DNA of 47,199 nt, filler included, from Catajapyx aquilonaris (taxonomy: Eukaryota): assembly GCA_000934665.2 (NCBI GenBank). It is 2 parts of 2 records of this genome, joined end to end, with 100 filler letters (N's around TTAATTAATTAA, not from the genome) between each part and the next. Parts side by side here need not be neighbours in the genome. Positions count along the whole stretch, not along the records: positions 23,661 to 47,199 come from JYFJ02005664.1; 1 more part is not named here. One strand, 5' to 3'. Below, one piece after another: positions 1 through 47,199 of this stretch. Under the pieces are notes generated by a model. That model saw only the letters and a list, made by a program, of their open reading frames with translations, did not search any database and was not told the DNA's origin. How positions within the stretch are numbered: the first letter of the stretch is position 1; every line of letters begins with the position of its first letter. Position numbers and translations under genes: made by a program.

Positions 1-663
1 GTGTCATATTTGGTTTCAGTGACAGCAAATTATATGTAATCGACACCTCACAAGCCACACATCATATGCAAATACCTTTAGACATTTTCAGGTATGACAA
101 TTTCAAAGTGGCGGCCATAGGTCACAAACTAGTGACCTTCGGACCTTCTGAATATGACCCATCGTCTTAGCGACCTCGAATTATGCTACAAGGATACCAA
201 ACACGTCTACTATTCGCTTACGAGTGGATATCCCCACCAAAGGGTTTAAGTTGAAACCCAATATGGCGCCCCACAGGTCACCGGATGCATTATTCCGAAT
301 TTTTATTGTCATTTTCGGTTTCAGTGACATCAAATTATATCTAAACGATACCTCCCATGCCACCTTTTAGTCGCAAATACCATTAGACATAGCCCAGTAG
401 GGTAATTTCAAGACCAATCGACTTGTCGACCTCGAAATATGCGGAAATGACACCAACATTGCCATGGAGAGGCAATTTGGAATTTACAAAAAATAAATGA
501 CCTTTTTTCAAAAATGGCCGCCATTTGACCCCACAAGGTCAGGGGACAGGGTGCTGCGGGTCAAATTGATCGTCTTGGTCTATAGAACGTCTGTGCAAAG
601 TGGCTTGCTTTCTGCAAGATTTTGCAGCATATGACCGTTTTTCCTGTTGTACCGCTTCCACTA
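1..663. mobile_element. Non-autonomous DNA-transposon-like repeat end with internal diverged repeats; terminus 5'-TAGTGGAAGCGGTA on minus strand (possibly Academ-type)
   Basis: Internal duplication (GGTTTCAGTGACA...ATTATAT near 13 and near 317). The same terminal 14-mer TACCGCTTCCACTA ends the related element at 24375. Confidence 0.55.
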
Positions 664-868
664 CTAGTCGTTAGAGCCCGGTTCCTCCGCTTTGAATATG
701 GTGAAGGTTACCGTTGGTTCGCGATTGACGACAGTCGTCACTTCCGCCACCGACTGGTGCTGTGTTTCCTTTCTGTCTGGTGGAGTGGCGGGGCTTACTG
801 GATGCTCGGCCCACTTCCCCAGGTCCATGCTTGGAATCAGGTGACTCTTGCAAGGGATGCGGGGATTT
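664..868 (-). CDS. Peroxidase exon 13 (last coding exon)
   Basis: [21 protein letters not shown], the typical domain end, then a tail to TAG at 666-664. Confidence 0.85.
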
Positions 869-3024
869 CTGAAGAAATATGTAATAGGAGGGGGATAAGT
901 ACTAACATTAATTATTTTATATCAGCCCAATAATGATCACATTATTTTACAGAGCACAGAGGAAACCGGAACCATTCCAAATAGGGTTGGCTTTGATGCA
1001 CTTACACAAAATCTATCTGGACCGGGTCCACTTACAAAGCGAACCAGGCCCGGGTAGGTGGCGTCACACTGTTACGAACAAATTAGTATTTTAAGAGGTT
1101 AGACAATTCCGCAAACCCGATGATACATAATATTCTTACTGTATTGGAGATCAGAAGGGCGTACGTGGCTCGTAAACTAACGAGTGTAGTGCCCACTGGC
1201 TACACTCGTACTCCGATTTAACTTTGGACTGACGTCACTTATTTACTAATGGCAATGATGTGTACGTCAGCCTGAATTGAAAACATCGGAATACATGATT
1301 CATGCACTGTACTTATGCTTGTTATGCATGCCCGTGCATGCCACTATCCTCGGTGATCAGTTGTGCATACTACCAAAAAACCCTAGTAGCCTACAGATAC
1401 TGGAGTACACTATTGGCAGTAATTTTTTACCCAGCAATACAACAATATTATTATCCAGTAAATACATTGAATAGTAATCATTAAATAAACAATCCAAAGC
1501 CAAAAAGGCTCAACGAAGTAAAATCACTAGAGAGTAAAATAACAGCCATAGATTGAGGTACTCTGGAGTGAAATAACATCAGGCACTAAACTCTGATATA
1601 AAGGAAGGCATCCTAGAGAGTCTGACTGGTATTAAATATGCATGACACCTAATTTCGTTGGACCACTCGAAATGTTTGGTGCATATGGTGCTTCACAGAG
1701 TCTATAGCCTCTATACCGTGAAAAGTGAAAGCTAGGAATGCACGACAATGTTCCTGACAGATGCGATAGGGGATCAGAACGTTGCTAATTTTCAGTTTTC
1801 TTTTCCATGTTCAAAAGGCCACAGAAGGAGCCTCTGCAGCGATTTTTGTGTTAAATTTCTAAGGCTGGCAGAAAAGAGTGTCTTTTCGTCACGTGTTTCT
1901 AATCAACCGGATAGTTAATAATATGCTAGATGTGGTTATATTATTATATAGCCCTTCTGAAGAGTTGCCACACGATCCAAAAAAGGACTGCACAATCATC
2001 TACGTAGTTTATTAACTATCAGGTTGATTAACATATGACTCAAAATGATAATGTGATTTGTCAGCATTAGAAATTACATTTAAAAAATCACTGCAGGCCC
2101 TATCTGTGGCCACTTCTCCTCCATAATATGTGAAAATCATGCGTAGATGTACCGTAAATATAGAGTTGCCAAAGTTGCCAAAGTCACTTGTTTTAATTTT
2201 ATCACGGCAGGTATCGTTCAAATACTTACTGCAACTGCGACTGGCAACTTAGCTGTTCCAAAAGCACATGAAAACATAATCAAAGACAAGCTTGGGCCAA
2301 TTACATCAAGCACCGTTTTCACCAAAATGTTTAGAGGACCATACTAGATTTCCTTCAGATCAGTTTTCAGAAAATTGAAGCGTAATAACTGTCCACGAAA
2401 AGTGTACAGTGTTGTATTGCTTACAGGCTGTGGTCTGGCAGGATCATGACGTAAGGTTGTACCATGGATATCTTGTCGCTGTTGTCGCACACGATGCGCG
2501 ACAGTCGCACCTTACGGATCTCCTCCAGCTGGTCTGAAAAAACTAACGTCATCAATGGGGTCGGGTAAATCATACAACGCAGTGGTCTCAAATCACAAAA
2601 ATGGTTTCGAACAAAACAGCTGACTTGGTGAGCCGCGTGTGATGGAAGATACGTATAGTCCACCAGTTTTGGACAAATGAATTTTCGAGCTTCAAGCAGG
2701 ACATTGCAAGCCATTTTTTTCCGACGGTGAGCATGAGCATGCCGAACTCCCCGCCGTACCTTCTGTGAATGAAGAAGGCCAATCCGGATTCTCGTACCAG
2801 AAGCGGTCGCCATTCCTCAGGTTTCGAAATGTCATGGCGATGATGCAGGCGAAGGACGGGCCCAGCATGCTTCCGTCTGTTGGATGCTCCGAGATGCCTC
2901 CGGACCAAAGATCGATGTCCTCGGGAGACCTACCGGTAGGTTCAGACACACTTGGTAGCTGGTGTGCAGCTGGCACTAGTTTATACTACATCCTGGCACT
3001 ACAGTCATGTAACCACCGAGACAT

Positions 3025-3101
<77 letters not shown>

Positions 3102-3803
3102 TTATTGTATATATCCCTCCCCTACAAACATATAGTTCAAAATGGAGGGACTCTCCATACTACTGTACATTTTCCCTTACAACCGGCCCTTACAACCGGA
3201 AATATATTATCAGAATAAACACGTGACAGGAATTCGGAAATGTATAAACTTAATATATCAAATTATAATATAATATCACAAAAAGGTGATTTCGCTACCA
3301 CTGCTTTAAAGAAATTTTATGACTTAAATGCATCTTCCTTATGAATGTATATACAGGGTGTATCTGAACTCAGTTCCCCGACGTATATGACTGCCTTCCT
3401 AGCCACCAGAGGATCGATTTAAGTATAGGAGTCATTATGTTTGGCCGCCGCATTACGGAGATAATTGCCCGCAAACANCCCCCCCCCCCCGAAATCCTAG
3501 AAAGTGGTTGCCAGACCCAAAAGAATATGCAAAAGTGGTCGAAATCTATGGAAAATTGAACACCGCGTAGAAGAATATATGGTATTGTAAGTATTATGGA
3601 AAAAAATGTACACAACTTAAACGAAAACGAAAATTCGCGCGCTCACGCGCGTGTGAGTGGTTATCAAGGTGGTTATTATATGCAGGGCTTACTGTAGAGC
3701 TTGCTTATAGCCGATGTGCTTTAGGAAGATTCCCCTCTACTTTGTCAGCTACATTCACCTAAGTTTGTGTGACCTTGAACACAAAAATTTCTCCCGCGGA
3801 GGG

Positions 3804-3846
<43 letters not shown>

Positions 3847-6800
3847 TATTTATTTACTTATTTAACCCCGTGATCGAGCTCGGGGGGGGGGGGGGGGGGG
3901 GGNGGGAGGTAGCAAACCCCCTCCGAACAAAAATCCTGCGTACGGCCCTGCCTGGTGCCCATTATGCCATTGGTACATGGCTGTCGGTGGGGGTCGGATT
4001 CACCCTGTATAAACTTCCTAACCGAGGAGACAGGAGGATACTCGCTACGCGGTGAGAAGGTTCGAAATATTATTTTGGCCATAGCTCGAAAAAGCAGCAG
4101 AAATTTGCAATTCTGAGGATACATTCTCACACTTGCTCAATTGAATAGCTCTTATAAAGTGATTTTACGCTGAGAGCCAAGGTTTGGTGAGCCTTATTGC
4201 GTTCTTTGGCTGGCTCAGGATTACCAACTTGGAACAGTAGCGTTGGAAACATTTCAACGGATACGGATTGTCACCATTGTCAACTAAAATAATTATGAAA
4301 CATCACAGAATACAGTAGGCTATTTAATAGCCTACTGTATTCTGTGATGTTTCATAATTATTTTAGTTTTTAGGTGTACTAGTACACCTGTAGTGGTACT
4401 CCTTAGGTATCCTTAGGGACCGTACTCTTTGGTAGGCCTACTTCTTGAATTTTGGCACTCCAATGTACAGTGGAGTGGTTAACCCCTTGATTTATGCTTT
4501 CAATGAGGATCTAGAGACTACCTTCCTCCGCAGTACCAACCTGTAGACCTGGGAATAGCGATGTGCGGTGTGGTTGGGCATGAACTGAGCCAACTGTGAC
4601 CAGGTGTCTGGAGAGGAGAGTCCGCATGCGCGCCTGAATGCCATGAAAGAAGGGACACCATGCTCCCTGGCCCTTTGCATGTTGATGGAGGCCAGGTCCA
4701 TCCCAAATGGCTGGCCCTGCTTCTGGAAGAGGTGGTTGGTCACCTGCTGGGTCACAGAGTCGTCCATGGCCTGGGCCACCTGGTTCACCAGGCCAAGGGT
4801 CAGCTCGTCGCAACGACCAGCCCTGTACAGGTCAAAAGGCTGCCGGAGCATACCGCTCAGGTCGTCCTCGCCTAAAGCATTTAAAAACACATGTAGCTGA
4901 AACACAGTCGTTTCACATCTTCATCATGTCGTTTGGTACGATACGTCGCGTCGCGTCGTGACTTACCGATGAACCGATGCGAGTAGCTCCACCTCTGAAC
5001 CTTGGAGGGAAGCAGTGAGTGTCCGAACCTGAATGCTGCTGTGATGAAGGACGAAGGCACCGTGGCCTCTGTGTCCGGGTCGTACCCCGTATAGTACCCT
5101 GACTGGTCCAGGATTAGTCCGAACCGCTGCATCACCGTCTTCCCTAGGACCATCGGGAGGAACTCGTTGAAGGTCACGTGCTGGGTGACCGCTGCCACGA
5201 TGTGACGGGACTCCTGCACAGGTTTGGACAATATTATTATTGGTGACATACCATACACAACTCCTATCCGGACCTGGCTCTTCTGCAAAGCTAACCGGGT
5301 CAATATCATCAGGAGCAGCATGACGAAAGAATCCAAAATGGCTATTCACATATCACACTTATACCTGGTACAGCCTTTCGTCGTCCCAGTGCGGGTTGAT
5401 CTTGGCAAGTAGTCTGGCGATTCGGTTGTGCTCTCGCATGAATATGACATGCAACACTGCCAGAACCAGCTGCTCGTTCACCCTGTTGTCTCCTGAGAAT
5501 GAGAAATTGAAACATAAGTGGGTGATTATGTGGGTTCAAAGCCAATTTCAACTAACAGTCATCCTTAAACTTTTGGAAAGCGATACTGACTAAATAACAT
5601 GTTAAATTTTATACTGTACGTGTAATACAATGATAAGAAAATGTCAACGGCTCCAGATAATTGCAATAAACAATTGCATCCAACAATATTCAGAAAATTT
5701 GCCGAGTAAAAACCCCCCTATACGCATCCAATTGGGTATGTAAGTTACTTGTAGAAAATAAAAAGCTTATTTTAAAACAATGTTGATGCATGGACTTTTC
5801 TAATATTTAGCTACCCCAAGTATAGGGAGAGGAAACAAAAGCTCCGAGAGTCTACACAATGCATACCCTTAAAAAACAAAAGCGTAAAGTTTTACGCAAA
5901 TGTGAAATATGTTTTATTAGCCTACTGTCTGTCCATTTCAATTTCGCGAATGACGGCATTTCCTGAGTAAAATACTACGTACCGTATCTGAAAGTCAAAT
6001 TGAGTTTTCGAAACAATAAATAAATAAATAATAAATAATAAATATATATAAAAATGTCATCAAGCTGTTCACTTGTACCTGCAAAGAAGCAAAAGATATC
6101 GTCCGATGGCCTGAGACATCCGTCGTCCGGTTGGTCTGTCTTGAGCGGAAGGAGGTCCTTCAGACGGAGGGTCCTGAAGGCGGGCATGGTCTTCAGCTGA
6201 CCTCTCTCGAAGGACCTCAACTGTCTGCCGATGGACTCGCTCGAGCCGTACACAAAGTTAGCGTCCAGGTAAGACGATATCGCGTTCATCTGCACGCGGG
6301 GACCTAAGGTCAGAGTGGCAGTCATCATCATCACCACTACAGCAATGATAACAACACAACAATAATGTCACAAATTTATTTATCACGGGTTTCTGCCAAT
6401 GACATTGAAAAAATTGACCGCTCAACCGGCGGCCATCTTGAATAGAATTGAACATCCGGCGGCCATGACTTACTAGACTACTAGAGGGAAAGAATTGCCG
6501 GAAATTTCGTAAGTTTAAAATGAGGCTTTGCTAGGACATCAAGTTCATAGGGTGATTATAATCAACAAATATTTAACAAATGGTTTTAGATTTCGGATTC
6601 AGCTTGTCTAAATAGATTCCAAGTTCAACGTCCTATAGGGGCCGTCCATAATCCGCGCGGACAAGTGAAGGGGGGGAGAGGGGTTGCACTTTGTCCGCTT
6701 TTGTCCGTACAGGGGGGTAGAAGTCAGTTGTAGTCTTGTACGCGCGGACAATAAACGTCAAATGAATATTAAGGACTAGGCCGTTTTTTAGTCAGACCTC

Positions 6801-9800
6801 TCAAATATACCGTCATGCCTCTGAAAAAAGGAATTTGTGTGTAGATATCAAAAAATAAAAAATACCAATATATTGAAAATAACACTTTCAGTGTGGCGAA
6901 GCGGGGGCAGGGGTCAAGGAGGCCATGTCCGCGCAATTTTTAGGGGGGGGGGAGGTAAATTGTCCGCTTCTGTCCGCAAAGGGGAGGGGGGAGGTACAAA
7001 AGTGAAAAAATCTGTCCGCGCGGATTATGGAAGGCCCCATATACAGGCGGCCACTTCCGGTCTCCAGGGTTCACTCTATCCTTGTTCATGCGGGTAACCG
7101 TATATGATTTAGATTTTGAAATTAGTTTCCTGAAGTATAATTATCACAATAACTATCAAAAGCCCTGAATTCTGCCAAGTACTGTACAAGCAACCACCCA
7201 AGCAAACTGCATTTGAAACGTGATTTGATTTACTATGGCCGCCATGAGAGTAGAGGGAAAAACAAAGGGTTTTGTCGGCTTCAGGATGATGGCTCTGGCG
7301 GCATTGGGTTAAGCGGTCTATTTTCTCTATGCCATTGGTTTCTGCCCCTTCGAATAAGATGTCAGCAATGTGAAAATAACAAACTAGACCTATTCACACT
7401 TGAGGTTTGTCACAATTCGTGCCTTTTTAGAACGCCACTTTGTCCATTATTGAAATAATCCAAGAGCGTCCTTATAGACCACGTCGTGTGCATTGGCTAA
7501 TGGTGTTAATCAATGCATGATGTAGTGTACAATATGCCCTACCGATGCGACAGTCGATTCGTACTCCTGCTTCGGACCTGGCAAAGTTGATGCACTGCTG
7601 CTTGTGCTTCCGGTAGAAGGTATCGTCCGGGGGTATCCTGATGGGCATGCAGTTTGGGTGCGGAGGACGACGGGTACGGGGGTACGCCCCACCCGGACAG
7701 CATTCAGGGTCCTTCTTATTGCGGTCTGAAACGCAGCTCATCAAGCATTACACTCCCCAGTTCGTACAGTAGTTGTCCACATACCCCGCAAGCTCCCACA
7801 ATATGCAAGTGAGTGTAGTACAGTTATACCTTTGGTCTCGACTGTCAAGGTGAGGTCGTGATCAATGATCTGACCCCAGGCGACCAGCATGAGCGTGGCT
7901 GAGTGATCGTGCACGTCCACCTCCTTGTGCACATGAGCAGACACACGTCTCGGGCTAGGCAAGGGACTGCCGTCCACCGAACTCGATCTGGGACTTCCTA
8001 TACCTGCATCGGAGTACATACAACGCAGGGGTCATACACACGGCACCCATGAAAATGGACCCGTTCCGGACCGGGTCCGGACCGGTCTGAACATTGGAGT
8101 AATTTTTAGGATTAGGTAACTTGTTATCTACTCTCCTAGTCTGGTCACCCTGAATAACTAACCTGAACCCCCCCCCCCCCCCACACACACACACACACAC
8201 CCACATCAACATAATTATATAGTAACAGATCAACTACCCACGTGGATAACCTACCCAGAGACCTAATTCTGAAATTATTTCAGATCCGTTAGGCTGGTGA
8301 TAATCCAGTGGCTAAGTCACAGCCGAACTAAGCCCCGCAAGTAAAAAATAGTCAAACAGGGTGAACGTGATTCAAAATTTCCATTTTACGAAGATATGAT
8401 GAAGATATTAACCCACAACTGTGAAATTATTTAATTAGGTATTGAACCATGCTGGACGAAAGGGTGAGTATAAATAAATTTTTTCTGTGCACAATACTAC
8501 GTAGGAGAAATTACGATTTAGTTACGTGCGGCCATGTTCACCCCATCTTACGTGCGGGAAACGAGTTCTGCTAGAGTTTTTAAATGTGTTTTTAAGGAAC
8601 GGCGTACGTAAGCTGTAACAAATATTACCACCACTGGAAAGGTTCACCTTCACCTCCTAAAAATGAACAAGACACTTGCTTTGCAATTTCTTGATTTAAA
8701 AAATAAGTTTGCACACTATGAAAATTTGGTGGTTTCATAGGGTAGCCTTTAACATTTATTTCCTTGCTTACCTATGCCGACACAGGTGAATTATTTTGGT
8801 CTACAGCATGGTAAGCGCTGCCGCAGTGGCATGAGGTCATTGAGAGGCTCATTTTTATGACACATGTTACCTTAAATATTCATTAATGACATTTTTGAAA
8901 TTGTGGCCAAGTTCACCCAGCCGGCCAACGTCACCCCATTTGACGGTACGTGGAAATTAAACGATCCCTCTCTCCATAACGATGTAAGCATGAAGAATTT
9001 CGTTTCATTTTTTATGTAGAAATTACAGGAGAGTGCATCAACCTAAATAGTGTATCGGTTTCGGAACGGGTCCAGCTGTATAATTATGAATGCCCCACGT
9101 GGATGCGAGCGAGAGAGCATACCGTCTCCGTAGGCGACTGGCAGCAAGCGTCTGAAGGGCGTCATGGCAGCCCCCCACTGGGGGTGCTTCAGATTGTTGC
9201 ACCTTCCGTCTAGGGAACGGTGTCGCGCGGGCTTGCCGCAGTCGGACGCAGACGACGTCATCATGCGGTGCGGGCAGTAGGAAGCCACTGGCCCTATCCG
9301 GTCTGTGGCCATCAGGGGAAGTCCTCCCCACGTCGCCTCCTTGCCCAGGCCATATCTGCAGTCCAGTTCAAATAAAAACATCATTATTGTTGTGAATCAC
9401 CCTGAATGACGACAAATATTAATTAGTGATGCAAGTGCACTGACTGCCTGGCGATGATCCTGGCTGTGGTCAGGAGGGCCATTCCTAGCTTGCCCATCTC
9501 TTGCGGTTTCATCCTGTCCGTGGAGCGGGCTGGTCTCACTAGTCCCACCCTCCTGCGGGCCAACTCCCAAGCCTTCGTCACGGACGTCGCTGTTACGCAG
9601 ATGTCGCTGGACCTAATTACCAAAACACAAAGCACTTGAAAAGGGTCTACAAAGTGCGTCACGATGGTTATTGTCTTTATCCAATAAGCATCCCCGTCCT
9701 AGGTCACATACAGTCCGTCGATCACGCATAGTAATTATAAAAAATATATTTATCTGTCAGACACATATTTCCATGGCATGATCCGTCACACCTGCTTTCA

Positions 9801-12263
9801 CCTAACATGGACTGAAGTGACGGAATGTGACAAGTGGTGTATACAGGGTGGACAACTTCAAGTGTCGTTTTATAACGGCTATTAATAGAAGCGCTTTACG
9901 ATTGACGTAGCAGCGAAGTGTAAAATGGCCCACTTCGGCGCCATCGAAAATATTAGCTGCCAATTGGGTGCCCTATTGGCAGCTAATATTTTCGATGGCG
10001 CCGAAGTGGGACATTTTACACGTCGCTGCTACGTCATCGCAAAATCACTGCTATTAATCGCCGTTATAAAACGACACTTGAAGTTGGTCCACCCTGTATA
10101 GGAAACTTTACAGCCAAAATTACGTAACCGACAAATGATGCGTAACATAAGTCGCAAAAATGATCCCCCAACGTAACGAATGTGACGGAGAGTATCTCAC
10201 GTGAGGGCTTTGGGTCCGAGCAGCCTGAAGGTCCTGAGGCCCATGCTGCCGGGCCTGGGGATAAGATCCTGCCTGGCCACCAGCAACGCGCAGTCATCAT
10301 GTTGCCTCTTGGTCACAGGCACCATTGTGGCCGAGGTCATCCAGGGGTCATCCGATCTGACCTCGAACCGGGGCACTGACCGCTGATGGGTCGTGCTGGG
10401 GAAGCCAGGCCACAGGTAAGGGTCAAGTTGCACGTGCCTCTCGCTGGCATTGCCATTGCTGCCAACGGAGGAGGAGTTGGCCGAGTCAGAGGCGGGGTCC
10501 GCGACCGCTGTTGGCGCCACTGCCCTGCTGTGACCAAACAAACAAGAAAGGTAACAATTTACGGCACGCTTTTAGAACCAAGGACGTGTGACGTTACGCC
10601 CAACTTATCACGCCTACCGCATCCGACAACTTATTTAGGCCCAAGAAAAAATGGGATCAAGAGTTCACCGCCTAGCGCCTGTACATTGTTCCCAAATCGA
10701 CCGCCAATCTGCTGGCGTTCATGCTCTCTAGTTCATTCCACGCAGAAGTCAAGCAGGAAAAGGTGGTGTTCGGCAAATCGAGGGGGGGGGGGGGGGGGNT
10801 ACCTTCTCATTGCGACGGGACGTTTTCATTGGCATCTTGCTGCAGCTCTTTACCTGCCCCTCATCCTTTGTCGTAACGAGCTCAACGAGCTATGGTGCTG
10901 TTCATTTAATTTTTTTTATTTTACTGTTATTTTCCTCGCGCAGCAATTTTTATACAGTGTAATGCGTTCAGCCTTATAATAGGAGGCTACTGATGTCACA
11001 ATCCTTGAGTTGTTAAGTGCTTCGTTGAAATTATTGTTTGCCAGTCACCTTTGCACATCAGGGTAACCTCCATGAGTGCCTCCCCCACCTAGACAGGGTA
11101 TTGCTCGGGGTATTGTCTCTCCGCCATATTGGATCTATACAGTGAAAAAATGTCATTGAAAAAAAACGCTTGCCAATTTCTTATCCTGCAGCACACAATC
11201 TAGATCCAATATGGCCGCCCCATAAGGACTACGTGGAGACAATACCCTGGCTAGGGTGGGGGAGGCACCCATGTAGGGGACCTTGTTGCACATTACGATG
11301 TCTGGATTACTCTAAGGCTGAATGCAAGTGGTAGGCTACAAGGTGCCAGTCCAAGGTGCACGATGGATGGAGTAGGGGAAGAAAAAATATATTATTGCTG
11401 ACCCCTGCTACAGGTTTGAAAGAGAAGCAATCTATCACGACAATAAGCCTCTTCCCCATTGGTCGGTGAGATTTACAAGCTCCTTTGGAACATGCAAATA
11501 TACAGTATAGCTACGAATAAGTGCTAAATTGCAAATTTCAAGAGAGAGGGAGAGGGAAAAGTTCCGCCATCAATATTTACAGGCACTCAGATAGTCATCT
11601 GGATTGTCAATACTCCACTGCACTGTTTAAAATAATGGCCCCTTGCAAGGATGAATTCTGTTGGCTCCACACAAATGGACCTGATGCCATCAACAATCCC
11701 CAAGAAATGCAGCACCTAATGAAACCGAACCCTTTCCAGTATTTCCAACCCGCCTGATTTCACACCAACAAGGAATCATACAGTTTGGCAATCACCCAGA
11801 GTTGAATAGTAGGGCAACTCATGTGATTGTCAATCTGGATTGACACTGCCTACGTAGCAACCAAGGGAGCGGGCCAGTTCTGGACCGGGTCCATTGCAGT
11901 GTGAATGTCAAGGCCGCTTCACAAACTCGGCGTTGCGAAAGCGGGGCGAAATGCCCGTTTTACAAACCCGGATTTGCGCGAGCGGGGCGTACGGAGAGCG
12001 GAAAATTTGCGAAGGGCTATTCACAAATGCTGCGTGCGATGACCGAGCGCGGGCGTTGCGCTGGCGTCCAATCGGGTGGACTTTCTGCGTGCGATGAGCG
12101 TAAGGCCCACACGCCACGCTTTCGCAACGCCGAGTTTGTGAAGCGGCCTTCACCCCCCATTTTCGAAGCAATTTAACCTGATATCCTGTATCTAACAAAT
12201 TGGAGAAAATTGGCCTTACCAGTGGACGTCGAGGAGTAGCAGTAGGACGAGACGTGAGCTCAT
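664..12263 (-). CDS. Secreted animal heme peroxidase (peroxidase-cyclooxygenase superfamily; chorion peroxidase/peroxinectin-like), 13 coding exons, ~846 aa
   Basis: Manually spliced exons on the minus strand: 12263-12220, 10524-10201, 9612-9445, 9355-9123, 8003-7830, 7725-7543, 6303-6079, 5492-5365, 5213-4967, 4871-4541, 2929-2760, 2533-2425, 868-664. All introns are GT-AG with consistent phases; total 2541 nt. Motifs: [18 protein letters not shown] (distal His), [17 protein letters not shown] (distal Arg/heme Glu), FMREHNR, AFRFGHS (proximal His), [28 protein letters not shown]. Confidence 0.93.
2425..2533 (-). CDS. Peroxidase exon 12
   Basis: [25 protein letters not shown] donor. Confidence 0.92.
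2760..2929 (-). CDS. Peroxidase exon 11
   Basis: [11 protein letters not shown]...GPSFACII...GDRFWYEN. Confidence 0.94.
3027..3101 (+). repeat. (AAT)n microsatellite
   Basis: Directly visible. Confidence 0.95.
3807..3845 (+). repeat. (ATT)n microsatellite
   Basis: Directly visible. Confidence 0.9.
4282..4368. repeat. Perfect 87-bp palindrome (43-bp arms, 1-nt centre) in a peroxidase intron
   Basis: AACTAAAATAATTATGAAACATCACAGAATACAGTAGGCTATT, T, then its exact reverse complement. Confidence 0.9.
4541..4871 (-). CDS. Peroxidase exon 10
   Basis: VTNHLF...[16 protein letters not shown]. Confidence 0.94.
4967..5213 (-). CDS. Peroxidase exon 9
   Basis: [20 protein letters not shown]...AAFRFGHS proximal His. 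Confidence 0.94.
5365..5492 (-). CDS. Peroxidase exon 8
   Basis: [43 protein letters not shown] (read by hand; not in the ORF track). Confidence 0.93.
6079..6303 (-). CDS. Peroxidase exon 7
   Basis: [21 protein letters not shown]...CFFA. Confidence 0.93.
6638..7038. mobile_element. MITE, PIF/Harbinger-like
   Basis: TIRs GGGGCCGTCCATAATCCGCGCGGACA ... TGTCCGCGCGGATTATGGAAGGCCCC, with AT-rich 3-bp flanks. Confidence 0.8.
7543..7725 (-). CDS. Peroxidase exon 6
   Basis: [16 protein letters not shown]...CINFARS. Confidence 0.92.
7830..8003 (-). CDS. Peroxidase exon 5
   Basis: LPSPRRVS...WGQIIDHDL distal His motif. Confidence 0.93.
9123..9355 (-). CDS. Peroxidase exon 4
   Basis: [33 protein letters not shown], the canonical start of the peroxidase domain. 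Confidence 0.92.
9445..9612 (-). CDS. Peroxidase exon 3
   Basis: SSDICVT...[11 protein letters not shown] acceptor, GTCAGT donor. Confidence 0.8.
9844..10096. mobile_element. Foldback MITE, Tc1/mariner type
   Basis: TA-CAGGGTG...CACCCTG-TA; nearly the whole element is self-complementary. Confidence 0.88.
10201..10524 (-). CDS. Peroxidase exon 2
   Basis: CAGCAG acceptor and GTGAGA donor; open frame [10 protein letters not shown]...GPKAL; phase matches both neighbours. Confidence 0.75.
11059..11285. mobile_element. hAT-type MITE
   Basis: Imperfect TIRs (CAGGGTAACCTCCATGAGTGCC / GGCACCCATGTAGGGGACCTTG) and an exact 8-bp TSD TTGCACAT at 11051-11058 and 11286-11293. Confidence 0.85.
11911..12149. 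mobile_element. PIF/Harbinger-type MITE
   Basis: 33-bp perfect TIR AGGCCGCTTCACAAACTCGGCGTTGCGAAAGCG and 3-bp TSD TCA. Confidence 0.88.
12220..12263 (-). CDS. Peroxidase exon 1 (putative signal peptide start [14 protein letters not shown])
   Basis: ATG, hydrophobic run and GTAAGG donor; phase 2 joins exon 2 to give [23 protein letters not shown], which looks like a signal peptide. Confidence 0.65.
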
Positions 12264-13069
12264 CGTCGGGCATGTTGTCCTGTAGTCTGGCTGGTGTCTG
12301 ACTGACTGACTGACTGACTGACTCTGATCCGGACCGTGTTCAAGACTCACCTAGTTCTCTAGTCACGCCTCGGGACGTCCCAACACGCGCTTGGAATAAG
12401 CTTATTTTGCCGTTCTATTCGAAGTAGCTGCAGCGTGCATAATGTCCTTGGTGGTAGGCATAAAATATTGATTGTCGTAAAGCAGTTACTTACCAAGAAT
12501 TACAGTGGTTATTACAAAATATTAGCGGATAGTATTAGGCTGAACAGAAGCCGATATTTTGACCTATTTTGAACCACTGCTGTATGACATCAGTGGTTGT
12601 AGGCCTACCCACTAGTTCAGGGGTGGGCAACCTACGGGCTGCCACCGATTTAGTATTGCCAAAAATCCTCAGACAATACTCCCTTCCAACAACGTCATTT
12701 TATAAGAACAACAATACTTCCAAGACAACATGCTGCTGATGACAGAAGCACCTTCTCCGAAAATTTTCCCTCCAGCCCCAGGTCGTCAAGTTGCGATGGT
12801 GAGGCATCTGTGAGAAGGAAACGTTCCAGGACATGGAGAAAAAAATGCGCCACCAAGGAACTGTTAAAAATAATGCACTCGGTTGGAAAGAAGGTATATG
12901 CAAAAATCTATAGAAGTAGCGGTAGATGGGGACGGCAGTGAAGGTGACGATGACACTGACGATGACGCGCCGCCATGTACAATGTGAAGGACCTGAAAAT
13001 TCTGCTGGAATCTCTTAAGGCTAAATTCCAATCATCTGAATAATTATTATCCTTCTAGAATCTAGAGTA

Positions 13070-13770
13070 CAGATTTTGACACTTGCACCGAAGAGTTGGT
13101 CAGTGCGACAAATAAGTGACTACTTTGAGTGCTCCAGATACATTGTCGAGAAAGCAAAGTTAATCCAAAGAGAAGGAGGTGTTATGGGTATTAGTGACCC
13201 TAGAAAGGGAAAGTGTTTGTTGAGGTCAGCTGTGGAAAAAGTTCAGGCATTCTATGAATATGGTGAAATTAGCCGCATTTGCCCTGGAACTAAAGAGTGC
13301 GTTTCAGTACAAATAGACGACGAGAAAGTCAAGAAACAAAATAAACAACTGGTTCTTCTTTCATTGAAGAAGGTATATGAGCAATGGAGGCAAGCCTACC
13401 CAGAATGACAAGGTTGGATTATTTTTCTACCTTTGCCTCTTTACGGCCAAAATGGTGTCCTTCCTGGGTCAGCGGAACACATGCGGTGTGTGTTTGTAAG
13501 CAACATCAGAAGTCAGAACGTGAAACTCGTGCTTGTAGCTTGCATATGCCAATACACGTATATACCACAGGAGTTGATTCAGCTGTCAGTGTGTTCCATG
13601 GATTCTGATGCATGTTTGGGACCTGCAACGATTGCCCTGGAGAAAACAATTTGAACACTCAGATTGAAAATAATGATACATGACCTGAAGTTACAGGAAC
13701 AAATTCAAAATAAGAGATGGGAATCCACCGACAGAACTACTCTCTTCACTGTTGTTGAAGAAACTGATTG
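13070..13770 (+). pseudogene. Degenerate DNA transposase N-terminal part (Sola2-like)
   Basis: EISRICPG..KECVSV, QLVLLSLKKVYEQW, FSTFASLRPKWC and GTHAVCVCKQHQ motifs, broken by stops and frameshifts. Confidence 0.65.
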
Positions 13771-14010
13771 CTTTTTTCAACTGAGTTTACAAAAAATAAC
13801 ATATATGTTCTTACGAAATTTTCTATAACGAAAAGTACTAATATATTTCGAACACCCTGTATTTGCAATGTTCCATATCTGTTGCGATATTTTCATTTTT
13901 GATATATGGTACATGTGTGTGTATAAATACAGTAGGCGATGTGCCACGTCGATTTTCAATATAAAAACCCATGGTTTTAGAAGACTCAGGTAGGTCACTC
14001 CCACCCACCC

Positions 14011-14293
14011 CCTGCCGGGGCGTTTTGCAGAGGGTGCTCACCTGAGAGCGCCATGAGACATTTTGGAGCCCAGGTAAGTGGCGACCCTACCGCTGAACTT
14101 TATAGGTACGAAAGAGAAGCGCTACATTGGGGGGCCCAACATGGCCGCCGGCGGTCATGTTGGGCCAGCATGTAGCGCTTCCCTTTCGTACCTATAAAGT
14201 TCAGCCTAGTCCGGTAGGGTCGCCACTTACCTGGGCTCCAAAATCTCTCATGGTGCTCTCAGGTGAGCACCCTCTGCAAAATGCCTCGGCAGG
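14011..14293. mobile_element. Foldback/MITE-like palindromic element
   Basis: ~135-bp arms (CCTGCCGGGGCGTTTTGCAGAGGGTGCTCACCTGAGAGC and its reverse complement) around ATGGCCGCCGGCGGTCAT. Confidence 0.8.
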
Positions 14294-14392
14294 TGATAAC
14301 GCCAGAATGTAGTATAAATGTCCGGGGGCTGGAAAAAACACTGAAATCACACAGCCTAATATGCGATATTTAGTAAGGTCGCCAACAAAATA

Positions 14393-14910
14393 CAGGGTGT
14401 AACAGAAACAGGTACCTATTTTTATTTCCGAATAGCTTTCCAACGAGTATGCCTACGAAAGTGAAACATATGATTCAAAATGTGCGGGAATTCGTGGGAT
14501 TTGAGCTGGGTGACACCTTGCTACTATGGCACTGCTAGCGAGAGCAGCTTGACATTTCTTGCCGTGGTGGCGCTGCTAGCGGGGGCAGCTGTGAACAAAA
14601 TGTTGGACCACCTCCACCTGTTTGTGACATAAGGATGGGGTAGGAGTGTTCGGGGGCTGGCCTGGGATATCACAGACAGGTGGTTCAACATTTTGTTCGC
14701 AGCTGCCCCCGTTATGCATATGGCAGCGCCAGTGCGCCACCACGGAAGAAGTGTCAAGCTGCGCTCGCTAGCAGTGTCATAGTAGCAAGGTGTCACCCAG
14801 CTCAAACCCCATGAATTCCCGCACATTTTGAATCATGTTTCACTTTCGTAGGCCTACTCGTTGGAAAGTTATTCGGAAATAAAATAGGTACCGATTTCTG
14901 ATACACCCTG
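14393..14910. mobile_element. Foldback MITE, Tc1/mariner type
   Basis: TA-CAGGGTGT...ACACCCTG with long (~220 bp) inverted arms. Confidence 0.85.
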
Positions 14911-16387
14911 CAGCTCTTGCTGCAGCTGTATAGGTTCGTCCCCACGGGCGCCCACGAGTGAGGAAACTACAAGGTGTGTGTCATGATGATTCAGACAAAC
15001 TTGTAGCGTAAACTCCTCGGTAAAAGAGGATCACTAATTCATGCGCGGGTGTCATTTGGTCACTGCGCTGTGCTCTCCTGACCTATACTGTAGAATGTAG
15101 ATCATCAGCATTCAGAAAAGAGTGGATACAGCATACGACCCTGGACCCTTCCATCCCTTCCGAAACTGCTTGATGGACCTAACGACATGAGGGAACCACA
15201 TGCAGTAGCTGAAACAGGCAAGGTCGCTCGGAGGGACGCCTACCTGCCAGGATATTTGATACCAATTATAATCCCCTTATCTCGGTGACAAAATAATCGG
15301 ACCTTTTATCCAGGAATGGAACTTTATAAGTTGCTTGCTTGTCCATCAGTACCGCTACGGACACCCTGTGTAGTCTGATGCCTAAGTAGCCTACTTGTGG
15401 GGAATCGTTGCGTTGGTGCCTCTGCTGGTGCTGGTCGCATGATCCGGATAAGGCTATGAGGACGCCATAGTTGAAAACCTCCTTATTCTGATGTAACTAA
15501 AATAATATATTAGCGACTGCACTGTAAATGATGCCAGATGTTATATTCTCTCAATATTTTGAGAGCAAGTTGGAATGTTCCTGCACCCCTAGAACTTGTC
15601 GGCGCGGCATTGTTGCCACCCGCCTCATTTATTCGTCCAGCGCAATTTCGACTTGCAAATGAGGATCGGCAGATGGCGGGCGAAGGTCCGAATATGATTC
15701 GCGAGTGGTTGTTAACTACATGCGAAACACGGCGCGGGTGGATTTCGCTTCAACTCTCTCCAGCATCTAGAGCTCGTATACAGCAGAATAAAGATCACTT
15801 TGTCCTGCGGGCATAGATGGGGCTGCATGTCCAATTCGAAATCATAGGCACATGGGTAAGGATTGCCCCCTCCATAATATAACGACATTGACCACACGTT
15901 TCTCCGATACGGTGCGATGTGTAGTTGAATGCATTCTCACGTTTCACATTTCACCTAACTTTATCGGAGCATAAATCTACACAGGGTTTATTCACTGTTT
16001 CACTCTTAGTTTACTTGGGAATGGAATCAGATTTTGCTTCACTTATGGCATGTTTTGAGTAATTTAAACATTGTCTTGGCAATGTTTTCTGCGTCTCGAG
16101 AATCATACTCGTAGCAGCAAAAATGTCGGTCATTGCCTGGAGTGGAATAGACATGCGGCACTTTGATCCAACCTCCCTTTATTAGAGCCGAGTCTTATAA
16201 TGTTATAAATGTCAAATATTTCACATAGCTACTACTTAATCCCTTAGCTTACATAAATTATGATAAAAAGGCGCCAATAATGTATGTGTTGCCACCTTTA
16301 GTAGAAATGACTCATTTAAGGACAGATCTTGGAAACTACATGGAAAACAGTTGTTTGTAAATGACATATAACCGTTATTAACTAATA

Positions 16388-16395
<8 letters not shown>

Positions 16396-16462
<67 letters not shown>

Positions 16463-16809
16463 TAATAATAATAATAATAATAATCCGGGTAGTGCTTGAC
16501 CTCATCTGAGGTATATAGCACGGACCTTTATTTATGTCTCGTACATATATTGGAACCTTTATACGTAACGCCCGGGCCCACGGGCAGGATGACAGGAGGG
16601 GATGTGCAAGGTGCAGTGCAATGTCTTTATGTGGCCATTTTTAGTGAACTCCCCCGGGTGGTTTAATCTGTGGAAATACCACCCGAGACGAAGCCAGAGG
16701 TGACCCTGAACTCTGCACGAGATGAAGGGGGTGTCCCCGGGCTGGGATCGAACCCGGGACCTTAACATCCGTGGGCACATACGTTACCGCAGCACCACTC
16801 CGCCTCCCC
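16396..16809 (-). mobile_element. tRNA-derived SINE (family A), full length, (TTA)n/(TAG)n tail
   Basis: A box TGGTGCTGCGG and B box GGTTCGATCCC; microsatellite tail; near-perfect TSD AACTAATAT(A/C)CTACTA at 16380-16395 and 16810-16825; second copy at 36401. Confidence 0.88.
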
Positions 16810-17157
16810 AACTAATATCCTACTATAAATAGACAACTAGCAGTGAATATGCATAAAAAATTCGCGATCCCGTCGTGGGTGAACGTACAGCATGTCTGAC
16901 ATTGAAGTGCCATTGAGAGTGACAATAACCTGATGGTCACGGCGTCTTCCCAGAAAAGATGTTAAGATCCTGTCAATGTATCTAAGCGCGTTTTAAAATA
17001 TCCCTGGCGTGATATATGGCTTGGCCAGGAGAGTTTAATTAACCGGCGTAATGGCCCGTGCCACTCAAACTGGTCACGTGATCCACTCACTGATGCACTG
17101 CAGGAGGGTCCTTTTCATTTACTTATTTGCGCTGAGAAACCTGTCTGCAACAAAGTA

Positions 17158-17504
17158 TTTTTTATTATGTACCCCGTTGTGGTCCTAAGCCCTATAGGGG
17201 GGTGGCACACCACCATCAGTTTTCTCAGTGTATTTACACTATTTTCTTCATTCACCGGTGCAAGGAGTCAAGGATGTCGGGTAGGGGTAGGGATTTTTTG
17301 GGGAGGGAACATAGGTGCAAGTGCAATGTCTACAACATGGGTCATGTGCTGTCCCCCAGGAGGTTAGGTTGCCAGACACCTCCTTGGTGCAGGTCAGAGA
17401 CCCTCCTGACGCAGGTGAAAGGAAAGTTCCCCAGGCGGGGATCGAACCTGGGGCCTTTCACACAGCAAGACGAGACGTTACCATCACGGCCACCACACCT
17501 CCCC
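17158..17504 (-). mobile_element. tRNA-derived SINE (family B)
   Basis: B box GGTTCGATCCC, A-rich tail, exact 15-bp TSD GTCTGCAACAAAGTA at 17143-17157 and 17505-17519. Confidence 0.88.
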
Positions 17505-18287
17505 GTCTGCAACAAAGTAGCTCCGCCGAGTCGGAATAGTAATGTTGTCCGTATGCGACAGGTTTCCACTATGTGCGACAGTAACGGACTCAGAACACAG
17601 CGAAAGATTAGCCATTACGAAACATTTGATCGCTGGACTCCTGAGGAGCATTATTATGCTTTTTACTGTCATCCATGTAACGGAATTAGGGCCCGTTATA
17701 TAGGTGGGTTTCACCGTGTTACGTAATTATCGGGGTAGGGGAGAGAAGTATACAGTATATACTCCAGCAACCAGGAGAAAGAAGATCTTTGGCACCTTAT
17801 TGCCTGTTCACTTGGCAAGATTGTTGCTTCTCTTCAGACAGGTTGCTGGTGGCGAACGATCCACAACTTTTCCTTGCCTGTGGACTGTGGACTTGGACCG
17901 CTGTCCAATATACTATAATACTGTACGTGTACACAGTATAAATACGCTATGTATCAGCTATGTATTGTCACAAGAGTACCAATCAGGTTTTGGTGTCGAG
18001 AAAATAATGACTGCGCGTCATAAAGTAACTATGGTAATTACGTCATAAACGTGTGGTTGCGACATGCCAGCTAATAAGTAATAAACTCAATGTCAATTGA
18101 GAAGTATGATCAAAACAAACGCAACCTAAATGAGTTGGCACAATTTCCTTACCTATACCATAAACATACACGTAGGCTACTGTACGACATACTAGCACAG
18201 GGTGATCCTACCTCATTAGTCATTACTGTTCTGATATCATTCGTGTCGGTTAGCCGTTTTTCTGCACTGACCTGCTACTTATAAGCA

Positions 18288-18288
<1 letters not shown>

Positions 18289-18333
<45 letters not shown>
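18289..18333 (+). repeat. (TTA)n microsatellite
   Basis: Directly visible. Confidence 0.95.
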
Positions 18334-18334
<1 letters not shown>

Positions 18335-19721
18335 GTGCCGCCTATTGTGCGACATTTGTGCCACATCTATTTTGATATAAAAATCCTGATATCACACGCC
18401 AGTGCTCCCAGGGCCAAAATAATATGCAAACAAAGCCTACGAATAATATGATCACGTAATAATATGATTCGATAGATTTCATCAAAAATTCGCATGTACG
18501 GGAACATTATACAGTACGCTCCAAGTGAATTGTCCGTATCGGTCAGTAATTTGTCTCTTATTAAGCTATTTACTTTTAATACAGTAACTTTTGAGCAGCC
18601 GCTTTTAGAGGCTGAAATATTAGCCATTCATCTTACAGGCTGAATGGATGGGTATAGACTCGTATTAGTCATTAGATGACCAGAAAGCATGCCAATAATG
18701 TTACATGTGAAGTGGTAAAAGGGTCTACCAACAGTAGACCTGGGTCAGAGGGCTGGGCACAAAGGATGGTTGAAGGCAGCCCGACCCACTCTTGTCAATC
18801 CAGCTGGTTTATTAGTGCCCAAGTGGAGGTGAGGAGAAGCTGATTATTGGGGCTAGACACGGATGAACCAAGCAAGGTGGGGGGGAGAAAGAAAGAAAGA
18901 GAGTAAGAGAGAGAAAAAAAGAGGTCAGTGGGGTGGTGAGGAGGGTTAAGGCCGACGACTTTGGGAGCGGGAGGATGGACACCATGTTATTGGTCAAGAT
19001 TCTCGGACACAGTCTATCTCACTCACGGCAACACTACGCACACCCACACACACCTCACATGCTGACCTAACCACACAGCACGGGATGTCACTACTGCCAC
19101 AAAATGCCAGGGCAATCACAAATTTCGGACAAAGTGCAAAAAAAACCAAAATAATGTTCAAAATAATGTTCTGAAATTTCGAATATTTCCCGGACTGTCA
19201 GTCTCAAATTCCGAATTAAAAATGGTCGCTGCACACAAGTCCAGGTGAATATTACAATCTGGAAGTAATTAAGGTTAAAATTCGACAAAATCGTGCATAC
19301 GTAGTATAGATACGTACATATCCTGCGTCTTATTTCCGTATTTTCCTTGCTAATATTCTGTAAATTCACGCCTGTAAAGTATCCAAATAAAGTCGTCCGG
19401 CGACCATGAAAAGTGGTCCAAATATAGGCCAGTTGGTAGTGAGACAGTATTACTGTTACAGTAGGGCTTTCGGAATATTGTTCAGCCTAAATCACTTTTG
19501 GTGCATAGAAAAAACCTGCCCAAATTTAGTGTGGGAATAAATTGTGCCAGTGGAAACTAGGCTTTTCCTGCTGAGTATATACCAGATCTTACTAGTTTTA
19601 TCTCATAAGCAGCAGTGTTGCTAACTAAAAAGTCGCGTTCATAAAATCACGAGGATTGTTCTGAACGACTTAGATATGCCTGAATCCTGAATGACTTCAT
19701 TATCCTCTATAGAGTCTAGAC

Positions 19722-20102
19722 CAGGGGTGGGTCGGATCCGGCCCGCGAAGACAATTTGTGCGGCCCGCGCAAAAAAAAAAAAAACCTGAAATGTATTCCT
19801 GAAAATGTTGAAAAATTAAAATTGCAAAATTTTATTCCCGCGCCTTTCTTTTTAATTCCTTTAAATTCGCAAAAATAGTTTTTAAAATTTTATACAGGAT
19901 ATTTTCATTGATATGTTTAGCTAATTTTATCTATTTTCAGAGAATTTAATAATAATTTATGCAATTAATGGAAGTTTATTTAAAACGATGGATATATAAT
20001 TGTAAACTGTTTATAAGTTGAAACTTCTTTTGGTAGATGCGGCCCGTCAATTTTTTTTAAATCTCTATGCGGCCCACGGAGAAAAAAGTTTGCCCACTCC
20101 TG
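19722..20102. mobile_element. hAT (Charlie/Buster-like) MITE
   Basis: CAGGGGTGGG...GCCCACTCCTG ends, subterminal GCGGCCC repeats, 8-bp TSD (G/C)TCTAGAC. Confidence 0.82.
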
Positions 20103-22689
20103 CTCTAGACACTAGAGATAATTGTTTGCTATGAGAAAAAAATCCATAAATTGCATTATTTTGGCATTGCCATATGATGAGTATGTTTTTGCCTTTCCTA
20201 ACATTTAATAACATTATGGCCATGAAGCTATTTGAACCGTGCTCCTTCCTTGTTTGATATTCGGAGGCTTTTCTCGGGAATATTTCGGGCGTTAGAACTG
20301 ATTCGGGTGCTCGCAACACATGTAGACTATCACGTTAATCCAAAATAGATGAAATTGTGGGATAGCGTCATAAGAGACACCACACCGATCTTGACCTCTG
20401 ACTTGAAGGGCTCTTCTTCTGATGCCTTTCTCTATGATTTTACTGGTCTCCCTGCAATGACACGGAGGTCACCACTGTTTGACAGACTTCGTTACCCCTA
20501 GTTTGACAGATGAGTGGACCGGTATGAGAGGAGAGTATACAACTGGCCTGACCACTCATTGAAAAGGGAAAGACGGAAAAAAGCGAAAGAGAAAAGGTCA
20601 GAGGTCTAGGTTTGCCCGTTCTCTTGCTTTCTTTTGTCCCCCCCCCCCCACTCCATCACCCTCCTTTTTTAAAAAATTTGGTGAGGAAATGGCTCCCGAG
20701 GGTGACTTTCTCCGATACAGTGTGAGCTTGCGAGGTTTCCTTGGCGTCCTGTAAGTCAGCATAGCACAGCGAGCACGTGCGTTTGGAGAGAGAAAACGAT
20801 CGTTTGTTGAATAAGTGATGAGTGGCAGGCAGCACCCTAGCTTGCACACCCAGCCGGCCTCTTGCTTGGGATGGGAGTCGTGGAAAGCGTGGGAACCAAG
20901 CCCCAGGACTACCTTCATCATTTTTCAAGACTACCAGGGTGGCACGGTCTACTCACCACCCACCCACCCACCCACCCACCCAAGAAACCAGCTCATGTTG
21001 GTGCACCTGATGCAACCAACTGGTGCAATATATTAGTCCATGCCATGTAGTAATGATACTATAACGCAATGAACTAGTACAGTCAGTCTGTGATCCCATT
21101 CACACAGGCACGTGTCAGCTGGATCCGGTCCGGACCCGGTCCAATCATGATCACATACGTACTGTTGGCGGCAATAATTGATTTGATTAGTTTGCATATT
21201 AGGTGCGTAACAATGCACTTTAGAGTCACAAAGTTCTAATTCCTCCCATTCGCCATAAAATAGAGAATGATACAATAATTGGAATGTTTTTTTCAGTTTG
21301 CAATTTTTGGCACTAAACTGTTTACGTTGAGCAGTTCTTTTGGAGTTGCTACTCTTATATGCTAATGTTAGGCGAATTGAATCACGTCTCCATTCTGCGA
21401 CCTTCAAAAATGTATCGTGGGAACATTTGGCATCAAACGTCAATTACACAACCCACTTTGCAGGCTTTGAAATAAAACCTAATATCAGCAACTAATACTT
21501 TGCATAACCACTAAAAGGAACTGCAAATAAACGGCTTTGTACCAAATAAGTACTAACTGAAATGGACATATCAATATATTGGAGCAGTCTGCCTGCTTGT
21601 CGCTTGTGCGCTACTATGGTCCCGTTTACGCATCATCAAGTCAAATCTCAAACGAGCTCTATTTGGATGACTGTCTGTGGGTCTACTCTGTCCGCATGAA
21701 CAAACCCGTACTGCTCGTATAGTATATCGGACAATCAGAAGCAGCAGCCACTGGTATTGTGCCAGTGTCACCTCCGAACCTCTGATGAAGCTGACCTGTT
21801 GAAGCCTCTTGATCATTTCCGAGGTACATTGTGGCAAATGCTTGATCTATGACAGCTCCGAGTTTTTCAGAGCCTTCTTATATCGCCCTCAGTTAGTATC
21901 GTAAAGCAAAGGTATCGTCGGGTATATCGTAAGACATTGTAGAGGGTACAGTATCAATGGCAGCACTCCTGATTCTAGCTTCCTTCCATTTTGCAGGTAT
22001 CCCTTTCAGCGGGCCTTAGTTAGTAGATCAACATTGGCAACACTGCTGGTGACAAGACAGCGTCCAGCAAGATGGACTGGTATCCCAATGCCACCTCTGA
22101 AGTAAGAGAGCCTTCACCTATATGCAGAGATGGGCGTGCTGCGTCCTGATTGGACGTGAGGCTGACTTCTTGATGCACGTGGCTTACTTGTTGTCCGCTC
22201 TCGAATAATTCTGCCTGGATTCCTCCTAGATCCTCCTGAGGCATAGTGACCACACCTGCTGCTGACCACCACCATCCCTTCATCATGCAGATGTGGGGAC
22301 GACCTTAGCCCGGTGACCTACCCCCTGGAGGCTCCACGTCACAGGAGGTCAACCTGCTGGCTGGACTCAACGTTGTATGCGTGTCCAGGGAGGGTGGGTC
22401 ACGTGCCGGCCGAATGTGTGCCAGTCGAGTGACGTCACGGAATGGCCTTGGTTGGTCACACAGCCAAATGCGCCTCCAGAAAGGTGTCGGTGAAGGGTTC
22501 CCCCCCACCTTCCCTTGCCCAGGTGACCACCCTCCCTCCCATCCATCCTTCTACTTGTGATCGTGTCTGAGGAATAATCTCAGAAACCCTGCCAGACAAG
22601 CAGATAAGTTAAAGCAGCAACCTAATGTCGGTCACTGATACGCCTTCAGATAGCTACATTTTATTAGCCAATCACTTCCCGTGTGTCAC

Positions 22690-22950
22690 ACCTTCTTATC
22701 ACTGTTTGAGGGCCGTAAAGGACACCTTCAAACTCATTACGTCCATCTATTAAGTCAGGTTGTCGAGCGTAGGGGAGGGTGCGGCAATATGGGGGACACG
22801 AGGTAAGACGGAACACCCCCTCTAAAAAGTCGGCAAGTGCTGCTATCTTTTTTACAAGGCAGTCTTTGCACTTCCTGCATCTATCTGCATTGGATGAAAG
22901 TAATGGCCGATAGCCCCATGTGGCTTTGGTCAGTATACTCTCAGTGGGGA
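22690..22950 (-). pseudogene. Highly decayed non-LTR (LINE) reverse transcriptase remnant
   Basis: Faint YRPL and RGVPSYLV motifs in different frames. Confidence 0.3.
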
Positions 22951-23560
22951 GCATTTTTTCTGGTTTTATACCAGTTTGCTATTATTTTGCACTCTCTATT
23001 CCTTACCAAAATATTTGTATATTAATTACAGAAATGGATAGAGATGATATCTCAAAAAAGGTCAGTTCATGATGAATCTGTCAAAAAATATGTGCGTACA
23101 TTTGCATTTTAGCAGTCGCATGGGTCAACATGTGTGAAATGGCTGCTCGAGGCAAGACGGAGACGAGCATGGTGTATCCCCATCAGGCAGAAAAGTTAAT
23201 CTGGAGAAAAAAATTATCCGAGAAGATTTAGTTTCCAAAAGATACTCCAAGAAAATGGGAAAAAATAAGCGGCATTAGAAAATCCCTGATACAGAAGCTG
23301 GCGACTCAGATGACACTCGTGTCTCTATTGTTAATATATATAGGCTACCTCTATTCCCAATATCATGATGTACGGTGTCCTGTGGAGTTTGTGGCAGGTG
23401 GGCACACTGTGCCTGTGCGGGGTCCGACAACGAGACAGTTGCACAGCCGTTCTGTGTATGTGACTTAAAGGGACACTCCAGTCTGAAGACAAGTTGATGT
23501 CTAAAAATCAGGCAAAAAATCCTGACCCCAACGCAAAAATCCGTTTGTCTCAAAACAGAA

Positions 23561-23660
23561 NNNNNNNNNNNNNNNNNNNNNNNNNNNNNNNNNNNNNNNN
23601 NNNNTTAATTAATTAANNNNNNNNNNNNNNNNNNNNNNNNNNNNNNNNNNNNNNNNNNNN
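23561..23660. other. Assembly gap with artificial all-frame-stop linker
   Basis: 44 N + TTAATTAATTAA (23605-23616) + 44 N. Confidence 0.97.
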
Positions 23661-23760
23661 GAGTAACGATGCCCGCTGGCGGCAACATTACGAGTCGCAA
23701 CGGACGGGCTGGCGCATGCGCGCTGATATGGGAAAGCCTCGCCCCACGCCAGGCTCAAAA

Positions 23761-24375
23761 TTGGCAATTTTTGTGAAAATGGTTTTTAAACGTGTTCGAA
23801 CTGTATCCTGACATAAGATTCGAGTTCGGCGACTTCGTATCATTGCTAGGAATCGACTCCTTAATCGTCAATTTCCTGCGAAAAATACGGTTCCGATATT
23901 GTAACAATGGAGGCCATTTTCATTATTGGCCGCCATATTGGCTTCAAACGTGTTCAAACTGTATTCTGACATTAGAATCGTGTTCAGCGACTTCGTATTG
24001 CTAGGAATCGACTCCTCAACCGCCAATTTCCTGCGAAAAATACCTATCTTGTAACAATGGAGGTTATTTCCATTATTGGCCGCCATATTGGTTTCAAACA
24101 TGTTCAAACTGTATTCTGACATTAGAATCGTGTTCAGCGACTTCGTATTGGTAGGAATTGACACCTCAATCGTCAATTTCCTGCGAACAATACCGATTTT
24201 GTAACAATGGAGGCCATTTTCATTATTGGCCGCCATCTTAAATCCTAATGGACGAAATTTCCGGTTCCACTTCCGGAATCATTCCTTATGGTCCTAGGAA
24301 GCACCATGCCAAGTGGCACACTTTCATCATCAAATGCCAGGTTTTTCCGAAATATGGCCCTTACCGCTTCCACTA
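23761..24375. mobile_element. Non-autonomous element with ~3 internal tandem repeats of 150-158 bp
   Basis: Units start at 23788, 23946 and 24096; ends in TACCGCTTCCACTA like the element at 1-663. Confidence 0.7.
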
Positions 24376-24466
24376 GTAGCAAAGGTATACCGTACCTGAT
24401 GGTGACAGTGAATTATTGCTGAAGAAGTAACTGTACGCTCTGGCAATTTCCCCCCCCCTCNTCCAG

Positions 24467-24700
24467 AGGTATGCCATCGATGAGTTGCTGAAGAAGGCCA
24501 TCAAGGTGTGCAGAATTCCCCCGTACCATTGTCATTACAACCACATCGAGCAAGTGTGGGCGAAGCTCAAGCACTACTAGAACTACCATGTGGCAAGGGC
24601 AGGCAGGTTTGGTCGCGATCAGGGCCGAGGAAACGACTATAAGCCGTGTGTTTTCTGCTGGAGATGAGGCGGTCCATACGTGACAGCATATTTCCCTGAG
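24467..24700 (+). pseudogene. IS630/Tc1/mariner-family DDE transposase fragment
   Basis: Hand translation RYAIDELLKKAIKVCRIPPYHCHYNHIEQVWAKLKHY* matches the LPPYHC.LNPIE.VW motif. Confidence 0.8.
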
Positions 24701-24939
24701 CTCGAGCAAAAACCGAGACAGCAGAGCAAGGGTGGAGTTTTCCAACTCATTTTAAGATGAAATCTGGACAGTGGAACAAATTTTATTTTCGAAATGAAGA
24801 TAAATATTGTCCACGTGACACCTAATCTCATCATTAACAAGAGCAGCACTATTTACAAGAATGCTGAACTAGAGATCATTTTCAATGGAGGTAGATTATT
24901 GATCTGTGGTCAAAATCTGTTCCTTCAACAGCTGGCGTT

Positions 24940-25245
24940 GACAGCCTGTTGGAAAAAGTCCTCGAAGTACAGGCATGCTGTGGCACAGGAATCTCCAGCA
25001 AAGTTCGCAGCGCAACGTTTACTGCACAGGCAGGATTGCACCAATGAAGTAAGCATGGATACAGGTGGAATGCCAATCCTGAACATCTGGTGCAATATGT
25101 GGATGACCACATCAGGAGTTTCCCTAGAAGACATTCCCACTACAGTCGCCAGGCCAACACGAAACATGACTATCTATCCCCTGAACTGTCAGTCAAGAAG
25201 ATGCACATGCTGTATCTAGAGAAATGTGAACCGGAGCAGTATCTG
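24940..25245 (+). pseudogene. Transposase fragment (Sola1-like N-terminal region)
   Basis: DHIRSFPRRHSHYSR...YLSPELSVKKMHMLY motif. Confidence 0.65.
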
Positions 25246-25689
25246 TTGATGGACGCAGGAAAACCTACGACGCCTAAGATAAGTGGTGTGGTTGAGATCT
25301 GATGGATAGCCTGATGGCAAATGCTGCAGACATTGCTGAGACATATCCTATAATCCATGTTATATTAATGGATGGGAGGGATGCAGATATTCTGGACAAG
25401 TGCTACATGAGCAAGTCATGTGATGAGGCATATTGTGGCTATGTTGTAGAGTGATTATTCTAAATAATCTGACATGTGGGAATATAGCGGCAAAGGACCG
25501 ATGTAATGCAGGCTTCCTGGCGCCAAACGGCCATAAAAGGGCTATTAGAGCTGGTCCCAGAAAAGGGATAATCCAAGGGGTTCGCATCAGTATGTTTCGT
25601 AGCACCTTGCACCCCTCCGGCCTTACAGGCCACGTCGATAGTGCCGGGGAAAATCATACAGTGAGAAATAATATATTACAAAACAAGAG

Positions 25690-26245
25690 GCTCTTTTACA
25701 AGGATTACCAACCATTTTCTATTGTGGGGGAGGAAGGATTTCGCGAATACACTTGGACACTGAACCCTTCATACAAGCTTCCTAATCGGAAAACCTTATC
25801 CCAATCCACTTTACCTGCCATGTATGAAGTCTTCGTCGTAGAGACGAAAGAAAAACTTAGTGGGGCAGCAACAGTCTGTTTGTCAAATGATTGTTGGAGG
25901 TCATTAGCAAATGACAGTTACCTGGCTGTCATTGCGCACTACATTGGCGAGTCTGTCCTGCTGGAATGCGATGTGACGGAGGGGCGACACACTTCAGGTA
26001 ACTTGGGTGGAGAAATTCAGAGCATAGTATCCGACTGGGGACTGGCAGGAAAGGTGGAATTGCTGGTGACTGACAACGCCAGTATCATCGTGGGTGCTGC
26101 AGAAAAGCTAAAATGGAAGCCCTTCGGCTGCTTCGCTCACGGCCTCAACTTGGTTGTAAAGAAGGGGCTAGAACCTGCCGATGTTATTCTCCAAAAAGTC
26201 AGCCAAATAGTGTCCTATTTTCGCAGAAGTCCTCTAGCAACAGTG
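25690..26245 (+). pseudogene. hAT (Ac/ZBED-like) transposase fragment
   Basis: QPFSIVGEEGF, PSYKLPNRKTL, DCWRS, SYLAVIAHYI, VTDNAS, CFAHGLNLVV. Confidence 0.9.
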
Positions 26246-26247
26246 TA

Positions 26248-26640
26248 GCCTGCTATGTATACCATGAGGTTGTGGCCAAGAAAGGCCCAAATAAGATGGT
26301 GTCAAGGCTGTTCCACTACATCAAACAGAAGCTGCCAAGTGATTGTCAATCAAGAAAACAATTGCGCCAAGCAGGTAAAGAATATGCTAATGCTGAGCAG
26401 AAGGTAATTGCTGCCAAAACTGTAAAAATCATGAAAGACTATCACAATAGTTGCAAGTTTCAGTGCGCTAAGAAAATCACACATCAACAGAGAGAGGATA
26501 CATTTAAAGCTTTTCATAGTTATGACCAAAATAGGGAACACCATCACATTGTCTCCACAAGCGAAAGGTATGCTAAAAAACGTAACACTACAAGCCATAC
26601 TAGCAGTATACACAGTGTTGATTGTAAAACATTCAAGTAA
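26248..26640 (+). pseudogene. Two short Sola1-like transposase fragments
   Basis: CYVYHEVVAKKGPN resembles the CYLWHEG..RG.NE motif; followed by RKQLRQAGKEY...CKFQCAKKIT. Confidence 0.5.
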
Positions 26641-26815
26641 AACAAACACTTTTTGTATCACCAGTTGTTGTTCTTTGTGTCTTGTGATAATGCAGGACCA
26701 TGAAGGACAAAATAAAATCATGTGATTCGTAAGACATGATAAACATTGGTTTCCTTTATTTGTACTTCTGATTATTTGAAGAGAAAACTAAATTATGTAC
26801 TAAGAAAAGCCCCCC

Positions 26816-26954
26816 CGCGGTAAGGGAAAGAAGCGGCTAAGGGGGTGGAGGCAGGAAGATGCAGAGGCCTACCACGCCGCCTCGCGGTAAGGGAAAGAAG
26901 CCGCTAAGGGGGTGGAGGCAGGAAGATGCAGAGGCCTACCACGCCGCCTCGCGG
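26816..26954 (+). repeat. 67-bp tandem duplication (2 copies)
   Basis: CGCGGTAAGGGAAAGAAG..GCTAAGGGGGTGGAGGCAGGAAGATGCAGAGGCCTACCACGCCGCCT at 26816 and 26883. Confidence 0.95.
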
Positions 26955-27848
26955 GTCCCCTCAGTGGCCGCTTCTTCCCCTTCTGCTGGCCCCAGTGGTG
27001 CCGCCCCAACAACAGCCGCCCCAACCAGAGCTGCTCCAACATCATTGATGTAACACAGATTACGTGTGGTTGGCAAAAGACCCATACGACAGTTATGATG
27101 ATACATCACCGGACCAGTTCAGACGGCCCCCACAACAGGATCCCAGCCCCCCTGAGAGGAGCTGGCGCCTGTTCCCGCGAACTTACCTCCCAGCAAGGGG
27201 GAGGACGGGACTGCCGCAGCAGGGTGCTCGTGCCCACCACCCCCTATGACCCTATGACCACCGATGTACGGGATGCCCTGTGAGAATGGTATTCTATACA
27301 CTGGAATGATAATGTTACGGATTGTCAAGAACAAATACTACTGTCCGATTGCTTCATTTGCAACAGACGTCAATAACCTACCAAGTCTTGCTATAAAAAG
27401 TACCATTAAACGCCGCAAATGGGCCTTCCAACGTAAACAAATCTGACTACAGGCTCATACATTTCATATAGCTTATGTAACGCTTAAAGGGTAGTCAGAA
27501 TTTCAGACTTTCACCAAGGCTTAGTTATGCCACACCCTGTAGGCGTTGCATCATGCATCATTTTTAGACAAATGACAGTCATTATAATTATATAGGTATT
27601 ATTTAAAATTTTATAGAATCCATACTGTATTTATAGTTTAATACTGTATTGTGAAATACTTTAGGTTCAATTCCTTAATTTTGGAATCTTAGCTTAGGCA
27701 TTATTATATAACTTTATTGATATAGATGTTATTTTGTCCATTGAATCACATCATATTTGTTTTCTGCATAACATATCTCGTGCCCTATACGTTGCAGGTA
27801 CACACCCACAAGACACAAGAAAATGAACAATTTGGCGTGCCTCACGTG

Positions 27849-28359
27849 TCAGTTGAAAGTGTCACCAATCAAAATGACGCTGTCAACTACCCGGTTGAAT
27901 TCCTCAACTTTCTGAATCCACCAGGTCTACCTCCCCACAAACTGTCTCAGGCTGGGGTCACCAATCATGCTCCTACGAAATCTCGATCCCCCAAAATTGT
28001 GCAATGGCACGCGGCTGCAGGTGACTGGATTGACACGATTTGTCGTACAAGCTGTGGTACTCACAGGTTGTGCCAAAGGGGAGCGCGTGATGATCCCGCG
28101 CATACCTCTCATCCCGAGTGACTACCCCTTCCAATTCAGACGCCTGCAGTTCCCTGTCAAACTCTGCTTTGCCATTGCAATCAACAAGGCGCAAGGGCAA
28201 TCCCTCGGAGTGGCGGGGATTGATTTGAGGGAGCCATGCTTCTCACATGGCCAGTTTTACGTAGCGTGCTCCAGAGTCAGCTCTAGAAACAACCTCTACA
28301 TTCTCACACCTACCACGAGTATGACCCGAAACATTGTGTACAAAGAGGCGCTCATGTAA
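27849..28359 (+). pseudogene. Helitron Rep/Hel PIF1-type helicase C-terminal fragment
   Basis: [16 protein letters not shown] / [17 protein letters not shown]...RRLQFPV..FAIAINKAQGQS...FSHGQFYVACSRV...NIVYKEAL; one frameshift. Confidence 0.93.
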
Positions 28360-28409
28360 TTGAGTCCCTTTTACGTTCACTTCCTGTTTCAATAAGATTA
28401 CGTAGCCTG

Positions 28410-28920
28410 TTGTGTCGTCACATTGCGTACAGCCATTTTTACTCTAGCTTGATCTACATTGTTAAGGCTCTGGAAGTCATAGCATATGATATGCATTTGG
28501 ACTCTGTATCGCCAGATTTTTCTGGAGGGTGGGATGTAGATTCAAAAAGTCAGGCTGCATCTTTAGTGTCAGCCATATGTTCATTGCATTTTTTGGTTAC
28601 ATTTTCGGTCATGTATTACTTTCTAAGTCACCTGGAGGGAAACACAATTCGCCTCCAAGGCACCACTCTTGATGTTGTTGATGCATATTATGCAGAAATT
28701 CATGTCATTAAGGATACGTACAAAGAGCTGAGGGCATCTGTGATGTAGAGTTTCAAAAGGTGTATTCACATGCCATGCGAATAGCGAATCAGCTTGAAGT
28801 GTACACCACGGATAGTGAAGTGTCAGACAAATAGGTCTAGTACGCCAGCAAGTACACCAAAAGAATACTACCTGCGTAACATTGGCACACCATTTTTAAA
28901 CAACATAATTGGTCAGTTGG
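28410..28920 (+). pseudogene. hAT transposase fragment (THAP/ZMYM-like subgroup)
   Basis: IVKALEVIA...AASL...LQGTTLDVVDAY; PRIVKCQTNRS...PKEYY...PFLNNIIGQL. Confidence 0.7.
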
Positions 28921-28924
28921 ACAG

Positions 28925-29065
28925 GCCAACGACTTCCGACCCTGCGAAAGGTGAGAATTCAGGTCTATACTACGTTTCGGTCAACATATTTGTGCGAGAG
29001 TGCGTTTTCCAACACGAACTTCGTAAAAAATAAGTACAGAAGCAATCTGTTGCAAGAACACCTGC
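28925..29065 (+). pseudogene. hAT C-terminal dimerisation fragment (Buster/SPIN-like)
   Basis: STYLCESAFS...KNKYRSNL. Confidence 0.85.
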
Positions 29066-29909
29066 AAATTGCACAACTGGCTTCAGCTTTAATTCTGAGG
29101 ATGACGCCGGCGACACTTCATTCCTTGGTAACATTAGTCGAAGGAAACCCACCTGTATATTTAATTAACACGTAATACAGGGTTATTTTGAATGTAAAGG
29201 CAAAAGCGTCATTAGCAAATGCGTCAGTGAATTCCTTCACGGAATCTTGTTCAATAATGCTACGTGAGACGCGACAGTGGGTTCAGAGGAAATTAGATGG
29301 CAACTCGGGCATTTATTGTGCATATGCCAAATACTGTTGCAGACACTTTTCATTAATATAATACGTGGCTAAGGATAATAACTGCTCCCTCAGGACATGT
29401 TCAAAACATATTCTTGTGCTTCCGGGAGTCTCGCTCATCTTTTGCAGAGTAAGATCAATACTTGCGTCCGGTGGCAGCGGATACCCACCTAATCACACTA
29501 GTGGGTTGGTCAATATCAAAGTGAGGCATAAATATTTTGTGGGCAAGGAATAACTAACTGCTGTGCCTGAAAATCTTTGGTGGAATAGCCCTCGTGAAAA
29601 GTTGAACGCTACAAAAAGATATCAAGCGTATAACATCATATTAATTGCACAACGATGTTCTTTGCCTTTAAACATTGCAGATGGGCAAGCCAGAACATTA
29701 TGTCAGCCAAGGCCCCCGGATATTTTTCCCGGAGGAAGGAGATCAAGAGATATTGTTGCCACCAACCTACAGCCTTGACAGGTGGTTCATTCTCCTTGCC
29801 TATGTTACATTAAAAACCTCACATACACGAGCATGTTTTCTCAGCTATTGGGACTCTTGCAAGCGCTGATGAAGACTTGATAGATGCTGTGTTAAAAATC
29901 AAGAGCCAA
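29035..29909 (+). repeat. Long direct repeat, copy 1 (~875 bp)
   Basis: Aligns end to end with 32231-33116; roughly 20 substitutions and small indels by eye. Confidence 0.95.
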
Positions 29910-30299
29910 CACGAGGTCGACGTGGTTCATATCGTGCGTCGGATTTGTCTTGGAGGGCACCAACCAGGTCATGGCGCCAACAGGAGGGGGCTTGGGAAGA
30001 AAATACGGGTAGGAATGAGCAGGCCCGGATATTAACACCCCCTGGGTCCTCTTGGGAACAGGCAGGTGTTATCAGCTGTTTTAAGTGCGGAGGCTTAAAT
30101 CATTTTGCTAGGTATTGCCGACAGGGTTATCAGAGCTCGGGAAACGGATCAGGGCCCTCCGGGTTCCATGCATAGGTGCCAGGGGGGGCCGTCAGACGAG
30201 TGGTCAATCAGAAGGAGTCCGAGACTATAGAAAATGAGTCCTCTCCCCTGGTTAGACTGCATATAGGAAACAAAGAGGCCACCTTCCTAATTGACAGAG
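29910..30299 (+). mobile_element. Ty3/gypsy LTR retrotransposon fragment: gag C-terminus with zinc knuckle and start of aspartic protease
   Basis: CFKCGGLNHFARYC (CX2CX4HX4C, 30077-30118); slippery heptamer GGGAAAC at 30139-30145; PLVRLHIGNKEATFLIDRG is a protease N-terminus truncated at the D[ST]G active site. Confidence 0.85.
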
Positions 30300-30776
30300 G
30301 AGAGCAGTGGTTCTGATAGTGAGGTCCTTTCATTGCAAGGGCAAAGTTCACCAGCATCTGAGTTTGAAGAGGTGCCCGGTCCTGGAAAGAAAGACCACAG
30401 GAGGGCTAAAAGGCAGAGCGTCCCCTTCAGCGAAAAGGTTGCTAGTGTGCTAGGGGAAGAAGCAGCAGAGCATTTCCGATCTAGACATCTAGCGTGGAAA
30501 GCAGAGTGGGAGCACCTTAGGGCTCGGCAGAGGGATTGGGACAGAGGTGACCAAGAGAGGGCTGAGGCATTCAAGACTCTAAAGCCTATCATAGGGAAGG
30601 GTAGAGCACAGTCAGTCACCTATCACGGCATCACATCCGCTAAAAGATCCCGTTCGACACCTAGACGAGAGACTAAGAAGAGCCAGAGGGCCAAGAGCTC
30701 AAGCGAGGTCACTTACCCGAGAGTCAACAGGGTTGTCAAGTTTGACGAAGGCTTCTACTATGGCGGATCCCATTGA
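30291..30776 (+). CDS. Uninterrupted ~160-codon orphan ORF (5'-truncated, no ATG), overlapping the nucleocapsid start by 17 nt; probably viral
   Basis: Stop-free frame from the protease junction; acidic/Ser-rich start, charged helical middle, R/K/S-rich end; no recognisable family. Confidence 0.5.
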   Translation: MTEESSGSDSEVLSLQGQSSPASEFEEVPGPGKKDHRRAKRQSVPFSEKVASVLGEEAAEHFRSRHLAWKAEWEHLRARQRDWDRGDQERAEAFKTLKPIIGKGRAQSVTYHGITSAKRSRSTPRRETKKSQRAKSSSEVTYPRVNRVVKFDEGFYYGGSH

Positions 30777-31534
30777 GGCCTTCCTTGATACGGCAGATCT
30801 GGAGAGCATGGATTCCTGGGCAGCTATGGCCAAGGAGCTTTCAGACTACTCCTATCAGGGCTTTGACCCCAAGGTGACAGCCAAGCAGTTTCTGGCCACT
30901 GCTGCTGCAGCCAAAAGAGATGCCAAGAGAGATCTCCAGAGCATCCTGGCTATTTACCTCAAGAGAGGGACAAATGTCCAGAAGATGATCACAAAAGGCT
31001 TCAAAAAGGAGCTGGGAAGACAAAATCACTGACCTGCACACTGTTTATGGCATCAAGGGCCACAGGTCGGGGACAGGGCTTGCCCCAGAGGTCTTAACAA
31101 TAGGGAGAATCGCCACAGTTTATGGCATGGGAGTGTGCGCAGCTCTCCAAGTTCAGGCTGCCACCCCAGTTGTTTCCCATGCTGGCCTCCCTAGGTGCAT
31201 GATGACCCCATGTTTTGCCAGCATCATCCCCACTGAAGCTGATGGGGGTGGCATATGGGACAACTTGGCTTATGCCCACATGATGTGGTCAGCTAACTTT
31301 GACAGGGTGATCAATAAGACGAAGCCCAACTGGGTGGAAGACATGGTGGCAGTGGCCAACTTCTGCACTCTTGCCAGAGATGGCAGTATCTACACGAGGG
31401 CAAGGAAGATAGCAGCCCTGGAGAAATGGGGCATCATTGTGGTGGCCAAGGATGGAGGGGCCACAATTGCGGATGCCTATCGCCAGGCCATCCTAGATGC
31501 GGCCAAACTAGCAAAGGCCAAGATGGGCATTTAG
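30760..31534 (+). pseudogene. N: Endogenous viral element: Phenuiviridae-like (phlebovirus/tenuivirus family) nucleocapsid N gene, ~257 aa, single +1 frameshift near 30990-31020
   Basis: Colinear motifs YSYQGFDP, RDLQSILAIYLKRGTN..KM, YGI, LTIGRIA, LPRCMMTPCFASIIP, AHMMWSANFDRVIN and RKIAALEKWGII match the phlebovirus N pattern FAYQGFD / RGN..KM / LTLSRVA / YPR.MMHPSFA / AH.L...FSRVIN. Confidence 0.9.
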
Positions 31535-31595
31535 ACCATCTCAGGAGAGGGAGAAAGGGAGAGAAAAGAGAGAGTCAGATAACGAAAGGAGATAA

Positions 31596-32230
31596 ATGAT
31601 GGACGGTCTGGTGGCAATACTAACACTGGTGGCGATATACACGAGCCCCAGTGCCACTGCGCCCGACGCCGCAGTGATAAGGGAGGGCCTTGCCTTCATA
31701 CCAGGTGGGGACTTCCTCCTCTCCGGCAACCATTGGACCATCGTGACAGATGTCCCCTAACAGCACTATGACGGCTTGATGGGTAGCCTGTAGCGGGACT
31801 ACCAGAAATTTAATGCTTTTCTTTCAGGTGCCAGGAGGGACTTGAGGGGGAACGAGACGGACAACGAGTTTGCTACTTTAATTCAGTACCTTAAGGTCAA
31901 GGAAGGAAGCCACCTGCTTCAGGAAATCAATTGGCTTGTCCATCGCATACAGGAACTGAAGGGGGTTTTCGCGGTTCCTAAGAGGACTAGAGAAAAACGT
32001 GCGTTGATTAATGCGGGTGGCAGTGCACTTAAATGGCTTTTTGGCACTTTGGATAATGACGACATGAACATAATTAATAAGAAATTAGAGTCCATGGGGA
32101 ACCGGAATAACAAGCTATTACATTTGGTCAAAGAACAAGTGAGTGTTTTGGATTCAGTCAATGCACGGGAAGTTAGGACCAAGAAACTCTTGGGAAAATT
32201 AGTTAATGTCACAGGTGATCTGAGTAGGCC
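31596..32230 (+). pseudogene. env: Errantivirus/baculovirus F-type envelope (env) N-terminal fragment
   Basis: One frame with two stops: signal peptide MMDGLVAILTLVAIY, GLAF...WTIV, furin site REKR followed by fusion peptide ALINAGGSALKWLFGTLDNDD and a heptad region; truncated by repeat copy 2. Confidence 0.85.
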
Positions 32231-33116
32231 TACAGAAGCAATCTGTTGCAAGAACACCTCCAAATTGCACAACTGGCTTAAGCTTTAATTCTGAGGATGA
32301 CGACGGCGACACTTCATTCCTTGGTAACATTAGTCGAAGGAAACCCACCTGTATATTTAATTAACACGTAATACAGGGTTATTTTGAATGTAAAGGCAAA
32401 AGCGTCATTAGCAAATGCGTCAGTGAATTCCTTCACGGAATCCTGTTCAATAATGCTACGTGAGACGCGACAGTGGGTTCAGAGGAAATTAGATGGCAAC
32501 TCGGGCATTTATTGTACATAATTATGCCAAATACTGTTGCAGATACTTTTCAATATATGCCAATATAATACGTGGCTAAGGATAATAACTGCTCCCTCAG
32601 GTCATGTTCAAAACATATTCTTGTGCTTCCGGGAGTCTCGCTCATCTTCTGCAGAGTAAGATCAATACTTGCGTCCGGTGGCAGCGGATACCCACCTAAT
32701 CACACTAGTGGGTTGGTCAATATCCAAGTGAGGCATAAATATTTTGTGGGCAAGGAATAACTAATTGCTGTGCTTGAAATTCTTTGGAGGAATAGCCCTC
32801 GTGAAAAGTTGAACGCTACAAAAAAATATCAAGCGTATAACATCATATTAATTGCACAACAATGTTCTTTGCCTTTAAACATAGTAGATGGGCAAGCCAG
32901 AACATTATGTCAGCCAAGGCCCCCGGATATTTTTCCCGGAGGAAGGAGATCAAGAGATATTGTTGCCACCAACCTACAGCCTTGACAGGTGGTTCATTCT
33001 CCTTGCCTATGTTACATTAAAAACCTCACATACACGAGCATGTTTTCTCAGCTATTGGGACTCTTGCAAGTGCAGATGAAGACTTGATAGATGCTGTGTT
33101 AAAAATCAAGAGCCAA
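32231..33116 (+). repeat. Long direct repeat, copy 2 (~886 bp)
   Basis: Aligns with 29035-29909. Confidence 0.95.
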
Positions 33117-33469
33117 TTAACGTCTGCAACAAAGCTTTCTTTCAGTCCAAGTGGCACCAGAAGTGATGATGACAGACGGATTGGCCTTCATACCTTCTGG
33201 ATGCCGGTGCGGTGGTTCCTTGTGACCTTCATCTCTCATGGAGAACTTAAGGACATTGCACTATCGGACCCAAGGAGTTTCAAGAACCTGCAATGCGCCG
33301 AAGCGTCTCGTGACGATCATATTCTTCGAAAATTGGCTGAACTTACCAATCACGCTGAACTGTGCAGAGAATTAATAAAATTTGCAAATCATTACGAAGA
33401 CGACAATGCAATGGTCCGCTGTGGTATTCAAAGGGCGTTTGAGAGGCAGTGCATGAGAGATCTTCATGG

Positions 33470-33750
33470 CCTTGCATGTTGCATTGTTAATTTTGGCCAG
33501 TCCCACGCTGTGCCAGTCCTTCAACAAATTCGCAGAAAAAGTGTGTGTATATTTTGTCAGAACTTATATCCTTACATATGGAGCTGAAGAGGTCTCATAC
33601 AACATCCAGGGCTTGATACGTTTAGCCTCTCATGCTGGTCTGCATGGATCTTTAGATAGATTTAGTGCATTTCGATTCGAAAACCACCTGCAAGTGCTGA
33701 AGCAGATGCTTAGAGGGATCACATAACCATTACAACAGATTAATAGACAT
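33470..33750 (+). pseudogene. CACTA/CMC-type transposase fragment
   Basis: FVRTY..TYG...VSYNI..L..L...HGSLDRFSAFRFENHL..LK motif. Confidence 0.75.
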
Positions 33751-34009
33751 GTAGTACAGAGGTCGTCATCCTATCACCTGTGGAATGAGAACCATCAGCT
33801 GCCAACAGGTGGGGGGGGGGGGGNGGGGGAACTATACTGATGACCAAAAACCAGTGCTTGCACCAGTGATGGTGAGAGCACCACCAGCAACAGCGAATCG
33901 GCTGAAGAGGACGACTTACTCAGCCGATTCACCAAGTCGAAGATCTCAAACAGGCACAGGTTGGTGAAGGCAGAGGCACAGAACCTTGTGAAGATGTGGG
34001 TCGAGGGGT

Positions 34010-34572
34010 GTTAACAGATGACGCATTCTTGGGGCAGAAAGTTTTAATTGACCTTTTTATCCAGTGTAACACCACAATCCCATCGAGTGCTGCTGTCGAG
34101 AGATTGTTCTCGATGGGAAAAGACATCCTCAAGCCCAAAAGAGCCACGCTCTCGGACACAACTTTTGAAAGATTGGTTTTTATGAGGGGAAACCATCATC
34201 ATTGGTTAATAAATGAATGATGGAGTCATGTATGCTAATGCTAACCAATAAACTTTTTTGGTGTTTGAATCATTTTGTTTAATACTTTTTGTATGGAACA
34301 GGTAATAGCGTAACTGAATTAGGCGTATGTTGTAGCAGTGCTCTCTAGTTAACTTTAGCCCTCTTTAGCACTCTAGGTCTGTTTTTATTTTTTAAAGGGT
34401 CCTAGATAAAAAAGGTTAAATTCATAAAATAAAAGCTAACTTTAGTTGTTAACGTTAACTTCCATTAATTTTTCTAGCCCTTTAACGTTTATCATTTAAT
34501 GAAGTTAAATTTTTTAGTTACTTGATTGACGGTTAATGTAGTTAAATTTTCGGTTAACTGTGCCCACCACTG
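34010..34572 (+). mobile_element. 3' end of a hAT transposon (dimerisation domain, 3' region, TIR)
   Basis: NTTIPSSAAVERLFS...PKRATLSD.TFE; AATAAA; GTTAAC-rich subterminal repeats; ends TGCCCACCACTG. Confidence 0.85.
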
Positions 34573-36400
34573 GTTATATGGATATTTACCATGCTGATAT
34601 AAAATGTATAATCCCTGCACCATAAATACACACTGGATTTTTCAGATTCTTACAGGGTAAACTGGTGCTTCCCACATGGCAAGTATAGCAATGCTATGTC
34701 GAAATTTGCAAGTGTTGCACTTACTGCAGTTATTATTATTGCAACTATAAAATACTTTGGTGGTGTGGCTATTGCCTCTTTCAGATGGAAATGAACCCAA
34801 GCCATTTAAATGGCCCAGGACCACGGAACATTCTGAGCTGCAGACATGAATTGATACAGATGCAGAGGAAACATGACCCTTTCCCATGTGTGACTCATTC
34901 TTGGAGCAATTTGTTCCATCACTCAGGCAGGAACAAGGACTTCTAGTCATCTCAAATGATGGTGGCAACCAGGCCCATGGGTCTTCTTCCCAACTGATAC
35001 CCTCACGTCGTCCCCGCCAGTACCCCGCAAGGGATCTCTTGATGGTTAGGGGATTGAAGCCCTTCCCTTCCCTCCTTATTCCCACAGGACTCGTATGCCA
35101 TCCATCAGGTTCTTCCATATGAGTCAAGTGCAGGAACTTTCGCTTCGTCCATGAAGTCACATATGATTCACTAGGCAAGGTTGGTTATGTAACTTCATCA
35201 TTCCTCTTTACCCTTAACTGATGCTCATGTTGGCCCTGAAAAGGGCCGTTTGTAATGCTGCTCCTGAAAAGGACGGGTTGGCTGAAGTGCTGCTGCTGCG
35301 GATTTCGGAGGTCGGTCGTTCCTGGTTGAAGGCTGGAGATGAAGTGAAGTTGCCCGCGCCTTGGTGCTGTTTTTTATAGGCAAGGCGCAGACGTTGTGGA
35401 GGTCAAGCCAGAGCTGGTTGGTTCTGGCCTTGAAGGCTTTTGGTGGGAAATGAGCTGGGGACAGGAATGGTTTGGAGGGCAATGCGAGTGAGAGGAAGTT
35501 TGACGGTGAGACGAAGCCGGCAGGGCCGGGCATGCCTGCCGGCTCACCATACCTCATCATCCTTCATGGCTCTTCCCAAAAGACTGGGGTTGCCAGCAGA
35601 TAGCAAGGATGAGGTCCTCGCTACCCCCACCACAACCATCAGAAATTTTTTTGGGAGACTGGTCAGGTACTCGCAGAAATTGGGAGGGCGAGAAATACAA
35701 CAGAGTGCCGAATGGTCAGGTTATGCTGGGTTGCTGTTTGCGGTGTCCCTGGAGACATCCAACAGCAAAGAACAAGGTGAGGCAGGGGTGCCTCTCACTG
35801 CTGAGTTGTTGGAACCACCAGACCGCAACACCATCACCGTGCAGGGGACGAAGGAGGGCAGGAAAACCTCCCGGCTTCCGTTTGAAGTGCCTTCTACTTG
35901 CTGCATCATTGCCAACAGGTAAAGCATATGATATAAAATCCAGATGTGATGCTGTGTGGATGTGCCCTTTCCAATCTGCAAGAAGAGGAAAGTAGGTTTT
36001 AATTTTCAATTTATATCACACAGTCCGGACATTTCAAAAATGGCAATCACAACACTTAGCATGCAAATGTCATAAAATATACTAACAGTACTCCCTTTTC
36101 CCTGAAAAAAATTATGTCCAAGTCATGTTACTTTCGTGGCAAAATTAATGTAAAAAATCTGTTACTGGCTAATATTGGACACTTTTTGGAGAGTACGAAA
36201 ATTTTTCTAATTTCCCAGCCGAAGGGTCGAGAGTAGGCCACGTGTACAGAAAGGCTCAATTTCCTGATCTCCGTCCACCAGACGTACCGAAAGAAGTGTT
36301 CGACTCGATTGTGACGATTGAATCCTTGAATCTAAGAGTAGGCAATTGTCCATAACGGAAATTTTTTTCACAACAAAACAATGAGGTACATTGTAAGTGT

Positions 36401-36730
36401 AAGGGGGAGACAGAGTGGCGCCGCGGTAACGTCCGCGTCCACGGATGTTAAGGTCCCGGGTTCGATCCCAGCCCGGGGGACCCCCCCCTCATCTTGTGCA
36501 GAGTTCAGGGTCACCTCTGGCTTCGTCTCGGGTGGTATTTCCTACAGACTAAACCACCCGGGGGAGTTCACTAAAAATGGCCACCCCGTCAGATGCACTG
36601 CACTTTGCACATCCCCTCCTGTCATCCTGCCCGTGGGCCCGGGCGCTTCAAAAATAGGATTCCCAAAATTGTATACCATCGCAATAAAGGTCTGGCAGAA
36701 GACCCCTCCGGGGTTAGCCGAATACCCAAT
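36401..36730 (+). mobile_element. tRNA-derived SINE (family A head and body, different 3' tail)
   Basis: Near-identical to the reverse complement of 16565-16809; exact 12-bp TSD CATTGTAAGTGT at 36389-36400 and 36731-36742. Confidence 0.88.
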
Positions 36731-37484
36731 CATTGTAAGTGTGATAGTGACAGTTATTTTCAAGTTATGAACACATTTCGTTGCTGGATATAAAGGTAGG
36801 CTTCCTTATAGAGTTAGGAGATTAAAAAATTTCAAACTTCTCTAACTCGAATCTTCTACAACTCGAAGTTCTTTCCCGGTCCCATGGAGATTCGACTTAT
36901 AGAAGTATTACTATAGCTCCCATGGGTATTGCAAAAAAAGTGGGACGAAAATTCCATCCACTGGTTCGAGTAATATTAAATAAAACAAACCCAGTTTTTG
37001 CACACTTACACCAGAAATTGAGAAATGTGGATTTAAAAGTTAATTTCTTCAAACTTAAACTCACAAAAAGCATCAGTAGCATTTTAAAAATCAATTTAAT
37101 TTCTTTTACAAAAATGCTAGAAGATGAGCAATCATTTACGTTACAAATTGTCATCTAAAATTGATATGGAGTTAATGTCTGTGAATTTTAGATCTCAAAA
37201 TTTTGACCATTTCCTGATGCTGCCAAAAAATGCGCACAAAAAATCTGCAATGCTCCTGATCCTATCTGTGGCATATGAAGTTGTAAGAAAAATTAAATTT
37301 ACATTTCTCATTTGGGGATCGAATTAGGCATTAACTGAGCTGCATTATTATAGAAACACATTAATCAAACCCTCAATGAAAGGCATGAAGATTGCACATG
37401 ACAACAATCCAACAACTGTGCTTGGTCCTTCCCCCTGAACTATGCAATAACTGACATATGCAAATTCTAAGTCTGGTTGAACCT

Positions 37485-37660
37485 GGTTGAACGGCTTTTT
37501 AGCCATGCAGGTTGCACTGAAAAAGGCGCTCTCATGCTATACAGGTAGGGTACTGAACAAAGTAGTGTACTACTGTACAGTAGTGTGTACAGTTCCCTGT
37601 CGGTATAGCAGGAGAGCGCCTTTTTCAGTGCAACCCGCAAGGCTAAAAAGCAGTTCAACC
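37485..37660. mobile_element. Short foldback/MITE-like palindrome
   Basis: GGTTGAACGGCTTTTTAGCC..GTTGCACTGAAAAAGGCGCTCTC and its reverse complement. Confidence 0.75.
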
Positions 37661-38390
37661 CATGCTGCAAGTGCCAGTCGGTGGCAGTTTATTGATTACT
37701 AGTGTTTCTAAGTGTTTTATAAAACCGACCAGGGTTGTCGCCACCTACGATTTTTCCCCACCCCCTCGCGCGCGCTTGACCCGTGACTCTGAAACACCCT
37801 GTATTGTCCACTTACAATAATTTTAATAACATTTAAAATGCAACAATTCCTCATTGTCATACTCCAATCGAGGTACTGCCGCATCGATCAAATAGCTTTG
37901 ACTATATGAAATGCTGCATGTACCCCTCGAAAACTGGGCACACACTATTGTAATTAAAATTATGATCATGTCAATAGCACATTTACAGCTTCAAATGCAA
38001 AAAATATTGCAGCCATGACATTCAAGCCCCGGTTTTCGCTACCTTGAGACAGCTATTTAAAAACTGAGTTTCACTTTTTCATCTAATATTATGAGGAACT
38101 CCCAATAAAAACATGGTAGTGCACTACAAAATCAATACTACTAACTACAGGGGGAAAAAATCCAGCCTAGAGTTGAAGCAACATTGCATAAAATTGTGGG
38201 CTCATAACACAACCTCACAATATGGCAACAGTGGATGACAATTTCAAACATATGCAGCCCTACACCTGGCACTATTGACATCACAGAAGTTAAACTCGGC
38301 CCAAACTCGTTGTATCCCATTGTAGTAACTATCACAGTAATCCATCACATAGCGTAGTGCTACTAGTACATAACAGGCATTTCTTTTATA

Positions 38391-38919
38391 CAGGGTGTAA
38401 ATGAATTCAGCCGACAAACTTGTAGGGGTAATAGAGGGGACCAAGACAAACATATTTGACATAGGAACCCGTGTCCAGAAACGCCATCTAGAGGGGGTTC
38501 ATAGACAAGGAATGGGTGCGCTCAGACCCCGTCAGGCGAGAGGCGCTAACGAGCGGACCATTTAGTTGCTAGGTGGCGTGTGGATTGTACACAACTTTGC
38601 AATTCGCCATAACTTGGCAACAACAGAGTTGTTGTTTATTATCTGCGCGCTACCTAGCATGCTGATTTTAGTTGTTAGGTGGCTCTGTTGTTGCCAGGTT
38701 ATTGCGAAATGCAAAGTTGTGTACAATCCGCCCGCCACCTAGCAACTAAACGGCCTGCTCGCTAACGCCGCTAGCCTGACGCGTCTGAGCGCACCTGTTC
38801 CTTGTCTATGAACCCCCTCTAGATGGCGTTTCCGAACACGGTTTCCTATGTCAAATATGTTTGTCTTGGTCCCCTCTACTACCCCTACAAGTTTGTCGGC
38901 TGAATTCATTTACACCCTG
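38391..38919. mobile_element. Foldback MITE, Tc1/mariner type
   Basis: TA-CAGGGTGTAAATGAATTCAGCC...GGCTGAATTCATTTACACCCTG-TA with ~240-bp arms. Confidence 0.9.
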
Positions 38920-39574
38920 TATTCTTTCAGTGAACTATTATTTGTCTCCCTTTGTCATTTTTCAAGTTAAGCATATTTTGTCTCTCATGAATGCTATTAT
39001 TGTCTTGTACATATTTCTCTAATGGCGAACAACCAGTAAAGGACAATTATATAATAGCACAATTATTTACCTGATCACAAAAACTCTCGTTTCATCAGAG
39101 CTCTGGCGGGTTGTAACAATCATCCTCCCCAGATGAAGGTCAGCTTGCAGAAGTTTCAGGAAGTACTGCTTGCCCCAAGCACCTTGTGGCATGTGGAACT
39201 AGTTGCGGTAACCTGTAAACAATTCCAGCATTAGATTTCAACTGTCACTCCCAGGACATGTTTTGTACATTACAAAATTTAAACACTAATTCCCCAGATT
39301 AGTAAAAAATTCTGCATCCAGGAATCCGGTTCACCTCCCACTTTGAAATTTTCTTTGTGCCAAGTGGCATCTGCGGAAGAGTCAAAACCACACCTCTCAA
39401 CCTAACTTGTCCAAACGTGCAAATCACTACTGCTCGCACTCCACTCCCTAAACAACTAATCCAATCTGCACACCATTCAGTTTGTCAACAACTCTCCACA
39501 CCCCTTATCCATACTCCCCATGCAAGGAGCAATACTCATAAACCAACAATGGATGCACCGCCCTCAAAATTGTA

Positions 39575-41345
39575 CAGTGCTGGACACATTAGCCATCTCT
39601 GAATGTTTTTTTCCCCGTCGGCGACGGCGCGCGTTACCTGGCAACCGCAGCCAGCGGGCCAATTCAAACATCAGCATGATTATGGAGAGTGCTTATAGTG
39701 TCCTTTTCATTGTTGCACTGTTTACAAATCGAGTGAGTGACGCGGACGACCCAGCGACGTGCCTCTGCCTGCTTACACATCAGTAGCAAGGGATATGCAG
39801 GGAAAAACGGGAAAATAATGATGTTAGAAGCAAGTCATTTTGGGGAAGTGTTCCCTGCTGGACTCAAATAAAGGTTATCGTCCACAGCGTATATTCCATC
39901 CCCGAGGAGGGGGTGACAATTGAGATCAGGGGCGTGCTAATTGAAAGTGCGTCAACTGACGGATTCTTTCGGTTTTTGTGTCTGTTCCGCGTAATTCGAC
40001 CACTGCTAAGACGAATGGAGACCATGTCCCGTCTGTCTCGTAATTTTTCCCCGTAAGACGTCATATTTCAAAATGGCCTCCCCATATATACGAGTAAGTG
40101 TCATTTGTGTCATATTCGCAATCGCGCCAGGAAGAGGAACAGGACTACTATCGGATTTTTTAAATACTGGCCCCTGCGTTTGACTCTAAATAACTCCAAG
40201 GAAAATGGTCCAAAAAAAATAACGTTATACATCATTAGAAAGCTTGTTTCAATCTACGTTAACATATGTGAGAGTCATTACCTATCTTCATTGTGTAATT
40301 TTTATCGCAAGAAGAACACGGAAAAGTGTCATTTTCTGACTGGTTGCCGAAGTTACACTGCAAAATGAATTTTTATGACACTTCTCGGAGGCCGAAAATT
40401 CCCCCTGAGAACTCTGGATAGTGCAAATCTTTGTCTCTCTAATGATATATTTGAAACTCAGAAATCGCCATTTGTGTAATCATAATTAAGTTAATTGCAC
40501 ACCTCAATTATCTCGGATGTTTATAATCCTAATTACTTTGCGAATGTATGGACGGCAATCCAGAAATGTGCGTGATAAAATTTCACTGTGCTCTATTGCA
40601 CTGAAAATTTTAAAAGTATTGTTTTAGTAGGTTTAATAGACAAGTACCAAGCCCGCTTTCTGTTGGCGGGAATGGACGCCGATACTTTTAAATACTTTTA
40701 ATTTTTAAGTGTAATAGAGCACGATGTATTTTTATCACGCACATTTCTGGCCAGTATTTAAAAAATCCGATAGTAGTCCTCTTCCTCTTCCTGGCGCGAA
40801 TGTGACACGAATCACACGTACTCGTATATATGGGGAGGCCATTTTGAAACATGACGTTTTACAGGGACAAATTACGAGACAGACTCGGTGTCTGACATAC
40901 GGGATATGGTCTCCATTCCTCTTAGCGGTGGTCGAATTACGCAGAAAAGACACAAAAACCGAAAGAATCAGTCAGTTGACGCACTTTCAATTAGCACGCC
41001 CCTGATCTTAATTGACACCCCCACCTCAGGGATGGAATATATGCTGTGGACGATAACTTTTAATCGAGTCCAGCAGGGAACATTCCCCCAAAATGACTTG
41101 CTTATTTTCCCGTTTTTCCCTGCATATCCCGTGCTACTGATGTGTAAGCAGGCAGAGGCACGTCGCTGGGTCGTCCGCGTCACTCGCTCAATTTGTAAAC
41201 AGTGCAACAATGAAAAGGCCACTATAAGCACTCTCCATATGCTGGGTGTTTGAACTGGCCCGCCGGCAGTGGTAGCCAGGTAATGCGCGCAGTCACCAAC
41301 GAAAAAAAATAATTTGGTGACGGCTATTAAATATGTCCAGCACTT
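39575..41345. mobile_element. Large non-autonomous Tc1-like foldback element with ~590-bp inverted arms
   Basis: Arms ~39575-40172 and ~40749-41345; starts TA-CAGTGCTGGACA, ends TGTCCAGCACT; non-coding AT-rich spacer. Confidence 0.85.
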
Positions 41346-43473
41346 GACTGACATACCTCACTTTATGATGCTTTGCCACAAGTATGTTTTACATTGTATT
41401 CAGTCTAATTGTTTTTGTCGCTTGACTTTTGTATAGCAAGGGCACATCAGCCGAGTCCGACTCAAATCGAGTGAGTAAACCTCCTTCTTTAAAAAAATGG
41501 GTTATGGTTAATTTTACATGGTGGTAGGCCTAGTGCCACTCTGCACTCAACATGCGCATATTTCAAGGTGCTCATATGCACCCGCACGTGATAAAAGGTC
41601 TGCAGTACTGCCGCATCCGCTTGGCTTCCCCTGCGCTTTCTTCGCGCAGTACACAACCAATGCTAATGAGCGCAAACCGGTGCAAATGCCTTTCTATAAA
41701 GTGCGGCTTGGTCTGTGGAACTGAGCAGACTACCCTACCAACGAAGAAGCCCCCGAAAAAACCCCTAAAAATGAACCAAAAAAGCAATGGAATGTTCCAG
41801 AGGTGGGTGGCGTGGCGTCACCAGCACCCAACCTTTCCCTGGACTAGTGACCCCCAAACCCCGGGTGCTTGGCCCCCACCCTGTGCGTACCCCCCTGACT
41901 CACCTCTGTTCCATGATGGAGGGGGTCTGCCCAGCGTTGGCCCAGGGGCAGAGCAGCGGGCAGAGCTGCAGTGCAGAACCGGCTTGGCTGGCGGGGGGAG
42001 ACGGAATGAGAGGGACTGAGGGAGCAGGGGGTGGGAGTGGGAAGGGTAAGGGGACGGTTGGAATTAAGTGACGCCGCCATTTTTAGTCCAACCAGGCCAA
42101 GCACGACGCTCAGTATTTCCAGGCCTTCCAGTTCGCCTCAGAATGTTGCGGCTTGTTCCGTCGCCTGTCTCCCGGTGCCTGCCCCTGGTCCTGCCGGCCC
42201 CTCCTCCGCCCCTGGGTCACCCGCCGTGTCTGCAGCCCCCAGCTGGAGCATTGGAGAAGCCCATGTGAGCATCAAGGGCCATGAATTTAGAAGGGGGGGA
42301 GTAGCCTCGTATGGTTGAGTTTGGCCTGGCACAATGTAGGTACAAAAATTCCGGATGGTATCAATAACCCGATCACAACTTCCGACATCCGGCAAAAGCA
42401 AAGTCAACAGGCCCTGCCTAGACTTGAACAGGATATAACGCGAGCTCCAAAAAAATATCAAGCTATATGTGTCAGTTACAAATCCAAAGGAATGAAAGTT
42501 TTATAATTAATGCCATAAATTACAATTGAATTTTCCCTGGCAGTCTAGCAGACTCGCCTTGTAGTTATGCCATGCACCTATAGTCCTTGATAGGTCCTCC
42601 CGGGGTGGATCGTTTAGAGGTCTCGTTCAAATTCCTAAGCCAGGCGTATATTAGGTCTATTTTTTACTTGGTCTCCACTAAGTGACGGGTGATGATCTCG
42701 TTGCCAACCTCTTCTTTGATTGTCAGTGCTCCTAGCTCGGCCATCCGAACCCTCACTGTCGCCAGTTCCTCGAGGTTACCCTGCATCACTGACCCACACC
42801 CACTCACTGTATGCGTATAACAAAATGTGTGCTGTGAGCAGGAAAACATGTGCTAGTCCAAAAATATGCTGATATTAACTGAATGGCCTCAATTTATATA
42901 TCAGGTTGGGAGGCCCATACCATGGCCCATTCAACCCCAGTAGTTCAACGACAACAAAAACTCGCCACTAATGCATTCATTTGACTGCTAAATTGGCATA
43001 CATGATAGCTAGTGTTTGTAGCAGTTAATTTAATGGCTATATCATCAAATGTATAGGCCATGCAATATCGGGTAGTGTCTTTCAGTGGCTGTAAAATAAC
43101 AGGGTGGCCATTTCCAAATCTTCAGAAAGAAGGACACAGCTGGCAGGTATATCGTGTATGCTTTATACAGTACAACACATTGCGTGACCCCTGACCTCCG
43201 GCCACACCCTGACTAGCTCAGTAACGCAGGTTCAGCTGGAGAAAATATGTCAGGCTAGACTGGGAGAAAAGGGTGAAAGAAGTGGTGGGGAGAACTGTAA
43301 AAGTGGGGAAAATGATGGTTTCTGATAACATACTGTATAATGAACATGCCTGTTTTACTTACCCAACTGAAACACACAAATGACCACATAATTTTACTTA
43401 ACACACTAATAAAGCTTAAAAAATGTAACCTGAATCAAACATTTAATGGTGATTGTTGAATTGTATAAATTGG

Positions 43474-43775
43474 GACCGAAGCAGGTTGGCATAGTGGATA
43501 AGGCGTCCGACTGCTAATCGGAAGGTCCTGGGTTCGAATCCCGGTGCCGGCAACTCTAACCGTGGTTTTCTGTGGTTTCCCACGGTTTCTCCAGGAGAAT
43601 TCCGGAGTTGTTTCCTAATAAACAGGCCACAGCCGCCCCCTTCCTTTCCTATCCTCTCCCAAAGAGCAATAAGTAAAAATGCAAGCAAAGAGTTCCAGAC
43701 AAAACAAAAATTCCCCCCTAAAGAGCCGCCGGCTGATAACGGGGTATGAATTATTATTAATTATTAATTATTATT
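43474..43775 (+). mobile_element. tRNA-derived SINE (family C)
   Basis: A box TGGCATAGTGG, anticodon-like arm TCCGA-CTGCTAA-TCGGA, B box GGTTCGAATCCC, ATT-rich tail, exact 15-bp TSD AATTGTATAAATTGG at 43459-43473 and 43776-43790. Confidence 0.9.
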
Positions 43776-43814
43776 AATTGTATAAATTGGCGTAGAAAAT
43801 ATACAACGATTGTA

Positions 43815-44062
43815 CGAGGGGGAATCAAATGAAAACGATAATTATTTTTTTACAATTGTTCTACTATAATGATTGTGACAACTACACTATTTTTCCACAT
43901 AGTCCCCTTGGCGTTCAATGCAAGTGCGCCACCTGGTAGGAAGCACCTCCATACCGCGGGGGAAAAAATTCTTTCGATTGAGCTCGTAGCCAGTTGTGCA
44001 CCGCCGCTTCTACTTCATCATTGGAGTGAAACTTATTTCCTCCTAGGTCTGCTTTCAGTTTC
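43815..44062 (-). mobile_element. mariner transposon 3' end remnant
   Basis: LGGNKFHSNDEVEAAVHNWL...RGMEVLPTRWRTCIERQGDYVEK*, then a TIR ending CCCCTCG-TA. Confidence 0.88.
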
Positions 44063-44309
44063 ACTGGGCGTCACTTAGTCGTTTTTGTTTGGCGGCTGAC
44101 AAGTTTCTCCCCTTGATCCATGATTGATGTCGTCGGCCGTGATTGGAGTTGGCGGGAGAGCATTGGAGGGTTGAGGACATTTGTTGGAACATTAGTTGTT
44201 GGGGGGGGCGAGGGGTTGTATGTCTTTTGCAGTTGAGGGGCGGTTGTGGGGCCTGAGAGGGTTCTCTTTTCTTTATTTTGTGTAAGTAGTTAATTTTGCA
44301 GGCTGCGGG

Positions 44310-45815
44310 TCACTCATAAATTATGAAGTCAGCATGGCGGTGGTGCTTGACTGCCCTTCCTCGCCTTGTCTTAACCGGGTCTTCTTTTTCATTAGGGCTC
44401 GGGACATTTGGGATCTTCCTCTTTCTTAATTTCTGGCTCTGGAGTGCCTTGATAGAATAGAGGCTATCTCGGAGCCCTTCGCCTCCAGAGACATTCACTC
44501 CCGCCAGCTCGCAGCGGGCTCGCCAAAGTTCATTAATTCTGGCATGCATTACTGGCAAATGGGCAGTTGTGAAGTCATGCTGGAGATGCAGCTTGTCGAC
44601 AATTTTGGAAAACTGCAACTCCACGACCTTCGATGACCACGTCGTGGAGGTCACAACCTGAAGAAACAAATGGTATCGTTAATAAATTATGTCGTGTAGT
44701 ACGCATCAAAAGATTTGGAATACCCCCCCCCTATAACGGGTGATTATTCACCCCGACATTTTGACTCTCCTACGTTTGGACTTGTAACTGGCTAAAGTAC
44801 CTGGGCCACTTGATTCATTCACGCCACTGATCAATACCGGTATGCGACAAGGCGGTACTATATTAGGAGCCAATAATAATGCATTACGGTACCTTAATTA
44901 AATCTGTGGAGTATTTTTGAACTCCCTCCTCGTTTAGCTCCTTCTCCACGATGCTTAGCACCACTTTCAGCAAGGGCGTAAGGGCAGGCTTCGGAAACGT
45001 CATATTTCCTCTGTCCCGGGTCTTCAAAACTCCCGGGCAGAAACCTGTCCTTCTCCTCTTGTGTCATAGTCACGCGCTTGATAAGGCGGACCATTGCCTC
45101 CGCAAGTCCCCGTTGTGCTGGCGTGGATTGATGACGACTAAATTGCCTCCGGTACAATCTCATCATCTGCCCCAGAGATCCTGTTACATAAAGTACAGTA
45201 CATATGGGATTAAAACTTTATTTATATCTACCAGGAGTGAATACTTAGCTCCACTTAGCACTAGTCGAGCACGTTTCTCCTCGTAACAGTCCTCAGAAGC
45301 GGGAGGGGTTATCAGCGGGGTGGTATCATCTGCAAGAACACCGGCCGGGGCTTTCACATACTGCCGGGAGAACACCAGGAACACTTCCCTGGCATAAGTG
45401 TGGAAAAGAGCATTCACATCGGAGCCAGCAGCACTGATGTCGAATAATTCTGTTGCTGTCTGCCAGAAATCTGCGAGGCCGTCCTGGCCCCAGTACCCCA
45501 GTTCCCCAACGACGAGGTACAAGCTTCTTCTTTGTGAAGCACTTCTAGCCTCCGGTACATTTGCATAAGCAGCTTCTTCGATTCTGCATGATTGCAAAAG
45601 TGAATATGAAGCTCCTTCTGCTTGTCACTCCCATCTACATGCTTCACGCTTTTCAAGGCTGTGGTAACTTGACTGAACTACTCTGCTACATCAGGAGTGG
45701 CTGCATCCATGTCGACTACAAGCTTCAGACACTACACCAGTACACTGGCACTTCCCAACTCCGCCAGTACGACACTGAGCTGCGTTACATGGCTTCAATA
45801 CAAGTCCCCGTCAGC
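44310..45815 (-). pseudogene. Decayed coding sequence of unknown family, possibly intron-containing
   Basis: Several consecutive coding-looking minus-strand blocks (45815-45500 with in-frame stops, 45500-45230, 45180-44894, 44658-44310) separated by AT-rich gaps with AG acceptors. Confidence 0.4.
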
Positions 45816-46072
45816 CATTCTCACCCTCCCACTGCTGATCCCCACCCACCATGCACCCACCCACTTCGAAAACCTGTTAGTTGGGAAATTTTGGGTTGGA
45901 AGAAAAAAGGGGGGTGGTTCTATTTCAGATCAGCCAGTGAGTGAAAAAAGGTGTCAGGTCATAGTCATCAATTTTTTTGAAAAAAATATGTGAAACCCAC
46001 ATCAAATTGAACTGTTATGGAGCAATAAGTTTTACCAGATTAAATTTAGTTATCGAGATATTAATATTTCTT

Positions 46073-46858
46073 TTAAGGGCTACCAAAATCACAATTACGC
46101 GAAGACGCACTTTTTCCAGCCACGACTGGATCTCCAGACTTACGACCTGGGCGGATGGAGGGGTAATACTTCAAATTACCATAGTCATTGAAATAGGACC
46201 ATTCAAGGTATTCCACATGATACGGATTTTTCTTACGGGCAGCAGCACACTCATCTGCATACATAGCTGGCGTGTAAATGGCCTTGTTACGACACTGCCT
46301 TTCTATTGCACTATGCATAGAGTCGCACTCCATTTGAGTGCGACCCTTCACAAGATATTTCTGGGTAATAGTAACCCCATGCATCATGGCAGTTTGCAGC
46401 AACGCGTTGCTAAGTGTGCAGTTGCGATTTTGAAAATTGCATCCATCGCTGTACAGAATTATGGCATCTCCCAAGTTGGTGTGATCAACGATGAACTTGC
46501 ACAATATTGTAGCGAATTCGTTGGCAGTGATGTGCCCTTCACCCTCGTGCCAAAGATAACAATACCCCTCCCTTGTTTTCAGGTCATACATGGTAAAGTT
46601 ATGCACGATCAACTTCATTTTGTAGTACAACGCAGAGGCATTCAGTTTAGGTGAGAGTAACACCGACTGCATATCTACAGTGAACACCTTCACTTTGGTG
46701 TCTTCAATGTTTTTGTCACTCTCTTTCTGTGCACATGCTTCTTCTTTCAGCTTAATATGAACCCTGTACTCCTCTTCACCGATGTTCCCTGCTTCATGGG
46801 CGACGCAAGTATCGCATTGATCTTTCCTGTCACAGAAGGATACAGAAATATTAATTAT
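46073..46858 (-). pseudogene. Transposase catalytic-core fragment (Sola1-like DDD)
   Basis: RKDQCDTC, VDMQSVLLSP, LYYKMKL..HNFT, CYLWHEGEG..ANE, YSDGC.FQNRN, KGRTQMECDSMHSAIE; both ends truncated. Confidence 0.8.
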
Positions 46859-47072
46859 GATCTAGTAAGTGAGAAGCATTAAAGGGACACTCCACTCAAA
46901 ATACAAGTTGGATTCTAAAAATCGGGCAAAAAATACTGATTTCGAGGGTATAAGCAGTTTTCCTGAGAGACGAACGGTAAGGCCAGGACGAGCCGTCAAA
47001 GTTCGGACATTCGAATCTGGCGCAAAAGAGCAGCGCCTCTTCCGGGTATGGGCAGAAATAGTCGGAAATATT

Positions 47073-47116
47073 CAGGGTCCCCTACATGGTTGCCGGCACT
47101 CGTGGAGGTTACCCTG
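47073..47116. mobile_element. 44-bp element made of only the two ends of the hAT MITE at 11059-11285
   Basis: CAGGGTCCCCTACATGGTTGCC + GGCACTCGTGGAGGTTACCCTG match the reverse complements of the right and left ends of that MITE. Confidence 0.6.
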
Positions 47117-47199
47117 ATCTTTGGTGTGGTATATTTTTCAAAGATGGCGGAATCCGACAGTCCACGTGCAGGTCCGAGTCACCTTTATCTTGACGGTAC

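What the first reader, a model, noticed from the sequence alone, without database searches (positions are those of the whole stretch)
24467..34572. Strand-biased patchwork of transposon coding scraps: candidate piRNA-cluster-like immune archive
Seen: at least 11 abutting 100-600 bp coding fragments from unrelated superfamilies (IS630/Tc1, Sola-like x3, hAT x4, Helitron, gypsy, CACTA-like) plus the viral N. They have almost no spacer, mostly lack their own termini or TSDs, and every one I could assign is on +. Intact MITEs and SINEs, frequent elsewhere in the window, appear absent here. Established: uni-strand piRNA clusters accumulate co-oriented TE and EVE fragments antisense to the precursor. 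Inference: a minus-strand transcript would give antisense guides against many TEs and the virus. An alternative explanation is fragment capture by a large Helitron or hAT.
Basis: partly seen in the sequence, partly recalled or inferred. Interest (0 to 1): 0.75.

Follow-up and report, generated by a model that had tools for sequence, protein, structure and literature searches.

The report
Co-oriented transposon scraps holding a viral gene
A 10-kb stretch of animal DNA is a real pile of decayed transposon pieces that all face the same way and enclose a bunyavirus-type nucleocapsid gene, which looks like a small-RNA defence locus of a known kind, though this could not be tested here.

Summary
The observation largely holds. 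In 24467-34572 nearly all coding remnants lie on the + strand. ORFs of 150 aa or more number 8 on + and 0 on - (shuffles give about 0.2). Pfam hits at E<0.01 fall on 8 of 99 + ORFs and 1 of 114 - ORFs.

Confirmed by tools: a Helitron helicase tail, three different hAT pieces, a weak Tc1-like piece, a gag zinc knuckle, an F-type env start, and a nearly complete phenuivirus-type N gene with one frameshift. The "Sola-like" and "CACTA-like" pieces could not be confirmed.

New points:
- gag/N/env form one retroelement-virus hybrid block (29910-32230).
- That block is flanked by an 875/886-bp direct duplication that is not an LTR.
- One hAT piece keeps its 3' end at 34572.
- The fragments are therefore about 5-6 independent events, not 11 or more (chance of co-orientation 0.03-0.06).
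- The window is two contigs joined by a spacer at 23561-23660.

The architecture matches published uni-strand piRNA clusters with TE-EVE hybrids. Small RNAs, transcription and copy number were untestable here. I put the piRNA-cluster reading at about 0.4. It would be a new member of a known kind.

The parts
24431..24577 (+). Tc1/IS630-like transposase remnant (C-terminal part of the DDE domain)
   Evidence: Pfam DDE_3, E 4.9e-4, 20.4 bits, below the cut-off of 28.6, profile positions 96-131 of 146. Individually weak.
25048..25299 (+).
   Evidence: No Pfam family at E<=10. The + orientation rests on the open frame only.
25427..26245 (+). hAT transposase RNase-H-like core remnant (hAT1), 273-aa open frame
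   Evidence: Atlas first hit 0.93, 175 of 256 shared features, ZBED1 RNase-like / Hermes; all ten best family-bearing hits share that family. Pfam and PDB found nothing.
26246..26637 (+).
   Evidence: Atlas 0.79, a lead only. No Pfam family. BLASTP against the window's DUF7869 remnant aligns the expected motif at E 0.11, not significant.
26809..27041 (.). Short tandem repeats: 67-bp unit x2.2 and 15-bp unit x2.8
   Evidence: Tandem Repeats Finder; the repeat finder family D10.
27726..28359 (+). Helitron Rep/helicase C-terminal remnant, including its stop codon; one frameshift
   Evidence: 27916-28356 matches Helraiser (7lcc) residues 1345-1474 of 1496, E 1.3e-29. Pfam Pif1_2B_dom 2.7e-11. Upstream continuation in a second frame, 27726-28118.
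28590..29172 (+). hAT transposase C-terminal remnant (hAT2), in three frames; runs into repeat copy A1
   Evidence: Pfam Dimer_Tnp_hAT, E 2.7e-3, on 28909-29172 (residues 7-53, crossing the A1 boundary at residue 43). The stretch 28590-28908 is assigned by eye from recalled motifs.
29035..29909 (+). Direct repeat copy A1 (875 bp): hAT2 tail plus about 740 bp of non-coding sequence
   Evidence: blastn against 32231-33116: 96.6% over 886 columns, i.e. 19 substitutions and 2 indels. Both boundaries are sharp.
29910..30313 (+). LTR-retroelement gag remnant: zinc knuckle at 30074-30124, then a protease-like motif seen only by eye
   Evidence: Pfam zf-CCHC, E 2.5e-4, 21.4 bits against a cut-off of 20.8. 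The protease motif got no Pfam support; it was read by eye.
30291..30773 (+). 161-aa open frame 'X' of unknown origin, between the gag remnant and N
   Evidence: No Pfam family at E<=10.
30760..31534 (+). Endogenous phenuivirus-type nucleocapsid (N) gene: start to stop, one frameshift at about 31005-31016
   Evidence: Pfam Tenui_N on both halves, profile positions 23-73 and 79-223 of 224. Solved phlebovirus N proteins match at chain residues 12-85 and 82-230. In the library of 1.84 billion representatives only 17 hits, the best at 33% identity, E 2.9e-9. 12 of the 12 hits tested are Tenui_N.
31596..32230 (+). Retroelement env (baculovirus-F / gypsy type): start codon and N-terminal third, two frames, cut off by A2
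   Evidence: Pfam Baculo_F, E 8.7e-6, profile positions 131-202 of 609; Gypsy, E 0.025. Start at 31596 read.
32231..33116 (+). Direct repeat copy A2 (886 bp)
33117..33723 (+). Open frames 'Y' (188 and 89 aa) of unassigned origin; the 188-aa frame runs on from A2
   Evidence: Pfam nothing relevant at E<=10 (only EzrA, E 0.015, 14.1 bits against a cut-off of 39.6, on 33021-33584). No homologues. AlphaFold2 model at pLDDT 41.3, unusable.
33844..34572 (+). hAT transposase C-terminal remnant (hAT3) with its 3' subterminal region and a terminal-repeat-like end at 34558-34572
   Evidence: Pfam Dimer_Tnp_hAT, E 2e-3, on 33906-34217. The end motif was read; its only other matches in the window are two 3-mismatch sites downstream of it, at chance level.

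Best explanation
SHOWN
- The region is a nest of decayed, truncated transposon pieces whose coding sense is uniformly on the + strand. It lies 0.8 kb from a contig start, next to a 150-bp satellite.
- The pieces come from Tc1-like, hAT (three different ones) and Helitron elements.
- Inside it sits one retroelement-virus hybrid block (29910-32230): gag zinc knuckle, an unknown 161-aa frame, a nearly full-length phenuivirus-type N gene, then the start of an F-type env, all co-linear.

INFERRED, step 1: The hybrid arose when a retroelement's reverse transcriptase switched templates onto viral N mRNA and back, so that N replaced pol. It was then inserted without LTRs into the pre-existing nest. 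The insertion duplicated 0.88 kb of the target (A1 and A2, 97.8% identical at aligned bases), so it is younger than the surrounding mosaic.

INFERRED, step 2, the functional claim: The locus is, or is part of, a uni-strand piRNA cluster. On this reading a long minus-strand transcript starts to the right of 34572 and is processed into antisense piRNAs against these transposon families and against the cognate virus. Co-orientation is kept because only antisense insertions are useful or tolerated.
For: - Strand bias. ORFs >=150 aa number 8 against 0, with shuffles at about 0.2. Pfam hits fall on 8 of 99 + ORFs against 1 of 114 - ORFs, p=0.013. + frames cover 67% of the region, - frames 28%. The + strand is 53.2% purine, against 49-51% in the flanks.
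- The fragments are truncated and from different families. There is no protein-level similarity among them at E<=1e-3 apart from A1/A2.
- Hybrid block. CCHC, Tenui_N x2 and Baculo_F lie in one orientation within 2.3 kb. No reverse transcriptase or integrase domain occurs in any of the 213 ORFs.
- The flanking duplication has sharp, non-LTR boundaries.
- Published parallels, read as passages. [quoted passage not shown] Uni-strand clusters hold antisense insertions, and antisense nrEVEs are enriched in somatic clusters (PMC13172572).
Against: - No small-RNA or transcript data exist here, so the functional step is pure inference.
- Only 5-6 verified units are independent, and two or three of them rest on sub-threshold Pfam scores. 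Chance co-orientation is 0.03-0.06, not tiny.
- AATAAA plus ATTAAA hexamers number 16 on the minus strand against 8 on the plus strand. This does not favour an unbroken minus-strand precursor.
- The content is mostly DNA-transposon remnants, unlike the LTR-dominated flamenco and Aedes clusters.
- A TE trap should also collect the MITEs and SINEs that are common nearby, yet none is inside.
- The known length is only 10 kb.
- The species is unknown, so whether it makes piRNAs from such loci is also unknown.
- Copy number could not be checked.
Confidence: 0.4

Rival explanations
1. An inert transposon graveyard. Nested insertions, deletions and one hybrid insertion in repeat-rich DNA left a handful of fragments that face the same way by chance and shared history. 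No small RNAs of consequence are made.
For: - Independent verified units number only 5-6, or 4-5 if hAT1 and hAT2 are two halves of one interrupted copy. They are non-overlapping, in the right order and in the same sense. That gives P=0.03-0.125 for co-orientation.
- One window was picked from a genome scan, so selection among many loci inflates such coincidences.
- The poly(A) hexamer excess on the minus strand and the lack of MITE or SINE capture do not look like an active trap.
- Outside the block orientation is not uniform: a DUF7869 transposase remnant lies on the minus strand at 46076-46861.
Against: - The unassigned long + frames raise the count of co-oriented coding pieces to 9-10, P 0.002-0.004. 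Five of the eight ORFs >=150 aa on + have no Pfam family (24761-25216, 25427-26245, 26074-26637, 28287-28745, 30291-30773) and a sixth, 33021-33584, has only a weak sub-threshold EzrA hit. Of these six, the Atlas places 25427-26245 in hAT, while 28287-28745 (assigned to hAT2 by eye) and 30291-30773 (inside the hybrid block) lie within units already counted.
- The minus strand shows no excess of long frames at all (0 ORFs >=150 aa).
Confidence: 0.3
2. The block, or most of it, is one copy of a multi-copy composite. It could be the interior of a very large non-autonomous hAT or Helitron that captured fragments, or a segmental duplication. In that case co-orientation reflects a single assembly history.
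For: - hAT3 keeps a 3' end at 34572 whose 5' partner could lie beyond the contig start at 23661.
- The block contains no MITE or SINE and shares no DNA with the rest of the window, as expected for a recently arrived block.
- The internal 3.2-kb A-B-A duplication shows the locus does undergo large duplications.
Against: - No inverted repeat longer than 31 nt (at 71% complementarity) occurs anywhere in 23661-36000, and none pairs the two ends.
- The Helitron piece is only the last 130-190 residues of a roughly 1500-residue protein, and no Rep domain was found in the 213 ORFs. It is itself a scrap, not the carrier.
- The closest protein in the 50%-identity representative library is only 33% identical to the N piece, and word-index searches with three of the block's frames found nothing. 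This is weak, because these libraries under-sample unannotated eukaryotic repeats, and a library of cluster representatives could not show extra copies in any case.
Confidence: 0.15
3. Orientation filtering by a host gene. The block lies in an intron or UTR of a minus-strand gene, and selection removed sense-oriented TE insertions. Antisense (+) fragments remain, without any piRNA role.
For: - Antisense bias of intronic TEs is established knowledge (recalled, not looked up here).
- The only clear host gene in the window, an animal haem peroxidase, is on the minus strand at 2424-9396.
Against: - That gene lies on the other side of an N44-TTAATTAATTAA-N44 spacer at 23561-23660, so linkage is not established.
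- No exon-like Pfam hit exists on the minus strand of the right-hand contig except a transposase remnant.
- The minus strand carries 16 poly(A) hexamers in the block, which is awkward for an intron.
Confidence: 0.08
4. The whole mosaic, not only the gag-N-env block, is a collage cDNA. It would have been made by serial template switching of a reverse transcriptase among transposase mRNAs and viral mRNA, so that all pieces are sense-oriented and lack termini.
For: - The pieces are mostly coding, sense-oriented, abruptly joined and without TSDs.
- The gag-N-env block is best explained this way (for the published mechanism).
Against: - hAT3 carries about 350 bp of non-coding subterminal DNA and a terminal-repeat-like end.
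- A1 and A2 carry about 740 bp of non-coding sequence.
- Tandem repeats lie at 26809-27041.
- These are DNA-level features not expected in mRNAs. The 0.88-kb duplication also shows the hybrid entered a mosaic that already existed.
Confidence: 0.05

Closest known systems
flamenco-like uni-strand piRNA cluster of Aedes aegypti ('cluster 38'; Aguiar et al. 2020, PMC7161354; abstract and passages read)
   Same: [quoted passage not shown] The EVE is co-oriented with the TE fragments, and the elements are non-functional.
   Different: The Aedes locus is 143 kb, with a demonstrated single antisense transcript, phased piRNAs and PIWI5/6 loading. Here only 10 kb is known and there are no expression data. 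There is one EVE, and the content is mostly DNA-transposon remnants.
EVE / LTR-retrotransposon associations in the Aag2 genome (Whitfield et al. 2017, bioRxiv 10.1101/127498; passages read)
   Same: The EVE is flanked by Ty3/gypsy-type retroelement pieces in the same orientation. Template switching during reverse transcription is proposed as the origin. A phenuivirus (PCLV) nucleocapsid EVE is among their examples.
   Different: Here N is at most 33% identical to anything in a library of 1.84 billion representatives, so it is not a PCLV-like recent EVE. The hybrid lacks LTRs and is flanked by a 0.88-kb duplication. The surrounding fragments are hAT, Helitron and Tc1 rather than LTR elements.
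Drosophila flamenco (as described in the introduction of PMC13172572; passage read)
   Same: A uni-strand architecture with predominantly antisense transposon insertions. An env-carrying gypsy-type element is represented.
   Different: flamenco is dominated by gypsy-family LTR elements and has no viral EVEs (the latter is recalled, not checked). Function is shown there and not here.
Anakin: Pao retroelement / chuvirus glycoprotein hybrids (Dezordi et al. 2020, PMC7642597; abstract and passages read)
   Same: A viral gene recombined into an LTR retroelement between retroelement genes.
   Different: Anakin gained a glycoprotein as a working env and multiplied, with complete LTRs. Here a nucleocapsid gene replaces pol, no LTRs are present, the piece is truncated at both ends, and it carries a frameshift. 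It is a dead hybrid, not a new retrovirus.

Membership tests
uni-strand piRNA cluster | TE and EVE remnants predominantly in one orientation | tested here: met
   ORFs >=150 aa: 8 on +, 0 on -. Pfam hits on 8 of 99 + ORFs against 1 of 114 - ORFs. All 6 verified units are on +.
uni-strand piRNA cluster | Abundant 24-31-nt, 1U-biased small RNAs from one strand, antisense to the TEs | not testable with these tools
   No small-RNA data and no access to the source genome or read archives.
uni-strand piRNA cluster | A long single-strand precursor transcript from a defined promoter | not testable with these tools
   No RNA data. The only indirect count, poly(A) hexamers at 16 on - against 8 on +, is mildly unfavourable.
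uni-strand piRNA cluster | Extent of tens to hundreds of kb | tested here: inconclusive
   The co-oriented block is 10.1 kb. The contig starts at 23661, 0.8 kb to the left, so the left limit is unknown. The right limit is the hAT3 end at 34572.
flamenco-type cluster specifically | Content dominated by gypsy or env-carrying LTR retroelement fragments | tested here: not met
   Only 1 of the 6 verified units (the gag-N-env block) is retroelement-derived. The rest are hAT x3, Helitron and Tc1-like.
non-retroviral endogenous viral element (phenuivirus-type N) | Significant similarity to a viral protein of an RNA virus without a DNA stage | tested here: met
   Tenui_N on both halves. Solved N proteins at E about 1e-4. 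17 library hits, the best at E 2.9e-9; 12 of the 12 tested are Tenui_N.
non-retroviral endogenous viral element (phenuivirus-type N) | Embedded in host or TE DNA, without the rest of the viral genome | tested here: met
   Flanked by the gag CCHC remnant and by env, then by the A1/A2 repeats. No other viral domain occurs in the 213 region ORFs.
non-retroviral endogenous viral element (phenuivirus-type N) | Signs of decay | tested here: met
   One frame change at about 31005-31016, between the two matched halves.
intact LTR retrotransposon (for the A1 - gag/N/env - A2 structure) | LTRs beginning TG and ending CA, flanked by a 4-6-bp target-site duplication | tested here: not met
   The repeat starts TACAG and ends GCCAA. 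The flanking bases differ. A1 begins inside the hAT2 reading frame.
intact LTR retrotransposon (for the A1 - gag/N/env - A2 structure) | Complete gag, and pol with reverse transcriptase and integrase | tested here: not met
   The zinc knuckle lies only about 165 bp inside the block. No RT, RNase H or integrase Pfam hit occurs in the 213 ORFs. Env is cut after about 210 codons.
Helitron as carrier of captured fragments | A Rep/helicase gene or defined 5' TC and 3' hairpin-CTRR ends enclosing the captures | tested here: inconclusive
   Only helicase residues matching Helraiser 1345-1474 of 1496 are present, and no Rep domain. A possible CTAG end at about 28444 was seen by eye, with no convincing hairpin. 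The ends were not searched systematically.
hAT as carrier (giant composite) | A pair of terminal inverted repeats with an 8-bp target-site duplication | tested here: not met
   Apart from itself, the 3' end motif at 34558-34572 matches only at 37578 and 39575, with 3 mismatches each. Both sites lie downstream of the block and the count is at chance level. A partner beyond the contig start cannot be excluded.

The most novel reading that the evidence does not exclude
This is a working uni-strand piRNA cluster of an unusual make-up, built mainly from hAT, Helitron and Tc1 coding remnants rather than LTR elements, in an animal outside the fly and mosquito models. Through a retroelement hybrid it has archived the nucleocapsid gene of a deeply divergent, otherwise unsampled phenuivirus-like lineage (at most 33% identity to anything among 1.84 billion representative proteins). 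It therefore provides heritable antisense guides against both DNA transposons and an RNA virus.
Probability: 0.3. Interest if true: 0.6.

Novelty: new member of a known kind. Interest (0 to 1): 0.4.

Why it matters
If small RNAs confirm the reading, the locus would extend the 'TE-EVE hybrid in a uni-strand cluster' model beyond mosquitoes and flies. It would show a cluster whose memory is mostly of DNA transposons.

Whatever the function, two pieces are useful in themselves.
- The first is a nearly complete N gene from a phenuivirus-like lineage that is very distant from sampled viruses. It is a fossil for dating and for host range.
- The second is a clean snapshot of how such a gene enters a genome. 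N replaces pol between gag and env, and the hybrid is inserted without LTRs and bracketed by a 0.88-kb duplication.

If small RNAs are absent, the locus is an ordinary transposon graveyard. It would then be a caution that co-orientation of a handful of fragments is weak evidence for a piRNA cluster.

Tried and rejected
1. A1/A2 as LTRs of a gag-N-env retroelement. Rejected: no TG..CA ends, no TSD, A1 starts inside the hAT2 frame, gag and env are both truncated at the repeat, and there is no pol.
2. A TIR-bounded composite within the contig. No inverted repeat longer than 31 nt (71% complementary) lies in 23661-36000. The hAT3 end motif has no partner, and neither does the A-end motif (only its 2 own copies).
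3. Helitron as carrier. Only a C-terminal scrap is present.
4. Confirming the 'Sola-like' and 'CACTA-like' pieces failed with every tool: Pfam at E<=10 on 12 frames (nothing for 11 of the 12, and only a sub-threshold EzrA hit, E 0.015, on 33021-33584), the Atlas at 0.79, two word-index homologue searches, and BLASTP against the window's DUF7869 remnant at E 0.11.
5. AlphaFold2 on 33021-33584 as a single sequence gave pLDDT 41.3 and pTM 0.30. It was too poor for a fold search, so none was run.
6. The word-index search with the N C-terminal half found nothing. The exhaustive search did find relatives.
8. The protease motif after the zinc knuckle got no Pfam support and is kept only as a by-eye remark.
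9. Rfam and tRNA scans found nothing in the region.
10. The poly(A)-hexamer count was meant as support for a minus-strand precursor, but it points mildly the other way.
11. Paralogy among the three hAT pieces, or with the flanks: none at E<=1e-3.

Not attempted:
- Complex prediction, which is not relevant here.
- The supplements of the papers cited.

Full report
CONTEXT

The window is animal DNA. A minus-strand animal haem peroxidase gene is spread over exons at 2424-9396 (Pfam An_peroxidase on nine ORFs). At 23561-23660 there is a 100-base spacer made of 44 N, TTAATTAATTAA and 44 N. The window is therefore two contigs joined artificially. The finding lies in the right-hand contig, which starts at 23661.

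Directly left of the finding is a 150-bp satellite in three copies (23784-24236). Whether the peroxidase gene is physically linked to the finding is unknown.

Yes in its main point.
- Counting every stop-to-stop frame in 24467-34572, the + strand has 14 ORFs of 100 aa or more and the - strand has 3.
- At 150 aa or more the count is 8 against 0. In 200 dinucleotide-preserving shuffles the means were 0.20 and 0.21, and never more than 2.
- + frames of 80 aa or more cover 67% of the 10,106 bases; - frames cover 28%.
- In a sliding comparison, this is the part of the window with the largest + excess.

I scanned all 213 ORFs of 30 aa or more in or touching the region against Pfam (99 on +, 114 on -).
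- At E<0.01 there were hits on 8 of the 99 + ORFs and on 1 of the 114 - ORFs (Fisher p=0.013).
- The single minus-strand hit is to an RNA-phage coat family (AP205_coat, E 6.8e-4, 20.1 bits against a cut-off of 27, at 33375-33563). It is antisense to a long + frame, and I take it as chance.

WHAT THE PIECES ARE

Firmly identified:
- A Helitron Rep/helicase tail (27916-28356). It aligns to Helraiser 7lcc residues 1345-1474 of 1496 at E 1.3e-29, with Pif1_2B at 2.7e-11.
- A phenuivirus-type nucleocapsid gene (see below).
- The start of a baculovirus-F/gypsy-type env (Baculo_F 8.7e-6).

Reasonably identified:
- A hAT RNase-H-like core at 25427-26245. The Atlas scored 0.93, with 175 of 256 shared features and all ten best family-bearing hits in the same family. 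Pfam and PDB gave nothing.
- A gag zinc knuckle (zf-CCHC, 21.4 bits against a cut-off of 20.8).

Weak individually:
- Two different hAT dimerisation tails (E 2.7e-3 and 2e-3, below the gathering score).
- A Tc1/IS630-type DDE_3 scrap (E 4.9e-4).
- With 213 ORFs scanned, about half a chance hit at E 2.7e-3 is expected. Two hits to the same transposase family are harder to dismiss, and one of them is followed by a hAT-like terminus.

Other points:
- The three hAT pieces share no detectable similarity with each other, so they are different elements or different parts. hAT1 (core) and hAT2 (C-terminus) do not overlap and lie in the right order, so they could be one interrupted copy.
They are long open + frames of unknown family.

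THE VIRAL GENE

N runs from an ATG at 30760 to a stop at 31532-31534.
- Its two halves match Tenui_N profile positions 23-73 and 79-223 of 224.
- They also match solved phlebovirus-type N proteins at chain residues 12-85 and 82-230 of about 250.
- The gene is therefore essentially full length, with one change of frame at about 31005-31016.
- It is very distant from sampled sequences. A word-index search found nothing. An exhaustive HMMER pass over 1.84 billion representatives gave only 17 proteins at E<=0.001, the best at 33% identity and E 2.9e-9.
- I ran 12 of these 17 through Pfam and all 12 are Tenui_N. Their names and sources could not be retrieved.

N is not a free-standing fragment.
- Upstream, on the same strand, lie the zinc knuckle (30074-30124), a protease-like motif seen only by eye (no Pfam support), and an unknown 161-aa frame.
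- Sixty-one bases downstream of the N stop, after a purine-rich tract, env begins with its own ATG at 31596 and a hydrophobic leader.
- No reverse transcriptase, RNase H or integrase domain is present anywhere in the region.
- The order gag - (unknown) - N - env, with N standing where pol should be, is what template switching of a retroelement's reverse transcriptase onto viral mRNA would give. That mechanism is proposed for TE-virus hybrids in the Aedes literature.

This 2.3-kb block (29910-32230) is bracketed by a direct repeat.
- A1 is 29035-29909 and A2 is 32231-33116. They are 96.6% identical over 886 columns, with 19 substitutions and two indels.
- The repeat is not an LTR. It begins TACAG and ends GCCAA, there is no short target-site duplication, A1 starts inside the hAT2 reading frame (the Pfam match crosses the boundary), and both gag and env are cut off at the repeat.
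- The simplest reading is that the hybrid was inserted, without LTRs, into a mosaic that already existed, and that 0.88 kb of the target was duplicated in the process. This is inference. Ectopic recombination is an alternative I cannot exclude.

CONSEQUENCES FOR THE STATISTICS

- Gag, N and env are one event.
- One 'hAT' is the A2 copy of hAT2.
- The verified independent units are Tc1-like, hAT1, Helitron, hAT2, the hybrid and hAT3. That makes six, or five if hAT1 and hAT2 are one copy.
- The chance that all face the same way is 0.03-0.06.
- Adding the unassigned long + frames gives 9-10 units and 0.002-0.004.

OTHER DETAILS OF THE OBSERVATION

- 'Almost no spacer' is overstated. Eight stretches of 168-735 bp have no long + frame, including the roughly 740-bp non-coding parts of A1 and A2 and a tandem-repeat patch at 26809-27041.
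- 'Lack termini' is mostly true, but hAT3 runs through about 350 bp of subterminal sequence to a terminal-repeat-like end exactly at 34572. The only other matches to that end motif are two 3-mismatch sites downstream of the block, at chance level.
- No inverted repeat longer than 31 nt exists in 23661-36000.
- The rest of the window has eight palindromic MITE-like elements of 87-618 bp and two shared repeat families. The block shares no DNA with the flanks at E<=1e-3.
- Zero MITE-like elements against 2.2 expected gives only P=0.11.

HOW IT MOST LIKELY WORKS

[quoted passage not shown] I therefore take the piRNA-cluster reading as the single most likely functional explanation, at about 0.4. 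On that reading a minus-strand precursor is diced into antisense guides.

What speaks against it:
- There are no expression data.
- The number of independent events is modest.
- The minus strand carries 16 AATAAA/ATTAAA hexamers, against 8 on the plus strand.
- The make-up is dominated by DNA transposons.
- No MITEs or SINEs have been captured.
- The known size is only 10 kb.

RIVALS

- An inert graveyard whose co-orientation is history and chance, aided by the fact that this locus was picked from a scan (0.3).
- A multi-copy composite or segmental duplication whose left end lies beyond the contig start (0.15).
- Antisense filtering inside a minus-strand host gene (0.08).
- A collage cDNA for the whole mosaic (0.05). 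The non-coding subterminal DNA, the tandem repeats and the fact that the hybrid entered an existing mosaic all count against it.

The Helitron piece is a scrap, and no bounding repeats were found. Without copy number it is not excluded.

NOVELTY

TE-EVE hybrids in co-oriented repeat nests are known, so this is at most a new member of a known kind.

The parts worth keeping are:
- the very divergent N fossil;
- the clear gag-N-env hybrid with its 0.88-kb flanking duplication;
- the possibility, if small RNAs confirm it, of a uni-strand cluster made mainly of DNA-transposon remnants in a non-model animal.

WHAT STAYED UNCHECKED

- Small RNAs, transcription and copy number in the source genome.
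- The species itself, and the names of the N relatives.
- The supplementary files of the cited papers.

Noticed in passing
window 23561-23660: A 100-base spacer made of 44 N, TTAATTAATTAA and 44 N. It looks like an artificial join with stops in all six frames, so the two halves of the window are separate contigs whose adjacency is not established.
   Followed up: partly
window 23784-24236: A 150-bp satellite-like tandem repeat, 3.0 copies, 87% matches. It lies directly left of the finding and 120 bp from the contig start.
   Followed up: no
window 2424-9396 (minus strand): A multi-exon animal haem peroxidase gene. Nine ORFs match An_peroxidase, covering profile positions 2-530 in order (E down to 6.6e-30). 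It is the only clear host gene in the window.
   Followed up: partly
window 4282-4368, 9840-10100, 14011-14293, 14393-14910, 37485-37660, 38388-38922, 39576-41344, 40560-40750: Eight palindromic, MITE-like inverted-repeat elements of 87-618 bp, 71-99% self-complementary. All lie outside the finding.
   Followed up: partly
window 16569-16809 and 36404-36645; 23465-23525 and 46879-46939: Two repeat families shared between the two contigs (90.5% in inverted orientation; 85% in direct orientation). The second begins TTAAAGGGACACTCC and may be a SINE-like element.
   Followed up: no
window 43481-43552 (+): A tRNA-Ser(GCT)-like sequence (ARAGORN; Rfam tRNA, 45 bits). It could be a tRNA gene or the head of a tRNA-derived SINE.
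   Followed up: no
window 46076-46861 (minus strand): A 262-aa open frame matching DUF7869 (E 3.3e-5, just below the cut-off). It is a transposase-like remnant on the minus strand, so TE orientation outside the block is not uniformly +.
   Followed up: partly
window 34645-35184 (minus strand): A 180-aa open frame on the minus strand, 72 bp right of the hAT3 end, with no Pfam family. Frames this long are rare in shuffles, so it may be a coding remnant or an exon at the edge of the block.
   Followed up: no
window 30001-32000: The gag-N-env block is richer in G+C (52-53%) and in purines on + (GC skew +0.12 to +0.13, AT skew +0.14 to +0.17) than its surroundings (41-46% G+C). This fits a foreign origin.
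   Followed up: no
window 31535-31595: A purine-rich tract (a run of GA-rich bases) between the N stop and the env start. It may be the junction between viral and retroelement sequence, or an env leader.
   Followed up: no

What the first reader, a model, noticed from the sequence alone, without database searches (positions are those of the whole stretch)
29910..32230. Virus-retrotransposon chimera: a viral segment replaces pol in an env-bearing gypsy element
Seen, all on +: gag CCHC knuckle, then protease cut at its catalytic motif (FLIDRG, ~30296), then 1.24 kb of virus-like sequence, a purine-rich linker, and an F-type env with signal peptide, REKR furin site and fusion peptide. RT, RNase H and integrase are absent. 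Established: LTR-retrotransposon reverse transcriptases can template-switch onto RNA-virus RNA and produce chimeric viral DNA in arthropods. Inference: this is a two-junction recombinant in native gag-(pol)-env order, preserving both crossover points. It could alternatively belong to a non-autonomous retroelement lineage that carries a bunyaviral N as cargo.
Basis: partly seen in the sequence, partly recalled or inferred. Interest (0 to 1): 0.9.

Follow-up and report, generated by a model that had tools for sequence, protein, structure and literature searches.

The report
Virus fossil flanked by retrotransposon fragments
A dead copy of an RNA virus's coat-protein gene lies in an arthropod genome between same-direction fragments of jumping genes; this is a known way for viral genes to enter animal DNA, so it is a tidy example and not a new kind of element.

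Summary
The pieces are real and all on the + strand:
- a gag zinc knuckle;
- a protease-like motif, seen by eye only;
- a 161-codon open frame of unknown origin (X);
- a full-length phenuivirus-like nucleocapsid gene (N) with one frameshift;
- a 32-nt all-purine run;
- the first 210 codons of an F-type env gene.

No RT, RNase H or integrase domain was found anywhere in the window.

1. The 2321 bp lie exactly between two 0.88-kb direct repeats (96.6% identical). These are not LTRs but duplicated older host and transposon DNA.
2. Only 775 nt are demonstrably viral, not 1.24 kb.
3. In DNA contigs of four runs of one sample, gag/PR + X + N form one contig at single-copy depth. The env part has about 3x depth and other genomic copies that part from the window at 31573 and 32224. 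So this is not a family carrying N as cargo, and a common parent for gag/PR and env is not shown.

Best reading (about 0.5): one LTR-less chimeric reverse transcript, made by template switching and captured at a chromosome break with a 0.88-kb target duplication. Main rival: stepwise mosaic in a transposon-rich region. It is a new member of a known kind, of moderate interest.

The parts
29035..29909 (.). Left copy of the 0.88-kb direct repeat R: duplicated older host/transposon DNA, not an LTR
   Evidence: blastn gives 29035-29909 against 32231-33116, 96.6% over 886 columns. The ends are TACAG...GCCAA, not TG...CA. A hAT_C alignment (E 0.0027) covers 28927-29067 and so crosses the border at 29035.
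29910..30307 (+). LTR-retroelement gag C-terminus / pol N-terminus fragment. CCHC knuckle at 30074-30124, in-frame TAG at 30173-30175 (possibly the natural gag stop), protease-like ...FLIDRGEQ ending at 30307.
   Evidence: zf-CCHC E 2.5e-4. Read-through translation P0019. No protease family hit. Part of one contig, 29880-31615, at single-copy depth in 4 of 4 runs.
30291..30776 (+). X: a 161-codon open frame with no Met and no recognisable relative. Its stop overlaps the N start.
   Evidence: ORF list. Only 12 of 20000 mononucleotide shuffles are as open. No hit in Pfam, the atlas, the word-index search or PDB. The single-sequence AF2 model is one long helix (residues 46-96) in low-confidence coil, mean pLDDT 68, pTM 0.28.
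30760..31534 (+). Endogenous phenuivirus-like nucleocapsid (N) gene, full length from ATG 30760 to TAG 31532-31534. It is broken by one frameshift in the overlap 30989-31032.
   Evidence: Tenui_N on both frames. phmmer gave 17 hits at E 0.001 or better among 1.84 billion representatives, the best at 33% identity and E 2.9e-9. 12 of the 13 hits scanned are Tenui_N. Both pieces align end to end with full-length N proteins. The family profile hits phlebovirus N structures at E 1e-37. Lowest CpG o/e in the window.
31535..31572 (+). Linker of unassigned origin, with an all-purine run at 31543-31574. The N-to-env-element junction lies somewhere in it.
   Evidence: Sequence, purine run. Another genomic copy of the env element stops matching the window to the left of 31573 (loose end in 4 of 4 runs).
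31573..32224 (+). 5' part of an F-type (Baculo_F / errantivirus-like) env gene with 23 nt of its upstream sequence. ATG at 31596, in-frame stops at 31758-31760 and 31791-31793, REKR at 31989-32000. Cut off after about 210 codons.
   Evidence: Baculo_F E 8.7e-6 and 5.6e-6. In the atlas, 16 of 30 hits are Baculo_F clusters of arthropods, score 0.94. About 3x depth, variant contigs, and loose ends at 31573 and 32224.
32225..32230 (.). Six bases between the end of env homology and the right repeat; possible junction filler
   Evidence: The loose end 'behind 32224' in 4 of 4 runs against the repeat start at 32231. Sequence.
32231..33116 (.). Right copy of direct repeat R. It starts in the middle of the hAT C-terminal domain motif.

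Best explanation
The 2321 bp are one LTR-less composite DNA that began as a chimeric reverse transcript. A retroelement reverse transcriptase copied part of an env-bearing element RNA. It then switched onto the N messenger (or antigenome) of a deeply divergent phenuivirus-like RNA virus. It then switched onto at least one further RNA: X, and a gag/protease region of a retroelement that need not be the same family as the env donor. The incomplete cDNA has no LTR ends, so it was not inserted by integrase. It was captured by end joining at a chromosome break, and repair duplicated 0.88 kb of the target (layout A-R-insert-R-B). It has since decayed neutrally. Shown: the identity, order and strand of the pieces, the flanking duplication and the single-copy status. 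Inferred: the template switches, insertion as one piece, and capture by end joining.
For: - N comes from an RNA virus with no DNA stage, so a cellular reverse transcriptase must have copied it (established knowledge). N is full length and typed.
- Retroelement coding fragments lie on both sides, on the same strand, in gag-then-env order. For three pieces, this orientation and order by chance is about 1 in 24 (my arithmetic).
- The N stop codon is at most 38 nt from sequence shared with other copies of the env element.
- The composite fills exactly the space between two copies of a 0.88-kb stretch. This stretch is not a repeat unit of its own, because a hAT_C alignment crosses its left border. 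The stretch has only about 2x depth in the genome's reads. This fits one insertion and duplication event.
- 29880-31615 is one contig at flank-like depth in 4 of 4 runs: 19.5/34.7/30.9/27.9, against 18.6-41.6 for the flanks.
- Precedent, passages read: same-strand Ty3/gypsy and Pao fragments next to EVEs, explained by copy choice (bioRxiv 10.1101/127498). Internal retroelement ORFs replaced by foreign RNA, chimeras of more than two templates, and 2-26 bp of de novo sequence at junctions (PMC5131818).
Against: - No parental element was available, so no microhomology could be mapped at any junction.
- gag/PR has no relative of 90% identity or more in the contigs while env has several. The simple 'one element, two switches' version is therefore unsupported.
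- X is unidentified, so the left neighbour of N is not shown to be retroelement sequence.
- The R-insert-R layout would also arise from two complementary truncated copies of an older duplicated segment, with the insert built up stepwise.
- Among the contig pieces listed, the right junction (32230/32231) is not bridged; 39 pieces were not shown.
- All four runs are one sample, probably the source of the assembly, so they are not independent support.
- The protease call is by eye only.
Confidence: 0.5

Rival explanations
1. Stepwise mosaic. A segment A-R-B was duplicated locally. Separate insertions (a gag/PR-bearing element, an N-bearing cDNA, an env-bearing element) and deletions then accumulated between the two copies. 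The overlap 'R' is only what the two truncations left. Co-orientation reflects the strand bias of a transposon graveyard or piRNA-cluster-like region.
For: - The surroundings hold transposon fragments: a Pif1 2B-domain (helitron-like) fragment at 27916-28356, hAT_C fragments, and DUF7869.
- gag/PR and env differ in copy number.
- X is unrelated to anything.
- env has two in-frame stops in 211 codons while N has none in about 258, a hint of different ages.
Against: - It needs a duplication, at least three insertions and several deletions within 2.3 kb, all in the time it took R to diverge by 3.4%.
- No LTR, RT or integrase remnant of any of the supposed full insertions is left.
- All pieces share strand and retroelement order.
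- R occurs only about twice in the reads, so it is not a dispersed family that would land twice by chance.
Confidence: 0.3
2. Exactly the first reader's model: one env-bearing gypsy-type element RNA served as both outer templates. Two switches replaced most of pol with viral RNA, so the viral part includes X.
For: - Native gag - (pol) - env order on one strand.
- X-N could be one viral RNA: X ends 17 nt inside the N start, and the N frame is open for 55 codons upstream of its ATG.
- One relative (P0011, 393 aa) has a roughly 165-residue S/K/E-rich extension before its Tenui_N domain.
Against: - Other copies of the env element exist at 93-99% identity, yet nothing at 90% or more is laid on gag/PR.
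- X has no similarity to P0011.
- In the one related S-like contig fetched, N starts at base 149 of 1447, not after a 465-nt upstream frame.
- No phenuivirus segment-end motif lies at either border. These motifs were recalled from memory. The only 1-mismatch matches fall inside the protease-like motif, at roughly the rate I calculate for chance (about 0.9 per motif per strand).
- From recall, not tested: Gag of insect errantiviruses lacks a CCHC knuckle.
Confidence: 0.12
3. A member of a non-autonomous LTR retroelement family that carries N as cargo and is mobilised in trans.
For: gag and env remnants with pol missing. The same genome is reported (unchecked scan note e1-7500842) to hold a defective gypsy element carrying a host gene fragment.
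Against: - The flanking repeats are not LTRs: no TG...CA ends, no primer-binding site or polypurine tract at the borders, and a hAT domain crosses the left border.
- env is cut mid-gene at 32224.
- The gag/PR-X-N block is single copy, with no second contig at 90% identity or more.
Confidence: 0.03
4. Assembly artefact: the tandem R copies and the insert were joined wrongly.
For: The window contains Ns. The I-to-R junction at 32230/32231 is not among the listed contig pieces.
Against: - Depths fit A(1x)-R-I(1x)-R-B(1x) with R at 1.3-2.5x across the four runs.
- Both the R-to-insert and R-to-B branches are present at equal depth in 4 of 4 runs.
- One contig runs from R through gag/PR, X, N and the linker, and 42 nt into the env homology.
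Confidence: 0.05

Closest known systems
EVEs next to same-strand Ty3/gypsy and Pao LTR-retrotransposon fragments in Aedes (Whitfield et al. 2017, bioRxiv 10.1101/127498; passages read)
   Same: A non-retroviral RNA-virus gene adjacent to co-oriented LTR-retroelement sequence. Copy-choice recombination during reverse transcription is the proposed origin.
   Different: Here both neighbours are coding fragments in gag...env order with no LTR. The unit lies between 0.88-kb duplicated target DNA. The host is an unnamed arthropod whose whole genome was not on hand. Membership of a piRNA cluster was not tested.
LTR-mediated retroposition of cellular mRNAs (Tan et al. 2016, PMC5131818; passages read)
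   Same: Part of the internal retroelement ORFs is replaced by foreign RNA-derived sequence. More than two switches and several donor RNAs can join. Short de novo sequence can sit at junctions.
   Different: Those retrocopies keep both LTRs, as needed for integrase, and show mapped microsimilarity. Here the LTRs are absent, microsimilarity could not be mapped, and the cargo is a viral gene.
Anakin: Pao retroelements that captured a chuvirus glycoprotein (Dezordi et al. 2020, PMC7642597; passages read)
   Same: A gene of a negative-strand RNA virus inside retroelement context in an arthropod genome.
   Different: Anakin is a multi-copy family with LTRs and full gag-pol, and the viral gene serves as its env. 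Here the unit is single copy, dead and LTR-less, and the cargo is a nucleocapsid gene beside an unrelated F-type env.
Episomal viral DNA (vDNA) made by retrotransposon RT in infected insects (Poirier et al. 2018, PMC5857290; search listing and start of abstract only) and the LCMV-IAP recombinant (Geuking et al. 2009; seen only as a citation)
   Same: Reverse transcription of RNA-virus RNA by retroelement RT, giving virus-retroelement DNA.
   Different: Those are somatic or cell-culture products. This is a germline, fixed-looking, decayed copy.
Phenuiviridae nucleocapsid proteins (Pfam PF05733; solved structures such as 3lyf and 4csf, matched by the family profile)
   Same: Full-length alignment with N proteins of 243-326 aa and a domain hit above the Pfam cut-off on the C-terminal piece.
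   Different: At most 33% identity to any of 1.84 billion representatives. One frameshift. CpG o/e 0.18, the lowest in the window.

Membership tests
Template-switch chimera of an LTR retroelement with foreign RNA (LTR-mediated retroposition / EVE capture) | Cargo derived from RNA (here, a gene of an RNA virus with no DNA stage) | tested here: met
   Tenui_N on both frames. 12 of 13 scanned relatives are Tenui_N. Full-length alignment. The profile hits phlebovirus N structures at 1e-37.
Template-switch chimera of an LTR retroelement with foreign RNA (LTR-mediated retroposition / EVE capture) | Retroelement internal sequence on both sides, same strand, with part of the internal ORFs missing | tested here: met
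   zf-CCHC on the left and Baculo_F env on the right, both on +. No RT, RNase H or integrase. However, an unidentified 465 nt (X) lies between gag/PR and N.
Template-switch chimera of an LTR retroelement with foreign RNA (LTR-mediated retroposition / EVE capture) | Both flanks come from one and the same element | tested here: inconclusive
   Contigs of 4 runs of one sample: env has about 3x depth and variant copies; gag/PR is at single-copy depth with no second contig at 90% or more. This leans against the feature, but the other env copies could be fragments lacking gag.
Template-switch chimera of an LTR retroelement with foreign RNA (LTR-mediated retroposition / EVE capture) | Microsimilarity at the switch points | not testable with these tools
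   No parental element or virus sequence is on hand. Only 30 letters of another env copy were seen.
Template-switch chimera of an LTR retroelement with foreign RNA (LTR-mediated retroposition / EVE capture) | Two LTRs and a short integrase-type target duplication | tested here: not met
   The flanking repeats are 875/886-nt duplicated older DNA, without TG...CA ends and without a primer-binding site or polypurine tract at the borders.
Env-bearing Ty3/gypsy element (errantivirus-like) | LTR - gag - pol (PR, RT, RNase H, IN) - env - LTR | tested here: not met
   Only a gag knuckle, a protease-like motif and the first 210 env codons are present. No pol domains and no LTRs.
Env-bearing Ty3/gypsy element (errantivirus-like) | F-type (Baculo_F) env with a basic cleavage site followed by a fusion peptide | tested here: met
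   Baculo_F 25.0-25.7 bits against a cut-off of 24.1. REKR followed by ALINAGGSALKWLFGTLD. Atlas Baculo_F clusters of arthropods at 0.94. That this motif is the fusion peptide is recalled, not tested.
Phenuiviridae-type nucleocapsid (PF05733) | Domain match above the curated cut-off over the whole protein | tested here: met
   The C-terminal piece scores 33.1 bits (cut-off 25). The N-terminal piece scores 23.6 bits, below the cut-off on its own. Together they cover profile positions 23-223 of 224.
Phenuiviridae-type nucleocapsid (PF05733) | Intact reading frame | tested here: not met
   One frameshift within 30989-31032.
Non-autonomous LTR retroelement family with cargo (Bs1-like, Anakin-like) | Several genomic copies sharing the same junctions, bounded by LTRs | tested here: not met
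   A single contig at single-copy depth across gag/PR-X-N in 4 of 4 runs. No LTRs.

The most novel reading that the evidence does not exclude
The insert is a fossil of a single 'vDNA' molecule. One reverse-transcription run stitched together four or more RNAs: an env-element RNA, the complete N message of an unknown, deep-branching phenuivirus-like virus with extreme CpG suppression, an unknown message X, and a gag/protease RNA, possibly from a second retroelement family. The LTR-less product entered the germline by break repair that duplicated 0.88 kb of target. All crossover points would then be preserved, and integrase-independent endogenisation would be documented.
Probability: 0.3. Interest if true: 0.55.

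Novelty: new member of a known kind. Interest (0 to 1): 0.35.

Why it matters
It adds a non-mosquito arthropod example in which a complete nucleocapsid gene of a very divergent phenuivirus-like virus lies between co-oriented retroelement fragments. That supports the general view that LTR-retroelement reverse transcriptases are the route by which RNA-virus genes enter arthropod germlines. Two details deserve follow-up once the whole genome is on hand. First, LTRs are absent and there is a 0.88-kb target duplication, which points to capture by break repair, not integrase. Second, the N gene has a CpG o/e of 0.18, the lowest in the window. Neither detail is a new principle.

Tried and rejected
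- Whole-genome copy count: no genome is held for this window.
- Word-index protein searches with N, X and env (longer proteins for env): no hit.
- Atlas search with X: no usable hit.
- PDB sequence search with X: only E 0.35.
- Single-sequence AF2 model of X: one helix, nothing to search.
One relative's own metagenome contig was fetched instead. It shows N at 149-1054 of 1447 nt, with no X-like upstream frame ending at the N start.
- X against the N-terminal extension of P0011: no similarity.
- Phenuivirus segment-end motifs (recalled): none at the borders. The matches are near the rate I calculate for chance.
- Dinucleotide signature distances between the pieces are within noise. GC differs weakly: gag/PR 0.54 against env 0.48.
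- RNA evidence: no RNA holder is listed for the stretch, so expression and piRNA production are untested.
- Earlier scan notes: none for this place or these sequences.
- R as an LTR: rejected.
- A PBS-like CA|TGGCGCC at 29969-29977 was considered. It lies only about 100 nt before the knuckle, and no second copy of a putative LTR end shows in the contigs. It is treated as chance.
- The ODV-E18 hit at 16239-16640(-) is a poly-I/poly-S low-complexity stretch.
- Minus-strand ORFs inside the insert: no family.
- Rfam: only one tRNA-like hit, far from the insert.
- Literature: three searches found the general phenomenon but no description of this locus. Supplements were not consulted.
Full report
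**What is there**

Stop-to-stop ORFs and a three-frame reading of 29900-32240 show six features, all on the + strand.
- A gag C-terminus with one CCHC knuckle at 30074-30124 (zf-CCHC, E 2.5e-4).
- An in-frame TAG at 30173-30175. About 25 codons later comes ...PLVRLHIGNKEATFLIDRGEQ, ending at 30307.
- A 161-codon open frame X (30291-30776) with no Met.
- A nucleocapsid gene N: ATG at 30760 in one frame up to 31032, continuing in another frame from 30989 to TAG at 31532-31534.
- A 38-nt linker holding a 32-nt all-purine run at 31543-31574.
- An env start at 31596 with in-frame stops at 31758 and 31791, REKR at 31989-32000 followed by ALINAGGSALKWLFGTLD, broken off at about 32224.

Pfam supports three of these.
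- The knuckle.
- N: Tenui_N at E 4.6e-5 (23.6 bits, below the cut-off of 25) on one frame and E 5.7e-8 (33.1 bits, above it) on the other. Together they cover profile positions 23-223 of 224.
- env: Baculo_F at 25.0-25.7 bits against a cut-off of 24.1. In the atlas, 16 of 30 hits are Baculo_F clusters of arthropods at 0.94.

The protease is a motif seen by eye only. Pfam reports only zf-CCHC for the read-through piece, even at E up to 5. No RT, RNase H or integrase family was found in the insert or anywhere else in the window.

**N is a complete, very divergent phenuivirus-like gene**

- phmmer with the 181-residue C-terminal piece found 17 proteins at E 0.001 or better among 1,835,955,588 representatives. 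The best has E 2.9e-9 and 33% identity.
- Of the 13 best hits scanned, 12 carry Tenui_N.
- Eight clusters were looked up. They come from contigs of 1.0-1.6 kb. One is named 'nucleocapsid [Tibet bird virus 2]', and a second carries only a stray mark for a name.
- Both window pieces align from the first to the last residue of these 243-326-aa proteins. The gene is therefore whole apart from one frameshift in 30989-31032.
- A profile of this set hits phlebovirus N structures at 1e-37.
- N has the lowest CpG o/e of the window: 0.15-0.18, against a median of 0.70 over 775-nt windows taken every 25 nt. TpG and CpA are in excess. I cannot say whether this is a viral trait or decay after integration.

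**X is unexplained**

- Its openness is not chance: 12 of 20000 shuffles are as open.
- It matches nothing in Pfam, the atlas, the word-index search or PDB.
- It models as one long helix in low-confidence coil.
- In the one related S-like contig fetched, N starts at base 149 of 1447. A 465-nt upstream frame is therefore not a shared layout.
- One relative, P0011, has a roughly 165-residue S/K/E-rich N-terminal extension, but it has no similarity to X.
- So only 775 nt, not 1.24 kb, are demonstrably viral.

**The frame around it**

The finding's coordinates are exactly the DNA between two direct repeats R, at 29035-29909 and 32231-33116, 96.6% identical over 886 columns. R is not an LTR, for three reasons.
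- Its ends are TACAG...GCCAA.
- There is no primer-binding site or polypurine tract at the inner borders.
- A hAT C-terminal domain alignment (E 0.0027) runs across its left border, so the right copy starts in mid-domain.

The layout is A-R-insert-R-B.

**Read evidence**

This comes: Logan contigs of four DNA runs of one sample, probably the assembly's own source. No RNA run was listed.
- One contig covers 29880-31615 in 4 of 4 runs at depth 19.5/34.7/30.9/27.9, like the flanks at 18.6-41.6. No other contig of 90% identity or more is laid on gag/PR, X or N, so this block is single copy.
- R has 1.3-2.5x that depth across the four runs.
- From 31573 to 32224 the summed depth rises to about 3x. 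Variant contigs appear, for example 10 differences in 155 nt.
- Loose ends in all four runs show another genomic copy that matches the window only to the right of 31573, and one that matches only to the left of 32224.
- The env piece therefore belongs to a low-copy family still present elsewhere. Six bases (32225-32230) separate it from R.
- The I-to-R junction itself is not among the listed pieces; 39 pieces were not shown.

**Reading**

An RNA-virus gene in DNA needs a reverse transcriptase. Its position between co-oriented retroelement fragments is the pattern ascribed to copy choice in Aedes (10.1101/127498, passages). It is also the pattern of LTR-mediated retroposition, where internal ORFs are replaced, several donor RNAs can be joined, and short de novo sequence occurs at junctions (PMC5131818, passages).

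I therefore favour (about 0.5) a single chimeric cDNA captured without LTRs at a break, with a 0.88-kb target duplication.

It is not excluded either, because the other env copies may lack gag.

A stepwise mosaic between two truncated copies of a duplicated segment remains a serious rival (about 0.3). In that case 'R' would merely be the overlap of two truncations.

The cargo-carrying family idea is rejected. An assembly artefact is unlikely.

**Novelty**

The phenomenon is in print. None of the three searches turned up this locus, or a phenuivirus N between gag and F-type env fragments. It is a new member of a known kind.

Noticed in passing
window 30760-31534: The N gene has the lowest CpG o/e of the whole 47-kb window (0.15-0.18 against a median of 0.70). 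TpA is 0.53 and TpG/CpA are 1.45/1.54. The neighbouring gag/PR and env pieces are ordinary (0.61, 0.66). Whether this is a viral trait or targeted decay is unexplained.
   Followed up: partly
window 2424-9396 (-): A multi-exon animal haem peroxidase gene. Eight ORF pieces hit An_peroxidase, together covering profile positions 2-530.
   Followed up: no
window 27916-28356 (+): A Pif1 2B-domain fragment (E 2.7e-11), probably a helitron-type helicase remnant, just upstream of the hAT-like stretch.
   Followed up: no
window 28927-29067 (+) and 34083-34193 (+): Two weak hAT C-terminal dimerisation-domain remnants (E 0.0027 and 0.002), one on each side of the R-insert-R unit.
   Followed up: partly
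window 29969-29988 (+): CA followed by TGGCGCCAAC..., which resembles an LTR end plus a tRNA-Lys-type primer-binding site (resemblance recalled). It lies about 60 nt inside the insert and only about 100 nt before the gag knuckle. Judged probably chance.
   Followed up: partly
window 43481-43552 (+): A tRNA-like sequence: Rfam tRNA at 45 bits; ARAGORN calls Ser(GCT), although 72 nt is short for a serine tRNA (length expectation recalled). Possibly a SINE head or pseudogene.
   Followed up: no
window 46076-46861 (-): A 262-codon open frame with a weak DUF7869 match (E 3.3e-5, below the cut-off), probably a transposon protein remnant.
   Followed up: no
window 16239-16640 (-): A weak ODV-E18 match that is only a poly-isoleucine/poly-serine low-complexity run; not viral.
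   Followed up: yes
protein P0011: A 393-aa Tenui_N protein whose domain starts at residue 165, after an S/K/E-rich extension. It shows that some relatives of this N carry long N-terminal tails.
   Followed up: partly

Follow-up and report, generated by a model that had tools for sequence, protein, structure and literature searches.

A full-length but broken phenuivirus-like nucleocapsid gene in the chromosomal DNA of Catajapyx aquilonaris

Phenuiviruses have no DNA stage. The occurrence of a phenuivirus-like nucleocapsid (N) gene in the genome assembly of an animal, Catajapyx aquilonaris (GenBank GCA_000934665.2), raises the question of what this copy is, in what state it has been preserved and by which route it came to lie in DNA. 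The stretch of DNA that was analysed, hereafter the window, is 47,199 nucleotides long and consists of parts of two records joined end to end by 100 filler letters. N is located in record JYFJ02005664.1, which makes up positions 23,661–47,199, and all coordinates below are those of the window.

30760..31534, + strand: phenuivirus-like nucleocapsid (N) gene, full length (two frames, profile, PDB sequence match and fold)

Reading the gene takes two frames. Frame A starts with the ATG at 30760, stays open until a TGA at 31030–31032 and encodes 90 aa (coding 30760–31029), and frame B, one base on, is open over 30989–31531, ends with a TAG at 31532–31534 and encodes 181 aa. The frames overlap at 30989–31032, exactly one +1 frame change falls somewhere within this overlap, and both sides of it are free of internal stops. 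When read through with an X at the break, the gene comprises 257 positions, in which the motifs YQGFDP, RGTNVQKM, LTIGRIA, PRCMMTPCFASIIP and AHMMWSANFDRVIN are found. The initial annotation of this locus had joined two ORFs across one +1 frameshift into a protein of about 257 aa running from the ATG at 30760 to the TAG at 31534, had quoted the middle stretch that the break hides and had listed a series of N-family motifs. Re-reading of the frames led to the same gene, the X-joined translation reads identically over the quoted stretch, and all of the listed motifs are present in it. N is a full-length but broken copy, and most likely yields no functional N protein.

Profile, sequence and fold together confirm that N belongs to the Tenuivirus/Phlebovirus nucleocapsid family (Pfam PF05733, Tenui_N). 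The X-joined protein matches this profile with an E value of 5.4e-18 and 65.9 bits (cut-off 25) over positions 23–223 of 224. The two pieces match consecutive parts of the profile and each exceeds the cut-off of 25 by itself: piece A scored 25.2 bits (E 1.5e-5, profile 23–74) and piece B 33.1 bits (E 5.7e-8, profile 79–223). A phmmer search of PDB sequences retrieved Toscana virus N (E 3e-14, query 7–226 on 12–230 of 253). In a 36-sequence alignment, N keeps all five invariant columns (M1, G34, R69, G70 and R116) as well as six near-invariant ones. Judged from these comparisons of sequence, the match to the family is far beyond chance.

An AF2 model of N, which leans towards the family fold as it was built on the 36-member family alignment, had a pLDDT of 91.4 and a pTM of 0.83. 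N is predicted to adopt the all-helical fold with an N-terminal arm seen in phenuivirid N structures. Using Foldseek against the PDB, the model was matched to Granada virus N (E 2.8e-11), and it gave TM scores of 0.78/0.80 with Toscana, 0.73–0.75 with RVFV and about 0.72 with SFTSV. Among the 50 matches listed in BFVD, all 37 with a name belonged to bunya- or phenui-like viruses and were a nucleoprotein, a capsid or an S protein; the other 13 had no name, and identity ranged from 14 to 28%. The profile match and the predicted likeness to RVFV N, both of which had been named as checks in the initial annotation, bear out its family assignment. The N proteins of Toscana, Granada, Rift Valley fever and SFTS viruses share with the copy the Pfam family, a length class of 245–257 aa and, by the model, the fold (TM 0.72–0.80), with an identity to it of 20–28%. 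Unlike exogenous phenuivirid N, the copy is encoded in host DNA and its frame is broken once.

The donor virus is distant from anything catalogued. An exhaustive search of 1.84 billion protein representatives returned 241 matches at E ≤ 1e-3 and none at E ≤ 1e-30; the best match was 31% identical, and the maximum among the top five was 33%. The ten best relatives are carried on contigs of 990–1447 nt, which is the size of an S segment. Across Pfam, PDB sequences, the 1.84 billion representatives and BFVD, homology to N was exclusive to phenui- and bunya-like N proteins. Piece B found no match in a word-index protein search and no usable match in the protein Atlas, and in a scan of viral contigs none of its 11 pattern matches was confirmed; a word-index search with the 36-sequence alignment returned only two of its own members. 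These identities point to a very divergent phenuivirus-like virus that matches no known species, as had been supposed from the start.

The route of N into DNA has to be considered together with the context of the gene, namely a block that has no pol, carries a CCHC knuckle upstream and an env piece downstream of N, and lies between repeats of up to 886 nt. The features of this region are as follows.

28909..29172, + strand: hAT transposase C-terminal dimerisation-like open frame, crossing the boundary between 29034 and 29035 (Pfam Dimer_Tnp_hAT)
29035..29909, + strand: left copy of direct repeat R, 875 nt (self-BLAST)
29910..32230, + strand: inserted block X, 2321 nt, between the two R copies (self-BLAST boundaries, composition profile)
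29873..30175, + strand: gag-like piece, with a retroviral-type zinc knuckle C-X2-C-X4-H-X4-C at about 30074–30124 (Pfam zf-CCHC)
30176..30316, + strand: possible start of a retroelement protease, with a 'FLID..G'-like motif (by eye only)
30291..30776, + strand: 161-codon open frame (ORF161), overlapping the start of N (no Pfam match)
31535..31595, + strand: purine-rich spacer of 61 nt, from the N stop to the env start codon (sequence)
31596..32288, + strand: start of an F-type (baculovirus F / gypsy-like) envelope gene (Pfam Baculo_F, Atlas)
32231..33116, + strand: right copy of direct repeat R, 886 nt (self-BLAST)

The GC content of block X is 52–55% over about 29950–31900 and 0.43–0.48 towards the env end, and that of the R copies on either side is 41–44%. 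The knuckle, N and the start of env are all on the + strand. Block X holds a retroelement gag knuckle and an F-type env, both as fragments and both marginal in score. The gag-like piece matches zf-CCHC with an E value of 2.5e-4 (21.4 bits, just over the cut-off of 20.8), and the capsid part of gag is absent. The protease-like motif lies in the frame of the knuckle with one stop between them, and its stretch matched no Pfam family, neither as it stands nor when read through with X. ORF161 spans the 444 nt that separate this motif from the start codon of N. When ORF161 and the frame upstream of N were compared with 151 N relatives, including those with long N-terminal extensions, no match was significant, the best (E 0.008) falling on a 55-residue low-complexity stretch. 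The phlebovirus segment-end motif occurred 40 times with at most one mismatch, against 52 expected by chance, and no occurrence adjoins N.

The start of the env piece resembles a signal peptide, and the piece also has a furin-like site and a stretch like a fusion peptide. It is interrupted by in-frame stops at 31758–31760 and 31791–31793 and truncated at the edge of the repeat, near position 240 of the 609 in the profile. Its Pfam match to Baculo_F is marginal (E 8.7e-6; 25.0 bits, the cut-off being 24.1), and that to Gypsy has an E value of 0.025. The Atlas feature score to Baculo_F clusters of eukaryotes was 0.96, and a word-index search against longer proteins gave no match. No Pfam match to reverse transcriptase, RNase H, integrase or protease was found among the ORFs of at least 70 aa in the whole 47-kb window, 188 of these 190 ORFs having been scanned whole, one in part and one left out.

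The two R copies differ by 21 substitutions over 875 aligned positions (2.4%) and by two indels, with a K2P distance of 0.0244. Direct repeats of 875 and 886 nt that exactly bracket gag, N and env on one strand have the outline of a provirus. They could be the LTRs of a deleted env-bearing LTR retroelement in which N replaced pol and which integrated by its own integrase, N being its passenger. The env frame indeed enters the right R by 57 nt, the left R contains the first 37 nt of the gag-like frame, and RNA-virus genes inside the LTRs of retroelements are known, for example the chuvirus glycoprotein in Pao elements described in the accessible text of PMC7642597. The ends of R do not fit this reading: R begins with TACAG and ends with GCCAA, lacking the TG start and CA end of an LTR; the flanking pentamers differ, giving no target-site duplication; and neither a tRNA-type primer site (PBS) nor a polypurine tract (PPT) abuts it. 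Pol is absent, and the fact that gag and env both end exactly at the edges of R would require two separate deletions. Contigs within R have a depth of 47–57, about twice that of single-copy sequence, which indicates that there are no solo R copies elsewhere.

The hAT-like frame also speaks against LTRs, as it continues over the left boundary without losing register. Taken by itself, the part outside R scores 12.5 bits against Dimer_Tnp_hAT, and addition of the R part contributes 5.4 bits to reach 17.9 (E 0.0027, profile 29–75 of 84); this is below the cut-off of 21.4 and is weak to moderate evidence. The crossing of the boundary suggests that the left flank (A) and R were old contiguous host or transposon sequence. 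The two hAT-like C-terminal frames matched each other weakly by BLASTP (E 0.34). Taken together, the R copies look like a duplicated target made of old hAT sequence rather than LTRs, and the provirus reading is considered unlikely.

Besides the assembly, the reads contain the frame change in N. A Logan contig of 1736 nt spans 29880–31615 without any difference from the window in all three runs of sample S1, so that the independently built contigs of each run carry the change that the initial annotation had wished to see verified in reads. The depth of this contig in the three runs (19.5/30.9/34.7) equals that of the flanking contigs at 26925–27940 (20/34.8/37.1) and from 33087 onwards (18.6/35.8/39.7), which makes the N block single copy, like its host flanks. 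A heterozygous insertion at half depth and a high-copy family are both ruled out by this equality. Full single-copy depth is consistent with a germline homozygous allele, without proving one. All of the supporting runs belong to one sample of one study, possibly the assembly's own, and sample X5, the only other one with the same species label (32 million letters of contigs), gave zero cover of block X.

The contig begins 30 nt before the junction of R with block X, which means that 31-mers spanning the junction exist, and the left flank contig 28292–29137 bridges into R. No bridging contig for the right junction, between 32230 and 32231, was found among those listed. The env piece has about three times the single-copy depth and contains variant letters. 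Since the single-copy contig ends at 31615, sequence common to other genomic copies starts at about 31586–31616. In the reads, no further copy of the gag-like part reaches 90% likeness, and the env part has about two more; with such different copy numbers, the two pieces need not share one source element.

The wider setting is that of an animal genome. Eight frames on the − strand, at 2424–9396 of the window (N's own record beginning at 23,661), are successive parts of Animal haem peroxidase and form a multi-exon gene; Pif1/Helitron and hAT remains occur elsewhere in the window, and no cluster of endogenous viral elements (EVEs) or LTR elements surrounds the N block within the 47 kb. With this gene and transposon setting, the depth and the left-edge junction k-mers, it is confirmed, for one sample, that the N block is joined to host chromosomal DNA. 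A two-copy repeat on both sides is a place where assemblers can mis-join, the right junction is unbridged among the contigs listed and the support comes from a single sample, so an assembly chimera or contamination, with foreign sequence stitched to the host via R, has to be considered. It is highly improbable. In their records the runs are labelled as DNA ('DNA?'), N has the single-copy depth of the host in all three of them, and an RNA virus without a DNA stage would not appear at that depth. The junction k-mers and the flank contig that enters R argue in the same direction, and the R copies, being 2.4% different, are not one sequence placed twice.

The N copy is thus probably a non-retroviral EVE, namely the whole N gene of a divergent phenuivirus-like virus that became fixed in an animal chromosome and is now a pseudogene; the animal setting and the depth agree with the initial annotation, which had already read it as such an element. 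The reverse transcriptase of a retroelement may have copied the viral N RNA by template switching (copy choice), which would have produced a chimeric gag...N...env cDNA. A fragment of this cDNA would then have been taken up where the chromosome had broken within an old hAT copy, with the repair also duplicating 886 nt of the target in tandem. Block X would have decayed neutrally since then, and the single frame change of N and the two stops that interrupt env would date from this period. A same-polarity association of EVEs with LTR elements and a copy-choice model are put forward in the accessible part of a preprint (Whitfield et al., 10.1101/127498), and that of PMC6797480 reports a flavivirus EVE (CFAV NS2A) that has an LTR and a Ty3/gypsy gag on its flanks. 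Some observations do not sit easily with the model. An 886-nt target duplication is the signature of no standard retroelement integration; the retroelement signals (zf-CCHC, Baculo_F) are marginal, with pol absent from the window; the 444 nt upstream of N matched no Pfam family and none of the N relatives significantly; and the protease reading lacks Pfam support.

The divergence of R also serves to gauge the decay of N. Under neutrality, 9.4 substitutions, 0.33 stops and 0.87 indels are expected in N per lineage, and the probability of finding no stop is 0.72. The one frame change and the absence of stops that are observed match this expectation, which suggests that N is young and decaying neutrally. 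N shows no sign of constraint. Of the earlier description of the insertion as 'young or constrained', the first half holds, as the 2.4% divergence explains the lesions, and the second is not required. A co-opted host gene under selection (EVE-derived immunity) is accordingly very unlikely, whether it acts through a protein, such as a dominant-negative 90-residue N-terminal product, or as a source of antiviral small RNAs. In its favour are the full length of N with one lesion only, the retention of the five invariant and six near-invariant columns, a fold predicted with high confidence, and expressed or selected bunyavirus N copies reported in insects in the accessible text of PMC6620529. Against these stand the frame change, which is real in the reads, a preservation that is just what neutral decay predicts for the age derived from the repeats, and the neighbouring env, which is broken by two stops.

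As far as the accessible text of these sources goes, the N block is not a new kind of element, as both EVEs derived from N of this family and EVEs associated with retroelements are in print (PMC2987831, 10.1101/127498, PMC6797480). Phlebovirus-like nucleoprotein EVEs occur in arthropod genomes, an example being the nine elements derived from phlebovirus NP that are reported from Ixodes scapularis (Katzourakis & Gifford 2010, PMC2987831). Like the present copy, they are copies in animal DNA of the N gene of a phenuivirus-like, cytoplasmic negative-strand RNA virus, are recognisable over most of the gene and come from a lineage distinct from known exogenous viruses. The present copy differs from them in running from start codon to stop codon with only one lesion, in being at most 33% identical to anything among the 1.84 billion representatives, and in lying in a defined block that has retroelement pieces on its flanks and a target that was duplicated. 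The mosquito EVEs in LTR-retrotransposon sequence, in the accessible parts of 10.1101/127498 and PMC6797480, have the same polarity as gag- and env-type pieces, as here, and the same proposed origin by copy-choice recombination during reverse transcription. Unlike them, the N block has no recognisable LTRs, pol or integration footprint, its bracket is duplicated old hAT sequence, and the 47-kb window holds no cluster of EVEs and LTR elements.

Anakin, a name for Pao elements with a chuvirus glycoprotein (PMC7642597), and a hookworm endogenous virus with a phlebovirus-like env (PMC9094657) resemble block X, in what the accessible texts describe, in the placing of a gene from a negative-strand RNA virus, which has retroelement gag on one side and env-type sequence on the other, all on a single strand. 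Those elements are multi-copy, bear pol and use glycoprotein genes as env, whereas block X has a nucleocapsid gene, is single copy and lacks pol. It is quite unlikely that block X is the remnant of an env-bearing retrovirus-like element in which N was a working gene, or that the 90-residue N-terminal product or small RNAs from the locus hamper the donor virus today. A spacer of 61 nt separates N from the start of env downstream, and N occupies the place where pol would be expected. If true, a working N would be the nucleocapsid counterpart of the known env captures.

Read as a non-retroviral EVE, the N copy would be the trace of an earlier germline infection, caused by a phenuivirus-like lineage to which none of about 15 billion catalogued proteins is closely related. 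It would thereby provide a data point, dated via the divergence of the flanking repeats, for the past of this virus family and the range of its hosts. The block is also an unusually legible case of the entry of an RNA-virus gene into DNA, with gag and env scraps on the same strand, both junctions and the duplicated target. Since the junctions and the target are preserved, the model of copy choice followed by capture at a break becomes testable at one locus.

The nucleocapsid gene (N) is read from the plus strand in two overlapping frames, as the initial annotation had proposed:

30760-31032, plus strand: N frame A, open from ATG 30760 to TGA 31030-31032, 90 aa
30989-31534, plus strand: N frame B, open from 30989 to TAG 31532-31534, 181 aa, one base further on than frame A

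The frames overlap by 44 nt (30989-31032), and a single +1 frame change within this overlap joins them into a protein of 257 positions when an X is placed at the break (P0001). Neither part contains an internal stop. Each piece alone scored above the Pfam cut-off for PF05733 (Tenuivirus/Phlebovirus nucleocapsid family), and the two matches are consecutive (frame A, profile 23-74, E 1.5e-5; frame B, profile 79-223, E 5.7e-8). The X-joined protein matched positions 23-223 of 224 with 65.9 bits, a significant result (E 5.4e-18). Frames and scores together bear out the two-frame reading. All motifs listed in the initial annotation are present in the joined protein, which also retains 5/5 invariant and 6/6 near-invariant columns of a 36-sequence alignment. 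A phmmer search of all PDB sequences returned 12 phenuivirid N proteins, besides two chance rows at E 0.26; the closest was Toscana virus N (E 3e-14, query 7-226 against 12-230 of 253). It is confirmed that the match is no chance pattern.

The AlphaFold2 model, for which an alignment with 35 relatives was the input, had a mean pLDDT of 91.4 and a pTM of 0.83. Foldseek against the PDB placed Granada and Toscana virus N on top (E 2.8e-11 to 1e-10, TM 0.73-0.80), followed by N of Rift Valley fever virus (TM 0.73-0.78) and of SFTS virus (TM ~0.72). Among the 50 BFVD matches listed, at just 14-28% identity, all 37 that are named come from bunya- or phenui-like viruses and are a nucleoprotein, a capsid protein or an S protein (e.g., Dar es Salaam, Manawa, Gouleako, Ronne, Wenling crustacean virus 7 and Lihan tick virus), and 13 rows are nameless. 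HMMER, run exhaustively against 1.84 billion cluster representatives, found 241 matches at E<=1e-3, of which 19 reach E<=1e-10 and none reaches E<=1e-30. The top relative is 31% identical (E 5.5e-18), and the highest identity in the top five is 33%. The ten best relatives, all nameless proteins, lie on contigs of 990-1447 nt, the expected size for monocistronic S segments. Neither word-index searches nor an IMG/VR scan found a closer one. Since the searches gave nothing closer than these distant relatives, the donor virus is without a known counterpart, and the earlier failure to match a species holds.

The window also carries animal and transposon sequences, including hAT remains:

2424-9396, minus strand: animal haem peroxidase gene (PF03098), multi-exon, eight frames matching successive profile parts from 2-36 down to 500-530
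27916-28356, plus strand: Pif1 helicase fragment (2B domain, E 2.7e-11), probably left by a Helitron
46076-46861, minus strand: DUF7869-matching frame of 262 codons (E 3.3e-5, just under the cut-off), transposase-like, probably a DNA-transposon protein

The peroxidase frames form a spliced animal gene and mark the contig as animal chromosomal DNA. Of the words sampled from the block around N, 88-96% occur in four public read runs from one sample of one study; read contigs were compared across 26000-36000 for three of these runs. This read support comes from one sample, possibly that behind the assembly; the only other sample under the species label, X5, covers none of the block. An independently built contig of 1736 nt spans 29880-31615 with 0 differences to the window in 3/3 runs, so the frame change exists in the reads. 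As this contig begins 30 nt before the left junction, 31-mers joining repeat and block exist. Another contig (28292-29137) links the unique left flank to the repeat; for the right junction, no bridging piece was found among those listed (900 more pieces besides). The depth over N was 19.5, 30.9 and 34.7 in the three runs, and that of the single-copy flanks was 20, 34.8 and 37.1 (26925-27940) and 18.6, 35.8 and 39.7 (33087 onwards). Equal depth indicates a single-copy N block, present at full depth and not at half. Contamination by an RNA virus was rejected, as the depth follows host DNA, which a contaminant's would not. The placing of N in an animal genome is thereby upheld, for one sample, by the peroxidase gene, the transposon remains and the depth.

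The Pif1 fragment has a depth of 5-10x single copy and several variant contigs. The stretch 34684-35351 is repeated at very high copy number (contig depths add up to 680-2380 vs ~20-37 for single copy) and shows many joints and loose ends in the reads. Behind position 34004, read contigs carry 13 extra letters (all depth in runs X1 and X3, one contig there in X2), which are either missing from the assembly or derived from a near-identical paralogue. Nested long inverted repeats (38388-38922 and 39681-41239; arms of 99-210 nt, 88-97% complementary) resemble MITE-like or foldback elements, and short tandem duplications occur at 23893-24192 (150 nt x2, 91% identity) and 26809-26942 (67 nt x2, 96%).

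The initial annotation had the N gene right and missed its surroundings, an inserted block whose parts follow one another in this order, N lying between the 444-nt stretch and the spacer:

29910-32230, plus strand (all parts): inserted block, 2321 nt, with direct repeats either side
First element, plus strand: gag-like piece whose retroviral-type knuckle is perfect (zf-CCHC, 21.4 bits vs cut-off 20.8)
After the gag-like piece, plus strand: protease-like motif, seen by eye only
Upstream of N, plus strand: 444-nt stretch containing a 161-codon frame
Between N and env, plus strand: purine-rich spacer, 61 nt
After the spacer, plus strand: start of an F-type envelope gene (Baculo_F, 25.0 bits vs 24.1; Atlas score 0.96 to Baculo_F clusters)
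29035-29909: direct repeat, left copy
32231-33116: direct repeat, right copy

The GC content is 52-55% over roughly 29950-31900, against 41-44% in the adjoining repeats. Pfam gave no match for the protease-like motif, also when read through with X, nor for the 161-codon frame, which shows no likeness to the N-terminal extensions of some N relatives. The env piece opens like a signal peptide and also shows a furin-like site and a stretch resembling a fusion peptide. Two in-frame stops, at 31758 and 31791, break it, and the repeat edge cuts it off near position 240 of the 609-position profile. Across the whole 47-kb window, no match to a reverse transcriptase, RNase H or integrase could be detected. 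In read contigs, the env part has ~3x single-copy depth with variant letters; for the gag-like, middle and N parts, the reads contain no further copy of >=90% likeness. As their copy numbers differ, one common source element for gag and env is not required.

Gag-like and env pieces between direct repeats could be read as a provirus with its LTRs, which is unlikely. The repeats begin with TACAG and end with GCCAA rather than TG..CA, and they have neither a target-site duplication nor, at their inner edges, a primer-binding site or polypurine tract. Contigs inside them have a depth of 47-57, ~2x single copy, so solo copies are absent. Gag and env are both truncated exactly at the repeat edges, and the left edge is crossed in register by a frame that looks like the C-terminal dimerisation region of hAT (12.5 bits outside the repeat alone, 17.9 with the repeat part; cut-off 21.4). 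This frame lends weak to moderate support to the left flank and repeat being old contiguous sequence. A 188-codon frame without a Pfam match (33021-33587, plus strand) runs from the right repeat 156 codons into the flank and, if a coding remnant, supports the same for the right side. We think that the repeats are not LTRs; the simplest account is a tandem duplication of 886 nt within an old hAT copy, with capture of the block where the two copies join. Downstream, 33906-34217 (plus strand) gives another weak match to hAT dimerisation (E 0.002), and a 273-codon open frame at 25427-26245 (plus strand) is transposase-like by eye, with no Pfam match. The block may lie inside, or between, old hAT copies.

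The repeat copies differ by 21 substitutions over 875 aligned positions (K2P 0.0244) and two indels, which corresponds to ~1.2% change per lineage on the premise that the duplication arose together with the insertion. If 1e-9 to 1e-8 changes per site and year are assumed, the insertion would be roughly 1-12 million years old, although the real mutation rate may differ. With 3.5% of single-base changes in N creating a stop, neutrality predicts 9.4 substitutions, 0.33 stops (P of none 0.72) and 0.87 indels per lineage; 0 stops and one frame change are seen. The state of N is exactly what neutral decay in a young insertion predicts, and selection is not required. Of the initial alternatives, young or constrained, only the former is needed.

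A full N gene is thus present in DNA, as a single copy, in the polarity of the flanking gag/env scraps and within a duplicated target. A retroelement reverse transcriptase may have switched templates to viral N RNA and back (copy-choice), and a repair event at a chromosome break would then have captured the chimeric cDNA fragment. Copy-choice has been proposed for mosquito EVEs, whose polarity matches neighbouring LTR elements (10.1101/127498); a parallel in print is a flavivirus EVE flanked by an LTR and a Ty3/gypsy gag (PMC6797480).

The view of N as an endogenised phenuivirus-like gene is real and correct. Earlier reports describe phlebovirus-like NP EVEs in 2010, nine of them in Ixodes scapularis (PMC2987831), and later in ticks and one crustacean (PMC10675110, PMC4231630), as well as retroelement-associated EVEs and retroelements that captured RNA-virus glycoproteins (PMC7642597, PMC9094657). 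Literature searched with other questions in view contained no report in which a nucleocapsid gene serves a retroelement. It is very improbable that N was a working gene of a retroelement or that the locus has a defence role. The locus belongs to the known phlebovirus-like NP and retroelement-associated EVE kind, within which it stands out by its completeness, the divergence of its donor lineage and its legible junctions.
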